Of a stretch of 64,000 nucleotides of DNA, positions 1 to 64,000 are shown piece by piece. Below the pieces are notes generated by a model. That model was given only the letters and a program-made list of their open reading frames with translations. It did no database searches and was not told where the DNA came from. A program made the translations under genes and the position numbers. Origin of the DNA: Candidatus Aenigmatarchaeota archaeon. Lineage in GTDB: Archaea > Aenigmatarchaeota > Aenigmatarchaeia > Aenigmatarchaeales > Aenigmatarchaeaceae. The stretch spans positions 9,116-73,115 of the forward strand of contig JAFGAZ010000004.1 of assembly GCA_016933455.1 (NCBI GenBank), written 5' to 3'. Within the stretch, counting starts at the first letter, position 1; the number at the start of each line of letters is the position of its first letter.

Positions 1-418
1 TCGGCGTTCGCTATGTCACCTTTGAAGTAAAGCATGTTTTTCATCTTTTCTTTGAACGGCAATTTTTTCATCTGTTTGTAGTCTTCGTCGTCATTCGACA
101 TGTAATAATTCACAATTAAATCGAAAAGACTTTTCAAATAAACCCTGCTAACTTCCCTTTCTAGTTCCACGATGCCGAAAGAATTAAACCCCGCTTCCTT
201 TGCGCTTTTTACAGCAGACAGAAGATGTTTCTTACAGTCAGATACGTCCCCGCTGTTTAAGATGTCTTTGGCTTTTTTAATGGAATCCTTGTATTCCAGC
301 TTGTTTAGGCTTCTAACAAGAGGCTGGAAATAGTCAGGAAGGTTTTCGACTTCCAAGCTGGCGTTTATCAGGTTGAGTCTTGCCTGTTTCGGCCTTTCTA
401 GGGCAATGTTTTTCTTCA
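1..418 (-). CDS. Hypothetical protein, C-terminal part (runs off the left edge of the window).
   Basis: Translating the minus strand by hand from the ATG at 418 gives an open frame of at least 139 aa with no stops (MKKNIALERPKQARLNL...). The ORF track omits it because it is partial. Confidence 0.5.
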
Positions 419-540
419 TTTTGTGCCAACATGAGACCAGGTATTTTTCGGTATCAATACCCATAAAGATATTTTCAAAGCCAGCAATTTAAGTGGGATA
501 TATTTTTAAGTCTTAAGTTGGAACTATTATTGGTACCAAT

Positions 541-1002
541 ATGTCCGAAATTGTAAGAGGCTTTCTAAAGCATAAGGGGGCTAAGAACAGAGAAAAAACT
601 AGAATCAAGAACAAGGTAGCTGATTCCTATGTCGCCCTTATCAAGACGATGCTGGACAAAATGGAATGGTACCATTCTTTCGAAATTAGAAATCCTGTTG
701 ATGATTCTGAAATAATAATAAGCAAAGAGTTGGCCAGAAAGCCGGGGCTTTTCGGGGAAAAGTGGTCCATGCCGGGCTATCTTTTTAACATGTGGAAAAG
801 TATTAGCAACGGCAGATACAATTCCAAAAAAATCGGCATTTCTCTTGACGACTTGGAGAAAAGCAAGCATTATGAAAAAGTCACCAAAGAGGACGTCTTG
901 GATACCTATCAAAAGATAGAACATCTCTTGGAGGAGAACAAGAAACAGACTAAAAATTATCGGTCCAAGACCATGTATGAGATTCTAAACCAAAAAGCCT
1001 AG
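541..1002 (+). CDS. Hypothetical protein, 153 aa.
   Basis: Clean ORF with no recognisable motifs and a T-rich stretch after the stop. Confidence 0.45.
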   Translation: MSEIVRGFLKHKGAKNREKTRIKNKVADSYVALIKTMLDKMEWYHSFEIRNPVDDSEIIISKELARKPGLFGEKWSMPGYLFNMWKSISNGRYNSKKIGISLDDLEKSKHYEKVTKEDVLDTYQKIEHLLEENKKQTKNYRSKTMYEILNQKA

Positions 1003-1292
1003 GAGGATTTGTTTTTTGGCAGATAAGACGACAAATCTTTCAAAATCTTGTCGCGCTTAATTCTTATGTCGTTAAGAAAAGTGTTGTATTCGTTTTCTTC
1101 TAGTCCTTTTTCTTCCTTGTACTCGTCTAGAAACTTCTTGTTCAGATCGAATGAAGAGTTGATTTGATTGGAATATATTTCAATAAGATCAATTTTTTCT
1201 TCGTCTGTAAATTTTAAGCTTCCGAGTATCCTTACGGCGTTTCTGTATGTGACGCCCATTGAATCATTGCAGACTTCGACTATTTCTGACAT
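999..1292 (-). CDS. Hypothetical small acidic protein, 97 aa.
   Basis: ORF with an A-rich TATA-like motif (aaagaaatttaagc, 1309-1322) about 17-30 nt upstream of its start. Confidence 0.45.
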   Translation of the reverse strand: MSEIVEVCNDSMGVTYRNAVRILGSLKFTDEEKIDLIEIYSNQINSSFDLNKKFLDEYKEEKGLEENEYNTFLNDIRIKRDKILKDLSSYLPKNKSS

Positions 1293-1325
1293 GCAACTAA
1301 TTATACATAAAGAAATTTAAGCTTG

Positions 1326-1993
1326 TTATTTGGCCAGAAGCCTGTATATGGCATAAGCCCCAAAATCCGGGTGGCTGTCTTCTCTGACAAGCAGACCTTT
1401 TGCATTTTTTATCATGTCATTTGGAACATTCTTTCCCACTTTCTTTGTTATTTCTATAGTGTCTTTTACAGAAACGTTTCTTTTTTCTGACAATTCAAGA
1501 AATTTACTGGGCCTGTTTTCCTCTATTTCAGGGCAATTTTCTATTATGTACGAAGATTCCGGTTCGTTTCGCCTTTTGAAAACAATGCCCAAAGGAAGCT
1601 GCTTTGTAACTTCAGAATCTTCCAAATACCACGGCTCTGTCATCAGCATGTATTCATGATTTCCACACAAAGTGCAAGAAAGCAGGTGCATTTCAGCAAA
1701 GGCTTGATGCTTTTTCTGTCCTTTCTTCCGGGCTTGCACAATTTAGGTTCTGCTATCACCGCTACCTCTTTTGGCTGCTTTCCTTCATAACCAAAAATAT
1801 GGGTGGCTTTCTTTTTTTCAAACAAACTAGACTTTAGATTTTTCTCGTTTATGCATGCATTTGTTTCGTATACAACGTCAGGATTTGCAGGAAAAACCCA
1901 ATAACCTGATTTGGTTTTACCTGTAGCGAATCTACAGTTGCTCCAGCAACCATCCGTCTTGGGCTCTATTGTACCAGGAAATATTTCTTTCAT
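1326..1993 (-). pseudogene. Cysteine-containing hypothetical gene split into two overlapping frames (1643..1993 and 1326..1739). Either a frameshifted pseudogene or an indel sequencing error at a homopolymer.
   Basis: Both ORFs are on the same strand and overlap by 97 nt. Both halves read as protein-like sequence (GCWSNCRF... and HLLSCTLCGNHEYM). The frame switches at a T5/A5 run around 1712-1716. Confidence 0.35.
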
Positions 1994-2010
1994 AAAAAAG
2001 CACCTTCCTA

Positions 2011-2024
2011 ATTAGAACGAAAAA
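2011..2024. promoter_or_regulatory. A/T-rich TATA-like promoter element (aaaataatttaaac) upstream of the minus-strand gene that starts at 1993.
   Basis: This is one copy of a motif (AAAARATTTAAR) found 17-33 nt upstream of many start codons in the window. Confidence 0.4.
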
Positions 2025-2078
2025 TAATTTAAACGAACTTTAAAAAAGCTTAAGAGTTGAAAACAACCTGATTATAGT

Positions 2079-2318
2079 ATGGCAAGTAAAAAGGCAACCA
2101 AGAAAAAGAGCAGCACCTACAACATAAAATGCACTGTAAAAGACAGCGTTAGCAATAACGGCAACGGTGGGGCTTTCTATTTTTTGGGATTCGTAGCAGC
2201 CCTGATATACTATGTGACAACCGCGCCGACCTTTTGGGACGCAGTTATTGGCTTCCTTAAGGCGATCGTATGGCCGGCGTTTCTCGTATTCGGGGCATTC
2301 CAGTTCCTAGCGCTTTAG
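2079..2318 (+). CDS. Small membrane protein, 79 aa, with two predicted TM helices.
   Basis: A lysine-rich N-terminus is followed by two hydrophobic helices, and a T-rich run follows the stop. Confidence 0.5.
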   Translation: MASKKATKKKSSTYNIKCTVKDSVSNNGNGGAFYFLGFVAALIYYVTTAPTFWDAVIGFLKAIVWPAFLVFGAFQFLAL

Positions 2319-2321
2319 CTA

Positions 2322-2341
2322 GGCTATTTTTTTTCTTTTTT
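2322..2341 (+). terminator. Putative archaeal T-rich terminator.
   Basis: The sequence ctattttttttcttttttag lies immediately after the stop codon of the 2079..2318 gene. Confidence 0.35.
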
Positions 2342-2355
2342 AGAATTTTCAAAAT

Positions 2356-2586
2356 CTAGCGAGGCATATAGTTGCTGCCATATCTTACCAAATGTCCTCT
2401 TTTTAGAAGAGTTTCTAAAACAGAACCCATGTTGCCAACTTCTCCAAAAGCTTCTTCAAGTTCATCTTTGCTATAAGGCTTTTTTTCAAGGTTTTTCAAT
2501 TCCTGGACGTATTTGCTAAAGCGCTTCTTGTCGTTTTTGTTCATTATATCACTCGAAAAAATATTGTTAAAAATTAACCGATGCAA
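2356..2586 (-). CDS. Small hypothetical protein, possibly wHTH-like. It probably starts at the internal Met at about 2541.
   Basis: ORF whose C-terminal segment (ELEEAFGEVGNMGSVLETLLKRGHLVRYGS) has a helix-turn-wing appearance. Confidence 0.35.
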   Translation of the reverse strand: MHRLIFNNIFSSDIMNKNDKKRFSKYVQELKNLEKKPYSKDELEEAFGEVGNMGSVLETLLKRGHLVRYGSNYMPR

Positions 2587-2888
2587 CTAAGAAGAGGCAC
2601 TTTTTGGTTTTCATTTATATTTTCTTTAGCTTCTGATACATAAACTCTTTTCCCGGGCCACTTTGTCTTGTGAAACATAATCCCGTACGTTTCTTTAGAG
2701 AAAGATAGTTCTTCGTCGCCTATTTTGATACCTTGCCCTCTGGCGAGATAGCCTTTTCCGTTGTTTGTTAGAACATTTTCTTGCTGAAGGGACTTTACTA
2801 ATGTCCAATAAATTGTAGATTTATCCCCTTTCTTTTGCATTTCTACCAAATCTTTCAAATCTTCAAAAATCATATCAAAAATGCGCAC
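2574..2888 (-). CDS. Hypothetical protein, 104 aa.
   Basis: ORF with the TATA-like motif aaagaaatttaaatg at 2896-2910 just upstream. Confidence 0.45.
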   Translation of the reverse strand: MRIFDMIFEDLKDLVEMQKKGDKSTIYWTLVKSLQQENVLTNNGKGYLARGQGIKIGDEELSFSKETYGIMFHKTKWPGKRVYVSEAKENINENQKVPLLSCIG

Positions 2889-2917
2889 TAAAGAAATTTA
2901 AATGTTATTTTTGTCAA

Positions 2918-3044
2918 TTCTGCAGACCCTTTGAGCCCATGACAGTAGTTCTTAGCATGTCCATGTATGCATCCGAATAGAAAACCTCTTCAGCAGAGCC
3001 TTCCCTTTGCTCCTTGCCAAACTTTTCCATGAATAATTTTCGCA
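2918..3044 (-). CDS. Possible unannotated micro-protein of 43 aa (MRKLFMEKFGKEQREGSAEEVFYSDAYMDMLRTTVMGSKGLQN).
   Basis: Hand translation of the 276-bp intergenic gap gives an ATG...TGA frame. It is below the ORF-track length cutoff. Confidence 0.2.
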
Positions 3045-3166
3045 TTTTTACCACCCCTTTTAAACAGGATTAAGAAAAGACCGCAAAAAACGGCCTATGT
3101 TCGCCCTATACATAATATAGCGCTTGATACACTTAAAGATTTTGAGAAAATTTTGGAATTTCTATG

Positions 3167-3439
3167 TCACTTGCACCATTTCGATAGGTCCCCGCTGTCA
3201 AAAGACTCTGGAACATCCAAGGACTTGCCTATGAAGGTTATGTCCAAGACATCCTCCCCTGAGCACTGCACCAGAAGGTCCCTTAGAACGCAGTTGCCCT
3301 GCCTGTCGCATGACTTGATGGTTCTTGTGTAGGAATGATACTGAGGCTGGTCTCTTAAGGCAAAGGCAGCCACGCTGCAGATTGTCAGCAGTATGAGAAA
3401 AACACCAATTAGCCTCAGATTTTTGACCATGCCATTCAC
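3167..3439 (-). CDS. Small secreted protein, 90 aa, with six cysteines.
   Basis: The N-terminus looks like a signal peptide (LRLIGVFLILLTICSVAAFA), and the mature part has several Cys residues. Confidence 0.55.
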   Translation of the reverse strand: MNGMVKNLRLIGVFLILLTICSVAAFALRDQPQYHSYTRTIKSCDRQGNCVLRDLLVQCSGEDVLDITFIGKSLDVPESFDSGDLSKWCK

Positions 3440-3480
3440 TCTATATCACTCTAAGGTAGTAAATCTTTAAATAGATTTCT

Positions 3481-4023
3481 GTGCACTATATGTTCATGAT
3501 AACGCAGAATCAAAGGAACGTTTTTGTTCCTGACGGCAGGATCGTCCACATAGACACAATAAACAGGCTAAGGCAAGACGATGCCTGGAAGGGCGCGGTT
3601 CAGCACCTAGAGCAGGGCCTTTTGGGCCTTGGCATAAGGTACGAGGACAAGCGACCTGTTGTGATAAAGACTACGGACGAGAGCGCCAGAAGGGAGATTG
3701 TTGAATTAAGAAGGCAGCTAAGGGACATGAAGCGCATGCTTTGCTACAAAAGACCTGCTGCAGAAAACGCCATAAAATCTAGCGTCCTGGAGATGAACGA
3801 GAAGGTCGCCGAGCTAAGACAAGAGATGAAGAAGCTAAACAAGGTGCCTTTGCAAAAGGCTGTTGAAAGCAAGACAGAAGTCAAAAAAACCAAACCAAGG
3901 CATAGCAAGAAATCTTCAAAAAAGACAAGCATCCAAATTTCCAACGAGTTCAAGCAGCTACTCAAGGCAATGAAGGGTGAGATGACATACGAAGAGCTTC
4001 TCAAGGAAAGAATGTGCGCTTAG
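3481..4023 (+). CDS. Hypothetical coiled-coil protein, 180 aa, with a very basic C-terminus.
   Basis: ORF with charged heptad-like segments. No family was recognised. Confidence 0.5.
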   Translation: MHYMFMITQNQRNVFVPDGRIVHIDTINRLRQDDAWKGAVQHLEQGLLGLGIRYEDKRPVVIKTTDESARREIVELRRQLRDMKRMLCYKRPAAENAIKSSVLEMNEKVAELRQEMKKLNKVPLQKAVESKTEVKKTKPRHSKKSSKKTSIQISNEFKQLLKAMKGEMTYEELLKERMCA

Positions 4024-4060
4024 TCTAACATTTATCTTTTAATTCTTTACTAAATTTCTT

Positions 4061-4363
4061 ATGGAAATAACCCTGACAACCATACTGTTTTTGGGCCTTT
4101 ACGGCATTGGCCTTCTGACCCTCTACAAGGTCATGAGGCTTGGCTGCAAGATAGACGATGTCAAAAAGTCAAACGGCACATACCAGCCTTCCGTGACATT
4201 GTGGAAGTTTCTCTTGCAGATACTTTTCGGGGGCTCGTCTCTGGTAATTTTGGACGTTGCCAGCAACTATGTGACGCAGCTGCAGAATCTAAACTCCCCG
4301 ATAACCGTGGTCATACTAATAGCAATTCTAAACGCAGTGTCCAACTATATCAAGAACAGATAG
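4061..4363 (+). CDS. Membrane protein, 100 aa.
   Basis: Two to three hydrophobic helices. Confidence 0.5.
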   Translation: MEITLTTILFLGLYGIGLLTLYKVMRLGCKIDDVKKSNGTYQPSVTLWKFLLQILFGGSSLVILDVASNYVTQLQNLNSPITVVILIAILNAVSNYIKNR

Positions 4364-4367
4364 GAAA

Positions 4368-4979
4368 TTATTTTTTCATGGCTTCTTCCATAGCCTTTAG
4401 CTTGCAGCTAGGTATTAGCATTTTGCCTTCTTTCGCATACCTTTTAGCTTCCTTTATGTTGAACTCTGCAAACGTGTAATCGTCATGTTCGATGCCGTTT
4501 TTGGCAGCTGCTAGATGCGCCTTTATCTTTTCATTGTAGTTTGTCTTTTCCAATGGCGCTTCCTCTGAAAAGACGTGGTAAAATTCGGACATGCCTTCTA
4601 GGATTGCCCCTGCTGAAATTGAAGCCGTTGGAAGTAAAGCGTTAGCATCACCTGCGGCAAAGTTAAATGCGCCAGCAGCCAAAGCACACAGACCAACTCC
4701 GATGTCAACTGCTCCTAAAACCTTGTTTAGATTTTTCTCCTTTCCCTTTCTTGTTAGAAGACGCGCACCGTTGTATGCCGCAAGGGCCATGTTCGCATTA
4801 GAACCAGAAATTAGATAAGCAACAGTTGACGCGGCCTCTAGAGCGTGTCCTGCTATTTTGGATTTCTTTTCTGAAAACTTGGGAGCGCTTTCAAAAAACT
4901 CTTTGTAAGAATCGTTGCCGATTTCAGTAAAAATGCTTTTTACGCTTTCCAATTTCCTATACATTGCTTGATATTTCAC
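4368..4979 (-). CDS. Hypothetical protein, 203 aa, with a central Gly/Ala-rich hydrophobic hairpin.
   Basis: ORF whose central segment GAVDIGVGLCALAAGAFNFAAGDANALL resembles a glycine-zipper membrane hairpin. The flanks are amphipathic helices. Confidence 0.5.
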   Translation of the reverse strand: MKYQAMYRKLESVKSIFTEIGNDSYKEFFESAPKFSEKKSKIAGHALEAASTVAYLISGSNANMALAAYNGARLLTRKGKEKNLNKVLGAVDIGVGLCALAAGAFNFAAGDANALLPTASISAGAILEGMSEFYHVFSEEAPLEKTNYNEKIKAHLAAAKNGIEHDDYTFAEFNIKEAKRYAKEGKMLIPSCKLKAMEEAMKK

Positions 4980-4997
4980 ATGAAAAGAATTTAAGCG

Positions 4998-5252
4998 CTA
5001 TCTCTGGGCAGCCTCGAGCCTTCTTGCTTCCCTCATTTCTTCCTCAAGAGTTGTCAGCTTTATCTTCCTTTTCGGGCTCTCGCTTATTGTCTGCCTCATA
5101 GATGTCAGATACCCGCCTGTTACAAGGCACGCTATGGCGAATGCTATCAGCAGGTCGTTTGGTATGCCCATGTAGGAGAACGCAAGAATTGCAACAGCGC
5201 ATACATACGCCATGCTGTACATGAGCTTCGAGTAAAGGTACCTGTGCTTCAT
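4998..5252 (-). CDS. Small membrane protein, 84 aa.
   Basis: Two TM helices followed by a charged C-terminus. It is co-oriented with 4368..4979 and only 19 nt away. Confidence 0.45.
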   Translation of the reverse strand: MKHRYLYSKLMYSMAYVCAVAILAFSYMGIPNDLLIAFAIACLVTGGYLTSMRQTISESPKRKIKLTTLEEEMREARRLEAAQR

Positions 5253-5333
5253 ACTAGAAATAATGAAAAACTAGAATAAAAGCATGCCTTTTTTGTGCAC
5301 CATTTAAGTTCCAGAAAAACAAAAATAACCCTT

Positions 5334-6008
5334 ATGATAAAGGCAGTTCTTTTCGATCTTGACAACACCTTGGTCGATTTCATGCGCATGAAGACCATTA
5401 GCTGCGAGGCCGCAATAGACGCCATGATAAAGGCCGGCCTTGACATGGAAAAGAAAAAGGCAATGGACACTTTGTTTTACCTCTATGACAAGAAGGGTCT
5501 CGAGTACCAGAAGATATTCCAGCTTTTCCTAAGGCATGTCACAGGAAAGGTGGACTATGGCATAATGGCATGCGGCATAGTGGCCTACAGGAGGGTAAAG
5601 GACGGCCTAATCTACCCGTACAAGAACGTTATTCCCACGCTAAACAAAATCAAGAAAAAACGCAAGATAATAATTCTTTCCAACGCCCCGAGAATTCAGG
5701 CATGGCTTAGGCTTGCCGCAATGGGCATGCACGACATGTTCGAGCATGTCATAACATTCGATGACACAAAGGTGAGAAAGCCGGGAAAGGAGCCTTTCCT
5801 ATACGCTCTAAAGAAGCTAAAGCTAAAGCCTGAGGAGTGTCTGATGGTTGGAGATTCTCTTGGCGGAGACATACTTCCTGCCAAGAAGATGGGCTTTAAG
5901 ACAGCGTATGCCAAATACGGCTTTGACCCCACCATGTGCGAGGTGTCAAAGGTGAAGGCCGACTATGTTCTAGAAGACATAAAGGACTTGCTCAAGATTT
6001 TAGAATAA
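5334..6008 (+). CDS. HAD-superfamily hydrolase (phosphatase).
   Basis: The N-terminal DxD motif VLFDLDNTLVDF is HAD motif I, and a later GDS..D segment is motif IV. The start is taken at Met14 of the tracked ORF (MIKAVLFD). Confidence 0.8.
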   Translation: MIKAVLFDLDNTLVDFMRMKTISCEAAIDAMIKAGLDMEKKKAMDTLFYLYDKKGLEYQKIFQLFLRHVTGKVDYGIMACGIVAYRRVKDGLIYPYKNVIPTLNKIKKKRKIIILSNAPRIQAWLRLAAMGMHDMFEHVITFDDTKVRKPGKEPFLYALKKLKLKPEECLMVGDSLGGDILPAKKMGFKTAYAKYGFDPTMCEVSKVKADYVLEDIKDLLKILE

Positions 6009-6269
6009 TCATATATTCTTTATTGCCATTGTCATAAGACCAATTTTGGAAGGTATTCCTATCCTTTCAAACTTTTTCACAAAACCTTCGTAAATGTTTT
6101 TTGCAGGACAGTTTCCATTCCTTCCGTTATTGCTGCATGGACCAAAGTTCTGGCAATAATTTGAAGAGAAATGTATCTTGCTTTTCATATCATCATTCAT
6201 TATTTCTTCAATTGAAAAATTCTTCAAAGCCTCTACACAAAGATTTCTGTATTGACATCCGTTTGCCAT
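6009..6269 (-). CDS. Hypothetical Cys-rich small protein, 86 aa.
   Basis: ORF with several Cys residues (CQYRNLC, CQNFGPC, GNC) and no recognised family. Confidence 0.35.
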   Translation of the reverse strand: MANGCQYRNLCVEALKNFSIEEIMNDDMKSKIHFSSNYCQNFGPCSNNGRNGNCPAKNIYEGFVKKFERIGIPSKIGLMTMAIKNI

Positions 6270-6430
6270 AAAATAAAGTGCAAACTAACAAATTTAAATT
6301 GAAAAATGCTTTGGAAAAAATATGTTAAATTTAAATTGCTTTTTTGCAAGAATATTTATGGAAAACAAAACTATCAAAGTAGACTACATAGTGTAATGAT
6401 AATTTAAAATTCAAATTACCTTATTTCTTT

Positions 6431-7099
6431 ATGAAAATCAAGATAGTTTTTGTCGACATGGACGGCACGATTGTTGACTATCCCCACGGGGAATACGGCT
6501 CAAGCTGGGATGCTGTCATGTATGCTGCCAACAAACAAAAACAAAGCAAGAAATTTCTCGATTACTATCTTCCCAAACCGGAACTATACTGCGAGTGGCA
6601 CGAAAAGGCGTGCGCCTTGCTAAAGGATGTTCAAGTGGGTGTTGTGGAGGATGCTATTCTCCCGCCATCGTATTCTCCTGGCGCAAAAGAACTTTTCAGG
6701 GGGCTTAAGAGAAATGGAATTGTTCGCGGCATCTTGTCTTCGGGTACAAACCCCCCTGCCAAATACATAGAAAAGGACATAGATGCGGATTTTTGCTTTT
6801 GCAACGAGTTTTTGCAAAAGGACGGCGTCTTTACTGGAATCGGCCTTAACCGCGTTCCCATGTGGGACAAGAAGCTTACTTTGAAAGAAATATGTCAAAG
6901 GTATGGAATATGTCCGGACAGCAAAGGCATCTTCAAGGATGCTGCAATGATAGGCGATAGCGGAAACGACATTGATGTTTTCAAAGCAGTGGGCACAAGC
7001 ATAGCCTTCAAGCCCAAGGACAAGAAAGTAGCAGATGCTGCTGACTATGTTGTCGAGGATTTGTCACACGCATTAGAAATAATAAGAAACATCACATGA
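6431..7099 (+). CDS. HAD-superfamily hydrolase (Cof/phosphoserine-phosphatase-like).
   Basis: IVFVDMDGTIVD is HAD motif I and GDSGNDIDVF is motif IV. Confidence 0.8.
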   Translation: MKIKIVFVDMDGTIVDYPHGEYGSSWDAVMYAANKQKQSKKFLDYYLPKPELYCEWHEKACALLKDVQVGVVEDAILPPSYSPGAKELFRGLKRNGIVRGILSSGTNPPAKYIEKDIDADFCFCNEFLQKDGVFTGIGLNRVPMWDKKLTLKEICQRYGICPDSKGIFKDAAMIGDSGNDIDVFKAVGTSIAFKPKDKKVADAADYVVEDLSHALEIIRNIT

Positions 7100-7532
7100 T
7101 CTTGTCGGCAAGCTCTTCTGCCCATATGTTTGCTGCGCTCAAATCGAACTTGTCTGCAACTGTCTTGAAAAGAATCCTGAACCTGCCCCCGAAAACGCCC
7201 ACAGACATTATGCCGAGTTCCGGGTTTGTCTTCATAATCTTCCCGACATACTTTTCCATGACTTGCTTTTTCGGCTGGAGCGTTGAAAAGAAAAGAGCAA
7301 CCCTTTTTCCCTTCATGTCTTTTCTTAGAAACTTTAGAATGTTCTTGTACATCCTGCCCGCGCGAACACCCGTGCCCACGACTATCGTGCTGTACTCTGA
7401 AACCTCGGGCATCTTCTTGGCAACGTTGAACACGTCAGTGACTATGCCCCTGTTTCTTAGGGCCTTTGTTATTGCCAGGGCGTATTCCTTTGTGGTGTCG
7501 CCTTTTGATTCGAACGCTACAAGCACTTTCAT
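7092..7532 (-). CDS. Flavodoxin-like fold protein, 146 aa.
   Basis: MKVLVAFESKGDTT followed by an alternating beta/alpha pattern typical of flavodoxin-like domains. Confidence 0.55.
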   Translation of the reverse strand: MKVLVAFESKGDTTKEYALAITKALRNRGIVTDVFNVAKKMPEVSEYSTIVVGTGVRAGRMYKNILKFLRKDMKGKRVALFFSTLQPKKQVMEKYVGKIMKTNPELGIMSVGVFGGRFRILFKTVADKFDLSAANIWAEELADKIM

Positions 7533-7550
7533 AATAAAGATATGTCAACC

Positions 7551-7564
7551 GAATTTAAATAAAA
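7551..7564. promoter_or_regulatory. Symmetric TATA-like element (gaatttaaataaaa) shared by the divergent genes starting at 7532 (-) and 7583 (+).
   Basis: The palindromic core AATTTAAAT sits about 19-32 nt from both start codons in a 50-bp divergent gap. Confidence 0.4.
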
Positions 7565-7582
7565 TCAACTCTTTCTATCATT

Positions 7583-8263
7583 ATGAGACTGGGTGTTTTG
7601 TTCTCAGGCGGCAAGGATTCGTGCTTTGCCTTAAGCAAGGCAAAGGATGATAACGAGGTAGCCTGCCTGATATCGCTGTATTCCTCAAACAGCGAGAGCT
7701 TCATGTTCCACGTTCCGAACATAGAAATGACAAATATGCAGGCAGAGTCTCTTGGCATTCCGCTTATTCGCAAAGAGACAGAGGGCGAGAAGGAATCGGA
7801 GCTAAAGGACCTCGAGGATGTGGTTTTAGATGCCAAGGAAAAATACAAAATAGAGGGCATAGTGACGGGCGCGGTGAGGAGCATATACCAGGCAACAAGG
7901 ATACAAAAAATTTGCAAAAAGCTCGGACTTTGGTGCTTTAACCCTATCTGGCTAAATGACGAGGTCCAGCTATTGAAAGACATGCTTGATGCAAAAATGG
8001 AGATTGTCATATCAGGGGTTTTCGCATACCCTCTGGGCAGGGAGTTGCTTGGCAAGAAGCTCGATTTGGAAACAATCGAAAAGCTAGAGATGATGCAGAA
8101 AAAGCACAGCATAAACCCTGCAGGCGAGGGCGGCGAGCTTGAGACAACGGTCCTTGACATGCCCCTTTTCAGGAAAAAAATAATCATAGAGAAATCGTCA
8201 ACAAATTACGACAACTATTCCGGGACATTTGCAATAAAGCAGGCAAGGCTGGTGGACAAATGA
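7583..8263 (+). CDS. dph6: PP-loop ATPase of the MJ0570/Dph6 family (diphthine-ammonia ligase-like).
   Basis: SGGKDS PP-loop at the N-terminus and the GEGGELETTVLD motif characteristic of the ATP_bind_4/Dph6 family. Confidence 0.8.
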   Translation: MRLGVLFSGGKDSCFALSKAKDDNEVACLISLYSSNSESFMFHVPNIEMTNMQAESLGIPLIRKETEGEKESELKDLEDVVLDAKEKYKIEGIVTGAVRSIYQATRIQKICKKLGLWCFNPIWLNDEVQLLKDMLDAKMEIVISGVFAYPLGRELLGKKLDLETIEKLEMMQKKHSINPAGEGGELETTVLDMPLFRKKIIIEKSSTNYDNYSGTFAIKQARLVDK

Positions 8264-8781
8264 TATTGATATTGAGCACATGTCAGCATAGGCTAAGCGA
8301 GCTGGAGTTTGTCGAGCCCATGAAGGCAATTCTTAGAAATAAAGGCATTGAATTCGATTCAAGGCAGTATTCCCAAAAGTTCAAGCCAGAAAAGTACGAC
8401 AGGATAATAATTTGCGGCACTGCTCTGCAGGATTTCGACTACATGGACGATGTCGAAGAATTCAAGTGGATAGAGGAATATTCAGGAAAGTTGCTGGGGA
8501 TATGCTCGGGCGCCCAGATAATAGCGTCGATTTTCGGAGAAGTTCTTGAGGAAAAGACGGTGATAGGTAAAGGAAAGGTCATTATTGAAAAAGAAAACGC
8601 TTTATCTTCAGGAGAATTTGACTCGTATTTTCTTTTGTCAAAAGTTCCCATAATAAAAAATCTGAAAAAACTTGACAGAGAAGGGTTTGTTTTCAAAAAA
8701 GAGGACAGGGAAATTTACGGTGTACTGTTTCATCCCGAGGTTCTAAACAAAGAGATAATAGAAAATTTCTGTAAAAATTAA
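8260..8781 (+). CDS. Class I glutamine amidotransferase-like protein, 173 aa.
   Basis: GICSGAQ provides the nucleophile Cys in a Gx(C)xG elbow and FHPE provides the His/Glu of the triad. Its start overlaps the dph6 stop (ATGA at 8260-8263). Confidence 0.6.
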   Translation: MILILSTCQHRLSELEFVEPMKAILRNKGIEFDSRQYSQKFKPEKYDRIIICGTALQDFDYMDDVEEFKWIEEYSGKLLGICSGAQIIASIFGEVLEEKTVIGKGKVIIEKENALSSGEFDSYFLLSKVPIIKNLKKLDREGFVFKKEDREIYGVLFHPEVLNKEIIENFCKN

Positions 8782-8788
8782 ATCAAGA

Positions 8789-9124
8789 TCATCTAACTTC
8801 TACTATCTTGCCTTTATTGGTCCCTTTGCCCTTGATTATAGTGTCTGTCAATTTCAAAACGACTTTTGTTCCAACGTTTAGACTTCTGTATTCTTCCGTC
8901 TTTGTTACGTAAACATTGCTTTTTGCGGACGGGCAAAAAACTACGTATGTGTCAAAATCAATTTTGTTTATATGACCGTAAAAAAACTGTCCTGGTAACA
9001 GTTCAATTTTTTCTAGAAAATTAATATCGTCTCCCATTATTTTTGAAGTTCTGTAAATAGTTCTGGTGTTTCTTTTAAAGCTAGAGCTATTCACGCTCTT
9101 TGAAAATCTTCCTGCATTACTCAT
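8789..9124 (-). CDS. Hypothetical protein, 111 aa or less.
   Basis: ORF with the TATA-like motif aaagaaatttaaatc at 9143-9157 upstream. Confidence 0.4.
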   Translation of the reverse strand: MSNAGRFSKSVNSSSFKRNTRTIYRTSKIMGDDINFLEKIELLPGQFFYGHINKIDFDTYVVFCPSAKSNVYVTKTEEYRSLNVGTKVVLKLTDTIIKGKGTNKGKIVEVR

Positions 9125-9161
9125 TCCACATTCTTGTACACAAAGAAATTTAAATCTAATT

Positions 9162-10064
9162 TCAGTAGTAGCGAATCTTTACAATTACTTGCGCATCGCT
9201 AAAGACCCAGTCAGGATCCGAGAAAAGTATTATACCGTATCCCTTCTTTGCCCTAAGCGTTGTGTTCACAACGCCTGTGTGCTTGAACTCCCTTTCGGAA
9301 TATATCGGATATCCCTGCATGAAAAGGTCGTATATGTCCGAGCTTTCGACAACATAAGCGTCGGTGTTGGCAGTGGAATTTATCTCAAGCATCACATTTG
9401 CATCGTACTCGAAATCAAGAGCAGGGTCGTAGATGTATAGGAACGTGCCGTACCTTTGCTTCAATGAAACAGAAAGCTCGGTTTCAAGCTTGACGAACTG
9501 TATTGTAAAGTAGCATATGCTCTTGTCGCAAAAAACACCCACTCCGGTGTCCGTGTATATCTCGTCGCGGTCAAGTATGGGAACTCGATGCGACGGGCTC
9601 TCTAGCCATCCTGCCACCACTGTTTGCGCCAAATCCTTTGCAGAGCTGCCTATCATTGCTATGTCCTCGCTTGCTGCCATGTAGAATATCTCGTTTTGCC
9701 TCAAGACATCAGAAAAGCCAATGCCGTCTGGGTTCTCGTGGTTAAAGTAATCCATATCAGACATCTCCTTGCTCTTGTTCTTTGCAATCGATGCTATCTT
9801 GTTGTTCCATTGCAGGCTCTTTATGTCGTACTGCGCCCTTTTCTCGTTCACAAGATTGAATATCTCCTTTTCTATCTCGCTTGCATTGTATTCGCTCTCT
9901 TCCGGATAAGCCACCGGCACAACTTCTTCTGTATTGTTTGTGATAACGCAGTCTATTCTCTGGTTGACTGTAGAGCCGTCCGGGCACACGTAAAGGTACT
10001 CGACCTGCTGCTCAACGCAGCCCGCGGCCAAAAGAACTAAAATTAGCAATAAGGCAGATTTCAT
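9162..10064 (-). CDS. Secreted lipoprotein with a CAP/SCP (YkwD-like) domain.
   Basis: Signal peptide with lipobox LLAAGC. The C-terminal SPSHRVPILDRDEIYTDTGVGVF matches the YkwD/CAP signature (SPGHR.NIL...GVG). Confidence 0.65.
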   Translation of the reverse strand: MKSALLLILVLLAAGCVEQQVEYLYVCPDGSTVNQRIDCVITNNTEEVVPVAYPEESEYNASEIEKEIFNLVNEKRAQYDIKSLQWNNKIASIAKNKSKEMSDMDYFNHENPDGIGFSDVLRQNEIFYMAASEDIAMIGSSAKDLAQTVVAGWLESPSHRVPILDRDEIYTDTGVGVFCDKSICYFTIQFVKLETELSVSLKQRYGTFLYIYDPALDFEYDANVMLEINSTANTDAYVVESSDIYDLFMQGYPIYSEREFKHTGVVNTTLRAKKGYGIILFSDPDWVFSDAQVIVKIRYY

Positions 10065-10106
10065 ACTAGAATTATGGATAATAACTGATTAATAATTCTT
10101 GACATG

Positions 10107-10412
10107 TCACAGTATTGCATAAACTATGCATCTTGTTTCAGGATTCTTCTTTGTCTTTATGCATGTCATTTGTTTTTCAGTATTTTCAAACTCTTCAGAT
10201 GATAGAGGGTTACCAACTTTGTTTATAACATTTTTCATTTGTTTTATAGGAGAAACCCTGTTCTTTTCTTTTCCAAAAAGTTCTCTTATGTGTTCATTTC
10301 CAACAAGATAGACGTTTGTTTTGCCGTTTTCCGTTAGTTCAACAGCCACGTCCAATTTTCTCGGGTCAAATGTAACATATGTCTCTTCTGGCTCGTATTT
10401 TTTCAGTAACAT
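10107..10412 (-). CDS. Hypothetical protein, 101 aa.
   Basis: ORF with promoter motif aaacaaatttaaacg at 10431-10445. Confidence 0.45.
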   Translation of the reverse strand: MLLKKYEPEETYVTFDPRKLDVAVELTENGKTNVYLVGNEHIRELFGKEKNRVSPIKQMKNVINKVGNPLSSEEFENTEKQMTCIKTKKNPETRCIVYAIL

Positions 10413-10478
10413 GGTTAGATTTTAGGATGTAAACAAATTTAAACGCATGTCAAAACAATAGAAAAAAATAAATTATGA

Positions 10479-11249
10479 TTATCTTTTGGCTTTTGGAACC
10501 TTTGCGGAAACGCCTGTTGCCAATGCCGGGCTATTAAGAGCCTCGCTTGGCGCGAAGATTATGGTGTTGCTCTGGTCCTGGCTGACATCCGAAATTGTCT
10601 GCAGCTGCCTTAGGGCGTAGCCGTACTTTGTCTTTTGCAGTTCCTCTGAAGCCTTGCTTAGCTTCTTTGCAGCTTCCATTTCTCCCTCGGCTGCGATTAT
10701 TACTCCCCTTTTCTCCCTTTCAGCCTCGGCCTGCCTTGCCATTATTCTCTTCATGTCAGCTGGCAGTTCGATATTTTGCAATTCGATGTTTTCTATGTCA
10801 ACGCCCCATTTCTCGACTTCCTTGTCAACAATTTCCTTTATGTTCTGGGCTATCTCGTCTCTTTTCTCCAAGACCTCGTCTAGGTCCCTTTTGCCTATTA
10901 TGTTTCTCAGGGTTGTCTGAGAGAACTGCCTTACAGCGTACTCATAGTTCCTTATGTTCACAACGCTTTTCATAGAGTCCCTGACCTTTGCCCACATGAC
11001 CGCATCAACGCTAACAGAGATGTTGTCTCTTGTTATTACTTCCTGCGACGGTATGTCGAGCGTGTTGGTTCTCATGTCCCTTTTGTAGGCGCTTTCCAGG
11101 AAAGGCATCTTGAAGAACATGCCGGCCTTTGTTGTCCTGACATATTTTCCAAGCCTTAGAATAACGCTTTCTTCCCACTGTCTGTTGAGCTTGACTGTGC
11201 TAAAGAAAATTACCAGCAGCACAAGACCTAATATTGTCCATATTATCAT
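10479..11249 (-). CDS. SPFH/band-7 (stomatin/prohibitin-like) membrane protein.
   Basis: N-terminal TM helix, SPFH core (ILRLGKY...DNISVSVDAV...) and a C-terminal charged coiled coil. Confidence 0.85.
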   Translation of the reverse strand: MIIWTILGLVLLVIFFSTVKLNRQWEESVILRLGKYVRTTKAGMFFKMPFLESAYKRDMRTNTLDIPSQEVITRDNISVSVDAVMWAKVRDSMKSVVNIRNYEYAVRQFSQTTLRNIIGKRDLDEVLEKRDEIAQNIKEIVDKEVEKWGVDIENIELQNIELPADMKRIMARQAEAEREKRGVIIAAEGEMEAAKKLSKASEELQKTKYGYALRQLQTISDVSQDQSNTIIFAPSEALNSPALATGVSAKVPKAKR

Positions 11250-11272
11250 AATATAATATTAGAATCTAGAAT

Positions 11273-13009
11273 TTAATCTTTGTCTTCCTTTTCAACCCAG
11301 GAGAATTTTCTTTGCAGAGTGGTTGAATAGTACTTTTTCCAGTCAAAGCCTGATTTTTTGAACCACTTGTAGTAGGCCCTGGGATCCACATAGCTTTTCA
11401 AAGAAGTGTTGAGATTATAGTCCTTTGTCTTTTCCTGCTCCTCTATCTGCAGCTCGGCCTTTCTTATGTTTTCCTTGTCCTTTTGCTTTCTTGCAGCAAA
11501 CATCTCGTTTAGCTTCTTGTCCCTTTCAACGTATTTTTTCTTAATATCCTTTATTCTCTTATTTAGAAGGCTGACAGATTTCCTGCACGCCTTTTGTTTT
11601 TTCTCGTTGCCTTCGCACTGCCCTAGCTTTTCCTTGGCTTCCGCAAGCTTTGCCTGATACTTTTTGCTCTGGAGCTCGAATTTTTTCTTGTTGTCTTCTA
11701 TCTTCTGCTTGTACTTTTTGATGTTTACCTTGGCCTTGGCTTTCTTTGCCTTTAGCCTTTCCTTTTTGTTTTCAAGTGACTTTTGCCAGCTTGCGGGTAT
11801 TGTTCTTTTGTGATTGCAAATCATGGCTGCCTGCAGGTTGGCAAGCTTTGCCACGTGCTTTTTGTAGTATTCCGATTTGTTTTCGTCAACAGGATTTTTA
11901 TCCAAATAGTCCCTGACAGCCTTTGTTGCGCTGCAGGTCCTGAAAACCTTTGAGGTAAGGCCCTCCATTGCCTGGCCCAGGAACTCGTTTACGTTCTCAG
12001 ACCTTATGCCGTCGAAAATCAGGTCGTCCTTTCCGCTCATGAACTCCTTTAGGTTGTTTATCACCTTGTCTGGGGCCTCTATTTCCTTGACCCATCTTAC
12101 AGAGTCCTTTCCAAGGAAATCGAACTTTACAACGTTTCCCTCTATCTTTATGTGGTTTTTTGCCAGTGTGGATGCGCCCACGGTCTCTGCCTCGTCTTCG
12201 TCCTTTTCGTCGCCAACACGCATGCACACCTTCTCTATCAGGTAGCAAACAGTTGCCACCTTTCTTGTCTTTTCGTCGTTAGAATCAAGATGCTCTTGTA
12301 TGTACTCTCTTATCTTGGGCCTGTTTTTGTCTAGTTCCTTTGCCTTGTCGAACTTTTTCATCTCCCTTTTCTGCTTCATCGGGGACGTGTCTGCTAGCCA
12401 TATGTACTTTTCCTTGCCCGTTAGCATGTCCTTCCACTTGGCAATCCACATGCATTCCGGCATCCATACTATTTCCTTCCAGTTTCCTTCAGGCCTTTTT
12501 GCGTTAGGCGACAAATTAAGGGTGATGTCGCTTTTCTTTGCCCCCTGCTTCCAGCTGCCCCTGAGCGGGTGCTTGCCCCTTCCCATGAATATGCCGCTAG
12601 GTTCTGCCATGTAGTTGCCCAGGGCAACCCTTTCCCCGTCTATCTCGGCAAAACCGTATAGCTCCTTGTTTTTCTCCCTTATCTCCTTTCTTTTGGCTGC
12701 AAGCTCTTTTTTCTCCTCGCTTGACATTTGCTCTCTTTTCTTTCTTTGCGCCTCAACATACTTTATTATCTCGGGGAATTCGAAATCATCGACATTGCCC
12801 TTTACGCCAAGGGCCCTTGAGAAATCGTTAAAGAAATTCTTTATGAAAACCTTGTCTTCAACATAAGGGGTTCCGAGCTTTCTTACCCAGGCAATTGCCA
12901 TCTCCTCTTGCTCCGGGCTTAGCTTGATTTCTTTTCCCTTGAACTTTACAAAAAAGCCTCTTGGCTTGTATTCAGGTATTATTATGCCGTTGTGGCTTAG
13001 AGATTTCAT
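11273..13009 (-). CDS. Eukaryote-type DNA topoisomerase IB, 578 aa.
   Basis: Collinear with eukaryotic Top1: N-terminal 'HNGIIIPEYKP...KLSPEQEE' DNA-binding region, FMGRGKHP, VGASTL...FDFLGKDS, KVFRTCSATKAV, MICNHKRT, and the active-site Tyr context LNTSLKSYVDPRAYY near the C-terminus. Confidence 0.9.
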   Translation of the reverse strand: MKSLSHNGIIIPEYKPRGFFVKFKGKEIKLSPEQEEMAIAWVRKLGTPYVEDKVFIKNFFNDFSRALGVKGNVDDFEFPEIIKYVEAQRKKREQMSSEEKKELAAKRKEIREKNKELYGFAEIDGERVALGNYMAEPSGIFMGRGKHPLRGSWKQGAKKSDITLNLSPNAKRPEGNWKEIVWMPECMWIAKWKDMLTGKEKYIWLADTSPMKQKREMKKFDKAKELDKNRPKIREYIQEHLDSNDEKTRKVATVCYLIEKVCMRVGDEKDEDEAETVGASTLAKNHIKIEGNVVKFDFLGKDSVRWVKEIEAPDKVINNLKEFMSGKDDLIFDGIRSENVNEFLGQAMEGLTSKVFRTCSATKAVRDYLDKNPVDENKSEYYKKHVAKLANLQAAMICNHKRTIPASWQKSLENKKERLKAKKAKAKVNIKKYKQKIEDNKKKFELQSKKYQAKLAEAKEKLGQCEGNEKKQKACRKSVSLLNKRIKDIKKKYVERDKKLNEMFAARKQKDKENIRKAELQIEEQEKTKDYNLNTSLKSYVDPRAYYKWFKKSGFDWKKYYSTTLQRKFSWVEKEDKD

Positions 13010-13083
13010 GAAATCACAGATATAACATATTTGGAATTACAATATAAAACCTATTCTGATTAGGAATTTTTAGCTCTTAAAAT

Positions 13084-13332
13084 TTATAAATTGTTTTTAC
13101 AGAAATTTAGCATTTTGCAATTTGAAATATTGCTTCTACAGTAAGACGGGCCAATACATGAACCTGGCACATCATGTCCATACCTCTTGCTTATCACAGG
13201 GCATGAAGTCTTTAGCCTCAAATTCTCAATCTTGTCATCGTATACCTGTCTGTTTTTGTTGAAATCATTGTCGTAGGATATATTAAGAGAAGTTAGAGTT
13301 TCTTTTCTTGCTTTCTGAAGTTGCTGAGTCAT
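13084..13332 (-). CDS. Small hypothetical protein, 82 aa.
   Basis: ORF only. Confidence 0.3.
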   Translation of the reverse strand: MTQQLQKARKETLTSLNISYDNDFNKNRQVYDDKIENLRLKTSCPVISKRYGHDVPGSCIGPSYCRSNISNCKMLNFCKNNL

Positions 13333-13374
13333 CCTAAATTATTTGGTATGTTAGCTATTTTAAAATTTCTAAAA

Positions 13375-14094
13375 TTAGTTTTTTTCAGACAGCAAAATAG
13401 AACTATTGGCAAGGGCTATGTAATCGTCCATTGTTTTGGTGTTTCTGGTTAAAGTTATGGGGAGCTGCTTTTCTTTCATTATTTTTCTTAAATGTTCTTC
13501 CAAAAAACTCATGTCCTTTAGTTTTAGATTACATCCTGAAAACACAAGCTGCATGTTCGATACAGCGTTTATCTTATCGTCCTCTGGATAGTGTATGAAG
13601 CTTTTAGGATTGTTTTCCGACACAGAGCCCACTGCAAAGACGTCCACGTTTCTGTCGTCATATCGTTCCAATATCATGTCAGATAATTCTTGGGCTATCG
13701 GCATTAATTTTGGCAATATATCTTTCTTTTTCTTGGCTTCATGACTTATCCTTTCCTCGATTTTTTCTATGTTATCTGATACGATGAATGTGTGAGGAAA
13801 CCTTACCTTTTTTCCTATGCGTCTTGAGATTAATTCGCCATTTTTCTCCATCTTGTAAATCGTGGGAGCAAGTTCCTTGCAGAAAATTTCAGTTAATTTA
13901 ATTGCTTCATACTCCTTATTGTCAAAGAAATTGTTAATTTTGTAGGTGCTTTCTTTTCTTAATACCGTGTTTACTGCCTGGCTGACAAAGTATGGCGGCA
14001 GAAATGTAAGTTCTGCCAAAACCTCTCCTGGTGTCATAGCTTCATATGAATTTTCTACAAAATCCAGTATCGCTTCTTTGGAAACTGTGCTCAT
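13375..14094 (-). CDS. Hypothetical protein of about 239 aa. The start is taken at the second Met (MSTVSKEAIL).
   Basis: ORF with promoter motif aaaataatttaaatc at 14111-14125, about 20-30 nt upstream of this start. Confidence 0.5.
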   Translation of the reverse strand: MSTVSKEAILDFVENSYEAMTPGEVLAELTFLPPYFVSQAVNTVLRKESTYKINNFFDNKEYEAIKLTEIFCKELAPTIYKMEKNGELISRRIGKKVRFPHTFIVSDNIEKIEERISHEAKKKKDILPKLMPIAQELSDMILERYDDRNVDVFAVGSVSENNPKSFIHYPEDDKINAVSNMQLVFSGCNLKLKDMSFLEEHLRKIMKEKQLPITLTRNTKTMDDYIALANSSILLSEKN

Positions 14095-14171
14095 AGCAAT
14101 AATGAAACACAAAATAATTTAAATCCTCTAATGCGTCAGAGTTAAAAAATTCAGAATGTGAATATATCTAT

Positions 14172-14807
14172 ATGAGAATCGATTCCGACGGCAACTCGTG
14201 GATTGCCATTTCTGAGTTCCATCAGCAGTCCTACTGCGAGGTGCAGCTAAAGTACAAGTGGCAGGGGATAAGAAAGGAAACGCCTGCCATGAAGAAGGGA
14301 AGCGAGGTGCACCAGAAAAAGTTCGAGGAATTCGAGGAAAAGACCAAAGAGCTTGAGCAGGTGGGCATAAGCAATGCCATAAAGCTTGCCATGGAAAAGG
14401 ACGAGAGGTTCTCGGGAAGGGAAATTTTCATAATGTCCCCGACTTTTAGGATTTTTGGCGTAATAGACTTTTTGGAGATAAGCTCTGGCGGCATAATAGT
14501 TGCCGACGACAAGCCGGGAGACCATTCATACCTCTCAGACAAGTCACAGATAATAGCGTATGCCATGGCCTTCAAGGACCAGTACAGGCCGCCTCTTGAC
14601 ATCTTCATGAGAATACAAAACAGGGAAAGCGGGGACATAACCTGGGAGGATGTTTTGTCCCAGGAGTGGGTGGAGTTTCTCTTGGAAAAAATAGAGCGCT
14701 TGCACGACCTTGCAACAGGAAAAAGGGATTTCGAGCCGACAAAGAATCCCAAGAAATGCGCAGCATGCTCCTACAGGGACATATGCGACAAGAAAGTAGG
14801 GGGCTAG
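14172..14807 (+). CDS. Cas4/RecB-family PD-(D/E)xK nuclease with an Fe-S cysteine cluster. It is stand-alone, with no CRISPR array nearby.
   Basis: N-terminal Cys (QQSYCEVQ) plus C-terminal C-x2-C-x5-C (CAACSYRDIC), which is the four-Cys arrangement of Cas4/DUF83 nucleases. Confidence 0.65.
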   Translation: MRIDSDGNSWIAISEFHQQSYCEVQLKYKWQGIRKETPAMKKGSEVHQKKFEEFEEKTKELEQVGISNAIKLAMEKDERFSGREIFIMSPTFRIFGVIDFLEISSGGIIVADDKPGDHSYLSDKSQIIAYAMAFKDQYRPPLDIFMRIQNRESGDITWEDVLSQEWVEFLLEKIERLHDLATGKRDFEPTKNPKKCAACSYRDICDKKVGG

Positions 14808-15040
14808 TAAGACGGAAATTGAAAGTTCACCTTGAACTTGTCATCTTTGCTTTTTTCTATCTTATAACCGCCTAGATTGGGGTTTTTTCTTTTTGCCTGT
14901 CTTTCGAAATCTTTGTTGCTCATTAAAACAGACCACTGGTATTCTGTTACTTCAACGGATTCCACACCCTTTGTTCTGTTTTTGCTTATAGCATCGTCTA
15001 TTTCTCTAAAGACATTTTCGAAATCGTCTTTCATAAACAT
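14804..15040 (-). CDS. Small hypothetical protein, 78 aa.
   Basis: ORF with promoter motif at 15050-15064. Confidence 0.35.
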   Translation of the reverse strand: MFMKDDFENVFREIDDAISKNRTKGVESVEVTEYQWSVLMSNKDFERQAKRKNPNLGGYKIEKSKDDKFKVNFQFPSY

Positions 15041-15073
15041 CTTTGTACAAAAAATAATTTAAACTTGAAAATA

Positions 15074-15529
15074 TCAGTTCAGAACCCATACAAAATAGTT
15101 TAGCAATGTGGCTATTGTCACCCATACTATGTACGGAATGAGTATAACTCCTGCTCTTTTGTCTATCATGTAGAACTTTACAATAGTCAGAAGAATTAGT
15201 ATCCACATGGGTATTATCGAAATTAGACCATACAGTGGAGACTTTAGACCAAAGAACAAAATTGACCATAAAGTATTGATCAAAAGCTGAGCAGAGAAAA
15301 ATGATATTGATAGCTTATCCTTCTTGTCCCATACGAGATACAGTGATATTCCCATCAGCGTGTAGAGCGTTATCCAGACAGGGCCGAAAACAAAGTTGGG
15401 TGGTGTGAACCATGGCTTTTCCAAGGTCGCATACCACGTTGTTATTGAGGATGTGGTGAAAACAGAACCTATTATGCCTGCCATCTGGCATAAGAAAATA
15501 AACATGAAGAGTTTTATCCACTTGTTCAT
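15074..15529 (-). CDS. tspO: TspO/MBR (tryptophan-rich sensory protein) family membrane protein.
   Basis: Five TM helices with the TspO hallmarks WYATLEKPWFTPPNFVFGPVWITLYTLMG. Confidence 0.85.
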   Translation of the reverse strand: MNKWIKLFMFIFLCQMAGIIGSVFTTSSITTWYATLEKPWFTPPNFVFGPVWITLYTLMGISLYLVWDKKDKLSISFFSAQLLINTLWSILFFGLKSPLYGLISIIPMWILILLTIVKFYMIDKRAGVILIPYIVWVTIATLLNYFVWVLN

Positions 15530-15589
15530 GCATATAATTTTCTTAACAGGTAAATAAGCTTTATTTAGTTCCGCTCATTAGTAATTCAC

Positions 15590-16579
15590 ATGCCGGAAAG
15601 GTCCATAATAAAGGTCATCAACCTAAAGAAGCACTACAAGGATGTCAAGGCAGTTGATGGCGTTTCTTTCGATGTAAAGAAGGGTGAGATATTCGGATTT
15701 TTAGGTCCAAACGGCGCCGGCAAGACCACCACCATAAAGATGCTAGTAACGCTTCTAAGACCAACGTCAGGTACCGCGAAGATAGTTGGAAAGGATATTC
15801 AAAGGAATTCGGATGATGTTAGAAACAACATCGGCATAGTGTTCCAAGAGCCTGCTTTGGATGAGAAGCTTACTGGCCGCGAGAACCTCGACTTTCATGC
15901 CAGGATGTATGGGATGAAAAAGGAGCAGAGGCAAAAAAGGATAAAGGAAGTGATAAAGCTAGTTGACCTTGAGGAGAAGGCAAACGTCTTGGTCAAGAAA
16001 TATTCCGGCGGAATGAAGAGACGTCTTGAGATTGCAAGAGGGCTTATGCACTTTCCAAAGGTGCTTTTCCTCGACGAGCCGACAATAGGCCTTGACCCCC
16101 AAACAAGAAGGTCTATTTGGAAATACATAAAGACCCTAAACGAGAGGGAGAAAATAACAATATTTCTTACAACGCATTACATGGAGGAGGCGGATTATCT
16201 TTGCAACAGGGTTGCAATAATAGACCAAGGCAAGATACTTGTCTCGGGAATTCCTTCCAAGCTAAAGGCCAAGATAGGAAAGGATGTCATAAACGTGGAA
16301 TGCACAAATGCGGATGTTTTCTATTCGGCTTTCAAGAAATTCAGGTGGGTTGATACGATAAAGCTTCATGATTCGACTGTAACAATTGGTGCCAAGAACA
16401 TAGAAAAGAGGCTGCCGCAGATAATAAAGTTTGCCGAGAAAAACAAGGTAAAGGTAAATTCAATCGACATAAGAAAGCCGACTCTCGAGGATATTTTCAT
16501 ATACTATACGGGAAGGAAAATGAGAGACGGTGAGGGAAACAATTCTCCCACGATAAGGGGCAGGTTCATGCATAGATGA
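15590..16579 (+). CDS. ABC transporter ATP-binding protein (ABC-2/CcmA-like exporter).
   Basis: Walker A GPNGAGKTT, signature SGGMKRRL and Walker B LFLDEPT. Confidence 0.9.
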   Translation: MPERSIIKVINLKKHYKDVKAVDGVSFDVKKGEIFGFLGPNGAGKTTTIKMLVTLLRPTSGTAKIVGKDIQRNSDDVRNNIGIVFQEPALDEKLTGRENLDFHARMYGMKKEQRQKRIKEVIKLVDLEEKANVLVKKYSGGMKRRLEIARGLMHFPKVLFLDEPTIGLDPQTRRSIWKYIKTLNEREKITIFLTTHYMEEADYLCNRVAIIDQGKILVSGIPSKLKAKIGKDVINVECTNADVFYSAFKKFRWVDTIKLHDSTVTIGAKNIEKRLPQIIKFAEKNKVKVNSIDIRKPTLEDIFIYYTGRKMRDGEGNNSPTIRGRFMHR

Positions 16580-17352
16580 TTTTTATGAAAGGACTAAACT
16601 ATCAGGCAATATATGTGATATGGCTAAGACAGCTAAAGAGATTTTCAAGAGACAAAGGAAGGCTAATTTCTAACTTTATACAGCCGTTCTTCTTTTTGTC
16701 GGTTCTGGGATTCGGGCTCGGGTCCGCGTCCTTTGAGGGAATACCGTCTGGTATAGAATACATAGACGTCCTGACTCCTGGAATAATAATGATGTCTATA
16801 ATATTCCCCTCAGTTTTTATCGGTCTTTCTATACTTTGGGACAGACAGTTCGGATTTTTGCAGGAAGTTCTTGTTGCACCTGTTAGCAGAATGTCAATTG
16901 TTATAGGAACGACTTTGGGAGGTTCCACCATAGCCCTGATACAAGGTTTTATCGTTCTTTTCATAGCATCGCTTCTCGGAGTTTCCATAAGCTTATCTCC
17001 CATGCTATTACTTGGGATACTTGTTATGGTTCTGACATCTTTTGTTGCGATAGGAATAGGACTGGTCTTGGCATCCAAGATGCAAAGCATAGAGGGATTC
17101 CAGTTCATAGTTTCCCTTCTTGTGATGCCCATGATATTTCTTGCATCGCCATTCGCTCCTTTGGATTCCTTGCCAGAAATTCTAAGGACAGTTGCCCTTT
17201 TTGACCCGATAACATACGGGATAGACGGCCTTAGGGGGGCAATGATAGGATTTTCCTACTTTCCGCTTTATGTTAACATAGGTGTTCTTTTGACTCTGTC
17301 GATTGCAATGATGTTTATCGGCAGCTATCTTTTCAGCAAAAGCGAGGCCTAG
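16576..17352 (+). CDS. ABC-2 type transporter permease.
   Basis: Six TM helices. The start overlaps the ATPase stop (ATGA), a typical exporter pair. Confidence 0.85.
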   Translation: MIFMKGLNYQAIYVIWLRQLKRFSRDKGRLISNFIQPFFFLSVLGFGLGSASFEGIPSGIEYIDVLTPGIIMMSIIFPSVFIGLSILWDRQFGFLQEVLVAPVSRMSIVIGTTLGGSTIALIQGFIVLFIASLLGVSISLSPMLLLGILVMVLTSFVAIGIGLVLASKMQSIEGFQFIVSLLVMPMIFLASPFAPLDSLPEILRTVALFDPITYGIDGLRGAMIGFSYFPLYVNIGVLLTLSIAMMFIGSYLFSKSEA

Positions 17353-17546
17353 AAAGCGTCATAGTTTCTCTTTTTGGATAGAAGAATCACTACGATAAAG
17401 AATGATACTGCAAGTATGAAAAGACCGACTTCAAGCTCTATTGGCGAAGGCGTGATGAAATTTCCTGTGCTTGAAGGTTCTATGCTAACAAGGGTTAGGA
17501 GAAATATCGCTATGAAGAATGCTATTGTGATGTTTGCCAGTTTCAT
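17349..17546 (-). CDS. Small membrane protein, 65 aa.
   Basis: Two TM helices. Low support. Confidence 0.3.
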   Translation of the reverse strand: MKLANITIAFFIAIFLLTLVSIEPSSTGNFITPSPIELEVGLFILAVSFFIVVILLSKKRNYDAF

Positions 17547-17568
17547 GAGAATAGTTTGTTTTAAAGGC

Positions 17569-18024
17569 TTAAATTTGGGATTTACCCCTAGTCGAAACTT
17601 TCAATTCTCTTGAGATTATATCCTTAAAATCACAAAAACACTCTTTTGGTAACGTGCCATTCTCTACCTTTTTACTGAGTTCTTCCAAAGAATCCTCATC
17701 TCTTTTAGCCTGCCCTTTTGCAAAAACCTTTGAAAAATACCTATTTGCAGAATCAATCTTTTCTAGACTGTATATTCCAAAACCGTTGTTTTCGTCTATT
17801 TTTTTTGAAATCAAGTCTTGCAATCCAAGTTTTCCTAGTATTTCTTCAGCCTTTGTTTTTTCTGACTCATTCAAACATAATATATATCCGAATTTATGAA
17901 GTGTTACGCTTTGACCATTGGCAGAATATTCTAAAGGTGTGTAATTATTTGTTGAATATGTGGTTTCTTTTTCCTCTTTTTTTAGTGGATTTTTTGGTTT
18001 TATCAATAAAGTTCCCTGTTTCAT
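17569..18024 (-). CDS. Hypothetical protein, 151 aa.
   Basis: ORF only. Confidence 0.5.
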   Translation of the reverse strand: MKQGTLLIKPKNPLKKEEKETTYSTNNYTPLEYSANGQSVTLHKFGYILCLNESEKTKAEEILGKLGLQDLISKKIDENNGFGIYSLEKIDSANRYFSKVFAKGQAKRDEDSLEELSKKVENGTLPKECFCDFKDIISRELKVSTRGKSQI

Positions 18025-18070
18025 CTTCTATACTTGTCATTCCTGAAATAAATAATTAACACATGATTTT

Positions 18071-18640
18071 TCATTTTTTCGAGACAAAAACACTGTCCTT
18101 TACATAGAACCTGTAAGGCAAGTTAGCGCCAGTCTTTATTCCTATTCTTGTTGTTGTATGAATTCTTGGTTTTGTTTTAGAATCTTCAATGAACAATTCA
18201 CCTTTTGTAACGTCAATACCATTGTGCTTTTTACCCACCATCATGGCCTGCGTCAATTTTCCCGGGCCGTTTGTTAGAATCCTGATATCTTTCTTGTTTC
18301 TGTTCTTCTTCATAATCTCAATTCCCTTAATGGGCTCAAGAGCTCTCAAAAGAACAGTGCCCGCAACACCTTCCTTTTCAGTTACCACGTTCATTAGCCA
18401 GTGGTTCCCGTAGGTAAAGTAGACGTATGCAAAACCCGGCATTCCAAACATTATCTTATTTCTTGGTGTTATCTTCCTGAACGCATGAGAGCCCGGATCT
18501 TTGTCACCAAGATACGCTTCGGTTTCAACTATCCTTCCCTTCAAAACGCCGAATTTTGTCTTGTGAACCAATACCTTGCCCAAAAGCCCCTTTGCAACTT
18601 TCAAAGTGCTCCTTGAATAGAAATTCCTGCAAAGCCTCAT
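18071..18640 (-). CDS. DNA-3-methyladenine (methylpurine) glycosylase of the MPG/AAG family.
   Basis: ARKLLGKVLV...ETEAYLG.DPGSHA...FGMPGFAYVY...GPGKL motifs of the MPG family. Confidence 0.85.
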   Translation of the reverse strand: MRLCRNFYSRSTLKVAKGLLGKVLVHKTKFGVLKGRIVETEAYLGDKDPGSHAFRKITPRNKIMFGMPGFAYVYFTYGNHWLMNVVTEKEGVAGTVLLRALEPIKGIEIMKKNRNKKDIRILTNGPGKLTQAMMVGKKHNGIDVTKGELFIEDSKTKPRIHTTTRIGIKTGANLPYRFYVKDSVFVSKK

Positions 18641-18706
18641 GCAGAATATTTGCTTTGAATAATTAAAAAATATAGAAAAAGATGCTTGCTAAAAACAAGA
18701 ACTGCT

Positions 18707-18967
18707 CTACCACTTGTGGTTTGGGTTTCTGGGTATAACAAGCCATGCAAGCAAGTAAAGAATGACACCTGTTCCCCAAACTAGGGAAGAAAGCGCCCAT
18801 AAGAGCCTGATTATTGTCGGGTCAACGTTCAAGTACTCTGCCAAACCTCCGCAGACTCCGCCGAGATACTTGTCCTTGCCAGACCTGTACAGCTTCTTTA
18901 CTGAACTTTTGGATGTTCTTGCTTTAGATTTTGTTTTCTTTGCGCTAGATTTTCTTTTTGCTGCCAT
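18707..18967 (-). CDS. PspC-domain small membrane protein.
   Basis: LYRSGKDKYLGGVCGGLAEYLNVDPTIIRLLWAL is the PspC domain, followed by a TM helix. Confidence 0.7.
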   Translation of the reverse strand: MAAKRKSSAKKTKSKARTSKSSVKKLYRSGKDKYLGGVCGGLAEYLNVDPTIIRLLWALSSLVWGTGVILYLLAWLVIPRNPNHKW

Positions 18968-19553
18968 TTAATCCCTCGATTAATATAATTTTTTCAAGTA
19001 CTATTAATACGTAATCCAAGACTATAAAAACAAGCATTATGTTGACCATGTTGGCGTATATGAAATTGGAAAGGTTTGCCAGGAATATGCTGTTGCTATA
19101 GAGATTGGTCGTGTTAAGCACCCATATGCCAAGCCATAAGACAAACAGCAAGCATGTCCCGCTCACAAAGGGAGCGATTATCCAGTACTTTTTTCTGAAC
19201 CTTTTTGAAAAATAGTCGCTATATCCAAAGAACACGAAAAGCGCAAAGAACCAGTGCACGTTTGATGAGAGCATGGATGCCACGTCCAAGACGAACGCGT
19301 TTCCAAGCTGGAATCCCACCAGCCTTATTAGCCATGATGAAATTATCACAAAAAGCGCACCGAAAACGCTGCTAAATATCGGACCCAATAGCCCAAAAAC
19401 CCTAAAGCCCCAGTCGTCATTGGGAGCACCCTTGCTTGGCTTTATGCCGACTTTCTGAGCCAAAGCGGCCATCTCTTCTACAACGTTCTCAGCATTCTTC
19501 TCAAGCATGCTTTCGAATTTTTCCTCTCTTGAGATTTTATGTCTTTTAGCCAT
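18945..19553 (-). CDS. Membrane protein, 202 aa.
   Basis: Charged N-terminal segment, then four TM helices. It overlaps the PspC gene start by 23 nt. Confidence 0.55.
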   Translation of the reverse strand: MAKRHKISREEKFESMLEKNAENVVEEMAALAQKVGIKPSKGAPNDDWGFRVFGLLGPIFSSVFGALFVIISSWLIRLVGFQLGNAFVLDVASMLSSNVHWFFALFVFFGYSDYFSKRFRKKYWIIAPFVSGTCLLFVLWLGIWVLNTTNLYSNSIFLANLSNFIYANMVNIMLVFIVLDYVLIVLEKIILIEGLNGSKKKI

Positions 19554-19596
19554 TTTTTCACTTTATAATATTTGGCTGCCTGTTAATAAATTCTAA

Positions 19597-19971
19597 CTAT
19601 GTCTTTTCAATTAGCCTTTGTATATAGTCCCCGTACGACTCGTGGGGGTCCTTGGCCTTCTCAAGCTTTGCCTTCAGCTCTTTTGTCAGCATTATGGTAG
19701 TGAACTTGCTCTTCTTTGGAGCATCTTCCTTTGGCTTGTCTTCGGTTTTTGGTTTTTCAGATGGAATCTGCGTTTCTTCCTTAGGGATTTCTATAGAATT
19801 CTCTATAGGCTTTTTCTCTATAGAATCCTGGGTTTCGGCCTCCTGCTTAGTGGACGCGCTTTCCTCTATAGATTGGGGTTTTGGCGCCTCCTCCTTGACC
19901 TCTTCTATCAGGTTCTTCCACACAGACTCTCCGTCTTCGCTTGATCTCTTTTTTTCCTCATCCATGACCAT
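19597..19971 (-). CDS. Acidic protein with a C-terminal ribbon-helix-helix-like segment.
   Basis: Low-complexity acidic body, with a C-terminus TTIMLTKELKAKLEKAKDPHESYGDYIQRLIEK (beta strand followed by two helices). Confidence 0.45.
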   Translation of the reverse strand: MVMDEEKKRSSEDGESVWKNLIEEVKEEAPKPQSIEESASTKQEAETQDSIEKKPIENSIEIPKEETQIPSEKPKTEDKPKEDAPKKSKFTTIMLTKELKAKLEKAKDPHESYGDYIQRLIEKT

Positions 19972-19989
19972 AAATTATCTTACCTTTAT

Positions 19990-20967
19990 TTATTCTTTTA
20001 TCAGAACCCTTCTTGCACTGTCAGTGAGTCTATAGACGGCATGCGCTCCCTCTACTTTTTCAACAATGGGATCTTCTATACCCTTTCTTTGCATCATTTT
20101 TACTCCTGACTTAAGACCCAAAATTGCAAGCTGTGACGTTATTGTCTTTGCAGGCTTTTTTAGCTTCTTTGCTATCTCGGATGGCCTGTGATTTCCTGTT
20201 TTCAAGACTATGACTATTCTTCTTTGAAGTGGCGATAAGCGTTCCATCAAAGGTATGCTTTTTTCCAGACCGCCTTCAAGCCCGAAAAACGCATCCACAA
20301 AATTTTTAGTTATGCTTTTTTCTATGTTAGACATTGCGATATTTTCACAGAGTTCCAAAATTTTCTGTGGCAAAAAATACGCCTTTGCAAAAATTATCTC
20401 AAGGCTTTCATGATCAAATGGATTTTTGTAGCCCACTCTTTTTAGTATCATGCCTAACGCCTCGTCGGACTTCATCAGGCGCATCTCTATCTTTCTGCTA
20501 CCGATTCTCTTCGACAGTATGATTTTTTTGGTTTCAGACGCTGCAAGCACGACTGACTTGACAATATTGTTGTCAAGATTCCTTTTTATGGCGTCAGCAA
20601 CTGTCGAAGAAATTTTTTCCGCGTCGTCAATTAGCAAAACTATGTTTGACTCTTTCTTTCTTAGCTTGCTAAAGATGTTTGCTTTCTCGCGTATAATCTT
20701 GTCAATGTCTAGAATCTTTATTTCTTTTTCGGTCATGCCTGATGTGTTTATGTATATGGGCTCAAAATCGCCTAGATCGTAGCTTTCCAGCCATTTTAGA
20801 ATGGTTGTCTTCCCCATTCCGTCGATGCCTGTAAGAAGGCAGCAATCCCCTGATTTTACAAATTCCAGCACCTGACTTCTTATGTCTTCAAAGCCTGATA
20901 TCAAATCAGGTTTTGGCTTTTGTTCGAAAGGATTGGAATTCCACCCGTATCTTTCATACCACACCAT
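19990..20967 (-). CDS. AAA+/archaeal-ATPase-family P-loop NTPase with a C-terminal winged-helix DNA-binding domain (distantly Orc1/Cdc6-like).
   Basis: NPF-type N-terminus, Walker A LTGIDGMGKTT, Walker B LLIDDAEK, and a C-terminal wHTH LSPLQRRIVIVLKTGNHRPSEIAKKL...LAILGL. Confidence 0.75.
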   Translation of the reverse strand: MVWYERYGWNSNPFEQKPKPDLISGFEDIRSQVLEFVKSGDCCLLTGIDGMGKTTILKWLESYDLGDFEPIYINTSGMTEKEIKILDIDKIIREKANIFSKLRKKESNIVLLIDDAEKISSTVADAIKRNLDNNIVKSVVLAASETKKIILSKRIGSRKIEMRLMKSDEALGMILKRVGYKNPFDHESLEIIFAKAYFLPQKILELCENIAMSNIEKSITKNFVDAFFGLEGGLEKSIPLMERLSPLQRRIVIVLKTGNHRPSEIAKKLKKPAKTITSQLAILGLKSGVKMMQRKGIEDPIVEKVEGAHAVYRLTDSARRVLIKE

Positions 20968-20980
20968 GCTATCACCATTG

Positions 20981-21310
20981 AATAATAATACTTTACGAAA
21001 ATACTTTATAAATTATTGTAATAAAAGAAAAACTAAAAGAGAAAACATGATACTTTGCAATACTTTATGCAAAAATGCCTAAAAATACCCCCAAAAAGCC
21101 CAGTTAGACAAATGTCTAACAAATTAAATTATTCTCGATTTTCAGGGTATTCCAAGTCTATAGAAAAACAGCATAAAATTTTTTCATGGGAAGAAAATAC
21201 CAAAAAAGGAGCTGAAACGGTTCGAATAGTTATGGACTTCTATAAACTCTATAGCAAATTGCTATAGAAAAATAACATCATTTTAAATTTCAGTTTTTTA
21301 TAATATGTAA
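20981..21310. promoter_or_regulatory. AT-rich repeat- and palindrome-rich non-coding region upstream of the AAA+/wHTH ATPase gene.
   Basis: Four ATACTTT copies (20988, 21001, 21050, 21060) arranged as tandem 13-bp and 10-bp units. Perfect palindromes gttagaca-aa-tgtctaac (21103-21120) and ctatagcaa-a-ttgctatag (21249-21267). CTATAGAAAAA occurs twice (21158, 21262). Confidence 0.5.
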
Positions 21311-21311
21311 C

Positions 21312-21497
21312 ATGAGAGGAAGGTCGATATTGTTTTGGATTGTCACTGCAGCGTTCATAGCAGCCTGGGTGCTTTCCGGAACGCTTTCATTGCTATACGT
21401 TTACACAAAAAATGTTTTTGTCAGCGAATTTATCATACTTTTTTCTTCTCTTGCCCTTATACTGATTTATTATGTTGTAGAGCCTTATATGGATTAA
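21312..21497 (+). CDS. Possible small membrane protein with two TM helices, 61 aa.
   Basis: Hydrophobic hairpin ORF in a low-coding region. Confidence 0.3.
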   Translation: MRGRSILFWIVTAAFIAAWVLSGTLSLLYVYTKNVFVSEFIILFSSLALILIYYVVEPYMD

Positions 21498-21555
21498 TTG
21501 CATCTCCTTTAGATTCAATTGCCCAAATAAATCTCAAAACATCTATAATTCTTCT

Positions 21556-21750
21556 ATGAAAAGAATACAGCATCGCCTGTTTCCCTGGCCTTCAAGGACA
21601 ATCGATTTTAAGAAAACTTTGAAAGAAATAGAGGACTTTGTCAACAAGCCCGGAGTCATAGACGTTGTTTCCATTATCAGCACAACTTTCGGAATAATTG
21701 TTTGGTACAAGTCTGTCAAGACCTTCAAAATACAAGAAAAGAAAGGATAA
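21556..21750 (+). CDS. Possible small protein, 64 aa, with one hydrophobic helix.
   Basis: ORF only. Confidence 0.25.
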   Translation: MKRIQHRLFPWPSRTIDFKKTLKEIEDFVNKPGVIDVVSIISTTFGIIVWYKSVKTFKIQEKKG

Positions 21751-21758
21751 AAAAATAA

Positions 21759-22073
21759 CTATAGATATACACGAAAAAGCATTTTTTCTTTAATCTCTTT
21801 TAGAGCTTTACTAAGAGTTGTTTCAACAATATCTGATTTTTGGCAAAATTTCCACATATACACATTATCTCCACATAAGACTGTTGACACATAACATGCA
21901 GCAACGGCTTTAGTTTTGGGGCTTTTTTCATACAAAAACATATTCCTTTTAGCACAATCTATAATTTCAGTTGTAATTTCTTTTAACAAATTCTTGTCCT
22001 TTGCTTCTATGTTAGATAATATATTGGTTATATAACTCTTGGAATCTTTGAACTTCTTTTTCTTGACCTTCAT
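21759..22073 (-). CDS. Hypothetical protein, 104 aa.
   Basis: ORF with promoter motif aaaaagatttaag at 22091-22103. Confidence 0.45.
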   Translation of the reverse strand: MKVKKKKFKDSKSYITNILSNIEAKDKNLLKEITTEIIDCAKRNMFLYEKSPKTKAVAACYVSTVLCGDNVYMWKFCQKSDIVETTLSKALKEIKEKMLFRVYL

Positions 22074-22159
22074 TTCTTAAGATAGTATCAAAAAAGATTT
22101 AAGTATGAAAACCATAATTATGGAAGGCTTCTTCTCTCCTTACAAAAAGGGGGTATAAT

Positions 22160-22597
22160 ATGATCGAGCATAGGGACATATCCGAGTTCCTAAAAAAATG
22201 CTACAACGGCGTTGTTGCAACAAGCAGATATTATCACAAAGAAAGCGCGTCCGTATTTTCTAATCCGTATTTGGTGCCGACAGATTGCCTTTCATATCTT
22301 AAGAAAAGCGGATGCAAAATCTTTGTGGATGTTGCCGGAGGACTGGTTAAGATAAACTACGGCGAAGGGAACAGAAAGCAGGTGTGCCACCGTCTTTGCG
22401 GAACGTTTGACGGCATAATGAACGGAGACAATGTAAGCGGTTTGATGCTGGCAAGCCAGACCGATCCTTCCAACAAAGAGCATCCAAGAATAAACAATGC
22501 AGCAAAGGCCATGCGCGTAATGGAAATTATAGATGAGATAAAAGAGATGAAAATAGAGACAAACAACTTGGATTACATGCTCCAAAGATGCATTTAG
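22160..22597 (+). CDS. Hypothetical protein, 145 aa.
   Basis: ORF only. Confidence 0.5.
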   Translation: MIEHRDISEFLKKCYNGVVATSRYYHKESASVFSNPYLVPTDCLSYLKKSGCKIFVDVAGGLVKINYGEGNRKQVCHRLCGTFDGIMNGDNVSGLMLASQTDPSNKEHPRINNAAKAMRVMEIIDEIKEMKIETNNLDYMLQRCI

Positions 22598-22667
22598 CTT
22601 GTATGCGTGCTTTTTTTGTAGTGCGCATAATGTCAATTATTTAAAACTTAGTCTACATTTTCTATCT

Positions 22668-22934
22668 ATGGCAGAAAAAATAGAACTGAACGGTTTCTTG
22701 AACGAGCTAATATCCCTTCTCAAGAAAAAGTTCGAAGTCTATGACGGCAACATAAAGTCCATGCGCGAGGACATAATGAATCTGTCTTCCTCAAAGGACG
22801 ACACCAAAATAAGCGAGTTGAAAAACAAGGTGATGATTCTTGAGAACACCCTTAACTCGATGAAGGCAAGGACGCAGGTCGATACATCTCTGCTAAAGGA
22901 ACTTGAGACTGATAAACATGAAAGAAAATATTGA
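22668..22934 (+). CDS. Small coiled-coil protein of about 88 aa. The start is taken at MAEKIELN.
   Basis: Heptad-rich sequence with the TATA-like atttaaaactta at 22639-22650. Confidence 0.45.
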   Translation: MAEKIELNGFLNELISLLKKKFEVYDGNIKSMREDIMNLSSSKDDTKISELKNKVMILENTLNSMKARTQVDTSLLKELETDKHERKY

Positions 22935-23280
22935 GCCGATAATAAAGGCGCAGCTAAACACCCTAAAGGCCCAGATAGACATACTAAGGGAGTACATCGA
23001 AAACACAGAGGAGAGCAACGTCAGGCTAAAGTACATAATAGCCAACGAGCTGGTCGAGGCAATGATTGCCAGGTTCGAGAAGAACGAGGCCAGGCTAGAA
23101 GAGCTTTCCGAGAAGATAGAGTCAATAGAAGTCAGCCTAAAGGAAAAGGTAGAGGAACTGCACAGAGTCACCAAGATGGAGATGAGCGAGGACGCCTTGA
23201 CAAGGGCAGTTTCGAAAATTCTGGGCAACAAGGAAATCGAAGTCGATTCCAAGCCCCTAATAGACCTGAAGAATGTCTAA
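22903..23280 (+). CDS. Coiled-coil protein, 125 aa.
   Basis: Heptad-rich. Its start overlaps the end of the previous gene. Confidence 0.5.
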   Translation: MRLINMKENIEPIIKAQLNTLKAQIDILREYIENTEESNVRLKYIIANELVEAMIARFEKNEARLEELSEKIESIEVSLKEKVEELHRVTKMEMSEDALTRAVSKILGNKEIEVDSKPLIDLKNV

Positions 23281-23339
23281 TTTTTGTGATAGCGCTTCTG
23301 CTATCTTATTTTTATAAAAATAGAAAAAGGTCGGGTAGT

Positions 23340-24065
23340 TCATCTCCTACCCTTTAATTCTCTGAAAACCTCTCCGAACATGCTGTAGCTAATCACGCTG
23401 CCAACAAACATTGCTATCGAAGCTCCTATCATTGGAACAAGGCTGAGAAGCGCTGATACTATTACAGTTACAACAGTTGCCACAACCCACACGGTAAAGT
23501 ACTTCATTGTGAATGATTTCTTCAAAACCGCGCTTACGTCGAACGCTCTTGAGAACTTTTTGCTGCTTAGATAGTTCAAGACCGCTATGGGCGTTACAAA
23601 CCTGGCCACCATCATGAGCACCACTCCTAACAATAGTATGGGCGCTAAAGACAGAAGCGTTGGCAAAGCAAGATACCAGTTCTGAGACACCAGCTGCGAT
23701 ACTGCTTCAACGGTCGTTTCCCCTGCTATCAAAGACTGCACTGTCCCTTCGGGTATTACGGATCCCATGTATGTGCCTATCAGAGAAGTTGCCGCAAAAC
23801 CAATGCCTGCAACAAAAACTAATACTGCTGGCAAGGCGTAGACGAATCCTATGACGCTTGAAGCCAGACCCTTGACAAACAAATCACCGACTTCCTTCCA
23901 CTCTGGCATTTTGTTTGATGCCTTGTTTTTTCCAAGACCAGATGTTTCCAAAGCGTAACCTGTTGATATCCAGTTTACTATTGGTATTACGCTTATAATT
24001 ATGCCGATTATGAGCTTTGCTGCGTCGGAGAAGGGCTTCTTTATTGCGCTTTCGTAGTTAACCAT
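23340..24065 (-). CDS. Polytopic membrane protein (DUF4013-like).
   Basis: About six TM helices. The N-terminal motif PFSDAAKLIIGIIISVIPIVNWISTGY resembles the archaeal DUF4013 family. Confidence 0.55.
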   Translation of the reverse strand: MVNYESAIKKPFSDAAKLIIGIIISVIPIVNWISTGYALETSGLGKNKASNKMPEWKEVGDLFVKGLASSVIGFVYALPAVLVFVAGIGFAATSLIGTYMGSVIPEGTVQSLIAGETTVEAVSQLVSQNWYLALPTLLSLAPILLLGVVLMMVARFVTPIAVLNYLSSKKFSRAFDVSAVLKKSFTMKYFTVWVVATVVTVIVSALLSLVPMIGASIAMFVGSVISYSMFGEVFRELKGRR

Positions 24066-24109
24066 TAGATTACCTCCTTTTGCTATAGAATATAGTTGTA
24101 ATTGCCGAT

Positions 24110-24775
24110 TTAAAATATTCCTAGGTTAGATGCATAATAACTATTACCAGTTTTTACAAGATTATTCAATGACTTTCTTATTCTTTTGTTGGATTGCTTT
24201 ATTTGTTTTTCTGCCTTTATGTCTGCAAGTACATGAGCTATGTTGTCTCTTTTCCATCTTCCATTTTTAACTTGCGCTATAAAGATAGGCTTTTCTTCCA
24301 CAATACTTCTAACATTTTCTAACATGGAATTAACTTTTACTATTTCAGAAACTGGTTGATATGATTTTAATTCTCTTACCTCTTCTGTTTCAGGGGCGTC
24401 CCACTTTAAGAAATAATTTGCATAGTTTACTAAACCTGGATGATCAGAAGCTACTACAAAAGGCTCTTTGTCGCCGTTGCATAGCTTGTCTATTTTTTTA
24501 ATGGCTTCAACAACAGGCACTGTTTCGAAAACAAAAGAATTTCTAAAGCCATGTGTACTGTTTTTGGCTTTACTTTCTACCTTCCCTTTGTTGTTTCTAA
24601 TATAATAAGAAATTTTATTAGGTCCTATTTTTGTTCGGCAATTCTGTCTGTCAATGCATTTCTGTATGTAATATGCCCATGCGCTTTTGTTTGCATCGCA
24701 GATGGCGACATAAGGGTCTTTGAAGTTAAAGCCGTTTGTACCTTCGTCCAAATCCAACACAACTCTTATTGCCAT
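24110..24775 (-). CDS. Hypothetical protein, 221 aa.
   Basis: ORF only. Confidence 0.5.
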   Translation of the reverse strand: MAIRVVLDLDEGTNGFNFKDPYVAICDANKSAWAYYIQKCIDRQNCRTKIGPNKISYYIRNNKGKVESKAKNSTHGFRNSFVFETVPVVEAIKKIDKLCNGDKEPFVVASDHPGLVNYANYFLKWDAPETEEVRELKSYQPVSEIVKVNSMLENVRSIVEEKPIFIAQVKNGRWKRDNIAHVLADIKAEKQIKQSNKRIRKSLNNLVKTGNSYYASNLGIF

Positions 24776-24863
24776 GGAATTACTTGATGAAATAATCTTT
24801 AAACCATTTTCGCAAGAAAAAATATGTTTACAATGTCACAATAGAGTTTAAATTTTTACTTTT

Positions 24864-25922
24864 CTATAATATTTCTCTAATTCTTCTCTTAATTTCATTC
24901 CAGTCTTTTGATAGCATCTTCATTCCTGCAGCAGGAACATGCCCGCCGCCGCTAGAATTCTCTATTCCTTCTGTCAATTTTTTAGCCAATTTTCCGCAGT
25001 TGACAGTGCCGTCCTGTCTTCTAAGACTAGCGGAAACATAGTCTCCGTTTTTCCTGGCAACCATGACCGTGTAGTTCGGCCTCTCAAAGCTAAGTTTGGT
25101 TGATATTACCGAGCTTATGGAGAACTCTGTTTCTATTTCCAACAAAATAATTTTTTTGTTATTGTCAATCTCGGCTGATTTTTCCCAATTCTTTATTGTA
25201 GAAGCTATCTTGTCCTCGACTGTTTTGTGCAATTCCCACAAAGTTTCAGCTTCCTTTGTCTTGCCTTCCAGTATCTGTCTGGGTGTTGAATTCAAGCAAG
25301 CTTCGTAGCCCAGATGATTGTTGTCGTCTTTTGAAGACATGAAGGGCGCGTTGATGATGTTGTTTATGGTTGAAAACTCTGAAGAACTTATTTTGTTTCG
25401 TTCATACATTTTTTCCATAAAGTTTGACCATTCTTTCTCTGCCTTGTCGTTGACAATTCCAAGCCCTGCAAGCCAGTCTAATTCTTTTATGTCGCAAATC
25501 AAAGAGCATGCATCGAATGCCATCTTGCTTGCGCAATACCTTGTTGAACTTATGTTTGATTCCATCATGGAAGAATTAACATGAAGAACGCCGTCCTGGT
25601 TCATGTCTTTATGCACCTGGTGGTGGTCAAGCACCATTACTTTGGAATTTTCCGTTAGTTTAACAATTCTTTCAGAATTCTCGTCAGCTGCTATGTCCAC
25701 AAATATGATGTTGTCGAATTTTCCAATGACCTTATCAATTAAGCTTTCAGTGACCAAGCATGAGCCCGATTCTCTTGGAAATGCTTTTGGATATTTTCCG
25801 TAAAGCTTTTTTAAGGTCTTGGCAACAACAGCTGCTGCTCCCACGCCGTCTCCGTCCTTGTCATAAATTACTGCAGTATTCTTATCGCAGTTTTGTATGA
25901 ACCTTGCTGCCTTGTCAATCAT
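24864..25922 (-). CDS. DHH-family phosphoesterase (RecJ-like/nanoRNase-like).
   Basis: DHH motif (VMVLDHHQV), aspartate-rich motifs I and II (DKDGDGVGAA), and the DHHA1 GGGH motif near the C-terminus. Confidence 0.8.
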   Translation of the reverse strand: MIDKAARFIQNCDKNTAVIYDKDGDGVGAAAVVAKTLKKLYGKYPKAFPRESGSCLVTESLIDKVIGKFDNIIFVDIAADENSERIVKLTENSKVMVLDHHQVHKDMNQDGVLHVNSSMMESNISSTRYCASKMAFDACSLICDIKELDWLAGLGIVNDKAEKEWSNFMEKMYERNKISSSEFSTINNIINAPFMSSKDDNNHLGYEACLNSTPRQILEGKTKEAETLWELHKTVEDKIASTIKNWEKSAEIDNNKKIILLEIETEFSISSVISTKLSFERPNYTVMVARKNGDYVSASLRRQDGTVNCGKLAKKLTEGIENSSGGGHVPAAGMKMLSKDWNEIKRRIREIL

Positions 25923-25999
25923 ATAGAATATTGAAGGCTGACACTTAATTAATATTAAAAGAAACAGAAAAATTCAAGTTCAAGAGAAAAGTTCAAAAA

Positions 26000-26410
26000 C
26001 TACTCTTTCTTCTTTGCTACTGGTATAGGTATTGGTGAAGGCAGTTGCAAGTCGTCGCTAAGTAGTATGGCCTTCTTTAGGCACTTGTTGAATACGACAT
26101 TTATTATCTGAAGGCTGACATCGTCAGGAAGCTTCTTGTCCTTTTTCCACTGGTTTAAAATTTTCTCATACTCCTCGTCTAAGAACAAGACATCTCCTGT
26201 AATTATGACATCCGCCACTTTCTTGTCATCTGCTGACACATAGTTTGTTGTGAACTCAAAGTCCACAGAAAGGCATTTCTTGTCTAGGGGGCTTAAACCG
26301 TGCTCCTTTACGTCCTTTAGGTTGGTGTTGGTATTTACCTTGACACCTACCTCTGCCTCTTTAAACTTTTTCGCTTCTATACCGTTTATGTTAAGTCCAA
26401 TTGCTGGCAT
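26000..26410 (-). CDS. Hypothetical protein, 136 aa.
   Basis: ORF only. Confidence 0.5.
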   Translation of the reverse strand: MPAIGLNINGIEAKKFKEAEVGVKVNTNTNLKDVKEHGLSPLDKKCLSVDFEFTTNYVSADDKKVADVIITGDVLFLDEEYEKILNQWKKDKKLPDDVSLQIINVVFNKCLKKAILLSDDLQLPSPIPIPVAKKKE

Positions 26411-26471
26411 ATAATCACAGTAAATAATGAAGCGAATAACTATTTATTTGTTCTAACTCCCAACTCTCAGT

Positions 26472-26975
26472 ATGAAGAAAGTGCTTATGATTATAGCCCC
26501 TTCAGACTTTAGGGACGAAGAGTACTTTGATACAAGAAAGGTTCTTGAGGAATTTGGCTTTGATGTCAAGGTCGCCAATTCCACTGGCCAGCCATCGAAA
26601 AGCAAGTTCGGCAAGATAGTAAGCCCTGATTCAAATTTCTACGAGGTTGATTCGAATATCTACGATGCCATAATTTTTGTGGGAGGCATGGGTAGTGCTC
26701 AGTATTTTGGTAATAATAGAGCATTGGAACTTGCAAGGCATTTCAACGAGGACGGAAAGATTGTTGCCGCCATATGCATTGCACCTTCTATTTTGGCCAA
26801 TGCGGGAATTCTTGTAGGCAGAAGGGCAACCGCCTTTCCTTCTGAGAGGGACAACATAAATGCTGTAAGCACCTATACAGGAAATGACGTCGAGGTTGAC
26901 AATAATATCATAACAGCAAACGGTCCAAAAGCTGCTATTGAATTCGGCAAGAAGATAGCAGAAGCATTGAAATAA
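26472..26975 (+). CDS. DJ-1/PfpI family protein (intracellular protease/amidase-like).
   Basis: Nucleophile elbow AAICIAPSILA with His nearby, and the typical DJ-1 fold pattern. Confidence 0.85.
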   Translation: MKKVLMIIAPSDFRDEEYFDTRKVLEEFGFDVKVANSTGQPSKSKFGKIVSPDSNFYEVDSNIYDAIIFVGGMGSAQYFGNNRALELARHFNEDGKIVAAICIAPSILANAGILVGRRATAFPSERDNINAVSTYTGNDVEVDNNIITANGPKAAIEFGKKIAEALK

Positions 26976-26978
26976 TTT

Positions 26979-27251
26979 TTATAAAGTAAATTCAGGTTTA
27001 TCCAAAAAATGCAAAGAATATTTTCCATCTTCTGTTATCCTGTAACGAACAACACCTTCATTATGGTATTCTTCTATTTTTTTTTCTTTTAGCATGCGGT
27101 CAATGTTACTTTTTATTATATAAGATACTTTTGGAAACCTTTCACAAAGCTGCTTTTCAGTAGGGTTGTTTTTTTCTATTTCCTCTAGTATTTTTTCATG
27201 AAGAAGCTTTTCACCTTCAAGATTGAGCGGACCAATGCAAGATTTTGACAT
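26979..27251 (-). CDS. Small wHTH-like protein, 90 aa.
   Basis: C-terminal GVVRYRITEDGKYSL wing typical of MarR/PadR-like wHTH domains. Confidence 0.4.
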   Translation of the reverse strand: MSKSCIGPLNLEGEKLLHEKILEEIEKNNPTEKQLCERFPKVSYIIKSNIDRMLKEKKIEEYHNEGVVRYRITEDGKYSLHFLDKPEFTL

Positions 27252-27317
27252 AACAAAATATTGAAATGTTAAAAATTTAAGGCTTTTAATACTCTAAGAA
27301 TATAAGAAAATATATAC

Positions 27318-27390
27318 AGCCCCTTCGTCTAGTGGTCAAGGACAACTGCCTCTGGAGCAGTAAACGTAGGTTCGAATCCTGCAGGGGCTA
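27318..27390 (+). tRNA. tRNA-Gln (anticodon CUG).
   Basis: Hand-folded cloverleaf. The acceptor stem AGCCCCT pairs with AGGGGCT. The anticodon stem is ACUGC/GCAGU with loop CUCUGGA, giving anticodon CUG. The T arm is GGTTCGAATCC, the discriminator is A, and CCA is not encoded. Confidence 0.85.
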
Positions 27391-27423
27391 CAATTTATTA
27401 ATGCGGAAAGCTATTTCTGATAC

Positions 27424-28248
27424 ATGTGGGTTGTAAAGGCCAATGGAGAAACAGAACCCTTTGATGCTGACAAGATAAAAAGCACGTGCCTTAGGGCAGG
27501 GGCAACGCAGGCCCTTGCAAACAAGATAGTTAGGGATGTGCAAAAAAAGGCATATGATGGCATTTCTACAAGGCAAGTTCTCAAGATGACATTGCGTTTG
27601 TTGGAAAAGCAAAAGCCTTTCATAGCAGCAAGATATGATCTCAAGGGAGCTTTGTTTAGGCTAGGTCCCTCGGGTTTTGCCTTTGAAAATTTGATAGCCG
27701 AAATACTAAGAGAGTACGGCTACAAGACAAAGACTCACACAATGCTAAACGGCTTTTGCGTTGACCAGGAGGTCGATGTCATAGCCACAAAGGATAACAA
27801 AAGCTGCATGATAGAGTGCAAGTATCACAATCTTCCCGGAATATACACGGGCCTTAAGGAGGCCATGTACACCTATGCTAGGTTCTTGGACATACAAAAG
27901 GGCTTCAAGGCAGGCAAGTGCCAGAAGCTTGACGAGCCGTGGCTTGTGTGCAACACAAGGTTTTCAGAGGACGCAAAAAAGTATTCAGAGTGCGCAGGCC
28001 TTAAGGTGATAGGATGGAGCTATCCGAAAAACAACCTAAGGGAGCTAATAGAGCAAAAGAATCTTTATCCCATAACAATGCTAAGAAAGCTAGACAGTGA
28101 AACGCAGGAAAGGCTTTCTTGTGCAGGCCTTATCTTGATGAAAAATTTGATAGATATATCAATAAAGGAATTAAACAAGTTAACAGGTATACAAATAAGG
28201 AAGCTAAAATTGCTTTCCAAGGAAGCAATGGAGATATACAATGGTTGA
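27424..28248 (+). CDS. ATP-cone domain fused to a restriction-endonuclease-like (Mrr/PD-(D/E)xK) fold, with a C-terminal HhH-like segment.
   Basis: N-terminal ATP-cone (VVKANGETEPFDADKIKSTCLRAGA). Central motifs ENLIAEILREYGY...VDQEVDVIA...ECKYH fit a PD-(D/E)xK core. The C-terminus is LNKLTGIQIRKLKLLSKEA. Confidence 0.65.
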   Translation: MWVVKANGETEPFDADKIKSTCLRAGATQALANKIVRDVQKKAYDGISTRQVLKMTLRLLEKQKPFIAARYDLKGALFRLGPSGFAFENLIAEILREYGYKTKTHTMLNGFCVDQEVDVIATKDNKSCMIECKYHNLPGIYTGLKEAMYTYARFLDIQKGFKAGKCQKLDEPWLVCNTRFSEDAKKYSECAGLKVIGWSYPKNNLRELIEQKNLYPITMLRKLDSETQERLSCAGLILMKNLIDISIKELNKLTGIQIRKLKLLSKEAMEIYNG

Positions 28249-28897
28249 CATAATGCTGACTGTTCAGCTGCTATATGGTTTTTTCTACGACATGTTGGTT
28301 CCAGTTATAGGCGAGACTTATTTGCAGCTTTTTGTTTTCGTTTCCGCGCTTTCTATATACGCTATTTTCGTGTGGAAGTTCTACAAGACGCTTTCGAAAA
28401 GGGACTTGTTTAAGATAGATTTGCAAAAGTACAACAGGTCTGACATAAAGCACAAGAGCATAAGAAAGGCAGGAGGCGTTTTTCTTTACATTCTAAAGTA
28501 CGGCATAATTTTTCCGCTATACATAATGGTCTGGTTCGTTGTCCTGTCGATGTTCATGCTGCTTATGACAGAGGAAGCAAGTGTTAGCACAATTCTTTTG
28601 CTATCCATATCTGTTGTCTCTGCAACAAGAATGGTTACCTACTACAAGGAGGATTTGTCATCAGACATTGCAAAACTAATACCCTTTGCTTTGTTGGCAA
28701 TTTCCTTGACAAACACTAGCTTCTTTTCCATAGATGCCGCTATAGCCAGGCTTTCCGAGGTTCCCCTGCTTTGGTCAAGCATAATGCAGTTCTTGCTATT
28801 TTCAATAGTTTTGGAATGGATATTGAGGGCAATGTATCTATTAAAGAAATACATTGAGAAAAGAGGAAGCATGGAAAATACAAAGGCTTCAGATTAG
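28241..28897 (+). CDS. Polytopic membrane protein, 218 aa.
   Basis: Five to six TM helices. Its start overlaps the previous gene. Confidence 0.55.
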   Translation: MVDIMLTVQLLYGFFYDMLVPVIGETYLQLFVFVSALSIYAIFVWKFYKTLSKRDLFKIDLQKYNRSDIKHKSIRKAGGVFLYILKYGIIFPLYIMVWFVVLSMFMLLMTEEASVSTILLLSISVVSATRMVTYYKEDLSSDIAKLIPFALLAISLTNTSFFSIDAAIARLSEVPLLWSSIMQFLLFSIVLEWILRAMYLLKKYIEKRGSMENTKASD

Positions 28898-30079
28898 TTC
28901 TATTCCTGTTATTCTTTCTGTAAGCAAGTCCAAAGACCTCAGGTCCTTTCTGCAAAGCTTGTGAATATCCCTTTTGCCTGTTGCAGCTGCGGCCATCTTG
29001 ACTTCTTCTGTGCATGAAGTTATGAAATTGGAAACCTTGCTGACGGCGTCTTCTACATTCAGTTTATTTCTCATTTTCTCTTCCTGGGTTGTTATACCCA
29101 GTGGGCACCTTCCTATGTAGCACTGCTTGCAGTACATGCATCCCATTGATATTAGAAGCGGGAACGACATGAAGACCGCGTCTGCCCCAAGTGCCAAAGC
29201 CTTTGCAACATCAGCACCCTTGTTTAGGCCGCCGCCAATTAGCAGCTCTTGCTTTGCCTTTAGCTTGTCCATTATATTTCTTGCGCGAACAAGAGCGGAT
29301 AGAGCTGGCACTCCGAAATCGTCAAGCATTATGTTGGGAGCTGCCCCTGTTCCACCCTCCATGCCGTCTATTGCTATGACATCGGGATTGGCTTTCAGCG
29401 CCAGCTTGACATCGTTCTCAACGTCCCCGGCCCCAAGTTTTATTATGACAGGCTTGCCGCTGCTTAGCTTTCTTAGCCATGAAACCTTTTTCCTAAGGTC
29501 TGCTATGCACTTTATGTCAGGATGGCAAGGTGGTGAATGGACATCCTTGCCCATCTCTATCTTTCTTATCTTGGCTATTTCCCTTGTAACCTTTCCAGCA
29601 GGCAAAAGTCCTCCTTGTCCGGGCTTTGCGCCCTGTCCTATCTTGATTTCAATCGCATCTGCCTTTTTGATATAATCATCATCAACGCCAAACCTTGCTG
29701 TGGAATACTGCGCTATCAGAAGTTTGGCAATTTTTCTCTCTTCAGGAAGCATGCCTCCCTCTCCTGTGTTTGTCACAGTGCCCACTCTTGCAGTTGCCTT
29801 TGCGATGGCTGTTTTTGCCTCCTTGCTCAGGGCTCCAAAGCTCATGGCGCCTGCGATTATCGGGGTTTCCAGCTTCAAGGGATGCTTGGACAATTTTCCT
29901 ATTGTTGTTTTGGAAGAAATCTTTTCCTCAAAATAGTTGACAGGACTTTTGGTAAGCTGCGCCGGGATGAAGACTAGATTGTCAAAGCTTACTTTGTTTA
30001 GCTTGTCAGACCTGCCCCCTGAAATAAGCGCCTTGCCAGACATTGCCCTGTGCTTTATATCTAAAATCCATTTTTCCAT
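28889..30079 (-). CDS. Glutamate synthase large-subunit FMN-binding-domain homologue (archaeal GltB-domain protein).
   Basis: TNTGEGGMLPEE and KIGQGAKPGQGGLLPAGKV motifs, plus a C-terminal Cys cluster (CMYCKQCYIGRC). Confidence 0.85.
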   Translation of the reverse strand: MEKWILDIKHRAMSGKALISGGRSDKLNKVSFDNLVFIPAQLTKSPVNYFEEKISSKTTIGKLSKHPLKLETPIIAGAMSFGALSKEAKTAIAKATARVGTVTNTGEGGMLPEERKIAKLLIAQYSTARFGVDDDYIKKADAIEIKIGQGAKPGQGGLLPAGKVTREIAKIRKIEMGKDVHSPPCHPDIKCIADLRKKVSWLRKLSSGKPVIIKLGAGDVENDVKLALKANPDVIAIDGMEGGTGAAPNIMLDDFGVPALSALVRARNIMDKLKAKQELLIGGGLNKGADVAKALALGADAVFMSFPLLISMGCMYCKQCYIGRCPLGITTQEEKMRNKLNVEDAVSKVSNFITSCTEEVKMAAAATGKRDIHKLCRKDLRSLDLLTERITGIELI

Positions 30080-30147
30080 ACCAAAACCTTGAAATACAAC
30101 AATTAATAAAATTAATAACTAGCTCGTTAATATAGATTTGTGATTTT

Positions 30148-31095
30148 ATGGACTATGATGTTATCATTATCGGCATAGGGCCGGCAGGACTTTCTGCGGG
30201 CATATATGCTGCAAGAAGAAAGCTAAAGACCCTTGTTATAGGAGAAAAGTTGGGCGGCCAGATGGCATACGCTCACGTTGTCGAGAACTATCCCGGCATC
30301 AAGACCGTTAGCGGCATGGAGCTTGGTGAGATCATGAAGTCCCAGGCAACAGACTCTGGGTGCGAAGTTGTCAATGACACAGTGATTTCATTTGACATTT
30401 CCGGGGAAACAAAAAAGGTAAAAACGCAAAGCAAAGAGTACACTTCCAAGACTGTGATAATAGCAACAGGCATGCAGCACAGAAAGCTTGGCGCCGAGGG
30501 CGAGGACAAGTTCATAGGCAAGGGAGTTTCCTATTGCGCCACTTGTGATGGCCCCCTGTTTAAGGGCAAGACTGTTGCTGTTGTTGGCGGTTCTGATTCT
30601 GCTGTAAAGTCGGCTCTTTATCTAAAGGATGTCGCTTCCAAAGTCATTCTTGTTCATAGAAAGGATTCCCTAAGAGCGGAAGAGGAAAACCAGAGATTGC
30701 TCAAGGAATCCGATGTCGAGGTGGTTTGGAGCAGCGTTGTCGAGAAGATAGACGGCGATGCCAAGGTCAGCAAGATAATCCTCAAGGATGTAAACACAGA
30801 GGAGACATGCGATTTGGATGTTGACGGCGTTTTCATAGAAATAGGCGAGGTGCCCACAACTCAGCTTGTCAAGGCTGCAGGAGTTGATATAACTGAAAAT
30901 AATTACATCAAGGTAAACAGCGACATGGAGACAAATATTCCCGGTGTCTATTCTGCGGGCGATGTTACAGGCTCTTTGGCCCAGATAATAACTGCTGCCT
31001 CAGGAGGAGCTGTTGCTGCGATGAGCGCCTATCTTTTCATCAAGGGCGGATTTTACGGCGAGAAAAAACCTTTGGACTATGGTGCAAAGAAATGA
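30148..31095 (+). CDS. trxB: Thioredoxin-disulfide reductase.
   Basis: FAD site GIGPAGLSAG, redox-active CATCDG, and NADPH site GGSDSAV. Confidence 0.9.
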   Translation: MDYDVIIIGIGPAGLSAGIYAARRKLKTLVIGEKLGGQMAYAHVVENYPGIKTVSGMELGEIMKSQATDSGCEVVNDTVISFDISGETKKVKTQSKEYTSKTVIIATGMQHRKLGAEGEDKFIGKGVSYCATCDGPLFKGKTVAVVGGSDSAVKSALYLKDVASKVILVHRKDSLRAEEENQRLLKESDVEVVWSSVVEKIDGDAKVSKIILKDVNTEETCDLDVDGVFIEIGEVPTTQLVKAAGVDITENNYIKVNSDMETNIPGVYSAGDVTGSLAQIITAASGGAVAAMSAYLFIKGGFYGEKKPLDYGAKK

Positions 31096-31529
31096 AAAAG
31101 ACAACAAAGAAAAAACTAATAAGCGTTTTCATAATTTCCGCATTCCTTTTCAGCAGCTTTGCTTACGCACTGTCGTTTTCATTTTCTTCTACTAACAATG
31201 ACAGCGATGTGTGGGCTGCAGGAATATCCGTTGTGATATTCGGCTCGCAACAGCCAATACCCGCCGGCCTTGGAGTGAATGATGACAATACATATGATAA
31301 ATTATACACCCTTTCCAACGACAACATAATATACAAGAGCACAGACGAGTCTGTGATGGTAAAGGACTTTTTCGAAATATGGGGTGAGAATTTCAACTCT
31401 ACCTGCATCATGAACTATTGCAACAACAACCAAAGCTCCATGGTGATGTATGTCAACGGAGTTTTGAACACCGACTATGAGCTATACACAATTCAGAACA
31501 GGGACGTAATAATTATCGATTACAGATAA
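31092..31529 (+). CDS. Secreted protein, 145 aa.
   Basis: Signal peptide, with the start overlapping the trxB stop (ATGA). Confidence 0.5.
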   Translation: MKKTTKKKLISVFIISAFLFSSFAYALSFSFSSTNNDSDVWAAGISVVIFGSQQPIPAGLGVNDDNTYDKLYTLSNDNIIYKSTDESVMVKDFFEIWGENFNSTCIMNYCNNNQSSMVMYVNGVLNTDYELYTIQNRDVIIIDYR

Positions 31530-32100
31530 TGTCAGATAATACCTGTGTTATGTAATCTTTTTTTCCTACGGTTTTAAGTTCAGTTTCTTTTCCTAAAACA
31601 TTTACACATATACTTTCCATAACATTGTTTTCCAATTCATCTACTTTTACTCTGAAATGTCGGCTCTTTTCTCCACCACTGTTGTTTTTTTCCACGAACT
31701 TGTAGTCTACTAGAAATAGATTTTCTATTTCCATATCATTTATTATCTCATCAATTTTTTTTATTGAATCTATTTTCTTATTTGAGTTATAGCCCAAAAG
31801 AAGGTAAGTCAGTATAGGTTTTCTAAAGTTCGCATCTCTTCCGAAAACACGATAGCTGTTTGTATACCTATTCTTGAATATGTCATATTGGTTTTTTCTA
31901 AAAAAGAACGATTTGTTTTTTTCATTTTCTCTGAATCTTCTTATTTTTAGTTCTATCATGTTCCCGTTGCCTGAAATGTAGTCTATGTTGAAATTTTGAT
32001 TCAAAGGCCTTATTCCCAAATCCTTTGCTATAACGGGTTTTAAAGCATTGTCAAGTTTTGTGGAGTAGCTCTTCTTGTTCATAGAACTTCTTGCTTCCAA
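31513..32100 (-). CDS. Hypothetical protein, 195 aa.
   Basis: ORF only. Confidence 0.5.
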   Translation of the reverse strand: MEARSSMNKKSYSTKLDNALKPVIAKDLGIRPLNQNFNIDYISGNGNMIELKIRRFRENEKNKSFFFRKNQYDIFKNRYTNSYRVFGRDANFRKPILTYLLLGYNSNKKIDSIKKIDEIINDMEIENLFLVDYKFVEKNNSGGEKSRHFRVKVDELENNVMESICVNVLGKETELKTVGKKDYITQVLSDIICNR

Positions 32101-32106
32101 AAGAAT

Positions 32107-33861
32107 TTATTTCTCTAAAACTGCTCTTATTCTTCTAACACCAGCCGCGACACCCTTCTCTTTTACAATCTTGAAATGGCCCAGTTCGTTTGTGTTTTCA
32201 ACATGGGGACCGCTGCATATTTCGCAGGAAAAGTCTCCTATAGAATATACGAAAACCTTGTCTCCGTACTTTTCATCAAAAACTCCCTGAGCTCCCATCT
32301 TCTTGGCTTCTTCTACAGTCGTTTCTATTTTCTTCACATTGATGGCTTCATTTATTTTTTGATTGACCAAATCTTCGACTTGTTTCAACTCCTCATCTGC
32401 AAGTTTTCTGTCAAAGTTGAAATCAAACCTTAGTCTCTCGGGAGTTATGTTAGAACCTCTTTGGTAAATATCGTCTTTTTTCAGAACCCTTCTCAGTGCC
32501 TCGTTTAGAAGGTGTGTTGCAGTGTGAAGCCTTATGGTCTGCTCGGAAGAGTCTGCAAGGCCGCTGCCGAACTTCTTTTCAGAGCCTATTTTGGAAACCT
32601 GCTGGTGCTTTGCTTCCTCTTCATTGAAGCCCTTCTCGTCAACTTCAATGTTGCTTTCCTCCCCAAGCTCCTTTGTCATTTCTATGGGAAATCCAAAGCT
32701 CTGGAAAAGCAGGAATGCGTCCTTTCCGTCTATCTTCCCCTTTTCCTCGGCAATTCTTTGGAATTTTCTAAGGCCCTTGTTTAGGGTGTTCTTGAATTTC
32801 TTTTCTTCCTTTTCAAGTTCAGATGTTATGAAATTTCTGTTTTCTTCCAGATGAGGATACGTTTCCTTGTAGTTCTCAATAACAGTCTCAACAATACCCC
32901 TTAGAAAATCATCCTCTATGCCCAGAAGCTTGCCGTGCCTTATGGACCTTCTTAGCAGCCTTCTTAGCACATAGCCGTGCTCTACGTTTTTCGGTACAAC
33001 TTTTTCCGCAAGAATGAAAGTTGCGGCCCTGACATGATCGGCTATTATCCTCATCGAGCGCTTGTTGTCAGCGTATTTTTTTCCGCTTATGTTTTCTATT
33101 TTCTGAATCAGAGGCAAAAAGTCGTTTGTCAAATAATTATCATCAAGACCGCTGAGCACGGCGGTCTGCCTCTCGACTCCGCCGCCGAAATCAACGTTCT
33201 TCTGCTGCATTTGCTTTAGGCTGCCGTCCTTTTGCTTGTCATACTGCATGAAAACGTTGTTGCCTATCTCTACCCATCTCTTGTCATCAACATCAAATTT
33301 TTCCGGAACAGGAACATTGTTTGGTGACCAGTAAAAGACCTCGCTGTCAGGACCGCATGGTCCGGTCTCTCCCGCAGGGCCCCACCAGTTTTCATCCTTT
33401 CCAAGGAAGGCTATTTTTTCATCAGAAACACCGAGACTTTTTAGTATTTTATATGATTCCTCATCCTTTGGTGCATTCTCGTCGCCCTCAAAGCAGCTAA
33501 AAGCTAGTCTTTCCAAAGGCAGTTTCAAAACCTTGGTTAGAAATTCGAATGTCATGCTTATTGCCTCTTTCTTGAAATAGTCTCCAAGCGACCAGTTGCC
33601 AAGCATCTCGAAAAAGGTGTGATGGCAGTTGTCTCCAACGCTTTCAATGTCAACAGTCCTTATGCATTTCTGGAAATTGACAAGCCTTTTTCCCTGCGGA
33701 TGCGGCTGGCCAAGAAGGAACGGTACAATAGGATGCATGCCCGCTGTTGTGAACAAGACTGTGGGATCGTTCTCAGGTATCAAGGGAGCATTGGGAATAA
33801 CAGAGTGACCCTTGCCTATGAAAAAATCAATGTATAGTTTTTTGAGTTCTTTGGAATCCAC
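32107..33861 (-). CDS. alaS: Alanyl-tRNA synthetase of bacterial type, 584 aa. It carries the catalytic, tRNA-recognition and editing domains but no C-terminal C-Ala domain.
   Basis: FTTAGM, QKCIRT.DIESVGD..HHTFFEMLGNWSLGDYFK, WGPAGETGPCGP and IADHVRA..F...E motifs. The editing-domain HTATHLL and CSGPHV..T.ELG.F are present, and the ORF ends right after the editing domain. Confidence 0.9.
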   Translation of the reverse strand: MDSKELKKLYIDFFIGKGHSVIPNAPLIPENDPTVLFTTAGMHPIVPFLLGQPHPQGKRLVNFQKCIRTVDIESVGDNCHHTFFEMLGNWSLGDYFKKEAISMTFEFLTKVLKLPLERLAFSCFEGDENAPKDEESYKILKSLGVSDEKIAFLGKDENWWGPAGETGPCGPDSEVFYWSPNNVPVPEKFDVDDKRWVEIGNNVFMQYDKQKDGSLKQMQQKNVDFGGGVERQTAVLSGLDDNYLTNDFLPLIQKIENISGKKYADNKRSMRIIADHVRAATFILAEKVVPKNVEHGYVLRRLLRRSIRHGKLLGIEDDFLRGIVETVIENYKETYPHLEENRNFITSELEKEEKKFKNTLNKGLRKFQRIAEEKGKIDGKDAFLLFQSFGFPIEMTKELGEESNIEVDEKGFNEEEAKHQQVSKIGSEKKFGSGLADSSEQTIRLHTATHLLNEALRRVLKKDDIYQRGSNITPERLRFDFNFDRKLADEELKQVEDLVNQKINEAINVKKIETTVEEAKKMGAQGVFDEKYGDKVFVYSIGDFSCEICSGPHVENTNELGHFKIVKEKGVAAGVRRIRAVLEK

Positions 33862-33953
33862 TAAATCACTTTATAGAATATTTGCAAACAATTTTATAAA
33901 ATAACGTCTGGGAAAGATAAAATAAAAAAGAAAACTAAGAAAAGTCGAAAGTT

Positions 33954-35453
33954 CTATTTCTTGAACCAAAGTTCCCAACCGATTATGATGACTGCAGCGA
34001 CTGCTATTATCACCACACCCAGCTGCAACACGTTCTTTGGAATCGCTTCCAGAAGGCCAGTTGCAGGTGAGACAAGGCTTAATGCGACCATCTTCTCTGC
34101 CAATGCACCCTCGTCGGATACTGCAGAAAATGTTATGTCCCTTGCTTCTGTCTCGTTGTCGGGCACATAGATTATCACAAGGTAGTCCTTGGAGCTTCCG
34201 GCCATTATGTCGCTTGACAATGGGAACGTAAGCACCCAGTCAGACGGCACGCCTTCGAAACCAAGTTCAACGCCTGTAAGGTCCATGTCTCCGTTGTTGT
34301 TTACAGTCAGAACCAAAGTGTCGTTCGAGCCTGCAGGAATTGTTATAGCTTCGTCTCCGCTTATCGTGATCTCGGCAGTTGGTGTTTCCGGTACTTCTTG
34401 CTCGGGTTCTTCCTCTTCCTCGGGGACTTCGGGCTCAACAACCACCTGTCCGCCGACGTTGAGTAACTCGCCGTCACGTATACCGTTGTAGCTTCCTATA
34501 ACGATCCAAGAACCGCTGTTCTCAGTTTCATAGACATTGTCTGTCCATGTACCTTTAGCCTCGCTGTCGATTTCCCACGATGTGTCATCTGTAACATCGA
34601 TTTGGTTTCCGAAGATGTCGCTTGCGATTGCGTTGAACACAACCTTCTGACCTAAACCTGCGTCAAGGTCGTCTGCGACTATCTTCAAAGTCTCTATGCT
34701 TCCCGCTTCGACTTTTACAGTTTTTGTTGCAAATAACTTGCTATTAACATCACTCACAGTTATCGTCTGCTCTCCTGCTGTCTTTAGCTTTACAGTAAAG
34801 GACTTGTAACCTTTGTCCGAACCAGAAAATGTGTATGTTTCGGCCAATGTCGCCAGGGGGTCAGAGGAACTGAAAGTTATTGTTCCTGCATAATCGGTTT
34901 TTATTCTGTCGGAACTGTCGTATGCCGTCACTGTCACTCCCAATGAGCTGCCGGCGTCTGTTGAGGAAGATCCTGTAACCTTAAAGTATGCCAAAGGTGC
35001 TGAACCTGTTTTTGTTGTTATACTTCCTGTGTTTTCAGAACCTGAGACATCCACGGTCTTCCAAGACCATGTGAACTCGCCTTGCTCGCTTGGTGATTTT
35101 GCTCTCACGCCAAAGCTTTCCATCTCGCTAACAGATATTCCATTGCCTTCTGTTGTCCAAATTACCTTGTATGGAGTGTTGCCATCCTTTGTTGTGTATG
35201 CGTATTTCCAACCTTGCGGGGTTGTAAACTCAAGCAACTTGTACAAAGGTATCTGGTTTCTCTCCGGAACTGTTAATTCGACCCTAACAATGTTGTCCCC
35301 GCCGCCGTTCACAACGCCGAATGTGACGTCCTGCTCGGTGCCCATGGACCACTCGCTAGGCTGGAATGAAGTTTGTGTGGAGTGTGTTGCCATAACTGCT
35401 GTTACTGAAAGAACCAATAACATAATTACTGGTACCAATTTTGCTAATTTCAT
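33954..35453 (-). CDS. Secreted cell-surface protein, 499 aa, with a C-terminal TM anchor.
   Basis: Signal peptide, Thr/Ser-rich beta-rich body, acidic PEVPEEEEEPEQEVPETP linker, and a C-terminal hydrophobic helix followed by KK. Confidence 0.65.
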   Translation of the reverse strand: MKLAKLVPVIMLLVLSVTAVMATHSTQTSFQPSEWSMGTEQDVTFGVVNGGGDNIVRVELTVPERNQIPLYKLLEFTTPQGWKYAYTTKDGNTPYKVIWTTEGNGISVSEMESFGVRAKSPSEQGEFTWSWKTVDVSGSENTGSITTKTGSAPLAYFKVTGSSSTDAGSSLGVTVTAYDSSDRIKTDYAGTITFSSSDPLATLAETYTFSGSDKGYKSFTVKLKTAGEQTITVSDVNSKLFATKTVKVEAGSIETLKIVADDLDAGLGQKVVFNAIASDIFGNQIDVTDDTSWEIDSEAKGTWTDNVYETENSGSWIVIGSYNGIRDGELLNVGGQVVVEPEVPEEEEEPEQEVPETPTAEITISGDEAITIPAGSNDTLVLTVNNNGDMDLTGVELGFEGVPSDWVLTFPLSSDIMAGSSKDYLVIIYVPDNETEARDITFSAVSDEGALAEKMVALSLVSPATGLLEAIPKNVLQLGVVIIAVAAVIIIGWELWFKK

Positions 35454-35560
35454 ACTACTATAACAATAGAAAAAGATTTAAGCTTAATTTTGAAAAAAAT
35501 CTTCTAGTACATGATTAGTACAGAAATTCTTTTTATTATAATTAGAATTATAAACACAGA

Positions 35561-36082
35561 TTAGTTAATTTCTATTTTCTCTTCCGGTTTTGTCAAAATT
35601 TTTGCGACATGCAAGTCATGCGCGATTGAATATGAGTCATACTTCATTTTAGTGCTAGGTATGTCAATATTCAGACTTTCTTTGAGAACTTGTTTGAACT
35701 TTTCAGGATCTTTGACAATTTCTCTCTTTTCAATCAAATAATATCTGTTGTATAAAACAGACCTTCTTTCATTTTCTCTGTAATTGTCCAAAAAACTAGT
35801 GTTTGCTTCGTTTTCCTGGACAAGTGTTCTGTCTTCTCCTAGGTCAAGAAATCTTAGAGAAAATTCTTTTTTTCGACCAAAGGGATCGAATTCTTCTTCA
35901 AAGTCTATTGTTCCCTTATCTTCGCCTTTTTTTTCGACAGTCCAGTATTTTTCTTGGCTGACGGAAAAATTATATTTTTCTGTTCCATTCATTGCTTTTT
36001 CAAGACTTTTGACAGCTTCTGGAGCTTCTTCAAAATTACCGTAAGGTATACGACGCCAGACAGTAAATACACCGTCACCCAT
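35561..36082 (-). CDS. Hypothetical protein of about 174 aa. The start is moved to the internal Met (MGDGVFT), which removes the overlap with L12.
   Basis: Promoter motif aaaagatttaagtc at 36101-36114 lies 19-32 nt upstream of the ATG at 36082. Confidence 0.5.
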   Translation of the reverse strand: MGDGVFTVWRRIPYGNFEEAPEAVKSLEKAMNGTEKYNFSVSQEKYWTVEKKGEDKGTIDFEEEFDPFGRKKEFSLRFLDLGEDRTLVQENEANTSFLDNYRENERRSVLYNRYYLIEKREIVKDPEKFKQVLKESLNIDIPSTKMKYDSYSIAHDLHVAKILTKPEEKIEIN

Positions 36083-36182
36083 TAGACAACAATGGTTGAA
36101 AAAAGATTTAAGTCTTTCGAAAATGCAACTAGAAAAACAATTAGAAAAAGCTGAATCGAAAGCTTGGCTGAAATTAAAAAAA

Positions 36183-36479
36183 CTAACCAAATAGACCGGC
36201 CAAGCCTTCGACTGCTTGCTCAGCTTTCTTTGAGTCGTCCTCTTCGGTTGACTCTTCTTTCTTTGCTGCGCCTGCATCTGCTGGTGCTGCGGAAGCTACT
36301 GGCATTGCTGCCTTGCTTATCGCTTCTTCGATGTTAACTCCGTCCAATGCTGCGACAACTGCCTTGACTTTTCCTGTGTCGGGCGTTATGCCTGCTGCCT
36401 GCAAGACCTTTGTTAGGTTGGCTTCGTCAACACTCTGCTTTGCACTGTGCAATAAAAGCGCGCTGTATATCATTTCCAT
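36183..36479 (-). CDS. rpl12: 50S ribosomal stalk protein L12 (P1).
   Basis: [16 protein letters not shown]-terminus, Ala/Pro hinge and an acidic C-terminus ending in GLAGLFG. Confidence 0.85.
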
Positions 36480-36495
36480 TTTTTACACCTCGTTA

Positions 36496-37377
36496 TTATG
36501 ATTGCTCCTCTTCTTTTTTCTCTGCAGGCTCTTGTTCATTCTCTGTTTCGCCTTCAGATTTTTCTTTTGGAGCTTGCTCTTTTGATTTCTCTTCCTCTTT
36601 TGGAGCACCGCTGTCAACCAAGGCTTCCAAAGCCTTTGCTTCCATTTGTGCCTTTGAGAGCATGAAACCAATAGTAACCTTTGTCGGGAAGCCGGAGTTC
36701 ATTGAAAGGTTGAATGCGTTCTGCACTGCCAGCTGGATGTCGCTTACCAGCTTAACCTCGTCTACGAACATCTGGTCCTTTGTGTATATTGCCTTGTCCT
36801 CGGCGAATGCCAAGACATTAAGGCTCACCTTCATGGGAGTAATTTTAAGCATCTGCAAAGCCGATGACAAATCGATCGAAACCGGCTCTCCTGCCTTGCA
36901 TGGTGTGCAATCCTTTATTATTGCAATGGTCGGTCCTTGCACTTTTCCTAGTATCTTTACTTTTGAAAGGGTCGATATTGCTGGGCCGGGTGGTATTTGT
37001 GTTGGCCCTGCCTTTACAACAACGTCTTCTTCCGGAACGTCACCTGGCTTTGCCGACCTTTTTTCCACCTGCTTTGAAATTAATGAATATAATTTGAAGG
37101 GGTCCTCTTTGCTGAATATCAATGCCGGATATCCCACAACATACTCCTTGAGGTTCTCCCTACCAGCCTTTTCTAGGGCAAAGTTTATCATCCTCTTTTT
37201 TGCGACTCTTATCTTCATCTTGTCTTTCAGGTTCATCTTGATGTTTTGAAGGGCGAAAGCAGGCATCTTGTGAAGGTCTATTAGACCCACCACAGGGTAC
37301 TCTTTTAGCATTACAGCTAGCTCTTCAACTACCTGCTTCTTTTTCGGGTTTATGTCGCTTCTTCCTTTTTTCTCCAT
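36496..37377 (-). CDS. rpl10: 50S ribosomal protein L10 (P0).
   Basis: Length and pattern of archaeal P0, with a C-terminal acidic tail (EEKKEEEQS-type) mirroring L12. Confidence 0.85.
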   Translation of the reverse strand: MEKKGRSDINPKKKQVVEELAVMLKEYPVVGLIDLHKMPAFALQNIKMNLKDKMKIRVAKKRMINFALEKAGRENLKEYVVGYPALIFSKEDPFKLYSLISKQVEKRSAKPGDVPEEDVVVKAGPTQIPPGPAISTLSKVKILGKVQGPTIAIIKDCTPCKAGEPVSIDLSSALQMLKITPMKVSLNVLAFAEDKAIYTKDQMFVDEVKLVSDIQLAVQNAFNLSMNSGFPTKVTIGFMLSKAQMEAKALEALVDSGAPKEEEKSKEQAPKEKSEGETENEQEPAEKKEEEQS

Positions 37378-37381
37378 GAAA

Positions 37382-38020
37382 TCACAACTTGAACTTTACC
37401 GGCTTACCCATGGTAAGCTTGATAACATAATTTCTTACCTGCTCCTTGCTCTTTGGCAACTTGCTTATTACAGTGTTTATGATGGCGTCTATGTTCTCAG
37501 CCACCTTCTCGTCTGACATCTCTTCGTTTCCTACGCTAAGGTGTATTGCGGGCGATGTCTTTAGCTGTATCTTTAAAACATTTCTCCTGCTGTTGACATT
37601 AGACTTTAGGTCTGCAGAAGGCGGTATTGGTACGGGCATTAGGTTTCTTGGTGCTAGAATAGGACCCAGGTTCTTACCAACAAGAGGCATAAGCGGTGCT
37701 TCTGCCACAAAGTACGAGCACTGTTTTGCTAACTTCTTTGCCCCTTTTTTGTCCTTGCTGAATTTTTCCAATTGGTCCCTTTTTATAACAATAACATCTT
37801 CCATGTCCTTTGCCTGGGATGCCAAAGAATCAACTATGACGCCTATCTTTGTCTTTTTGCCTGTGTCGTTTGGCAGGCTCATCTCGGCCTTTATTCTGTT
37901 CTCCGGCTTTTTCAGGTCTATGTTTTTTAGATTTATGGCTAGGTCAAAGCCTTGTTTGAAATTTCTCTTGTCGCTATTTCTAGCTTCTTTGACTGCTGCT
38001 AATATTTTCTCGTCAACCAT
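37382..38020 (-). CDS. rpl1: 50S ribosomal protein L1.
   Basis: Archaeal L1 pattern (KRNFKQGFDLAINLKNID...) and conserved order L1-L10-L12. Confidence 0.85.
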   Translation of the reverse strand: MVDEKILAAVKEARNSDKRNFKQGFDLAINLKNIDLKKPENRIKAEMSLPNDTGKKTKIGVIVDSLASQAKDMEDVIVIKRDQLEKFSKDKKGAKKLAKQCSYFVAEAPLMPLVGKNLGPILAPRNLMPVPIPPSADLKSNVNSRRNVLKIQLKTSPAIHLSVGNEEMSDEKVAENIDAIINTVISKLPKSKEQVRNYVIKLTMGKPVKFKL

Positions 38021-38090
38021 ACAATCAGCTCACGCACTATGCTACTGCCAAAGCAGTGATGAATAATTACTTTCTAAAGATATTTAAAAC

Positions 38091-38528
38091 TTACTTTGGT
38101 TTGAAATTATCTACAAGGGATTCAAGCAAATAATCTATTGTGGCATTGCTGTTGTTTTCTGTGATTATTTCCAATTTTAATGGGCTTGTCTTTTTTGTTT
38201 TTCCCTTTTCTGTCAGTGTTCTTTCCAGGCTCAATTTAGCGAGCTCTTTTCCGGAAGGAGTCAAAACCCTATAAGTTCTTTCCATTGTCATGGGTTTTCT
38301 AGAATTGAAAGTTTCCTTTACATTTTCTTCTCTTTTAATTGATGAATCCAACCTTTTTGCTATCTCATCTAATTTTTTACTGTGCTCAAAACTTCTGTTA
38401 TAAACAAGATTTGTGTTGAGTAGCACGTTTCCGTTGTCAAAATAAACGCACTTTTTAATGAAATCAGAATACTTTTCCTTTGAAACCTTTTCAACATAAT
38501 TTTTTAATTCTTCCATATCAACTGACAT
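38091..38528 (-). CDS. Hypothetical protein, 145 aa.
   Basis: ORF only. Confidence 0.5.
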   Translation of the reverse strand: MSVDMEELKNYVEKVSKEKYSDFIKKCVYFDNGNVLLNTNLVYNRSFEHSKKLDEIAKRLDSSIKREENVKETFNSRKPMTMERTYRVLTPSGKELAKLSLERTLTEKGKTKKTSPLKLEIITENNSNATIDYLLESLVDNFKPK

Positions 38529-38558
38529 GCTATAATTAGAAACAGTAATTTTTTATTT

Positions 38559-39005
38559 CTATTCTTCGTTCTCAAGGTAGATATAGTCTGCAACATCCTC
38601 TTCGCGCTTTGGCTGGATGTGTTCTGCCAGTTTTGCCCCAAAGTTGTTAAGCCTTCTTTCAAGGCTGAGTGTTTTCTCCGCCAGCCTGTCCAAAGAGTCC
38701 TTGTTTTCTGTCTTGTGCCTATTAAGCCTTTCCTCTAGCTGCTCCATTGCGGAATTAACGCTAACTCTTTTTACCATGTCCTTGCAGATGTTTTCCAGAT
38801 TGTCTATTTTATTCTTTATCTCTTCTCCCACCTTCTCTTCTTTCAAGGACTTTTTCCTTTCAAGCTCGACCATTGCCCCAAAGCCTATGGAATCAACTAT
38901 TAGGAGCACTATTAAAACTTGTAGAAAGTCGTAACCCAAAAGCTGCAGCGCTGCGGACACCACGGTCATGAAAATCAGTATCCAAAATGCTGTCTTGTAG
39001 GACAT
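38559..39005 (-). CDS. Membrane-anchored coiled-coil protein, 148 aa.
   Basis: Two N-terminal TM helices, then a charged coiled coil. Promoter motif aaaaggatttaaacc at 39023-39037. Confidence 0.55.
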   Translation of the reverse strand: MSYKTAFWILIFMTVVSAALQLLGYDFLQVLIVLLIVDSIGFGAMVELERKKSLKEEKVGEEIKNKIDNLENICKDMVKRVSVNSAMEQLEERLNRHKTENKDSLDRLAEKTLSLERRLNNFGAKLAEHIQPKREEDVADYIYLENEE

Positions 39006-39067
39006 GTGAAATACTACATTCCAAAAGGATTTAAACCTATTGTTATACTATCTGTAAGTGATAAATA

Positions 39068-39835
39068 TCACTTTTTGATCCTAAGTTTTCTAAGAAATCT
39101 CAAAAGCTTGCCCTCTGTTTCGTAAACCTCGCCAACAAGTTTTGAAGAAAGGCTAATTAGCTCCTTGCTTGCTGCGCTGTAGGGCTTGAATAGGACAACA
39201 GGCATCTTCAAAGTAAGGCTCTTGTGCACGTTCGTGTCATGCGGTATCTTGGCAATCACGGGAAGTTTTGTCAACTCCTCTATCTCAGAGTCGGACATTT
39301 CATAGTTCTTGTTGTTTGACATGTTAACCACTACACCCAAAGGCTTGACCCCTATCTCGTTTGCGATCTCCTGGCACCTGACAATGTCCATTACAAACGG
39401 TATGTAGGGGTTTGTAACATACAATACCTCGTCAGCAGCCCTCATTGATGCTATGCCCTCTCTTCCAAGGCCCGGGCTTCCGTCAAGAAGAACTATGTCA
39501 TTGTCGCTCATTAGGCCCTTTAGCTTGCTTCTTAGCTCTGTTATGTCAACGCCCTCCAAATCAGTTAGAGACAAAGAAGCAGGAACAACCTTCATGCCGC
39601 TGTAGTGCTCGCTTACAGCGTCCTCGACCTTGTACTCTCCTCTTAGGACCTTGTTTAGTGTTATGGGGCAATAGTACATGCCAAGATACAAACCCACGTG
39701 CGATGTTGTTACATTGCAGTCGACCAGTGTAACGTTCTTGTTAAAGTGCTTTGCAAGAGAGGCGCCTATGTTTAGACCTAATGTAGTCTTTCCAACGCCG
39801 CCTTTCCCAGAAATAATGCTTATTACCCTAGCCAT
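39068..39835 (-). CDS. MinD/ParA-family ATPase, paralogue A.
   Basis: Deviant Walker A SGKGGVGKTT, switch regions and a MinD-like body. The start is taken at MARVISIISGKGG, which avoids overlap with the upstream small ORF. Confidence 0.8.
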   Translation of the reverse strand: MARVISIISGKGGVGKTTLGLNIGASLAKHFNKNVTLVDCNVTTSHVGLYLGMYYCPITLNKVLRGEYKVEDAVSEHYSGMKVVPASLSLTDLEGVDITELRSKLKGLMSDNDIVLLDGSPGLGREGIASMRAADEVLYVTNPYIPFVMDIVRCQEIANEIGVKPLGVVVNMSNNKNYEMSDSEIEELTKLPVIAKIPHDTNVHKSLTLKMPVVLFKPYSAASKELISLSSKLVGEVYETEGKLLRFLRKLRIKK

Positions 39836-39848
39836 TACAACACCACTA

Positions 39849-40109
39849 CTATTTCTCTGGTTTCTTATCTTTTTTAACTTTTCTATTGCTTCCAAAAAGT
39901 CCGCCCAAAAAACCACCGCTTCCTTTCTTTAGAAACGGCAGCCCTGTTCTTGGGTCCTCGAAAACAACATACCCGCTGGGCACGCTGCTTAGCGCATCCT
40001 TTGGGTCCTCGGAAAAAAAGTATAGTTTTGACTTGCCTCTCATTGTCATGTGAAGCCAGAAATTCTTTTTCTTCTTGTTCTTGTAGACAAATGTTCCGAA
40101 AAGACCCAT
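39849..40109 (-). CDS. Small basic protein, 86 aa.
   Basis: ORF with GLFG/GGFLGGLFG glycine-rich motifs. Low support. Confidence 0.3.
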   Translation of the reverse strand: MGLFGTFVYKNKKKKNFWLHMTMRGKSKLYFFSEDPKDALSSVPSGYVVFEDPRTGLPFLKKGSGGFLGGLFGSNRKVKKDKKPEK

Positions 40110-40142
40110 GTTTTATAGATATTTTTTCCTTTCAATTTAAGT

Positions 40143-41366
40143 CTATGTCTCAGCTTCTTCCATTCTCAAAAGCTTGGGTTTTCTTTTATCTTTCTTCCTA
40201 TTGTGAAGCATAAGGAATATTACTGCTATTGCAATTATTACAAGCAAAAGCCAAAGAGGGCTAAAAGATGGTGCTGTGTATACCACAAAAGAAATCTGAG
40301 CCAGTTTTAAAGTGGCGTCCTTTAGTATGTCCTTTAATTCTTCCAAAGAAGAGCTTGCTGACAAATAATCCTCTTGTTCGTAAAAATTTTTGGCTTCCTG
40401 CATTTTTGCTTTGGCATTTTCTAGTTCAATTCCCACTTCAGTTGTGTCAAGGTCCTTTGCTCTGGCATCTATTATCTGCCTTTCAAGGTCTGCTATTAGA
40501 AGATCGTAATTGAGTATCGTGTTTTTCACATCATCCTTTAGAGAAACGTCGTAAGATGTCAGGTTTACTTTTATTGTGCCCGTTTCCTTGAGCTCTCTTG
40601 TTACAAGCTCAAAGTCTATTGGGTACTCGCCTATGGGCGCCTCGTTTGGCGCGAAGATGTCTAAAAGGAAAACAACCGTTTCCCCGGGGTCTAGGTAATA
40701 AGATTCCTTTGGATTCATGTCAATGTCTAAAAGGTTGGAAGCAGACAGATGCATCTTCATCTCATGGATTGTGGCGTTTCCTATGTTCTTTACCTTGATG
40801 TTGGTCATCACGCTTCTGCCAGGGTATACATTTATTGATTCGGGATAGCTGACGTTGAGCGACGGCGTGACTTCTGCCCATGTTCCAAAAGGAAAGTTTT
40901 GGGCATAAACGTACGGCGTATAATCCGGGAAAGTAGCATAGAAGCTTCCCCAAGCCTCCATTCTTTTGGTGCCCATTGTTATTCTGACTTTGATGTAATA
41001 GTATCCCATTGTGTTTGGCGTGAATTTTGTTTCAAATGGCCTTCTCATGCCTGGATAAAGAGTTACTGTCGAGTCCTGATAGTGTACCAATTCCTCAAGC
41101 TTGTCTGAATAGTAGTAGATGTACTCTTCTATTGTTAGGTCGTATGTTTCTGTTCCTGAATTGAAAAATTCTACGTAGATATCCTGGGTTTCCGATACGT
41201 TCGCCAGGGTTTCAAAGTTAAAGGCTGATATATGGCCGCTGAAATTGCTCTTTATAGCAACATCGAGCTGATGCATGGTCATGCCGGTTATCCCGTAGGG
41301 TATAAAATACGCAAGAGATGCTAGGACAATTAGCAAAACAAGAATGTGCAGCCAAAACTCTCTCAT
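40143..41366 (-). CDS. Membrane-anchored surface protein, 407 aa.
   Basis: N-terminal TM/signal, extracellular beta-rich body with N-X-S/T sequons and a coiled coil, C-terminal TM (LWLLLVIIAIAVIFLML), and a basic tail. Confidence 0.6.
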   Translation of the reverse strand: MREFWLHILVLLIVLASLAYFIPYGITGMTMHQLDVAIKSNFSGHISAFNFETLANVSETQDIYVEFFNSGTETYDLTIEEYIYYYSDKLEELVHYQDSTVTLYPGMRRPFETKFTPNTMGYYYIKVRITMGTKRMEAWGSFYATFPDYTPYVYAQNFPFGTWAEVTPSLNVSYPESINVYPGRSVMTNIKVKNIGNATIHEMKMHLSASNLLDIDMNPKESYYLDPGETVVFLLDIFAPNEAPIGEYPIDFELVTRELKETGTIKVNLTSYDVSLKDDVKNTILNYDLLIADLERQIIDARAKDLDTTEVGIELENAKAKMQEAKNFYEQEDYLSASSSLEELKDILKDATLKLAQISFVVYTAPSFSPLWLLLVIIAIAVIFLMLHNRKKDKRKPKLLRMEEAET

Positions 41367-41398
41367 ATAAACTAATTTGAGCCTCAGATATAAAACCC

Positions 41399-41998
41399 TT
41401 AATATTTTTTGTATAACAACAACGCAATCGCAATGGTTGCTATGACCAAGATAAATACAATGCTGCTCTCTTCTTTGTCTTCATAATTTTCCTTTGGTAT
41501 GATAATTTCTTCTTCAAAGTCATCTTCTACAACATCAGGCTCGATTCCTCTTAGTCCTACTTTTAAGATGAAGCTGTTTTTTGGAACCATTGTTAGCTGT
41601 CCTGTGTCCTGAGATGTTATCTGAGAAACTATTGTAAAGGAATAGTTGCCGCTTTCCTCGTTTTGCGGCGGCTTTACGAAAACATTTACTATTTTTGCCC
41701 TTATGTTTTCATTCATATACGGCAGGCTTATGTATTCCTCTCCTGTTTCCTTGTCAAGCAAAAATGAAGCAGGGTCTATTATTACTGTCCAACCTTCCGG
41801 GCTTTCAACATTCCTTATTTCCATCGTGTAGGGCTCATTTCCAGAATTCCAGAAAAGTATCTTGAACCTTGCAGATTGCTCCAAAGCTATTTCCTGATAA
41901 TCGTACTTTAGGCTGTTGCCTATGCTTATCGCATTTGCGCAGCAGGCTAGTGCTAGGAAAAAAAATGCAAAAAACATGCTAAGGCGCTTCTTGTCCAT
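41399..41998 (-). CDS. Secreted protein, 199 aa, with a C-terminal TM anchor.
   Basis: Signal peptide (FFLALACCANA) and C-terminal IVFILVIATIAIALLLYKKY. Confidence 0.55.
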   Translation of the reverse strand: MDKKRLSMFFAFFFLALACCANAISIGNSLKYDYQEIALEQSARFKILFWNSGNEPYTMEIRNVESPEGWTVIIDPASFLLDKETGEEYISLPYMNENIRAKIVNVFVKPPQNEESGNYSFTIVSQITSQDTGQLTMVPKNSFILKVGLRGIEPDVVEDDFEEEIIIPKENYEDKEESSIVFILVIATIAIALLLYKKY

Positions 41999-43310
41999 TT
42001 TTTACCCCCCAAACATATATGCTTCCCGCATAGTAACCAGTGTATACTGGCGGAACATTGATCCAATACCAAGAAGTTATGTTACTGCCTTCTGAAAATC
42101 CAGAGCCTAGAAGACTTGCTGTTTTTGATAGTTCATGGGCTTCGGAAAAATCATTTGTTGTATTGCTCCAGCTTATGTTCGAAACGCCTATCGTATATCC
42201 TAACGTTTCGTTTGTCAAGTCGGTTCCGTTTATGTATATATCCAAATTGCAGCTGCCCTCGTTGACTGTCACGTTGTAGTCGTTTATGTCATTTCCCTCC
42301 GCGCTGTTCTGTCCGGAGCTAGGGTCAAGCATACCGAAAATTATAGAACTCCATTGCATGTTGATATCTATTGTGCAGTCGCTGATAGAGATTGTCACGT
42401 TTTCAGTTGCATTGTCTTCCACTTCGTCAAAGGAAGAGTTGAACATTGCTCCTATTTTCCATCCGCTGTTTATGTCTGCAGTTGCGTTTATCGACCAGTT
42501 GACAAGACAAAAATCCCCTGATAGCATGCTCCCGCAAGGCTTTAGAGGATTCAAAGGGCTTTCGTTTACAAAGAAGGGCTTGTCTCCAAAAGTATCGTTC
42601 ACAGGATAATTAGGGTATTCTGATGAAAGGTTGTACATTACTGTTCCAAAAACATTGCCGCAAGGGCCGTCTCTGCAAACAATGGACGTGTTTACGAAAA
42701 ACGTCTTGTTTTGTATTATGTTAAGAGTTGCTTGTGTGTCTGGATTTAGCATCTCAACTTCTAGATAGCTTGCATAACCTACATAGTACTGCACATAGTC
42801 CTCCTTTAGAAGACCCACATCCGAATCCCCTGTGGAGTTTATCTTGAATCTGATTCTTCCATCGGAAGAGTTAAAGTCCATTGCATTGCTTGTTATGTTG
42901 CACCACCATTTTGTAGGAGTGTTTGGGGGAACTGTGCCAAAGTCACATCCGGAAGATACCCACAAAGAGTTTTCCCAGTCGTACACGTTCAAGCTGTAAT
43001 CATCCGAAACATTGCTTGTAAAGTTTATCGTGATGTTTATCGAATCTATGCTGCCATCAGCTATCTGAGTCGAGTTGTGCCATATGTCAACAAAATTGCT
43101 TCCTGTTTTGAACTCTTCCTCTATGTCGTATGTCAAATCCTCTCCAAGAATGTTTAGGTCTTCATAATCGCCTGTTGGCGTAAGGCCTATGTCAACTAGC
43201 GGCTCTCCTTCCTGGTCGTATTGTACTGTAACTTGGGCAAAAGCAAAAGAGCTGTTGCTTAGAACCAGCAATAAAATTAAAAACAGAGTCGCTTCGGTTT
43301 TTGATGGCAT
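41979..43310 (-). CDS. Secreted surface protein rich in sequons, 443 aa.
   Basis: Signal peptide and very dense N-X-S/T sites (NSS, NIT, NFT, NVS and others). It overlaps the next gene by 20 nt. Confidence 0.6.
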   Translation of the reverse strand: MPSKTEATLFLILLLVLSNSSFAFAQVTVQYDQEGEPLVDIGLTPTGDYEDLNILGEDLTYDIEEEFKTGSNFVDIWHNSTQIADGSIDSINITINFTSNVSDDYSLNVYDWENSLWVSSGCDFGTVPPNTPTKWWCNITSNAMDFNSSDGRIRFKINSTGDSDVGLLKEDYVQYYVGYASYLEVEMLNPDTQATLNIIQNKTFFVNTSIVCRDGPCGNVFGTVMYNLSSEYPNYPVNDTFGDKPFFVNESPLNPLKPCGSMLSGDFCLVNWSINATADINSGWKIGAMFNSSFDEVEDNATENVTISISDCTIDINMQWSSIIFGMLDPSSGQNSAEGNDINDYNVTVNEGSCNLDIYINGTDLTNETLGYTIGVSNISWSNTTNDFSEAHELSKTASLLGSGFSEGSNITSWYWINVPPVYTGYYAGSIYVWGVKNGQEAP

Positions 43311-43319
43311 AGAAATACC

Positions 43320-44096
43320 TCAGGCGAACTCTTTTTTCCTTTTGAAAGCCATCTTTACCTTGTCCCAGAAACTGTAACTGTAGTCGTGTCCCGCTATCTT
43401 GGCAGCCAGCTTAAAGAAGGCCTGTTGCGACGGTGATTTCTTTTTTGATGAGGCAACTAGCTCCTTTTTGTTAAAGCTTGCCAAAACCTCTTCGTCTTCT
43501 GGAACATACCCTATTATCGGCATTTCTAAAAACTGCTGTATCTCTTCCATGGTCAATTCGTACTTTTTGTTTCTGACCCTGTTGACAATTACACCTAGTA
43601 ATGTCGGACGTATCTGGAACTTTTCTATCACATGCTTGCACTTTTCTATGTCAACCAAAGACGGTATGAAAGGGTTTGCGACAAAAAGCGTCTCGTCGCT
43701 TGCCTGCAGAGCTATCATGGCCTCCTTGCCAAGGCCCGGAGCAGAGTCTAAAATAACTATGTCGTAATCCGCAAACACCTGCTTTAATTTTTCCTTAATG
43801 CCGCTGACATCAATGTTAACTATGTCGTCTAGTCTTAGGGATGCTGGCACAACGTTAAGGCCTGATTTGTGCTTGTATATGGCGTCTTCAAGCTTAACCT
43901 CGTTTCTCAAAAAATTGTTTAGTGTTAGAGGGCACTTGTACATGTCAAAGTAAAGACCTATGTGTGACGTTGTTATGTTAAAGTCTATAACAGCCACTTT
44001 CTTGTTATATTTCTGGAGTGCCACGCCCAGATTGGCGGCTATCGTGGTCTTTCCTACCCCTCCTTTGCCAGAGCACACGTTTATTATTCTTACCAT
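43320..44096 (-). CDS. MinD/ParA-family ATPase, paralogue B.
   Basis: CSGKGGVGKTT Walker A, collinear with paralogue A. Its start overlaps the stop of the upstream 783-aa gene (44096-44099). Confidence 0.85.
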   Translation of the reverse strand: MVRIINVCSGKGGVGKTTIAANLGVALQKYNKKVAVIDFNITTSHIGLYFDMYKCPLTLNNFLRNEVKLEDAIYKHKSGLNVVPASLRLDDIVNIDVSGIKEKLKQVFADYDIVILDSAPGLGKEAMIALQASDETLFVANPFIPSLVDIEKCKHVIEKFQIRPTLLGVIVNRVRNKKYELTMEEIQQFLEMPIIGYVPEDEEVLASFNKKELVASSKKKSPSQQAFFKLAAKIAGHDYSYSFWDKVKMAFKRKKEFA

Positions 44097-44098
44097 TA

Positions 44099-46450
44099 TT
44101 AATCACCTTTTTGCGTCAAATTTTTGGAAAATTTCAAAACATTGGGAAATTCCGTTATTATGAGCTTGTCATAGCTTCCTGTGTTTGGATGCATGGGCTG
44201 ACCGTCGGTGCTCATGTATTTCCTAACACCTATAAGGAAACTCCTTATCTCTCCCCTGTTGCTGAACTTTTTTCTTTTTTTTAGCAGTATTGCAAGCGAA
44301 AAGCAAACTGCCGCGAATATTCCCACGAATGCCAGTTCATAGTAGCTTATTTGCGGTAGTGTAAAGCCTGTTGCAAGACCTGTTGTGGGAACTGTTTCTT
44401 GCTCGCCAGTTTCAAAAACATTAAGGCCAAATACCAGCTCTTGTGTAATTTCATTGTTTTCAGATTTCAAAGTCACGCTTCTTATGCCGGTTTCCATGTA
44501 AACAGGGATCGAAATATCCAATGTTATATCCCTGCTTTCTCCTACTTTGAGACTTATCGTATCGGGTTGAAGAGTGTAATAGTCCTGTGAAATGCCCTCC
44601 AAGTAAAGCAGCATTTCGGTTAGGTCATCTTGTCCGTCGTTGACTATCGTAAAATTATAGCTGCTGCTTCCACCCCTTTCTATTCTGACAGTCTCTGGAA
44701 AGTCGATGAAAACTGATTTGCTCTTTACAACTGAAATTTTTGTTTCTCCATTGAAAGCGCTGTAGGGCTCCTTTCTTGCATCAACTGATACAACATATTC
44801 TGCCTCGTTTTTTGGAACGTCAAGCTCCACGGAAAACACGCCGTTGTCGTCGGACTTTACTGTTATGCTTTCCTGCGTGTTTTTTATGGCGACAAAAACT
44901 GTGGTGTTTCCGACAACATCTCCGTCCTCATCCTTTGTTATTCCCGACACCTTTATTGTTTCGTCCAGATTGTACTCTTTCTTGTCCGTGCTAAATACCG
45001 ATTTTAGACTCTTGACCTCGCCTATTACGAACGCTGAAAGACCTGAAGCTGTTATTCTAACATTGTTTCTTATCATGTCTATGTCGTATCCGATCTCTTC
45101 CCATTCGTCACTGCATGCTTGCTTTCCCATGCTCCAGTCCGAGCATCTAAACACCTTTAGCTCATCCTCGTCTATCACATTGCCTTCGTCATAGTCCATT
45201 TCCAATTCCAGTGTTGAATAGTCAAGACCTATCTCGTAGCCGTATAGGCCGGCGTTTCTTATGCCGGGTATTTCTGTTTCGTCGCCGTAAAAATAATTTA
45301 TAGGATCGTCAAATTCGCTGAGCGTCACGCTTGAGAGTTCAATTTGGGATTTAGGAAAGTCAATGACTATGTCGTAAACTCCTGGAGGCAAAAGTCCTCC
45401 GTATTTGCCGTATGCGTCTGTTGATACTGTCAGCTTGTTTATATCGTTCTGATTGAACTTTATCTTGGTGCTTATGGCTTTGTTGTTTTCATCAACCAAC
45501 TCGCCGTCAATGACTACAGCGTATTCTATCTGCTTGTTTGCAGAATAAGTTTTCGATTCGTGGCTCATGCTGGCTTCTAACTGATAGCTTCCAGGCGAAA
45601 GCGGCGGGGCCATGATGCTAATAACATAGTAATTCCCCTGCAAGGAAAAGCCCGTTACATCAGCAGAGGTTCCACCGATTTTTATTCCAATATCGTTCTG
45701 GTCTAGGCTTATCATGTTTCCCTTGTCCATAGCCAATACGGAGACTGTTATGTTGTCCTTGCTCTTAATCCACGTCTTTGATACTGAAGCTATCTCAAAT
45801 TCAATGCTGTTTCTTACGTCAGCAGAGCCATAGTCGGTTACTGATGCCCCCTCATAGAACATAGTGACACTAACATCGTAAACATCGCGTGTTCCTGGAG
45901 TGTCAAGCTTTAGTATCCACCCTCTTGTGATGTCGTATGCAGGAACAACCTTGAGATTTTTCAAAACACCGTCAAGCGTCACGTTGAACAAGACATCATG
46001 CGTTATTCTTGCACCATCTTTCTCTGCTACAAAGTCTATCTCTATTGTGTCGCCTATGTATGCTGGCACCGGTCTTATGTCGCCTATGTATCCTGACAAG
46101 CTAGAAACCGTAAAGCTGCTTGCTTGGCTTGTGATATTGCTGACATTGTTTTTGCAGTATACGGTCACATCATATGTTCCAATCCTGTCTAGATACGCCT
46201 CGCTTAAAGACAGCTGATAGTTTATGTTCCCTGAAAAATAAAGTATAGGCAGCAATATTTCTGGACCTTCTATTTGGGCATACACCTGTTCTATTGACAT
46301 GTTAGCATTGTCAGTGCACAAAAGTTCCATGTCAACGCTTGTTCCAATCCAAGGATTTTGCGGGTCTATCGAAAAGTCTTGTATGACTGGCATTGCAAAA
46401 GCCGCGTTAACGGAAAGCAAAAGTATGACTAAGGGCAGGAGTTTTTTCAT
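44099..46450 (-). CDS. Large surface protein, 783 aa: signal peptide, repetitive Ig-like beta domains, a TM anchor and a cytoplasmic tail of about 60 aa.
   Basis: MKKLLPLVILLLSVNAAFA signal, TM FVGIFAAVCFSLAILL followed by KKRKK, then a soluble tail immediately before the MinD gene. Confidence 0.7.
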   Translation of the reverse strand: MKKLLPLVILLLSVNAAFAMPVIQDFSIDPQNPWIGTSVDMELLCTDNANMSIEQVYAQIEGPEILLPILYFSGNINYQLSLSEAYLDRIGTYDVTVYCKNNVSNITSQASSFTVSSLSGYIGDIRPVPAYIGDTIEIDFVAEKDGARITHDVLFNVTLDGVLKNLKVVPAYDITRGWILKLDTPGTRDVYDVSVTMFYEGASVTDYGSADVRNSIEFEIASVSKTWIKSKDNITVSVLAMDKGNMISLDQNDIGIKIGGTSADVTGFSLQGNYYVISIMAPPLSPGSYQLEASMSHESKTYSANKQIEYAVVIDGELVDENNKAISTKIKFNQNDINKLTVSTDAYGKYGGLLPPGVYDIVIDFPKSQIELSSVTLSEFDDPINYFYGDETEIPGIRNAGLYGYEIGLDYSTLELEMDYDEGNVIDEDELKVFRCSDWSMGKQACSDEWEEIGYDIDMIRNNVRITASGLSAFVIGEVKSLKSVFSTDKKEYNLDETIKVSGITKDEDGDVVGNTTVFVAIKNTQESITVKSDDNGVFSVELDVPKNEAEYVVSVDARKEPYSAFNGETKISVVKSKSVFIDFPETVRIERGGSSSYNFTIVNDGQDDLTEMLLYLEGISQDYYTLQPDTISLKVGESRDITLDISIPVYMETGIRSVTLKSENNEITQELVFGLNVFETGEQETVPTTGLATGFTLPQISYYELAFVGIFAAVCFSLAILLKKRKKFSNRGEIRSFLIGVRKYMSTDGQPMHPNTGSYDKLIITEFPNVLKFSKNLTQKGD

Positions 46451-46665
46451 TTTCTTTCCCTCCTTGGAACCATGTATATATTGGACCTGCCCACTTTGTG
46501 CAGTTCGAGCTTGCCCTGGTTTTTTAGAGCTTCAAGATAACCTGCTGCAACATCCCTTCTCATGCCGAGCTTTTTGGCTATCTGCGATACTGACAGCAGC
46601 TCCTGTCCAAGAATGTCTAGAACCTTTTTCTCGAAATCCGCCCCTGTAAGCCCCTTTTCAGCCAA
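46447..46665 (-). CDS. Small winged-helix transcriptional regulator of about 72 aa. A TTG start is proposed. The tracked ORF 46447..46809 reads an N-terminal extension through an AT-rich spacer.
   Basis: wHTH LLSVSQIAKKLGMRRDVAAGYLEALKNQGKLELHKVG. The tracked N-terminus is low-complexity Y/I/S-rich and has no other Met. Its stop overlaps the 783-aa gene start. Confidence 0.5.
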   Translation of the reverse strand: MAEKGLTGADFEKKVLDILGQELLSVSQIAKKLGMRRDVAAGYLEALKNQGKLELHKVGRSNIYMVPRRERK

Positions 46666-46771
46666 ATAAACACTCTTCCATATTGCAACTATATAGATAT
46701 CATATAAATTTGATATAAATACTTTTCTGTATACATATGAATACAATATAGACGCAATATAGCACAAAGAA
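46666..46771. promoter_or_regulatory. Repeat-rich AT spacer inside the operon, a candidate internal promoter or operator for the wHTH gene.
   Basis: Direct repeats TCATATAAAT/TGATATAAAT (46712-46741) and CAATATAG twice (46754-46774). Confidence 0.35.
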
Positions 46772-47521
46772 CTAGTTGAAAATAGCGTACTTGATGCTGT
46801 CTGTGACAAAGAAATACAAGCCTACAAGACCATCAAGCTTTTTCATTTCAATTGTTTCTTCCGTATAGTACTTGCCGTTATCAGAAGCTATCAATAGCTT
46901 TACAGAAGAGGTCGCCCAAAGAGACGGCACATATCTTATCATGACGTACTTTGAACTGTTGGTTTTTATTTTGTCTATTACTTTCTGTTCGAATATCCAT
47001 CCCGACATATAGTCGGTTGGCATTATGACAATGTCTTGAACATCTGCGTTTGCTATCACATCGAAAAGCACATAGTCGTCGTATGTCCTGAAATTCCTTA
47101 TTGAGAATACATCTTCTTGTTGCGTTTTGTTTTCCACAACAAATTCCACATTCTTGTACTCGCTCACCTCGTTTCCGAAATAAATCTTTAGTTTCGATAA
47201 GTAAACGCCCGGGTTCAAAGTGTGCCAGTATATGTCAAGAACCTTCTTGTCGCCAGGATAGAATTCCTCTTCAAGGCTCCAGCCGCTGAATATCGTTTTT
47301 TGGTTGTTGTCTTGTATTTCTATCTTTGCTCTTGCCTTGTATGGAACGCTTCCTGTGTTGTAGAATTCAGATGAAAACTTTACAAGATTTGACCCTTCTG
47401 TTGAGAATGCTATTAACCTGCCATCAACAATTTCCGACACGCCCACATCTATTGATGCAGCGTATGCTACGCATACTGAAACAAGCATACAACCTACCAG
47501 TATCAAAGAACCCTTCATCAA
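46772..47521 (-). CDS. Secreted protein, 249 aa.
   Basis: Signal peptide (LILVGCMLVSVCVAYA). Its start abuts the stop of the upstream gene (47521/47522). Confidence 0.6.
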   Translation of the reverse strand: MMKGSLILVGCMLVSVCVAYAASIDVGVSEIVDGRLIAFSTEGSNLVKFSSEFYNTGSVPYKARAKIEIQDNNQKTIFSGWSLEEEFYPGDKKVLDIYWHTLNPGVYLSKLKIYFGNEVSEYKNVEFVVENKTQQEDVFSIRNFRTYDDYVLFDVIANADVQDIVIMPTDYMSGWIFEQKVIDKIKTNSSKYVMIRYVPSLWATSSVKLLIASDNGKYYTEETIEMKKLDGLVGLYFFVTDSIKYAIFN

Positions 47522-48019
47522 TCAGACTATGACAGGAAAATTATAAATAGGTTTCTTGATGATGACATCTATTTCTCCTGAATAGAAATCTGCAATTTCA
47601 TTGCTTGTAAATATTATGCTAACAGAGGTTTTCTCTTCCGGATTTAGCAAAATGTTGTTTTTGCTAAACGACACGTGATTTGATATGTTTCCATAAGCTT
47701 TCAGGATTATTTCGACGTCGTGTTCATTCGAATTTGACAAATCGACTGTTCTTGTGGAATAGCTGCCATTTGCAGGTACTGCCCCGAAATTTATGTTCCA
47801 GCTTTCAGTTGCAAAGCCAAGTGTTATAGTGCTGTTTGTCTGGCCCGATGTCACCTCAACGCAAGAAGGATACCTTATTATGTCATAGTTAAAGAAGATG
47901 TTCGAATAATTGTTCACAGTCGTGTTAGATACTGTTTCCTGAGGTTCAGGGGGTTCAAGCATATTGGCTAAAAGTATGAAAACCACCACAAATGCCAAAA
48001 GCATGGTTTTTAGGTTCAT
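47522..48019 (-). CDS. Secreted protein, 165 aa.
   Basis: Signal peptide. Its start overlaps the upstream stop (48016-48019). Confidence 0.55.
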   Translation of the reverse strand: MNLKTMLLAFVVVFILLANMLEPPEPQETVSNTTVNNYSNIFFNYDIIRYPSCVEVTSGQTNSTITLGFATESWNINFGAVPANGSYSTRTVDLSNSNEHDVEIILKAYGNISNHVSFSKNNILLNPEEKTSVSIIFTSNEIADFYSGEIDVIIKKPIYNFPVIV

Positions 48020-48945
48020 TTTGCTCTCCTGTAAATTATTATCGAAACAATTAATATCAATATTATTAGAATAAAAATTGTCATGTCGCCTTCCTGCTTA
48101 ATTGCCATTGTCGTTGCTTTTGAAAGCGTTATCTTGGAGCTCTTTTCTATTTCGCCTGTTCCATAATCTATTATAGTGTAAACATCGTAATCTTCTGCTT
48201 CTATTCCTTTTGTCGATAGTATGCCCTTGAAAGTGGCTATTTGCTTGGGTTCTATGTATTTTTTTGCCAGCTGAAGCTCGCCTACAAGGTTGCCTTCTTT
48301 GTCATACAGTCTCTGCAGCCCCTTGGCTGAAATAGTTACAGAACCTGTGTTTTGGAAATATGTCTTAATTTCCACAGAATTTTCATTATCATTTCCCAAT
48401 TCAACATCAAGTATTGCCCCTTTCCTTACAGCGTCTCCCGGCACTTTGAACATGACTTTTACAGAAGTTATGGCAACAACTTTGCTTCCCACATTGCCTA
48501 TGTCGCCTTGGTCGGAAAGCGGTATCGGCTTTATCTTAAACATGTGATCCCCAGGCTCCGCATCCCTTGGTATTTTTAAAAGAAAGCTAACCTTCCTGTG
48601 GCTGTTTATATTACCGCCTTCTGTTTCCAAGACATCGTATTCGGGTTCTAGTTCCACTGGATTGTTTATTATGTCAATCCATGATAAAACGTTCTCTTCG
48701 GAAAAGTTGTTCTTTAAGGCTACTGTGTCGAAAATAACTGTTTCCGGCTCTAGTTGCACAAGCAAGGTTTCTTCTGATGCTGTTACTATGTAGAAATCTA
48801 CTACTTCTGTCGTACCCGGAACCACTTGGCCCATGTTAAATGAGCCTGGAGAAACGCCTACATTTGCTGCCCCTACCATAATTGGGATAAATAGCAAAAA
48901 GACAAAGGAAAAAATTATGCAAGTTCCCAAAGAACGCGGTTTCAT
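48016..48945 (-). CDS. Secreted protein, 309 aa, with a C-terminal TM anchor.
   Basis: Signal peptide (IIFSFVFLLFIPIMVGAA) and C-terminal FILIILILIVSIIIYRRAK. Confidence 0.65.
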   Translation of the reverse strand: MKPRSLGTCIIFSFVFLLFIPIMVGAANVGVSPGSFNMGQVVPGTTEVVDFYIVTASEETLLVQLEPETVIFDTVALKNNFSEENVLSWIDIINNPVELEPEYDVLETEGGNINSHRKVSFLLKIPRDAEPGDHMFKIKPIPLSDQGDIGNVGSKVVAITSVKVMFKVPGDAVRKGAILDVELGNDNENSVEIKTYFQNTGSVTISAKGLQRLYDKEGNLVGELQLAKKYIEPKQIATFKGILSTKGIEAEDYDVYTIIDYGTGEIEKSSKITLSKATTMAIKQEGDMTIFILIILILIVSIIIYRRAK

Positions 48946-48986
48946 AAGATTTTATTGTGGCTATAACAATATAATAATATTTATAT

Positions 48987-49009
48987 AGCGGGTTAATGAA
49001 AATAATATT
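48987..49009. promoter_or_regulatory. Inverted repeat GGTTAAT-n9-ATTAACC in the divergent promoter gap between 48945 (-) and 49022 (+).
   Basis: Read directly as ggttaatgaaaataatattaacc. Confidence 0.35.
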
Positions 49010-49021
49010 AACCTTATATGG

Positions 49022-49921
49022 GTGTGTATAATGAAAAAAATGAAATTATTGATTTTTGGCGCAGTTTTATCTGCTTTTTTTGTTTTATTCGCTTTTAGTT
49101 TGGTTGCAATGCCAGCGTTCGCAGATTCAAGCGACACTGTTACTGTTGACGTAAATGTCTCAGAAGCATCTTCTATCACAGTGCTTCCAGCCACCCTTAA
49201 TTGGACAGACATAGCTTCGGGACAAGCCGGTGGTACAAAATACCTCAACATAAAAAACACGGGTTCTTTGAACGTATCTGAAATATACGCATATGTTGAT
49301 ACGCTGATTACAGAGCCTGTAAGACCATACGGTCTTGCATACCCAACCAACTATTCTGCGGGAAGCGTCATAACACTCAAGAACGAGACTGATACTGGTT
49401 ATTATTTTGCAGGAAGAATAGAGTGGAACTGGACACAAGATATTCCAAACAATGATTGGTCCGCAGTAACAGACCCTGTTGCATGGGGTTACTTTAGAAA
49501 TGCGAGCAGTGATTATGTTTGGGTTCTTGGAAACGGAACAACAGGCTGCAACGATACAGATGCAGAATTTGCAGTAGAGTATGATGTTGACTTGGGTACA
49601 ACTGCAACAAGAACCCCCGAGTCTATTGGGGCAGCGGATGATGGAGACGATGAATGGAGCTATTTCAGCGTTTCTGATGCAAGTTCCCCACTTGACACAT
49701 ATTGTGTGGCAGCGTACTATGACTGCACCAAGGTTTACATATACCACTATGACCAGAGAACATCTCCTAACTTTGCTGGTTGTGGCCTTTCAAGCTACTT
49801 GCAAGAAGCAAACCTAACCCCTGGTTACAGCATAATACTAGAAGTTGATGCTTGGGTGCCTTCCGGTTATCCATCAGGATACCTGAACACCACAACCCTA
49901 ACAGTCTACGCTTCTTCGTAG
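49022..49921 (+). CDS. Secreted protein, 299 aa. It is the only plus-strand gene in the surface locus.
   Basis: Signal peptide (AVLSAFFVLFAFSLVAMPAFA), many sequons, and no C-terminal TM. Confidence 0.6.
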   Translation: MCIMKKMKLLIFGAVLSAFFVLFAFSLVAMPAFADSSDTVTVDVNVSEASSITVLPATLNWTDIASGQAGGTKYLNIKNTGSLNVSEIYAYVDTLITEPVRPYGLAYPTNYSAGSVITLKNETDTGYYFAGRIEWNWTQDIPNNDWSAVTDPVAWGYFRNASSDYVWVLGNGTTGCNDTDAEFAVEYDVDLGTTATRTPESIGAADDGDDEWSYFSVSDASSPLDTYCVAAYYDCTKVYIYHYDQRTSPNFAGCGLSSYLQEANLTPGYSIILEVDAWVPSGYPSGYLNTTTLTVYASS

Positions 49922-49926
49922 TTGTT

Positions 49927-52900
49927 TTACTTTAACTTTTTCTCTATTTTACTCATCTTCTTCTCAAGGCTATCCTTCATTCTTGCATAGGTGCCTTCTG
50001 TTATCAGACCTTCGCTCTTTTCCTTGTCTAGGACTTTGATCATTCTGAATATCTTTTCCTTCTCTTTTTGAAGCATCTCAACTTCCGCATCGCTTTTTCC
50101 TGGTCTGTGGAAAGCTCCCTTGATTTTGGATAGCCTGTTTTTTAGAATACTTTTTAGTTTCTTCTTTCTTTGCAAATATACCAGAATTATGACGATTATG
50201 ATTATTGCTATTAAGCCTATGAAAATGAAAAGAAGCGACGAGAAAGTGTCTGGCTCCTCCATTTCCAGCATGTCCAAAAGGTCCCTTGCTCTTGATATGA
50301 GGCTAAGGGCGCTGCCTGTTTTTTCCATGCCAGCGTCTATGTCGTTGTTTTTCAGGTCCTTTTTGGCGTTTTCTATGTAGGATTCTATGGTGTCAACTAG
50401 TGTTTGGACATCCGATACGTCCTTTCCTTCCCTTTCAGCTACCCTGAGGTCTATTTTCAGCTCAATTAGGCTTTCCTCAACCATTGCTATCTCGGCTTCA
50501 AGAACTTCCTTTATCGAGCTAAAGATGTTTACCTCTATTGACTGCTGGTCGCTAACAACTCCTGATGTCACAAGCAGGCTGGCATCATAGTTTCCTGTGT
50601 TTGTGTTCTCGGGTATGTTGAACTCTACTAGGAATACTGAAGAATTGTCAGTTACAAGTTCATCGTATTTTGAAGGCGTTATGTTAAACCAGTTGGTCGG
50701 AACACCGAGAACAAAAAGGCTCACGTTATTTAGATCAACCCTTCCGCTGTTCTTTACAATCACTTTTTCTATTTTTGTAAAGCCTCTTGCAAGAGTTATG
50801 TTGTTGTTATAGCCTGTTATGAGTATGCTTGCATCGGTTTCCTGTGTTGGCTTTATAGCGTAATACGTCGGGGTATTTCCAACAGATGTCTGTGGTGGTG
50901 CGGGTGTTGTTCCTGCAGATGAGACGTAAAAAGTCACGTTAGCGTCTATGGGTGATTGGTATAGGCTGTATGTAACCTTGGCGTTTATGGTGTACGTTCC
51001 AAGAGGCTGGTCAGTGTATATGTATGCGTTTCTGGTAAAGCTGCTGTTGCTGTATGCTGGAGTTAAGACAGCCTCTGAAAATGAGTAGTAGCCATTTCCA
51101 GATTGGTCTGTTATGTTGTATATCACATAAACGTCTTGCGTCACCTCTCCTTTGTTTTCCAGAATTATCTCAAAGTCAAGATAGTCGCCCTGCGGGACCT
51201 CGTTTTCGAACAGGTTGAGCCTAACGTCGTAGGGACCTCCCTGTGAAACTCTGAATGCTTGTATCTTCATTGAGCTAAATGAGCCGTCAGAAACATTGAG
51301 TACAGCCATGTACATGCCTGTTGGTGTGCCAACACCCATTGCGTGCGAGTATGTATAGTATCCTGTTGCCTCTTTTGTAAGCGATGAAAGTGTTGTTGAA
51401 AAATAAAGGTTGTCTGCAGAATCGTAGACTGTCAGATTTATCTCGTCTGGGTCTATCGGTCTTCCCTCCCCGTTGTACACCAGCATGCCGAATTTCATTA
51501 TGTTGTTTGGATACCAAACAACAGATGTTTCAACATCAGCGAAAAGCCCTGTCACTGATATTGTCCTTGACTCTACATCGAAAGTGCTGTTTTTCTGTAG
51601 GTTCAGTGTCTGGTTTAGCACGTCTTCATAGAAGCTATAGTTGGTAAATAGCGTGTAGGTTCCTATGGGAGCGTCTGACTGTAAGGAGAACGTTGGCATG
51701 GGTGATATTGTTCCGTCAGAGTTGGACACGTTCTGCGAATAGTGTGTCAGGTTGCCATAAGGGTCTGTTATGTTAAAGGTTATGTTCGAATTGTTTATAC
51801 CCGTGCTGTTGGCATCCCTTAGCATAAAGTACAAGGAACCCGTGTCTCCCTGGTAGTACGTTCCTGCCAAAGGAGTTGACGTCACAAGCATTCTTTGGTA
51901 TATTGAAAAGTTAGTGCTGTAGTTGCCAAGGTTTCCTATGTTGTCCGAGCTGTATATGGAAACATTGTATATGCCTCTTTGGTTTGTGTTGCCAAGAGCT
52001 TCTGTGTAGTTTAGATACCATTGTGAAAAGTTTCCGCTTTCATTGAGTAGTGTCATGCTAGTGCTGCTTGAAAAGCTGTCGGGTTTTGTCACAGTTACAT
52101 TAAGCCACTTTATGCCGCTGTTTGACCTGTCTGTTAGGTTCACAAAGAACTCGACTGATTCGTTCTGCTCAGTGAAATTCGGGGTTATCAAAGTCTCCAT
52201 AAGCGGGGGAACATTGGGCAAAAGGTTTACTTGGAATGTTGCGTTGTCTGGTTGGGCGTCTGCCTGAGTTGCGTTAACCAAAAAAGTCGAGTTGAATATG
52301 GACGGCGATATGCCTGTTACGTTGTAAAGTATTGCCAACGTGTGATTGGAACTTCCGTTGACAGAGAATTCAGTTTCGTTTGCTGTTGTATAGTTGCCGT
52401 TTTCAGGGGAGACTGTGAAATTTATCACATCGTTTCCAATGTTCATTATCTCTATCTGGCACGCGGTTCCCTCTTCAGGCTCTTCTGCCTTTTCGCAGAA
52501 TGTGGGGTATAGTGTCCATGTTCTGTTTGAAAGCACGGTTATGTTTACCAATAAAGTGTCATAGTCTCCGTTGCCTGCAGAAACGTTCAAAGTTGCGTTG
52601 TAAACACCTGCTGGATAGCTAAGAGGTACTGTTGCATTCAATGAAACAGAGCTGTTATCATCTACATCAATGCTTGAGATGCTAGATGGCGTGAATTCTA
52701 AAGTAAAGTTATCGCACACGTCTCCGGAGATGCAACTAAATGCAATATTTTGCAAGGCGTCGTTTCCAATTGAAAGAACCGTAAAGTTGCTAATGTATGA
52801 TTCCTCTGCATCTGTTGCGCTTCCTGAAATGGTAATTTCACTTACGTTTATTTTGGGATTTGAAGCTACTGTTACGTTTAGGGTTGTTGTGTTAGAACCA

Positions 52901-55782
52901 GTGGAATCGTCGGGATTTGTCCAGTTGGAGCTTACATTTATGTAATAATTTCCTGTGGATGTTGCGTTGGGAACGGTTATGTTGAAAGCCTTTGTGCAAA
53001 CCTGGTCCTTTGTTATGTTGTCGCAATTTTCAATGCTAATGTTTGATGACCAGCCAATGGGCAACTGGATGCTCATGTTGGTGTCCCTGGCACTTCCGTT
53101 GCCTATGTTTTGCAAAGTGCTTTCAAAAAGGAAAGTCTGACTGTCAGCTTTTGATATATTGTAGACAGTTTGATTGTTGGGAGTTAGCAACATACTTAGA
53201 TTTGTTTCTGTTGGTATTGTGACAAACAAAAATATGGTGTCGTAACCGTTGTTTTCCGATGAGACGTTGACTGTTCCGTTATAAGTCCCAACAGCATAGC
53301 CTAACGGTACAGTTATGTTAACAGAAACAGACCCGTTTTCGTTGACATTAATTTGCGATATGTTCGCTGGTTCGAATTCTGCTGTAAAGTCATTGCAAAC
53401 CGTTCCTTCATAGCAATCGAAACTTATGTTCTGCAAGGCATCATTTCCAATCGAAAGAACCGTAAAGTTGCCGATGTAGTTTTCATAACCGTCTGCAACT
53501 TCCGTTGTTATGTTGTTTTCGAATATTCCTGTTCTTGGATTCGAAACTACTGTTACATTTATTGTTGTTAGATTGTTTCCAAGGGAGCTGTCAGGGTTGG
53601 TCCATTCGGAGCTTACGTTTATGTAGTAGTTTCCAGGAGACGTTGCGTTCGGTACTGTTATGTTGAAAGCCTTTGTGCAGTTCCCGTTCTTGTATATGTC
53701 ACCGCAATCCTGAACTAAAAAGTCCGCATCCCATCCTGCCAGAAGCTGAAGACTTATGTTCGATGAATATGCGGTTCCGTTGCCTATGTTTGTGGCATTT
53801 GCTGTTATCGAGAAGCTGTCGTTTTCATAAAGACTCACGTTGCTAACGCTTGTTTCCGAAGGGTAACTTGTTATGCTCATGTTTGTACCTGCTGTTTCCG
53901 AAGTGAAAGTTTCGCTGTCGTTTCCAAAGTTGCCGTATTTCGTGGCATTACAAATAAGAACATAGTCCCCTATTACAGGGGAGGTAAAATTGATAGAATA
54001 TGTCCCGTTTCCATGGTCTGTTTTGTTCAAAACTTCCGTGGAATTGTAGGAACAGTTTATTTGCGCGCCTGTTATATAGCTGCTAAGATTGTAGTTTCTT
54101 ACATCTATGCTGGCAAACACAAATGCGTTTTCTATTGGATTTTGATTTTCTATTGCCAATGTCACGTTAAAAATGTCTGTGACATTGAAGTTGTACAAAG
54201 TATAATTTAGGAACTCGCTCGAACTTGTGTATGTTGTTATATTTATTTGCCATTCTGTTACATTGGCATTGTTTGGTATGTCAATTGTGTTTGCAAATAG
54301 TTTATCATCGGCAGAACCATCGTCATGGGACCCGTCGTCATAAAGAATTATGGTGACATCATCGCCTGTGTCAGTAGTTCCCATGTCTATTGTTGCGTTC
54401 ATGTACTCTGTTAGGTTGTACGGGTCACCGCTTCCAAGGTCTCCTATTATTAGTGCTGTCTCGTTCCTGTTGAAAATAGTTGCGTTGCTTGAAGGCGCGT
54501 TGTTTACATACCAGAGTTCTGGAAGCGACTGTGTGATAACTATGGGGTTTGCGTACCTGTCCTTTATGTTGAGGAACTCTGTAACAGCGTCACCTCCTCC
54601 AGCTCCTGCAAAGTATATCAAAGACACTTGCTCTATGTACGAGTCCGCTGAAATTGTGGTATTGCTAAGCTCTATGCCAACCCTGCCGTTCAACGAGCTG
54701 CTTTCGTTGGCAAAGTAGTTTGAAGTTCCCGTCTGGTTCATGTTTATTATACCAACAAGCTCTCCGCCAATACCTGAAGCCCAAGACCATGAATAGGGGT
54801 TTGTTGTATCCCCATCCTGGTTGTTTATCAAACCCGAGTTGAATGTTCGGTTTACATCAAGCGCTAGCGCGCCTGATATGGTCGAGTTTCTCTGCACAGA
54901 ATATCCTGCGCTGTTGGTCACTCTTTGAACAACTTTTATGAAAGTACCTCTTGACTGGGGACCTGCGTTGTTGTAAACATAATATTTTTTGGTCAAGTTT
55001 GCTTCCCCTGTCTGTTGTGAAGGGCTATTGAAAATAACTTCGTTTCCGTTTTGCACAACCGTTACACGAACATCACCTTCAACAAAGGATGCACTCCCTA
55101 TCAAATTGAAAGACGTGTTGTGCGTCCCATTAAAGTATTCAATGTATTCTGTAGTTTTTTCAGAAATGTCAGAACTAAATATTACGTTGTCGTACTTGTC
55201 TTGGGATCTGTATATACCTGACGTGTTTTCAGCCCTGTTGGTATCCATGAAAAATCTCATAAAGCTGTTATTAACAGAAAACATCTGCCCATCCCAGCCG
55301 TAGGAAAGGTTAGTAGGATACGAAGCCTCGTCCTTTGGACCGTTGGAAGATGTGTCGTAATAAATATAGAATGTCCTGTTCGTGTCGGCACTGCTTGTCC
55401 CGTTCATTAGGAAGACCAAAGTCCCAACAGCGTTGCTGGAAGCGTCAAAATCTTCTGCTTGATCAAACTGGCATGGGACCTCATACAATATGCTTCCAGC
55501 CTGTGAGTATTCTATGACTCTTGTTGAGTTTATGTCAAACGTGCCTGAAGGAATTAGGTCGGTAAAGTTAACATCATACTCCACAGGCCAGTTCTCTCTT
55601 TCATACTGAACAGAATTTATGTCAAGCCTTGCCCTGTAATTCCAGGAAACATTCCACCATTCCGCATCCGTTGGCTGCCCAAAGCCTATGAACATGCCTG
55701 TTATGCCAGAACCTAGAATGTAAAAAGCAGCTGCAGATGTAACGAATATAGCTAAAACTACAAAAATAGCTGCTTTTTCCAT
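49927..55782 (-). CDS. Giant cell-surface protein, 1951 aa. It has an N-terminal signal/TM, a highly N-X-S/T-rich beta-rich ectodomain with a tandemly duplicated ~235-aa module, a coiled-coil stalk, a TM anchor and a ~75-aa cytoplasmic tail with a SHOCT-like motif.
   Basis: Near-identical internal repeats (CTKAFNITVPNATS[PT]GNYYINVSS[EN]WTNPD, FTVLSIGNDALQNI.F.C..G.VC.[DN]FT). C-terminal TM FIFIGLIAIIIIVIILVYL followed by QRKKK. The tail contains EGLITEGTYARMKDSLEKK. Confidence 0.8.
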   Translation of the reverse strand: MEKAAIFVVLAIFVTSAAAFYILGSGITGMFIGFGQPTDAEWWNVSWNYRARLDINSVQYERENWPVEYDVNFTDLIPSGTFDINSTRVIEYSQAGSILYEVPCQFDQAEDFDASSNAVGTLVFLMNGTSSADTNRTFYIYYDTSSNGPKDEASYPTNLSYGWDGQMFSVNNSFMRFFMDTNRAENTSGIYRSQDKYDNVIFSSDISEKTTEYIEYFNGTHNTSFNLIGSASFVEGDVRVTVVQNGNEVIFNSPSQQTGEANLTKKYYVYNNAGPQSRGTFIKVVQRVTNSAGYSVQRNSTISGALALDVNRTFNSGLINNQDGDTTNPYSWSWASGIGGELVGIINMNQTGTSNYFANESSSLNGRVGIELSNTTISADSYIEQVSLIYFAGAGGGDAVTEFLNIKDRYANPIVITQSLPELWYVNNAPSSNATIFNRNETALIIGDLGSGDPYNLTEYMNATIDMGTTDTGDDVTIILYDDGSHDDGSADDKLFANTIDIPNNANVTEWQINITTYTSSSEFLNYTLYNFNVTDIFNVTLAIENQNPIENAFVFASIDVRNYNLSSYITGAQINCSYNSTEVLNKTDHGNGTYSINFTSPVIGDYVLICNATKYGNFGNDSETFTSETAGTNMSITSYPSETSVSNVSLYENDSFSITANATNIGNGTAYSSNISLQLLAGWDADFLVQDCGDIYKNGNCTKAFNITVPNATSPGNYYINVSSEWTNPDSSLGNNLTTINVTVVSNPRTGIFENNITTEVADGYENYIGNFTVLSIGNDALQNISFDCYEGTVCNDFTAEFEPANISQINVNENGSVSVNITVPLGYAVGTYNGTVNVSSENNGYDTIFLFVTIPTETNLSMLLTPNNQTVYNISKADSQTFLFESTLQNIGNGSARDTNMSIQLPIGWSSNISIENCDNITKDQVCTKAFNITVPNATSTGNYYINVSSNWTNPDDSTGSNTTTLNVTVASNPKINVSEITISGSATDAEESYISNFTVLSIGNDALQNIAFSCISGDVCDNFTLEFTPSSISSIDVDDNSSVSLNATVPLSYPAGVYNATLNVSAGNGDYDTLLVNITVLSNRTWTLYPTFCEKAEEPEEGTACQIEIMNIGNDVINFTVSPENGNYTTANETEFSVNGSSNHTLAILYNVTGISPSIFNSTFLVNATQADAQPDNATFQVNLLPNVPPLMETLITPNFTEQNESVEFFVNLTDRSNSGIKWLNVTVTKPDSFSSSTSMTLLNESGNFSQWYLNYTEALGNTNQRGIYNVSIYSSDNIGNLGNYSTNFSIYQRMLVTSTPLAGTYYQGDTGSLYFMLRDANSTGINNSNITFNITDPYGNLTHYSQNVSNSDGTISPMPTFSLQSDAPIGTYTLFTNYSFYEDVLNQTLNLQKNSTFDVESRTISVTGLFADVETSVVWYPNNIMKFGMLVYNGEGRPIDPDEINLTVYDSADNLYFSTTLSSLTKEATGYYTYSHAMGVGTPTGMYMAVLNVSDGSFSSMKIQAFRVSQGGPYDVRLNLFENEVPQGDYLDFEIILENKGEVTQDVYVIYNITDQSGNGYYSFSEAVLTPAYSNSSFTRNAYIYTDQPLGTYTINAKVTYSLYQSPIDANVTFYVSSAGTTPAPPQTSVGNTPTYYAIKPTQETDASILITGYNNNITLARGFTKIEKVIVKNSGRVDLNNVSLFVLGVPTNWFNITPSKYDELVTDNSSVFLVEFNIPENTNTGNYDASLLVTSGVVSDQQSIEVNIFSSIKEVLEAEIAMVEESLIELKIDLRVAEREGKDVSDVQTLVDTIESYIENAKKDLKNNDIDAGMEKTGSALSLISRARDLLDMLEMEEPDTFSSLLFIFIGLIAIIIIVIILVYLQRKKKLKSILKNRLSKIKGAFHRPGKSDAEVEMLQKEKEKIFRMIKVLDKEKSEGLITEGTYARMKDSLEKKMSKIEKKLK

Positions 55783-55823
55783 AATAGATTATTGAATGTT
55801 ATATAAAAAAACTAAGAGAAGCT

Positions 55824-56306
55824 CTATTCTAAACCGAAAATGTCGAATTGCACGTTGCTTTTCATGTAAGAAGAAGCCATGTAGTATTCCCCTGCTGTTA
55901 TTGAGCTAAAGCCAAATAACATCATCGGATATGCTGCAATTCCAAGGCTTGCCAAACCCATGTCCAAGGCGCTGAAAATAAAGGATAGCCCGAAAACCAC
56001 CATGAACATGTTCCTTCCCGGTGTTTTCATTGACAGGAAAAGAAGACCAAAACAAGAAGTCATCAAAAGGCCGCTAAGATAAAAAAGAGTCTGGTTCATG
56101 CCGTTTGCGCATATCATTTCAGTGTAAGGCCCCTCCAGCATGGAATTCAAAAGAACTGCCTTTCCCTGCTCGCAACCCATAAGATAGCCTGCCCCAAGAT
56201 GTGTTATTTCGTGTATAGATATTAGTGCGAAAAACACTGTCACATTGAGCAATATTATACTTAATATTTTCCTTTTCATGGGCTCACGAGAAGTAGTTAA
56301 ATACAA
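55824..56306 (-). CDS. Small polytopic membrane protein with an HExxH motif, a putative intramembrane metalloprotease.
   Basis: IHEITHLGAGYLMGCE lies at the end of the first TM helix, with four to five TM helices overall and 160 aa total. Confidence 0.5.
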   Translation of the reverse strand: MYLTTSREPMKRKILSIILLNVTVFFALISIHEITHLGAGYLMGCEQGKAVLLNSMLEGPYTEMICANGMNQTLFYLSGLLMTSCFGLLFLSMKTPGRNMFMVVFGLSFIFSALDMGLASLGIAAYPMMLFGFSSITAGEYYMASSYMKSNVQFDIFGLE

Positions 56307-56332
56307 AATTATTTAAACCCATTACGAAAAGG

Positions 56333-56629
56333 CTATATTTCAACCCTTTCAATGACTTTCTTGACAGCCTCTATTTTCCTAATAGCCCTTTTTATCTCAA
56401 AGTTTATGTTTTTTTCCAGCTTTTTGCGCTCTTTTTGCAGGCTCTTTTCCTTGCCTTTGTATCTGCTTTCTGAAAGAGCGCCCTCTGAGAACGCTTTTGT
56501 ATTTTCCTTTATCTTTGTATCAAGAAAAAGAAGCTCTTCCTGAGAAATCTTTATTCTAGAGCTTAGTGAGACTATCTCTTCCAAGCCGTTTTCTATGCTG
56601 TTTAGCTTTATTTTCTTTACAACAGACAT
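56333..56629 (-). CDS. Small helical protein, 98 aa, with a SHOCT-like motif.
   Basis: SEGALSESRYKGKEKSLQKERKKL segment. It is paralogous to the adjacent 106-aa ORF. Confidence 0.5.
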   Translation of the reverse strand: MSVVKKIKLNSIENGLEEIVSLSSRIKISQEELLFLDTKIKENTKAFSEGALSESRYKGKEKSLQKERKKLEKNINFEIKRAIRKIEAVKKVIERVEI

Positions 56630-56950
56630 CTATTTCTTCCCCTTTGCCTTCTTCTCTTTTTTCACAGCACTGCATTCCTGCTTCTCAACCTCGCTTTTTA
56701 TGTTGACTAGCATGTCCACATTGGTTTTCAGCAGCGTCTTTATGCTCTTTATTATGCTTACGCTTTTTCTTTTCAGGCTCTTTTCGTTTGCATTGAATTT
56801 GTTTTTTGAAAGCCTGCCGCGTTCAAATTCCTTGTTATTTTGGTATATCGAATTTAGCATGCCTTCTAGCTCGGTTTGAAGAATGCTTATTTCGAACGAA
56901 TTCTCGAAAATTTGTCTTGCTGTTTCCTCGATTCTTTTTTGGTTAATCAT
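56630..56950 (-). CDS. Small helical protein, 106 aa, with a SHOCT-like motif.
   Basis: ERGRLSKNKFNANEKSLKRK segment. Its stop abuts the next gene's start (56629/56630). Confidence 0.5.
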   Translation of the reverse strand: MINQKRIEETARQIFENSFEISILQTELEGMLNSIYQNNKEFERGRLSKNKFNANEKSLKRKSVSIIKSIKTLLKTNVDMLVNIKSEVEKQECSAVKKEKKAKGKK

Positions 56951-56954
56951 GAAA

Positions 56955-59165
56955 TCATACCTTTAATTCTTTAAGGTTATCTAGTATTTTTTTCTTTTGG
57001 TCCTCGTTTCCTTTCGTCTTTTTTGTTTTCTTTGGTTTCTTTTTTTCCTTTTTGGTTTTTTTATCTTCCTTTTTTGGCTTCTCTTCAGACTCTTTCTTCT
57101 GGGGTTTTTCTTCCTTTTCCAAAGGCTCTTCCTTTTTTGGCTCTGATACTCTTTCTTTTGCTGCTTGTGGGTGGAGCAAGACATCTATGTTTTTCCACTG
57201 CTCCTCTATCTTGGACCTTATTTCGTCAAGTTTTCTCTCGTTTAGGCGTTTCATTTCCTCGTACTCTGCCTTGTTCATCTTGTGCTCGATCATCTGCATT
57301 TCGAGCGAATCCATGAACATCTTTATGTCTTCCTTTTCCTTTCTTAGTTTTATTAGTTCTTCCGGCAGTTTCAAATCCGCTACTGGCAAAATTTTCTTTA
57401 TTTCTTCTATCTGCTTTTTGATTAGAATGTTTTCCTCTTTGAAATCGTCCAAGTCCTCTTTTGAAACATACTCTTTGAGCTTGACATTGAGGGTGTCTAT
57501 TGATGTAAGAACATTTCTCATGCTCTCGTCGAAATCCTCCTGCTTGGCCTTGATCATGACCAAGTCCTCAAGACCCTTGCTTAGGTCTATGAATATCTTT
57601 TCCGTCTTGGTTCCTATCCTTTGTATGTACTTTATGGCCTCGTTTATGTCCTTGATTTTCTTCTGAATATCCCCGTTTAGGCCTATTAAGTTTTCAATGC
57701 CCCCTATGCTTTTTAGCATGTCGTATATCTCATTGACCTTGTCAACGCTGCCTTCTGACTTTCTTTTCACCTTTTCTAGATCCAGCTTGTCCTTTTCTCT
57801 TTCTTCTTTTAGAAGGTTGAACTTCTTTGTCAGCTCTTTTGGCTTTATGTCAGACACTTCGTCCTCTAGCCTTTCCATGTTGGCAGAAGTTGTCTTGAAA
57901 TTGGCATCGGCCTGCATAACCATGGACCTTATCTCGCCTATGTTTTCAGAAATGTTTTGTATTGCCTCGTCAGTTGCTTTTTTAGACTCCTTGAAAGTGT
58001 CAATCATGACTTTTAGCTTCTCTATTTCTATTGATAGTTTGTTGTCGTTCGGTATTGCGCTCTCTTCTTCGCTGCTATCTTCCGTATCTTCTATAGGAAC
58101 GTCGGCTGCGCTGTCTCCAGCCATCTGGGCAGATAGTTTTTCTATGACTTCTGGTGTTACTTCCTCTATCTTGTCTATGTCAAGCTTCTCTTCAGGCTCT
58201 TCTTTTTTCTCGGGCGTTTCTGCTTTGTTTTCTTTCTTGTCATCTTTCTTTTCCTCGGGTTTTTCTTCCTTTGGCTTTTCTTCAGGTTCAGAATTTACTT
58301 TTTCTGCTGGAGCCTTAACCTCATTTGGTTGCTCCTCAATTTTTATATCTTCTTTTGGAGCATCCAAAACAGCAGCTTTTTGTTCAACTATCTTATTTTC
58401 TTTTGTTTCTTCCCTTTCATTCAAATTTTCCTGTTTAACAGCTTCTTTTGCCGCGCTATTAGTATCAGAATTATTCTTATCCTTTTTGCCAAACATTTTC
58501 TTGAAGAACCCTTTCTTTTCAACTTTTGGCTTTTCATCTTCCTTTATTTCATCTGTCATATCAATTACCTCGTCTTCTTTTTTTGTTTCATCTTGAACAT
58601 AAACCAATTCTTCCTCTTTAGGAACATCTTCTATTACTATCGTGGGGGTGTCGCCGTCAAGAGTTATTTTGACATCTTCTGTTTCGTTTCCTGTTTCTTT
58701 AGCAGTTTCTATGCCATCTTCAATAGTTTCATTTCTTTCTTCTCGGACTTTATTTTCCTTCTTTCCAAAGAGTCTGCTAAAGAACCCTTTCTTTTTCTTC
58801 TTTACCTTTATTTCAACTTCCTTTTCATCCTCTTCTAGAACCTTGTCAAGTTCCTTTAGCCTCTCCTCGTTGACATTTTTTATATTTTCATAATCTTCCT
58901 TATTAATCTCCCCGTTTCTGAACTGATCTTCCAATGAGTCTATGAACATCTGCACGTCCTTTCTTTCGCTTTCCCTCTTTCTTTTTTCAATACTGTCTTC
59001 TCTTTTATCCGTTATGTTCAACAATTCGTGACACCTTTTTCTTTTTTCCGCATAATCCTTTTCCGATATGTCTGCCATCCTGTATAGGTCCTCGAGCCCA
59101 ATTAGCATGTCCCTGGCTTCCTTTACGTTTGCCGGGGGCCTGTTGAAGTTGACTAGACCTATCAT
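56955..59165 (-). CDS. Cytoplasmic lysine/glutamate-rich coiled-coil protein, 736 aa, with SHOCT-like motifs at both ends and an acidic low-complexity core.
   Basis: N-terminal LEDLYRMADISEKDYAEKRKRCHELL and MFIDSLEDQFRNGEINKEDYENIKNVNEERLKEL. C-terminal MFMDSLEMQMIEHKMNKAEYEEMKRLNERKLDEI. No TM helix. Poly-lysine C-terminal tail. Confidence 0.7.
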   Translation of the reverse strand: MIGLVNFNRPPANVKEARDMLIGLEDLYRMADISEKDYAEKRKRCHELLNITDKREDSIEKRKRESERKDVQMFIDSLEDQFRNGEINKEDYENIKNVNEERLKELDKVLEEDEKEVEIKVKKKKKGFFSRLFGKKENKVREERNETIEDGIETAKETGNETEDVKITLDGDTPTIVIEDVPKEEELVYVQDETKKEDEVIDMTDEIKEDEKPKVEKKGFFKKMFGKKDKNNSDTNSAAKEAVKQENLNEREETKENKIVEQKAAVLDAPKEDIKIEEQPNEVKAPAEKVNSEPEEKPKEEKPEEKKDDKKENKAETPEKKEEPEEKLDIDKIEEVTPEVIEKLSAQMAGDSAADVPIEDTEDSSEEESAIPNDNKLSIEIEKLKVMIDTFKESKKATDEAIQNISENIGEIRSMVMQADANFKTTSANMERLEDEVSDIKPKELTKKFNLLKEEREKDKLDLEKVKRKSEGSVDKVNEIYDMLKSIGGIENLIGLNGDIQKKIKDINEAIKYIQRIGTKTEKIFIDLSKGLEDLVMIKAKQEDFDESMRNVLTSIDTLNVKLKEYVSKEDLDDFKEENILIKKQIEEIKKILPVADLKLPEELIKLRKEKEDIKMFMDSLEMQMIEHKMNKAEYEEMKRLNERKLDEIRSKIEEQWKNIDVLLHPQAAKERVSEPKKEEPLEKEEKPQKKESEEKPKKEDKKTKKEKKKPKKTKKTKGNEDQKKKILDNLKELKV

Positions 59166-62100
59166 TTACTCATCCTCTCCAACCTTTTTTCTAGCGAGTC
59201 TAGATAGGTCTCTGCCATCTTGAAAGCTGCTGTCTTAACCTTGTCTCTGGCTATGTTCAGCTCTATTTCTATATCATAAGTATCGACTTTTTGTGCCTTT
59301 AATTTTTCTATTTTCTCTTCCAGAGCCTTGACTTTCTTGTCAAGCGTCATGTAGGTGTCTATTTCCTTGTCTGTCAAAGCGAAAGGCGAGTGCAAAAGCG
59401 GCCTGAAGTTCACGAACCACGGCCTTCCGTGGTTGAACTCTGGGTTCTGGAACAGACCAGTACCAATTGTCAGCCTTGTCACCTTTGACGCGTAGTCTGA
59501 GCCGTACTTGGACTTGACCCTTCCTATGTCTCCCTCGTACTTTGTTCTTAGCTGTATTTCGTTTGCGATGTTTGCTCTGATGGCTCCCTTAAAGTCCAAA
59601 AGCACCTGCGATATCATGAAGATACCAATGCCCCACTTTCTGAACTCTCTGGCAGCCCTTTCTATTGCAGTGTAACCCTTCTTACCGCCGTACTTTGGCA
59701 ATAGCCTGTGGACTTCGTCGTACACCAAGAGCAGCTTTATCTCCTTGGATTCGGTCGGTCTCATGTCGAATATTTCTTGTATGCTTCTTCTAACGAACTT
59801 GTCGTTCTCTGAAGCGCTAAGCCTGTTCATGACAAAGACAGTTATCTCTCCGGGCTTCATGTACTTCTTTATGTTTATCTCCATGTCCCCGTCTTCTACA
59901 AGTATCACATTGGTCTTGAACCTTGTTGCATCGCTGGGCTTGAGACCGAATTTCGGATACATGGCAAGCATTGGCTTGAGTGTGTTTGGCTTCATAAATC
60001 CTGTCCATTGTGCTGTGGGGTCGAATACGATTATCGGCACCTTTCTTTTTAGCAACTCTTCTGCTGTTACCATGGCTGATACGGTCTTACCCGATCCAGT
60101 ACCACCGGCGGCTATTGAGTGCATGAGCAGTTGCGGTATTGGTATGTACGACTTGATGTCGGTTTCGGCTATCCTACCAACCAGTAGCGAGTCTGCACCC
60201 TCTTTTGGTAGAGCCTTAAAGTCCAGAGGCGCTATGTACCTTGCTTTGGCAGTCTTTGATGCCTTGAATGCGGCGTACCATCTAAGGCCTACGAGCAGGC
60301 TTGGCACTCCGCCCAGAAGCACAACGTAAGTTATCCAGTTTAGGAATATCGATTTGAGAAGTATGAGTATCCACGGCAGTTTTGTTACCTCAAAGTCGTC
60401 TGATGAGGATGCGTACTTGTTGCCGTCCCAGTAGCTAACATTCGTGTCAATCAAATACATGCCTTCTGGTGTGTTTTCAGGTATTTGGACTGTTCTTTTG
60501 AAGGTTAGCACATTCTCGACTGCCAAAGTCTCTGTGTTTGTGGTTATTATTTCGTCTGGACCGTTTAGAGGTCTGACAGTGTACGTTACCGTTATGTCGT
60601 TTATCTCTGCTGTTTCTCCCATGTTGAGCAGGGTCGTTTCAAACGTCAGGTTGGTTCCGGGATTAATAGATTCTGAAAGAACCTTTACCTGAACGTCCAT
60701 AAGAGGCTCTAAAACTTCCCTTACAGTTATGGTTACAGGCGTTGTGTGCTCAACATCGCCTGCTGTCACAACTATGTTTCCTGTGTAGATGCCAGGAACT
60801 GCTGTGAGAGGCGCTTGTGCCCTTATTGATACGGATTCTGTTGTTTTGCCGTTGAGTCTAAATGACGGCCTTTGTATGGTCAACAAATTGAACACGGGGC
60901 CTTCCACTACTATTGAAACAGTGACATCCTCGTCAAGGTTGTTTATTATGTCTGTAGAGAAAGTTTTTTGCTCTCCTGGCGTTAGCGTTGTCTCTATTAT
61001 TGTTGACCTAACTTCCAGAGGCACGATGTTTACATCAACTCCTGTTTGGGTTGTTGTGGATGTGCCTGAACCAGATCCTCCACCGCCTCCTCCCGCTCCT
61101 CCGCCAGTGATAGGGTTGGTTGGCGTTGGCGGCACATACAGGCAGTCTGTTGGGCAGTTGCTTGTTGTTTCTCCATAGTTGGACTCGCATTCGCCATCTC
61201 CGCATATGAATTCTGCTAGCACATACACGCCTGTTATGTCTGATACGTTTATTCTTGCTTCAAGGCTTGTCAGGTTGACACTGTCATCACCATTGTCCAT
61301 GTCCGTGTTGCTAAGTCTGCTAAACAGCGAGTTGTCAGTTGAACTTACCTTGTTGGTCCAGTTGCCCGTGTACTTGTATATACCCAAGTGGTTTGGATCT
61401 ATTATGGGGAAGCCGCAAGCGCTATTTAGGCACTCTGAAAAGTCTATTATTATCGTTGCGTTCTCAAAAGGCAGCGTGTTGTTTACGTAAAAGCCCTTGA
61501 GCACTGTGCTAGAAGTTCTGACAGTTGGTATCTTACCGAACGAAACAGAGTTGTTGTAGTTTATGGATATGTTTGAGTTGTACAATTTGATGCTGTTATC
61601 GAAAGCGTCACCGCTAGTGCTTATTACAATGTCATAAACTTTCGAGTCTATTGTCTCGTTGTAATATCCTGTTGTCAAGTTAGAGCTAAAGTTGGACCTA
61701 ATATCATTTGTGTCGTAGTCATAGAAAGTAAAGTTGACATTTATTACTGGATCGAGTATGTTCTCTATGTCTTTGGTGTAACCACTGAACAAAACTATTG
61801 GATATATCTCGAAATTATCTGATGATGCGTTGCAGTTGTTTGACAAATCACATGATGTTATGTTGAATGTGTAGTTGCCAAGCTGCGAAGTGTTGCTAAA
61901 GTTAAAGCCGTAGGAATAGACGTCTGGTGTTTGAGATTTCAAAATCAGTGTTATATTCTGTGTAGTGTTGTCAGGCAGCTTCATGCTCGCCGTTATATTT
62001 TTTAGACCTCCGGACTCTGTAATATTTGCCCCTATACAAACTGAAGAGTTTACAGGAACCCTAATTGGTATTTCAACGTCTATCAAAGGAGCAGCCTCGT

Positions 62101-64000
62101 CCTCATAGACTATGGAATTGTATTCTATATCTGACCTGACGTTGTAATATGTTCCGTTGTGGAAACCAGTGATGTTTAGGTTGTAAACTCTTCCTGTGCT
62201 AAGGTTAGGCGCTATGAAATCTATTTCCCAGGCATTATGAGGAACGCTATAGTCTTGGTTGTTAATTGTAGCGTTTGTTGATATTGTGTCGTTGAATATA
62301 ACAACTTCGAATGTAACGTTTTCTGTTATCATGCTAGAGTTCTGTGTTACATTGACCCATGTCTCTATGTTGTCTCCGACATTTACGTCAATTTCTGGAA
62401 CGCTTTGTGTCGGGGAAACTATGTTAACATTGTATGGTGTTACAAACAGTGTGACTTCTGTTGAAACTTCCTTTACACTTGCGTTCTCCCTCATTGCGCC
62501 TGTTATGTTAGTTGTTATGAAACCTGTGTAGTTGGCATCGTATGTTATGTTCGGCGATGAGTAGTTTATGGTTATGAAGCTGGAATTGCCGTACTGGGAA
62601 GTTATATTGTAGCTGTCAAGCGTTATGTAAGGAGATATGGTTCCGTTTACTGTTACGTTCAAGCTCATGTTGGCGTTTCCGGTGTTTATGATTTCTATCT
62701 GACCAAACTGTCCCTGCGTCCCGTCCTTGACCCTTTGCACTATTTCCGTCGGGTCGTGTATCCAAGATACGTTTGCCGGAACTAGTATGTAAACCGGCAT
62801 CTCCCTGTAGAACGATGGCTGCGTGTAATTATCCGACCAGCTTATGTTCATGGTGCCGTTGTATGTTCCTGTCTGATAGTTCGAAGGAACTGTTAGCGTT
62901 ATGTTGAATGTCGACGAGTTTCCTATCTCAAGCAATGACACGTTCTGTGGTTCGTAATCAATAGTAAAGTTCTCGCATACTTCGCCTGATGTACATTCAA
63001 TGCTTATGTTGGTTGCGTTGACGTTTCCAATTGATGTCAAAGTCAAGTTTGTTGTCTTAGGCGTTCCTGCCCAGGCGACCTCTGATATCTGGCTCTTTGA
63101 AACTCCTATGAACGGATTTGCCGTTACGTTTACAGGAAGGCTGTAGACGCTGGTGTTATTAGAGTTGTTTAGGTTGACCCACTGGCTTGTGAAATTCACA
63201 TAATATGTCCCTGGAACAGTTGAGCTGTCAACACTAATTGTTGTTATGTTGTATTCTGCCTCGTTCTTGAGCAGTGTTCCGAACTGGAAGTATGTGGGGG
63301 TTGCGCTTGTGTTGTTGGAATAGTTCAAAGATACATTCACTTCGTGTGCTCTGGAACCTCCAAAGTTGCTTGCAGAAAAGTTTATAGCAAAGCTCTGTCC
63401 GCTTACCTGCGTTATGTTGGTCGCGTTTATTGTGGTAACATTTGGCACTATTGTTATCTCGGTCGTGTCAGAGCTTGTGACGTTAACAGGGTCTGTGCAC
63501 GTTGTCAGCGTTTGTGTATCGTTTGCGCATATTATTATCTGGTGCAGTCCTGCCACCGGATATTCGTATGTGATATTGAAGCTGTCGTTGTGTGTATTTA
63601 TCATGGGCAGTATGAAGCTAGAGCTGTTTGGTGGAGTTATGTTTACCCATGCATGGCTAACAGCATAGTTGTCTGTTATGTTGGCTTCTATTGTGACGTT
63701 CTCATACCCTTGCTCGAATGCTAGCGGGTCAATAACAACATCATCTATGACCGGAGGTATGTCTGTTACGTTGAGTGTGAAAGTCACATTCTGGCTTGCC
63801 GGGTCTGCTGTTACGTTTCTTATCAGAAGCGTTACATTATACAGTCCGTCTGTCACAAAGTCTGGAACAGTGTATGATATGTTTATGTTTCTGCTAACCT
63901 GCTTCTCAAGGTCGAAGCTGTACCAGTTAACTCCCTCTATTCTAACATAGCCGTTGTCTCCTGATTTTGTCACTTCGAACGGTATCTTTACGTTTCCTAT
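59162..64000 (-). CDS. Fusion protein of at least 1612 aa whose N-terminus runs off the window. More than 1100 aa of extracellular adhesin-like, sequon-rich domains with a Gly/Thr linker are joined through one TM helix to a C-terminal cytoplasmic HerA/VirB4-like (DUF87, FtsK-HerA superfamily) ATPase.
   Basis: Walker A AAGGTGSGKT, followed by IIVFDPTAQW (the HerA 'FDPHGEY' position) and Walker B LLLVYDEVH (HerA 'EEAH'). TM WILILLKSIFLNWITYVVLLGG. The ectodomain shares the CxxGxVCxNFT module with the 1951-aa protein. The frame stays open to the window edge, and the tracked start is a GTG. Confidence 0.8.
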   Translation of the reverse strand: MGNVKIPFEVTKSGDNGYVRIEGVNWYSFDLEKQVSRNINISYTVPDFVTDGLYNVTLLIRNVTADPASQNVTFTLNVTDIPPVIDDVVIDPLAFEQGYENVTIEANITDNYAVSHAWVNITPPNSSSFILPMINTHNDSFNITYEYPVAGLHQIIICANDTQTLTTCTDPVNVTSSDTTEITIVPNVTTINATNITQVSGQSFAINFSASNFGGSRAHEVNVSLNYSNNTSATPTYFQFGTLLKNEAEYNITTISVDSSTVPGTYYVNFTSQWVNLNNSNNTSVYSLPVNVTANPFIGVSKSQISEVAWAGTPKTTNLTLTSIGNVNATNISIECTSGEVCENFTIDYEPQNVSLLEIGNSSTFNITLTVPSNYQTGTYNGTMNISWSDNYTQPSFYREMPVYILVPANVSWIHDPTEIVQRVKDGTQGQFGQIEIINTGNANMSLNVTVNGTISPYITLDSYNITSQYGNSSFITINYSSPNITYDANYTGFITTNITGAMRENASVKEVSTEVTLFVTPYNVNIVSPTQSVPEIDVNVGDNIETWVNVTQNSSMITENVTFEVVIFNDTISTNATINNQDYSVPHNAWEIDFIAPNLSTGRVYNLNITGFHNGTYYNVRSDIEYNSIVYEDEAAPLIDVEIPIRVPVNSSVCIGANITESGGLKNITASMKLPDNTTQNITLILKSQTPDVYSYGFNFSNTSQLGNYTFNITSCDLSNNCNASSDNFEIYPIVLFSGYTKDIENILDPVINVNFTFYDYDTNDIRSNFSSNLTTGYYNETIDSKVYDIVISTSGDAFDNSIKLYNSNISINYNNSVSFGKIPTVRTSSTVLKGFYVNNTLPFENATIIIDFSECLNSACGFPIIDPNHLGIYKYTGNWTNKVSSTDNSLFSRLSNTDMDNGDDSVNLTSLEARINVSDITGVYVLAEFICGDGECESNYGETTSNCPTDCLYVPPTPTNPITGGGAGGGGGGSGSGTSTTTQTGVDVNIVPLEVRSTIIETTLTPGEQKTFSTDIINNLDEDVTVSIVVEGPVFNLLTIQRPSFRLNGKTTESVSIRAQAPLTAVPGIYTGNIVVTAGDVEHTTPVTITVREVLEPLMDVQVKVLSESINPGTNLTFETTLLNMGETAEINDITVTYTVRPLNGPDEIITTNTETLAVENVLTFKRTVQIPENTPEGMYLIDTNVSYWDGNKYASSSDDFEVTKLPWILILLKSIFLNWITYVVLLGGVPSLLVGLRWYAAFKASKTAKARYIAPLDFKALPKEGADSLLVGRIAETDIKSYIPIPQLLMHSIAAGGTGSGKTVSAMVTAEELLKRKVPIIVFDPTAQWTGFMKPNTLKPMLAMYPKFGLKPSDATRFKTNVILVEDGDMEINIKKYMKPGEITVFVMNRLSASENDKFVRRSIQEIFDMRPTESKEIKLLLVYDEVHRLLPKYGGKKGYTAIERAAREFRKWGIGIFMISQVLLDFKGAIRANIANEIQLRTKYEGDIGRVKSKYGSDYASKVTRLTIGTGLFQNPEFNHGRPWFVNFRPLLHSPFALTDKEIDTYMTLDKKVKALEEKIEKLKAQKVDTYDIEIELNIARDKVKTAAFKMAETYLDSLEKRLERMSK

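Follow-up and report, generated by a model that had tools for sequence, protein, structure and literature searches.

DPANN archaea need physical contact with their hosts, and the molecular basis of this contact is largely unknown. In the very small genomes of these organisms, few genes are as conserved or as costly as those for SPEARE proteins. A stretch of 64,000 nucleotides from a Candidatus Aenigmatarchaeota archaeon (contig JAFGAZ010000004.1; the window below) ends in a reading frame that links a HerA/VirB4-type ATPase, by way of a single membrane helix, to a giant extracellular region, and this raises the question of whether such a fusion is genuine, whether it is new and what it would do. 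The features of the encoded protein are as follows, with amino acids numbered from the window edge.

59162-64000, minus strand: C-terminal 1,612 codons and stop of a giant SPEARE-family gene, the frame open to base 64000
61205-64000, minus strand: distal ectodomain, aa 1-932, sequon-rich with Ig-like/NEW3 repeats, the variable part of the family
61142-61204, minus strand: Cys-rich knot CGDGECESNYGETTSNCPTDC, from sequence
61043-61105, minus strand: Gly/Ser/Thr low-complexity linker GGGAGGGGGGSGSGTSTTTQT, aa 966-986, from sequence
60374-61042, minus strand: membrane-proximal module rich in beta structure, aa 987-1209, roughly two Ig-like domains by sub-threshold Pfam matches
60284-60373, minus strand: single transmembrane helix, aa 1210-1239, N-terminus out and C-terminus in, the fragment's only hydrophobic segment
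59165-60283, minus strand: HerA/VirB4-type P-loop ATPase, aa 1240-1612, by motifs, Pfam and fold
59168-59371, minus strand: C-terminal three-helix or coiled-coil extension, aa 1544-1611, from the AF2 model

Translation of the minus strand over 59162-64000 gave 1,612 sense codons and a single stop (59162-59164), with no stop in the fusion ORF up to base 64000. The ectodomain and the ATPase are therefore encoded in one continuous frame, with no frameshift or stop between them. That the protein runs past the window edge, as a sequence-only reading of this DNA had stated, is borne out by this open frame and by the length of its relatives. The closest of these, an ORF of at least 2,349 amino acids at locus L008, shows 78.7% identity across all 1,612 residues and is itself still open at the 5' end; by this comparison the window lacks 737 or more N-terminal residues of the fusion protein. 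Two further relatives of 4,179 and 4,309 amino acids (P0148 and P0149) align to the whole fragment over their C-terminal ~1,620 residues, and of the fusion gene the contig encoding the helical partner described below carries just the final 96 codons. Complete family members have signal-peptide-like N-termini; an N-terminal hydrophobic segment is found in the complete homologs P0010 and P0013 and in 75 of 116 Met-started representatives. From such homologs the window protein would be expected to carry a signal peptide and further distal domains. At E<1e-30 an exhaustive search recovered 354 cluster representatives; in the 150 best-scoring of these the domain is mostly at or near the C-terminus, lengths range from 356 to 7,665 amino acids and nearly all are from DPANN, while members of up to 9,409 amino acids are known from the literature. 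GTDB species genomes contain at least 558 such loci, the best 80 of which include 78 labelled as DPANN or unclassified archaeon, and Aenigmatarchaeota MAGs carry full-length homologs. Sought in other archaea, the same fusion was found across several DPANN phyla, in assemblies that are independent and number in the hundreds; it is genuine and conserved.

The C-terminal domain was placed in the HerA/VirB4 branch of the FtsK-HerA superfamily by Pfam, by profile comparison with the PDB and by fold, and its motifs lie where the sequence-only reading had put them. Walker A is AAGGTGSGKT (aa 1297-1306; 60083-60112), VFDPTAQWTGF (aa 1325-1335) aligns to 'IFDYHGEY' of HerA, and Walker B, LLLVYDEVHRLL (aa 1423-1434; 59699-59734), aligns to HerA 'VIEEAHVFL'. 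A candidate arginine finger, ERAAREFRKWG (59624-59662), aligns to HerA 'ARIAREGRKFG'; the Walker A Lys, the Walker B Asp-Glu and the arginines of ERxxREFRKWG are invariant in 47 sequences. When the C-terminal region was run against Pfam, both the DUF87/HerA central domain (31.7 bits, cut-off 23.2; aa 1274-1412) and HerA_C (26.2 bits, cut-off 22) scored above their cut-offs, and HerA 4d2i was matched at E=1.9e-13 in the profile search of the PDB. The AF2 model of the ATPase has a pLDDT of 92.6 and its nearest structural relatives in a fold search are HerA, then FtsK, TrwB and TcpA, so that Walker A, the Walker B D-E pair, the conserved arginine segment and the superfamily fold that define FtsK-HerA proteins are all present. 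Helices 305-330, 336-350 and 354-372 of the model form a C-terminal extension that is conserved in homologs. The domain is an ATPase of the HerA/VirB4 branch, catalytically intact by its motifs and ending in a helical bundle.

The 1,209-aa ectodomain holds 79 N-x-S/T sequons, compared with 28.6 +/- 4.6 (maximum 43) in 1,000 shuffles of the same composition, and the 373-aa cytoplasmic part holds none; the huge sequon-rich ectodomain recognized earlier is accordingly confirmed. Pfam detected NEW3/NPCBM_assoc at 54 bits (cut-off 24.4) in two stretches, the best at aa 311-389 (62834-63070), and no protease-like or toxin-like region was detected in the available 1,612 residues. Nearer to the membrane, the CG[DN]GxCE...C..DC motif of the Cys-rich knot recurs 281-399 residues upstream of Walker A in 45 of the 132 long members of the family. 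The linker that follows is present as had been described, although at 61043-61105 rather than at about 61080-61140. It is probably a hinge or processing site; a comparable linker lies ~300-380 residues ahead of Walker A in the examples examined, including the 7,665-aa P0209, and 59 of the 132 long members have at least one Gly/Ser/Thr-type run anywhere in the protein. For SPEARE, Hamm et al. (2019; PMC6642349) observed that the size fractions holding the ectodomain and the cytoplasmic part differed. The membrane-proximal module gave sub-threshold Ig-like matches (Glyco_hydro_123_N_2, aa 1043-1079; RbmA-like FnIII, aa 1144-1193); it looks to be partly retained in short family members, with the N-terminally truncated P0055 and P0062 starting within it. 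As anticipated, one hydrophobic segment (aa 1210-1239) precedes the ATPase. It is directly followed by the Lys/Arg-rich RWYAAFKASKTAKAR, in agreement with the positive-inside rule, and because of these residues and the absence of sequons beyond the helix we orient it N-out/C-in. The sequon excess and the architecture are far beyond chance, and the arrangement recurs in hundreds of genomes. Homologs differ greatly in how long their ectodomains are and in what these contain: the distal ectodomain is the fast-evolving part, and the conserved core consists of the ATPase together with the membrane-proximal module.

The sequence-only reading had called this architecture unusual and so implied that it was new. 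It is real and striking, yet it has already been described, and the window adds an Aenigmatarchaeota example. SPEARE proteins of Nanohaloarchaeota were reported with the same layout of transmembrane helix, P-loop and PF10633 as the window protein (their Table S2), with an Aenigmarchaeota homolog among those tabulated (their Table S3) and with laminin-G in every SPEARE ectodomain (Hamm et al., 2019; PMC6642349). The cytoplasmic sequence of the Ca. Nanohaloarchaeum antarcticus SPEARE, taken from the supplement of that study (SI Fig. S18; PMC6642349), is 39% identical to the ATPase domain over 290 residues (E=2e-82). Pfam detected no laminin-G in the 1,209 ectodomain residues available from this protein, which has 737 or more further N-terminal residues beyond the window edge. 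Later work re-annotated the cytoplasmic SPEARE domain as a VirB4/TraG-like ATPase that ends in a coiled coil, and named the proteins 'giant membrane-anchored extracellular proteins' (Reva et al., 2023; PMC10266531). There is no mention of the family in the ARMAN/Mia14 paper or in the 2014 archaeal 'dark matter' paper.

The genes downstream of the fusion provide what is new, and are listed here.

56955-59165, minus strand: 736-aa partner, cytoplasmic, highly charged and all-helical, its start overlapping the stop of the ATPase gene by 4 nt
56333-56950, minus strand: a pair of small, charged, helical ORFs of 106 and 98 aa with a shared short SHOCT-like motif, on weak evidence
55824-56306, minus strand: 160-aa protein with 3-4 transmembrane segments and a HEITH (HExxH) motif, from sequence
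49927-55782, minus strand: 1,951-aa type-I membrane giant with signal peptide and NEW3 + MG2 ectodomain, by Pfam and hydrophobicity
43320-46450, minus strand: 783-aa CarboxypepD_reg type-I membrane protein and a MinD/ParA ATPase, syntenic accessories
39068-39916: second MinD/ParA

The partner has no transmembrane segment and no Pfam family even at E<=1, and its AF2 model, of low confidence (pTM 0.27), consists of long helices only. At 75 of the 80 GTDB loci its core (aa 371-670) has a same-strand homolog downstream; where at least 1.5 kb of sequence is available downstream, as at 75 loci, this homolog is within 2.5 kb at 70, and zero matches came from 20 shuffled controls. The partner is also found just downstream in L001-L004, L006 and L007. 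For the 1,951-aa giant, which has 112 ectodomain sequons, a transmembrane segment (aa 1850-1868) and, in its short cytoplasmic tail, the SHOCT-like motif, a downstream same-strand match was found at 50 of the 80 loci, and 46 of these 50 matches begin in its first ~42 residues, 1.2-4.1 kb beyond the end of the ATPase gene. The order fusion, partner, giant is the same in L001 and L007, where the CarboxypepD_reg and MinD/ParA neighbours also occur, and a MinD homolog is found downstream at 14 of the 80 loci. The intervening genes recur less often: homologs of the two small ORFs were found at 7/80 and 4/80 loci, and a homolog of the 160-aa protein lies between partner and giant at 15/80. The last is possibly a membrane metalloprotease, although no Pfam or PADLOC family was matched; assignment of the recurring motif to SHOCT was rejected (15.2 bits against a cut-off of 27) and is a resemblance only. 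In this comparison of 80 loci the conserved unit is made up of the ATPase, the membrane-proximal module, the helical partner and the second giant. New here is the DPANN-conserved gene order in which the fusion is followed by an all-helical cytoplasmic partner and then by a ~1,950-aa NEW3/MG2 giant. Also new is that the window cluster lacks a second VirB4 gene as well as genes for T4SS components, NurA or nucleases: no other protein with a HerA/VirB4-type Walker A is encoded within the 64-kb window, and Pfam detected no T4SS component in 25 neighbouring ORFs and neither NurA nor a nuclease among the neighbours.

Chimeras do occur in metagenome assemblies, and PADLOC partially matches HerA models of defence systems (43.3 bits at best, across ~80 aa), which might suggest a HerA-type anti-phage defence or mobile-element gene lying beside an adhesin gene. 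We regard this combined explanation as extremely improbable. The frame is continuous, and the artefact reading is refuted since conservation of the fusion extends over hundreds of assemblies, independent of one another and drawn from several phyla of DPANN. The SIR2, DUF4297 and NurA partners of defence HerA are absent, with no defence effector in the two neighbours searched with PADLOC or in those scanned with Pfam. The fusion locus is chromosomal and adjoined by the genes for ribosomal proteins L1 and L10 and AlaRS, and a mobile-element packaging ATPase was rejected given these housekeeping flanks. Very little probability is likewise left for the original 'RE' of SPEARE, a type III restriction enzyme degrading incoming DNA. 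Hamm et al. (2019; PMC6642349) assigned NAR1_1133 a 'Restriction Enzyme Type III' domain and we obtained a weak ResIII match in the window protein (18.4 bits, E=0.0022), but this is below the cut-off of 22.5 and its span (aa 1299-1448) overlaps that of DUF87 (aa 1274-1412), which passes. The supplement of the same study gives DUF87 and a 4d2i HerA template for the paralogs (PMC6642349), and the label was explicitly rejected by Reva et al. (2023; PMC10266531). With ResIII sub-threshold, no nuclease or methylase domain detected by Pfam or NCBIfam and a HerA/VirB4 rather than an SF2 helicase fold, this function is effectively refuted.

Two transport functions deserve more weight. For the nanohaloarchaeal giants, Reva et al. 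(2023; PMC10266531) proposed a T4SS-like energizing ATPase whose giant ectodomain serves as a 'straw' that injects effectors into the host, and they reported the next gene in nanohaloarchaea as a VirB4-family ATPase with PF03135. Precomputed Pfam matches of homologs do include TraG, TrwB and AAA_10, and L003 carries a second, short-form paralog directly downstream. However, HerA families outscore VirB4/TraG in sequence searches, the gene conserved downstream across DPANN encodes a coiled-coil protein and not an ATPase, and PF03135, a second HerA/VirB4 ATPase and VirB3/6/8/D4-like genes are absent from the cluster. A string of Ig-like domains on one transmembrane helix is, moreover, no known conduit. 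That T4SS genes lie outside the conserved unit bears on the 'secretion straw' idea, which we consider possible but doubtful. Import of DNA or RNA at the host contact, with a HerA-type ring pulling in host nucleic acid as CedB/CedD do in the crenarchaeal Ced system and so feeding a cell that cannot make nucleotides, seems unlikely to us. DPANN are not known to have nucleotide biosynthesis, the best structural relatives are the dsDNA translocases HerA, then FtsK, TrwB and TcpA, and the DNA-translocating ATPase CedD is the top NCBIfam local match (27.7 bits), but that match is limited to the P-loop region (aa 1285-1331), far under the cut-off of 600, and neither a CedA-like polytopic membrane partner nor a nuclease is encoded nearby. 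DNA uptake through SPEARE was also suggested by Hamm et al. (2019; PMC6642349).

We think it very probable that the ORF is an Aenigmatarchaeota (DPANN) member of the SPEARE, or giant membrane-anchored, family with the anatomy set out above; it would work by host binding coupled to a ring motor. The ectodomain would bind the host cell surface and the ATPase, like its relatives, would form a ring through a trans-acting arginine. Such a ring would sit on the inner face of the membrane, at the position of the HAS barrel in HerA, and would bundle several adhesin arms; ATP hydrolysis could then move a polymer (DNA, RNA or protein) or remodel the contact site, and the helical partner and the ~1,950-aa NEW3/MG2 giant may act jointly with the fusion. 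Six single transmembrane helices alone cannot form a conduit for DNA or protein, and neither the 80 loci nor the neighbours show a polytopic channel protein as a conserved part of the module. The earlier suggestion of a 'contact-dependent translocation device' is a reasonable hypothesis, near the proposal of Reva et al. (2023). We put forward, tentatively, that fusion, partner and giant may be parts of a single ancestral machine for host contact, shared across DPANN, in which a ring ATPase tethered directly to adhesin arms would move host- or symbiont-derived polymer across the symbiont membrane. Such an apparatus for secretion or uptake would differ from both T4SS and Ced.

Set beside known ATPases, Sulfolobus HerA (PDB 4d2i) has a HAS-barrel, whereas the window protein lacks one and has just ~55 residues between transmembrane helix and P-loop; it is also membrane-anchored with an ectodomain and has no NurA neighbour. 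A canonical HerA-NurA end-resection helicase was rejected on both counts (a short segment in place of the barrel, no NurA among the neighbours), and the NCBIfam HerA equivalog scored 26.3 bits against a cut-off of 800. The NCBIfam matches, to CedD, HerA, TraB and TraC, are solely local and far sub-threshold, and no polytopic partner of the Ced type is conserved. VirB4, TrwB, TcpA, VirD4, FtsK and EccC have an anchor of 2-4 transmembrane segments, in contrast to the one helix and huge extracellular domain found here; in addition, neither the VirB4 N-terminal domain (PF03135) nor other T4SS secretion components were found by Pfam in the protein and its 25 neighbouring ORFs. With SPEARE the protein shares the giant extracytoplasmic Ig-like/adhesion region, PF10633, the single C-terminal-proximal transmembrane helix, and the conserved cytoplasmic P-loop domain with a terminal coiled coil (three helices, aa 1544-1611). 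It differs from the nanohaloarchaeal proteins in coming from another phylum, Aenigmatarchaeota, and in its downstream gene, which encodes a second VirB4-family ATPase in the nanohaloarchaea of Reva et al. (2023) and a coiled-coil protein both here and at 75 of the 80 GTDB loci.

The giant protein encoded at the edge of the window proved to be a genuine fusion of a sequon-rich ectodomain, a single TM helix and a HerA/VirB4-type ATPase, and the interpretation in the sequence-only reading was largely right. Its frame comprises 1,612 sense codons (59162-64000, minus strand; stop at 59162-64) and runs without a stop as far as base 64000, which leaves the 5' part of the gene beyond the window. L008, the closest relative, shares 78.7% identity with the fragment across all 1,612 aa and has a length of at least 2,349 aa, in keeping with the earlier proposal that the protein continues beyond the edge. 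Residue numbers refer to this fragment.

61043-61105 (aa 966-986), minus strand: Gly/Ser/Thr linker
61043-61204, minus strand: Cys-rich knot (CGxGxCE...C..DC) and linker region, also among homologous proteins P0001-P0013 and P0148-P0291
aa 1210-1239, minus strand: single hydrophobic segment (TM helix), Lys/Arg-rich stretch directly after
aa 1297-1306, minus strand: Walker A, AAGGTGSGKT
aa 1325-1335, minus strand: VFDPTAQWTGF
aa 1423-1434, minus strand: Walker B, LLLVYDEVHRLL

The 1,209 residues ahead of the only hydrophobic segment carry 79 N-x-S/T sequons, as against 28.6 +/- 4.6 (maximum 43) in 1,000 shuffles of the same composition, and the 373 residues that follow have none; judged from sequence, this split is what one would expect of an N-glycosylated outer part and a C-terminus in the cytoplasm. 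The poly-Gly/Thr linker had been recognized correctly, at coordinates that were near and not exact, and a Gly/Ser/Thr/Ala linker lies at a similar distance from Walker A in the printed examples, a 7,665-aa protein included. The membrane-proximal beta module of the family is conserved and is preceded by the Gly-rich linker and, in part of the family, by the Cys-rich knot; among 132 long members the knot occurs in 45, at 281-399 aa ahead of Walker A. The size split between ecto- and cytoplasmic parts that Hamm et al. (2019; PMC6642349) saw by mass spectrometry in SPEARE, a giant-protein family of DPANN archaea, may arise at the linker.

All three ATPase motifs noticed originally are present. Pfam DUF87, the HerA central domain (31.7 bits; cut-off 23.2), and HerA_C (26.2 bits; cut-off 22) were both placed on aa 1274-1412. 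A 47-sequence profile matched Sulfolobus HerA 4d2i at E=1.9e-13, with 'IFD..GEY', 'IEEAH' and 'AREGRKFG' of HerA pairing with the fusion's own motifs. AlphaFold2 modelled aa 1240-1612 confidently (pLDDT 92.6, pTM 0.90), the model's top Foldseek matches are HerA hexamers (2.9e-12), and three helices close the domain at its C-terminus. Invariant residues are the lysine of Walker A, the Asp-Glu of Walker B and a pair of arginines in ERxxREFRKWG. The domain is therefore an intact ATPase of the HerA/VirB4 branch of the ring-forming FtsK-HerA superfamily, as had been claimed at superfamily level, although it fits neither HerA nor VirB4 in canonical form: the HAS barrel of HerA is absent, and about 55 residues separate the TM helix from the P-loop.

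That the fusion is real is borne out by its recurrence. Searching with the whole fragment recovered full-length homologs, 2,100-2,800 aa long, from Candidatus Aenigmatarchaeota MAGs, and when the ATPase domain was searched exhaustively with HMMER (E<1e-30), 354 cluster representatives emerged; among the matches listed, identity was 43-78% across the whole domain, and the proteins were 356-7,665 aa long with the ATPase at or near the C-terminus in most. A conserved core is joined to a variable ectodomain. The last ~1,620 residues of P0148 (4,179 aa) and P0149 (4,309 aa) align with our fragment, and complete short forms consist of a signal peptide, a ~110-220-aa ectodomain, TM helix and ATPase. 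Another DPANN contig (L003, 1-14734) encodes a 3,904-aa fusion, then a short-form paralog of 552 aa with signal peptide, small ectodomain, TM and ATPase, then the helical partner described below, a pairing that suggests mixed rings are possible. GTDB species genomes hold at least 558 loci with the domain; of the best 80, 78 carry the label Aenigmat-, Micr-, Nanohal-, Woese-, Parv- or Altiarchaeota, Nanoarchaeota/Nanoarchaeia, Haiyanarchaeum or plain 'archaeon'. The other two, on contigs of 3.5-3.9 kb, are binned as Heimdallarchaeota (L036, 67% ATPase-domain identity) and Halanaerobiaceae (L077, 56%), most likely through mis-binning.

The gene order around the fusion is also conserved.

56955-59165, minus strand: 736-aa partner, start overlapping the fusion stop by 4 nt
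55824-56306, minus strand: 160-aa protein, 3-4 TM segments, HEITH (HExxH) motif
49927-55782, minus strand: 1,951-aa type-I membrane giant, NEW3 + MG2, 112 sequons, TM aa 1850-1868
46447-46809, minus strand: 120-aa ORF, sub-threshold winged-helix matches (SoFic-like C-terminal domain, HTH_29)
43320-44096 and 39068-39916, minus strand: pair of MinD/ParA-type ATPase paralogs, both within the surface-protein cluster
56333-56950, 58806-59165 and 49930-50229, minus strand: recurring motif, also in tails of P0016-P0027

The partner is TM-less, extremely charged and all-helical, and no Pfam family was found for it. Its core has a same-strand downstream homolog in 75 of the 80 GTDB loci, no more than 2.5 kb away in 70 of the 75 loci whose downstream sequence runs to 1.5 kb or more (20 shuffled controls gave no match), and it lies just downstream in six further loci. 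A match to the second giant, which has homologs in Aenigmat-, Micr- and Altiarchaeota, follows downstream in 50 of the 80, beginning within its first ~42 residues in 46 of these; L001 and L007 repeat the order fusion, partner, giant. The partner, two small ORFs and the 1,950-aa family, in its cytoplasmic tails, have in common the motif G-x-[IL]-[ST]-x-x-x-[YF]-x-x-[ML]-[KR]; it resembles SHOCT/GvpG at sub-threshold scores (15-19 bits; Pfam SHOCT below threshold) and could be a docking motif that they share.

Other cluster members, among them MinD/ParA ATPases, a CarboxypepD_reg membrane protein and the small HExxH membrane protein, occur in subsets of relatives. A MinD homolog follows the partner gene in 14/80 loci, and the 160-aa protein, possibly a membrane metalloprotease and without a family match, has a homolog between partner and giant in 15/80. 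The 120-aa ORF, within the surface-protein cluster, is possibly a local regulator. The cluster is chromosomal, adjoined by r-proteins L1 and L10 and AlaRS. A second HerA/VirB4 ATPase is absent from the window, as are T4SS, NurA, nuclease and Ced genes.

We propose that the ectodomain would mediate host adhesion, that an ATPase ring apposed to the membrane would bundle several such arms, and that ring, helical partner and second giant might together power translocation or remodelling where the two cells are in contact. Reva et al. (2023; PMC10266531) re-examined the SPEARE giants and assigned them a signal peptide, domains of the Ig-like and beta-propeller kinds, a TM helix, an ATPase that they called 'VirB4/TraG-like' and a coiled coil at the end; they found no nuclease or protease and proposed T4SS-like 'straws'. 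Both this reading and Ced-like DNA import are weakened because six single TM helices form no obvious conduit. The DPANN-wide three-gene module is the sole lead from this locus that we consider worth pursuing; we found no mention of the partner in either Hamm et al. (2019) or Reva et al. (2023).

The architecture had been read correctly but was not new to the literature. Hamm et al. (2019; PMC6642349) reported on the 'SPEARE' proteins of Nanohaloarchaeota, which reach 8,553 aa, are mostly extracytoplasmic and have a TM helix close to the C-terminus followed by a conserved cytoplasmic part, and noted sequences resembling them in Woese-, Aenigm- and Micrarchaeota and Altiarchaeales. They took the cytoplasmic part for a type III restriction enzyme, a reading not supported here; ResIII and DEAD both score under their Pfam cut-offs on the fusion. 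Table S2 of Hamm et al. gives PF10633, TM helix, P-loop, DUF87 and the 4d2i template for family members. The fusion is a member of this known family, its ATPase domain matching the C-terminal stretch that their supplement prints for the Ca. Nha. antarcticus protein, with 39% identity over 290 aa (E=2e-82).
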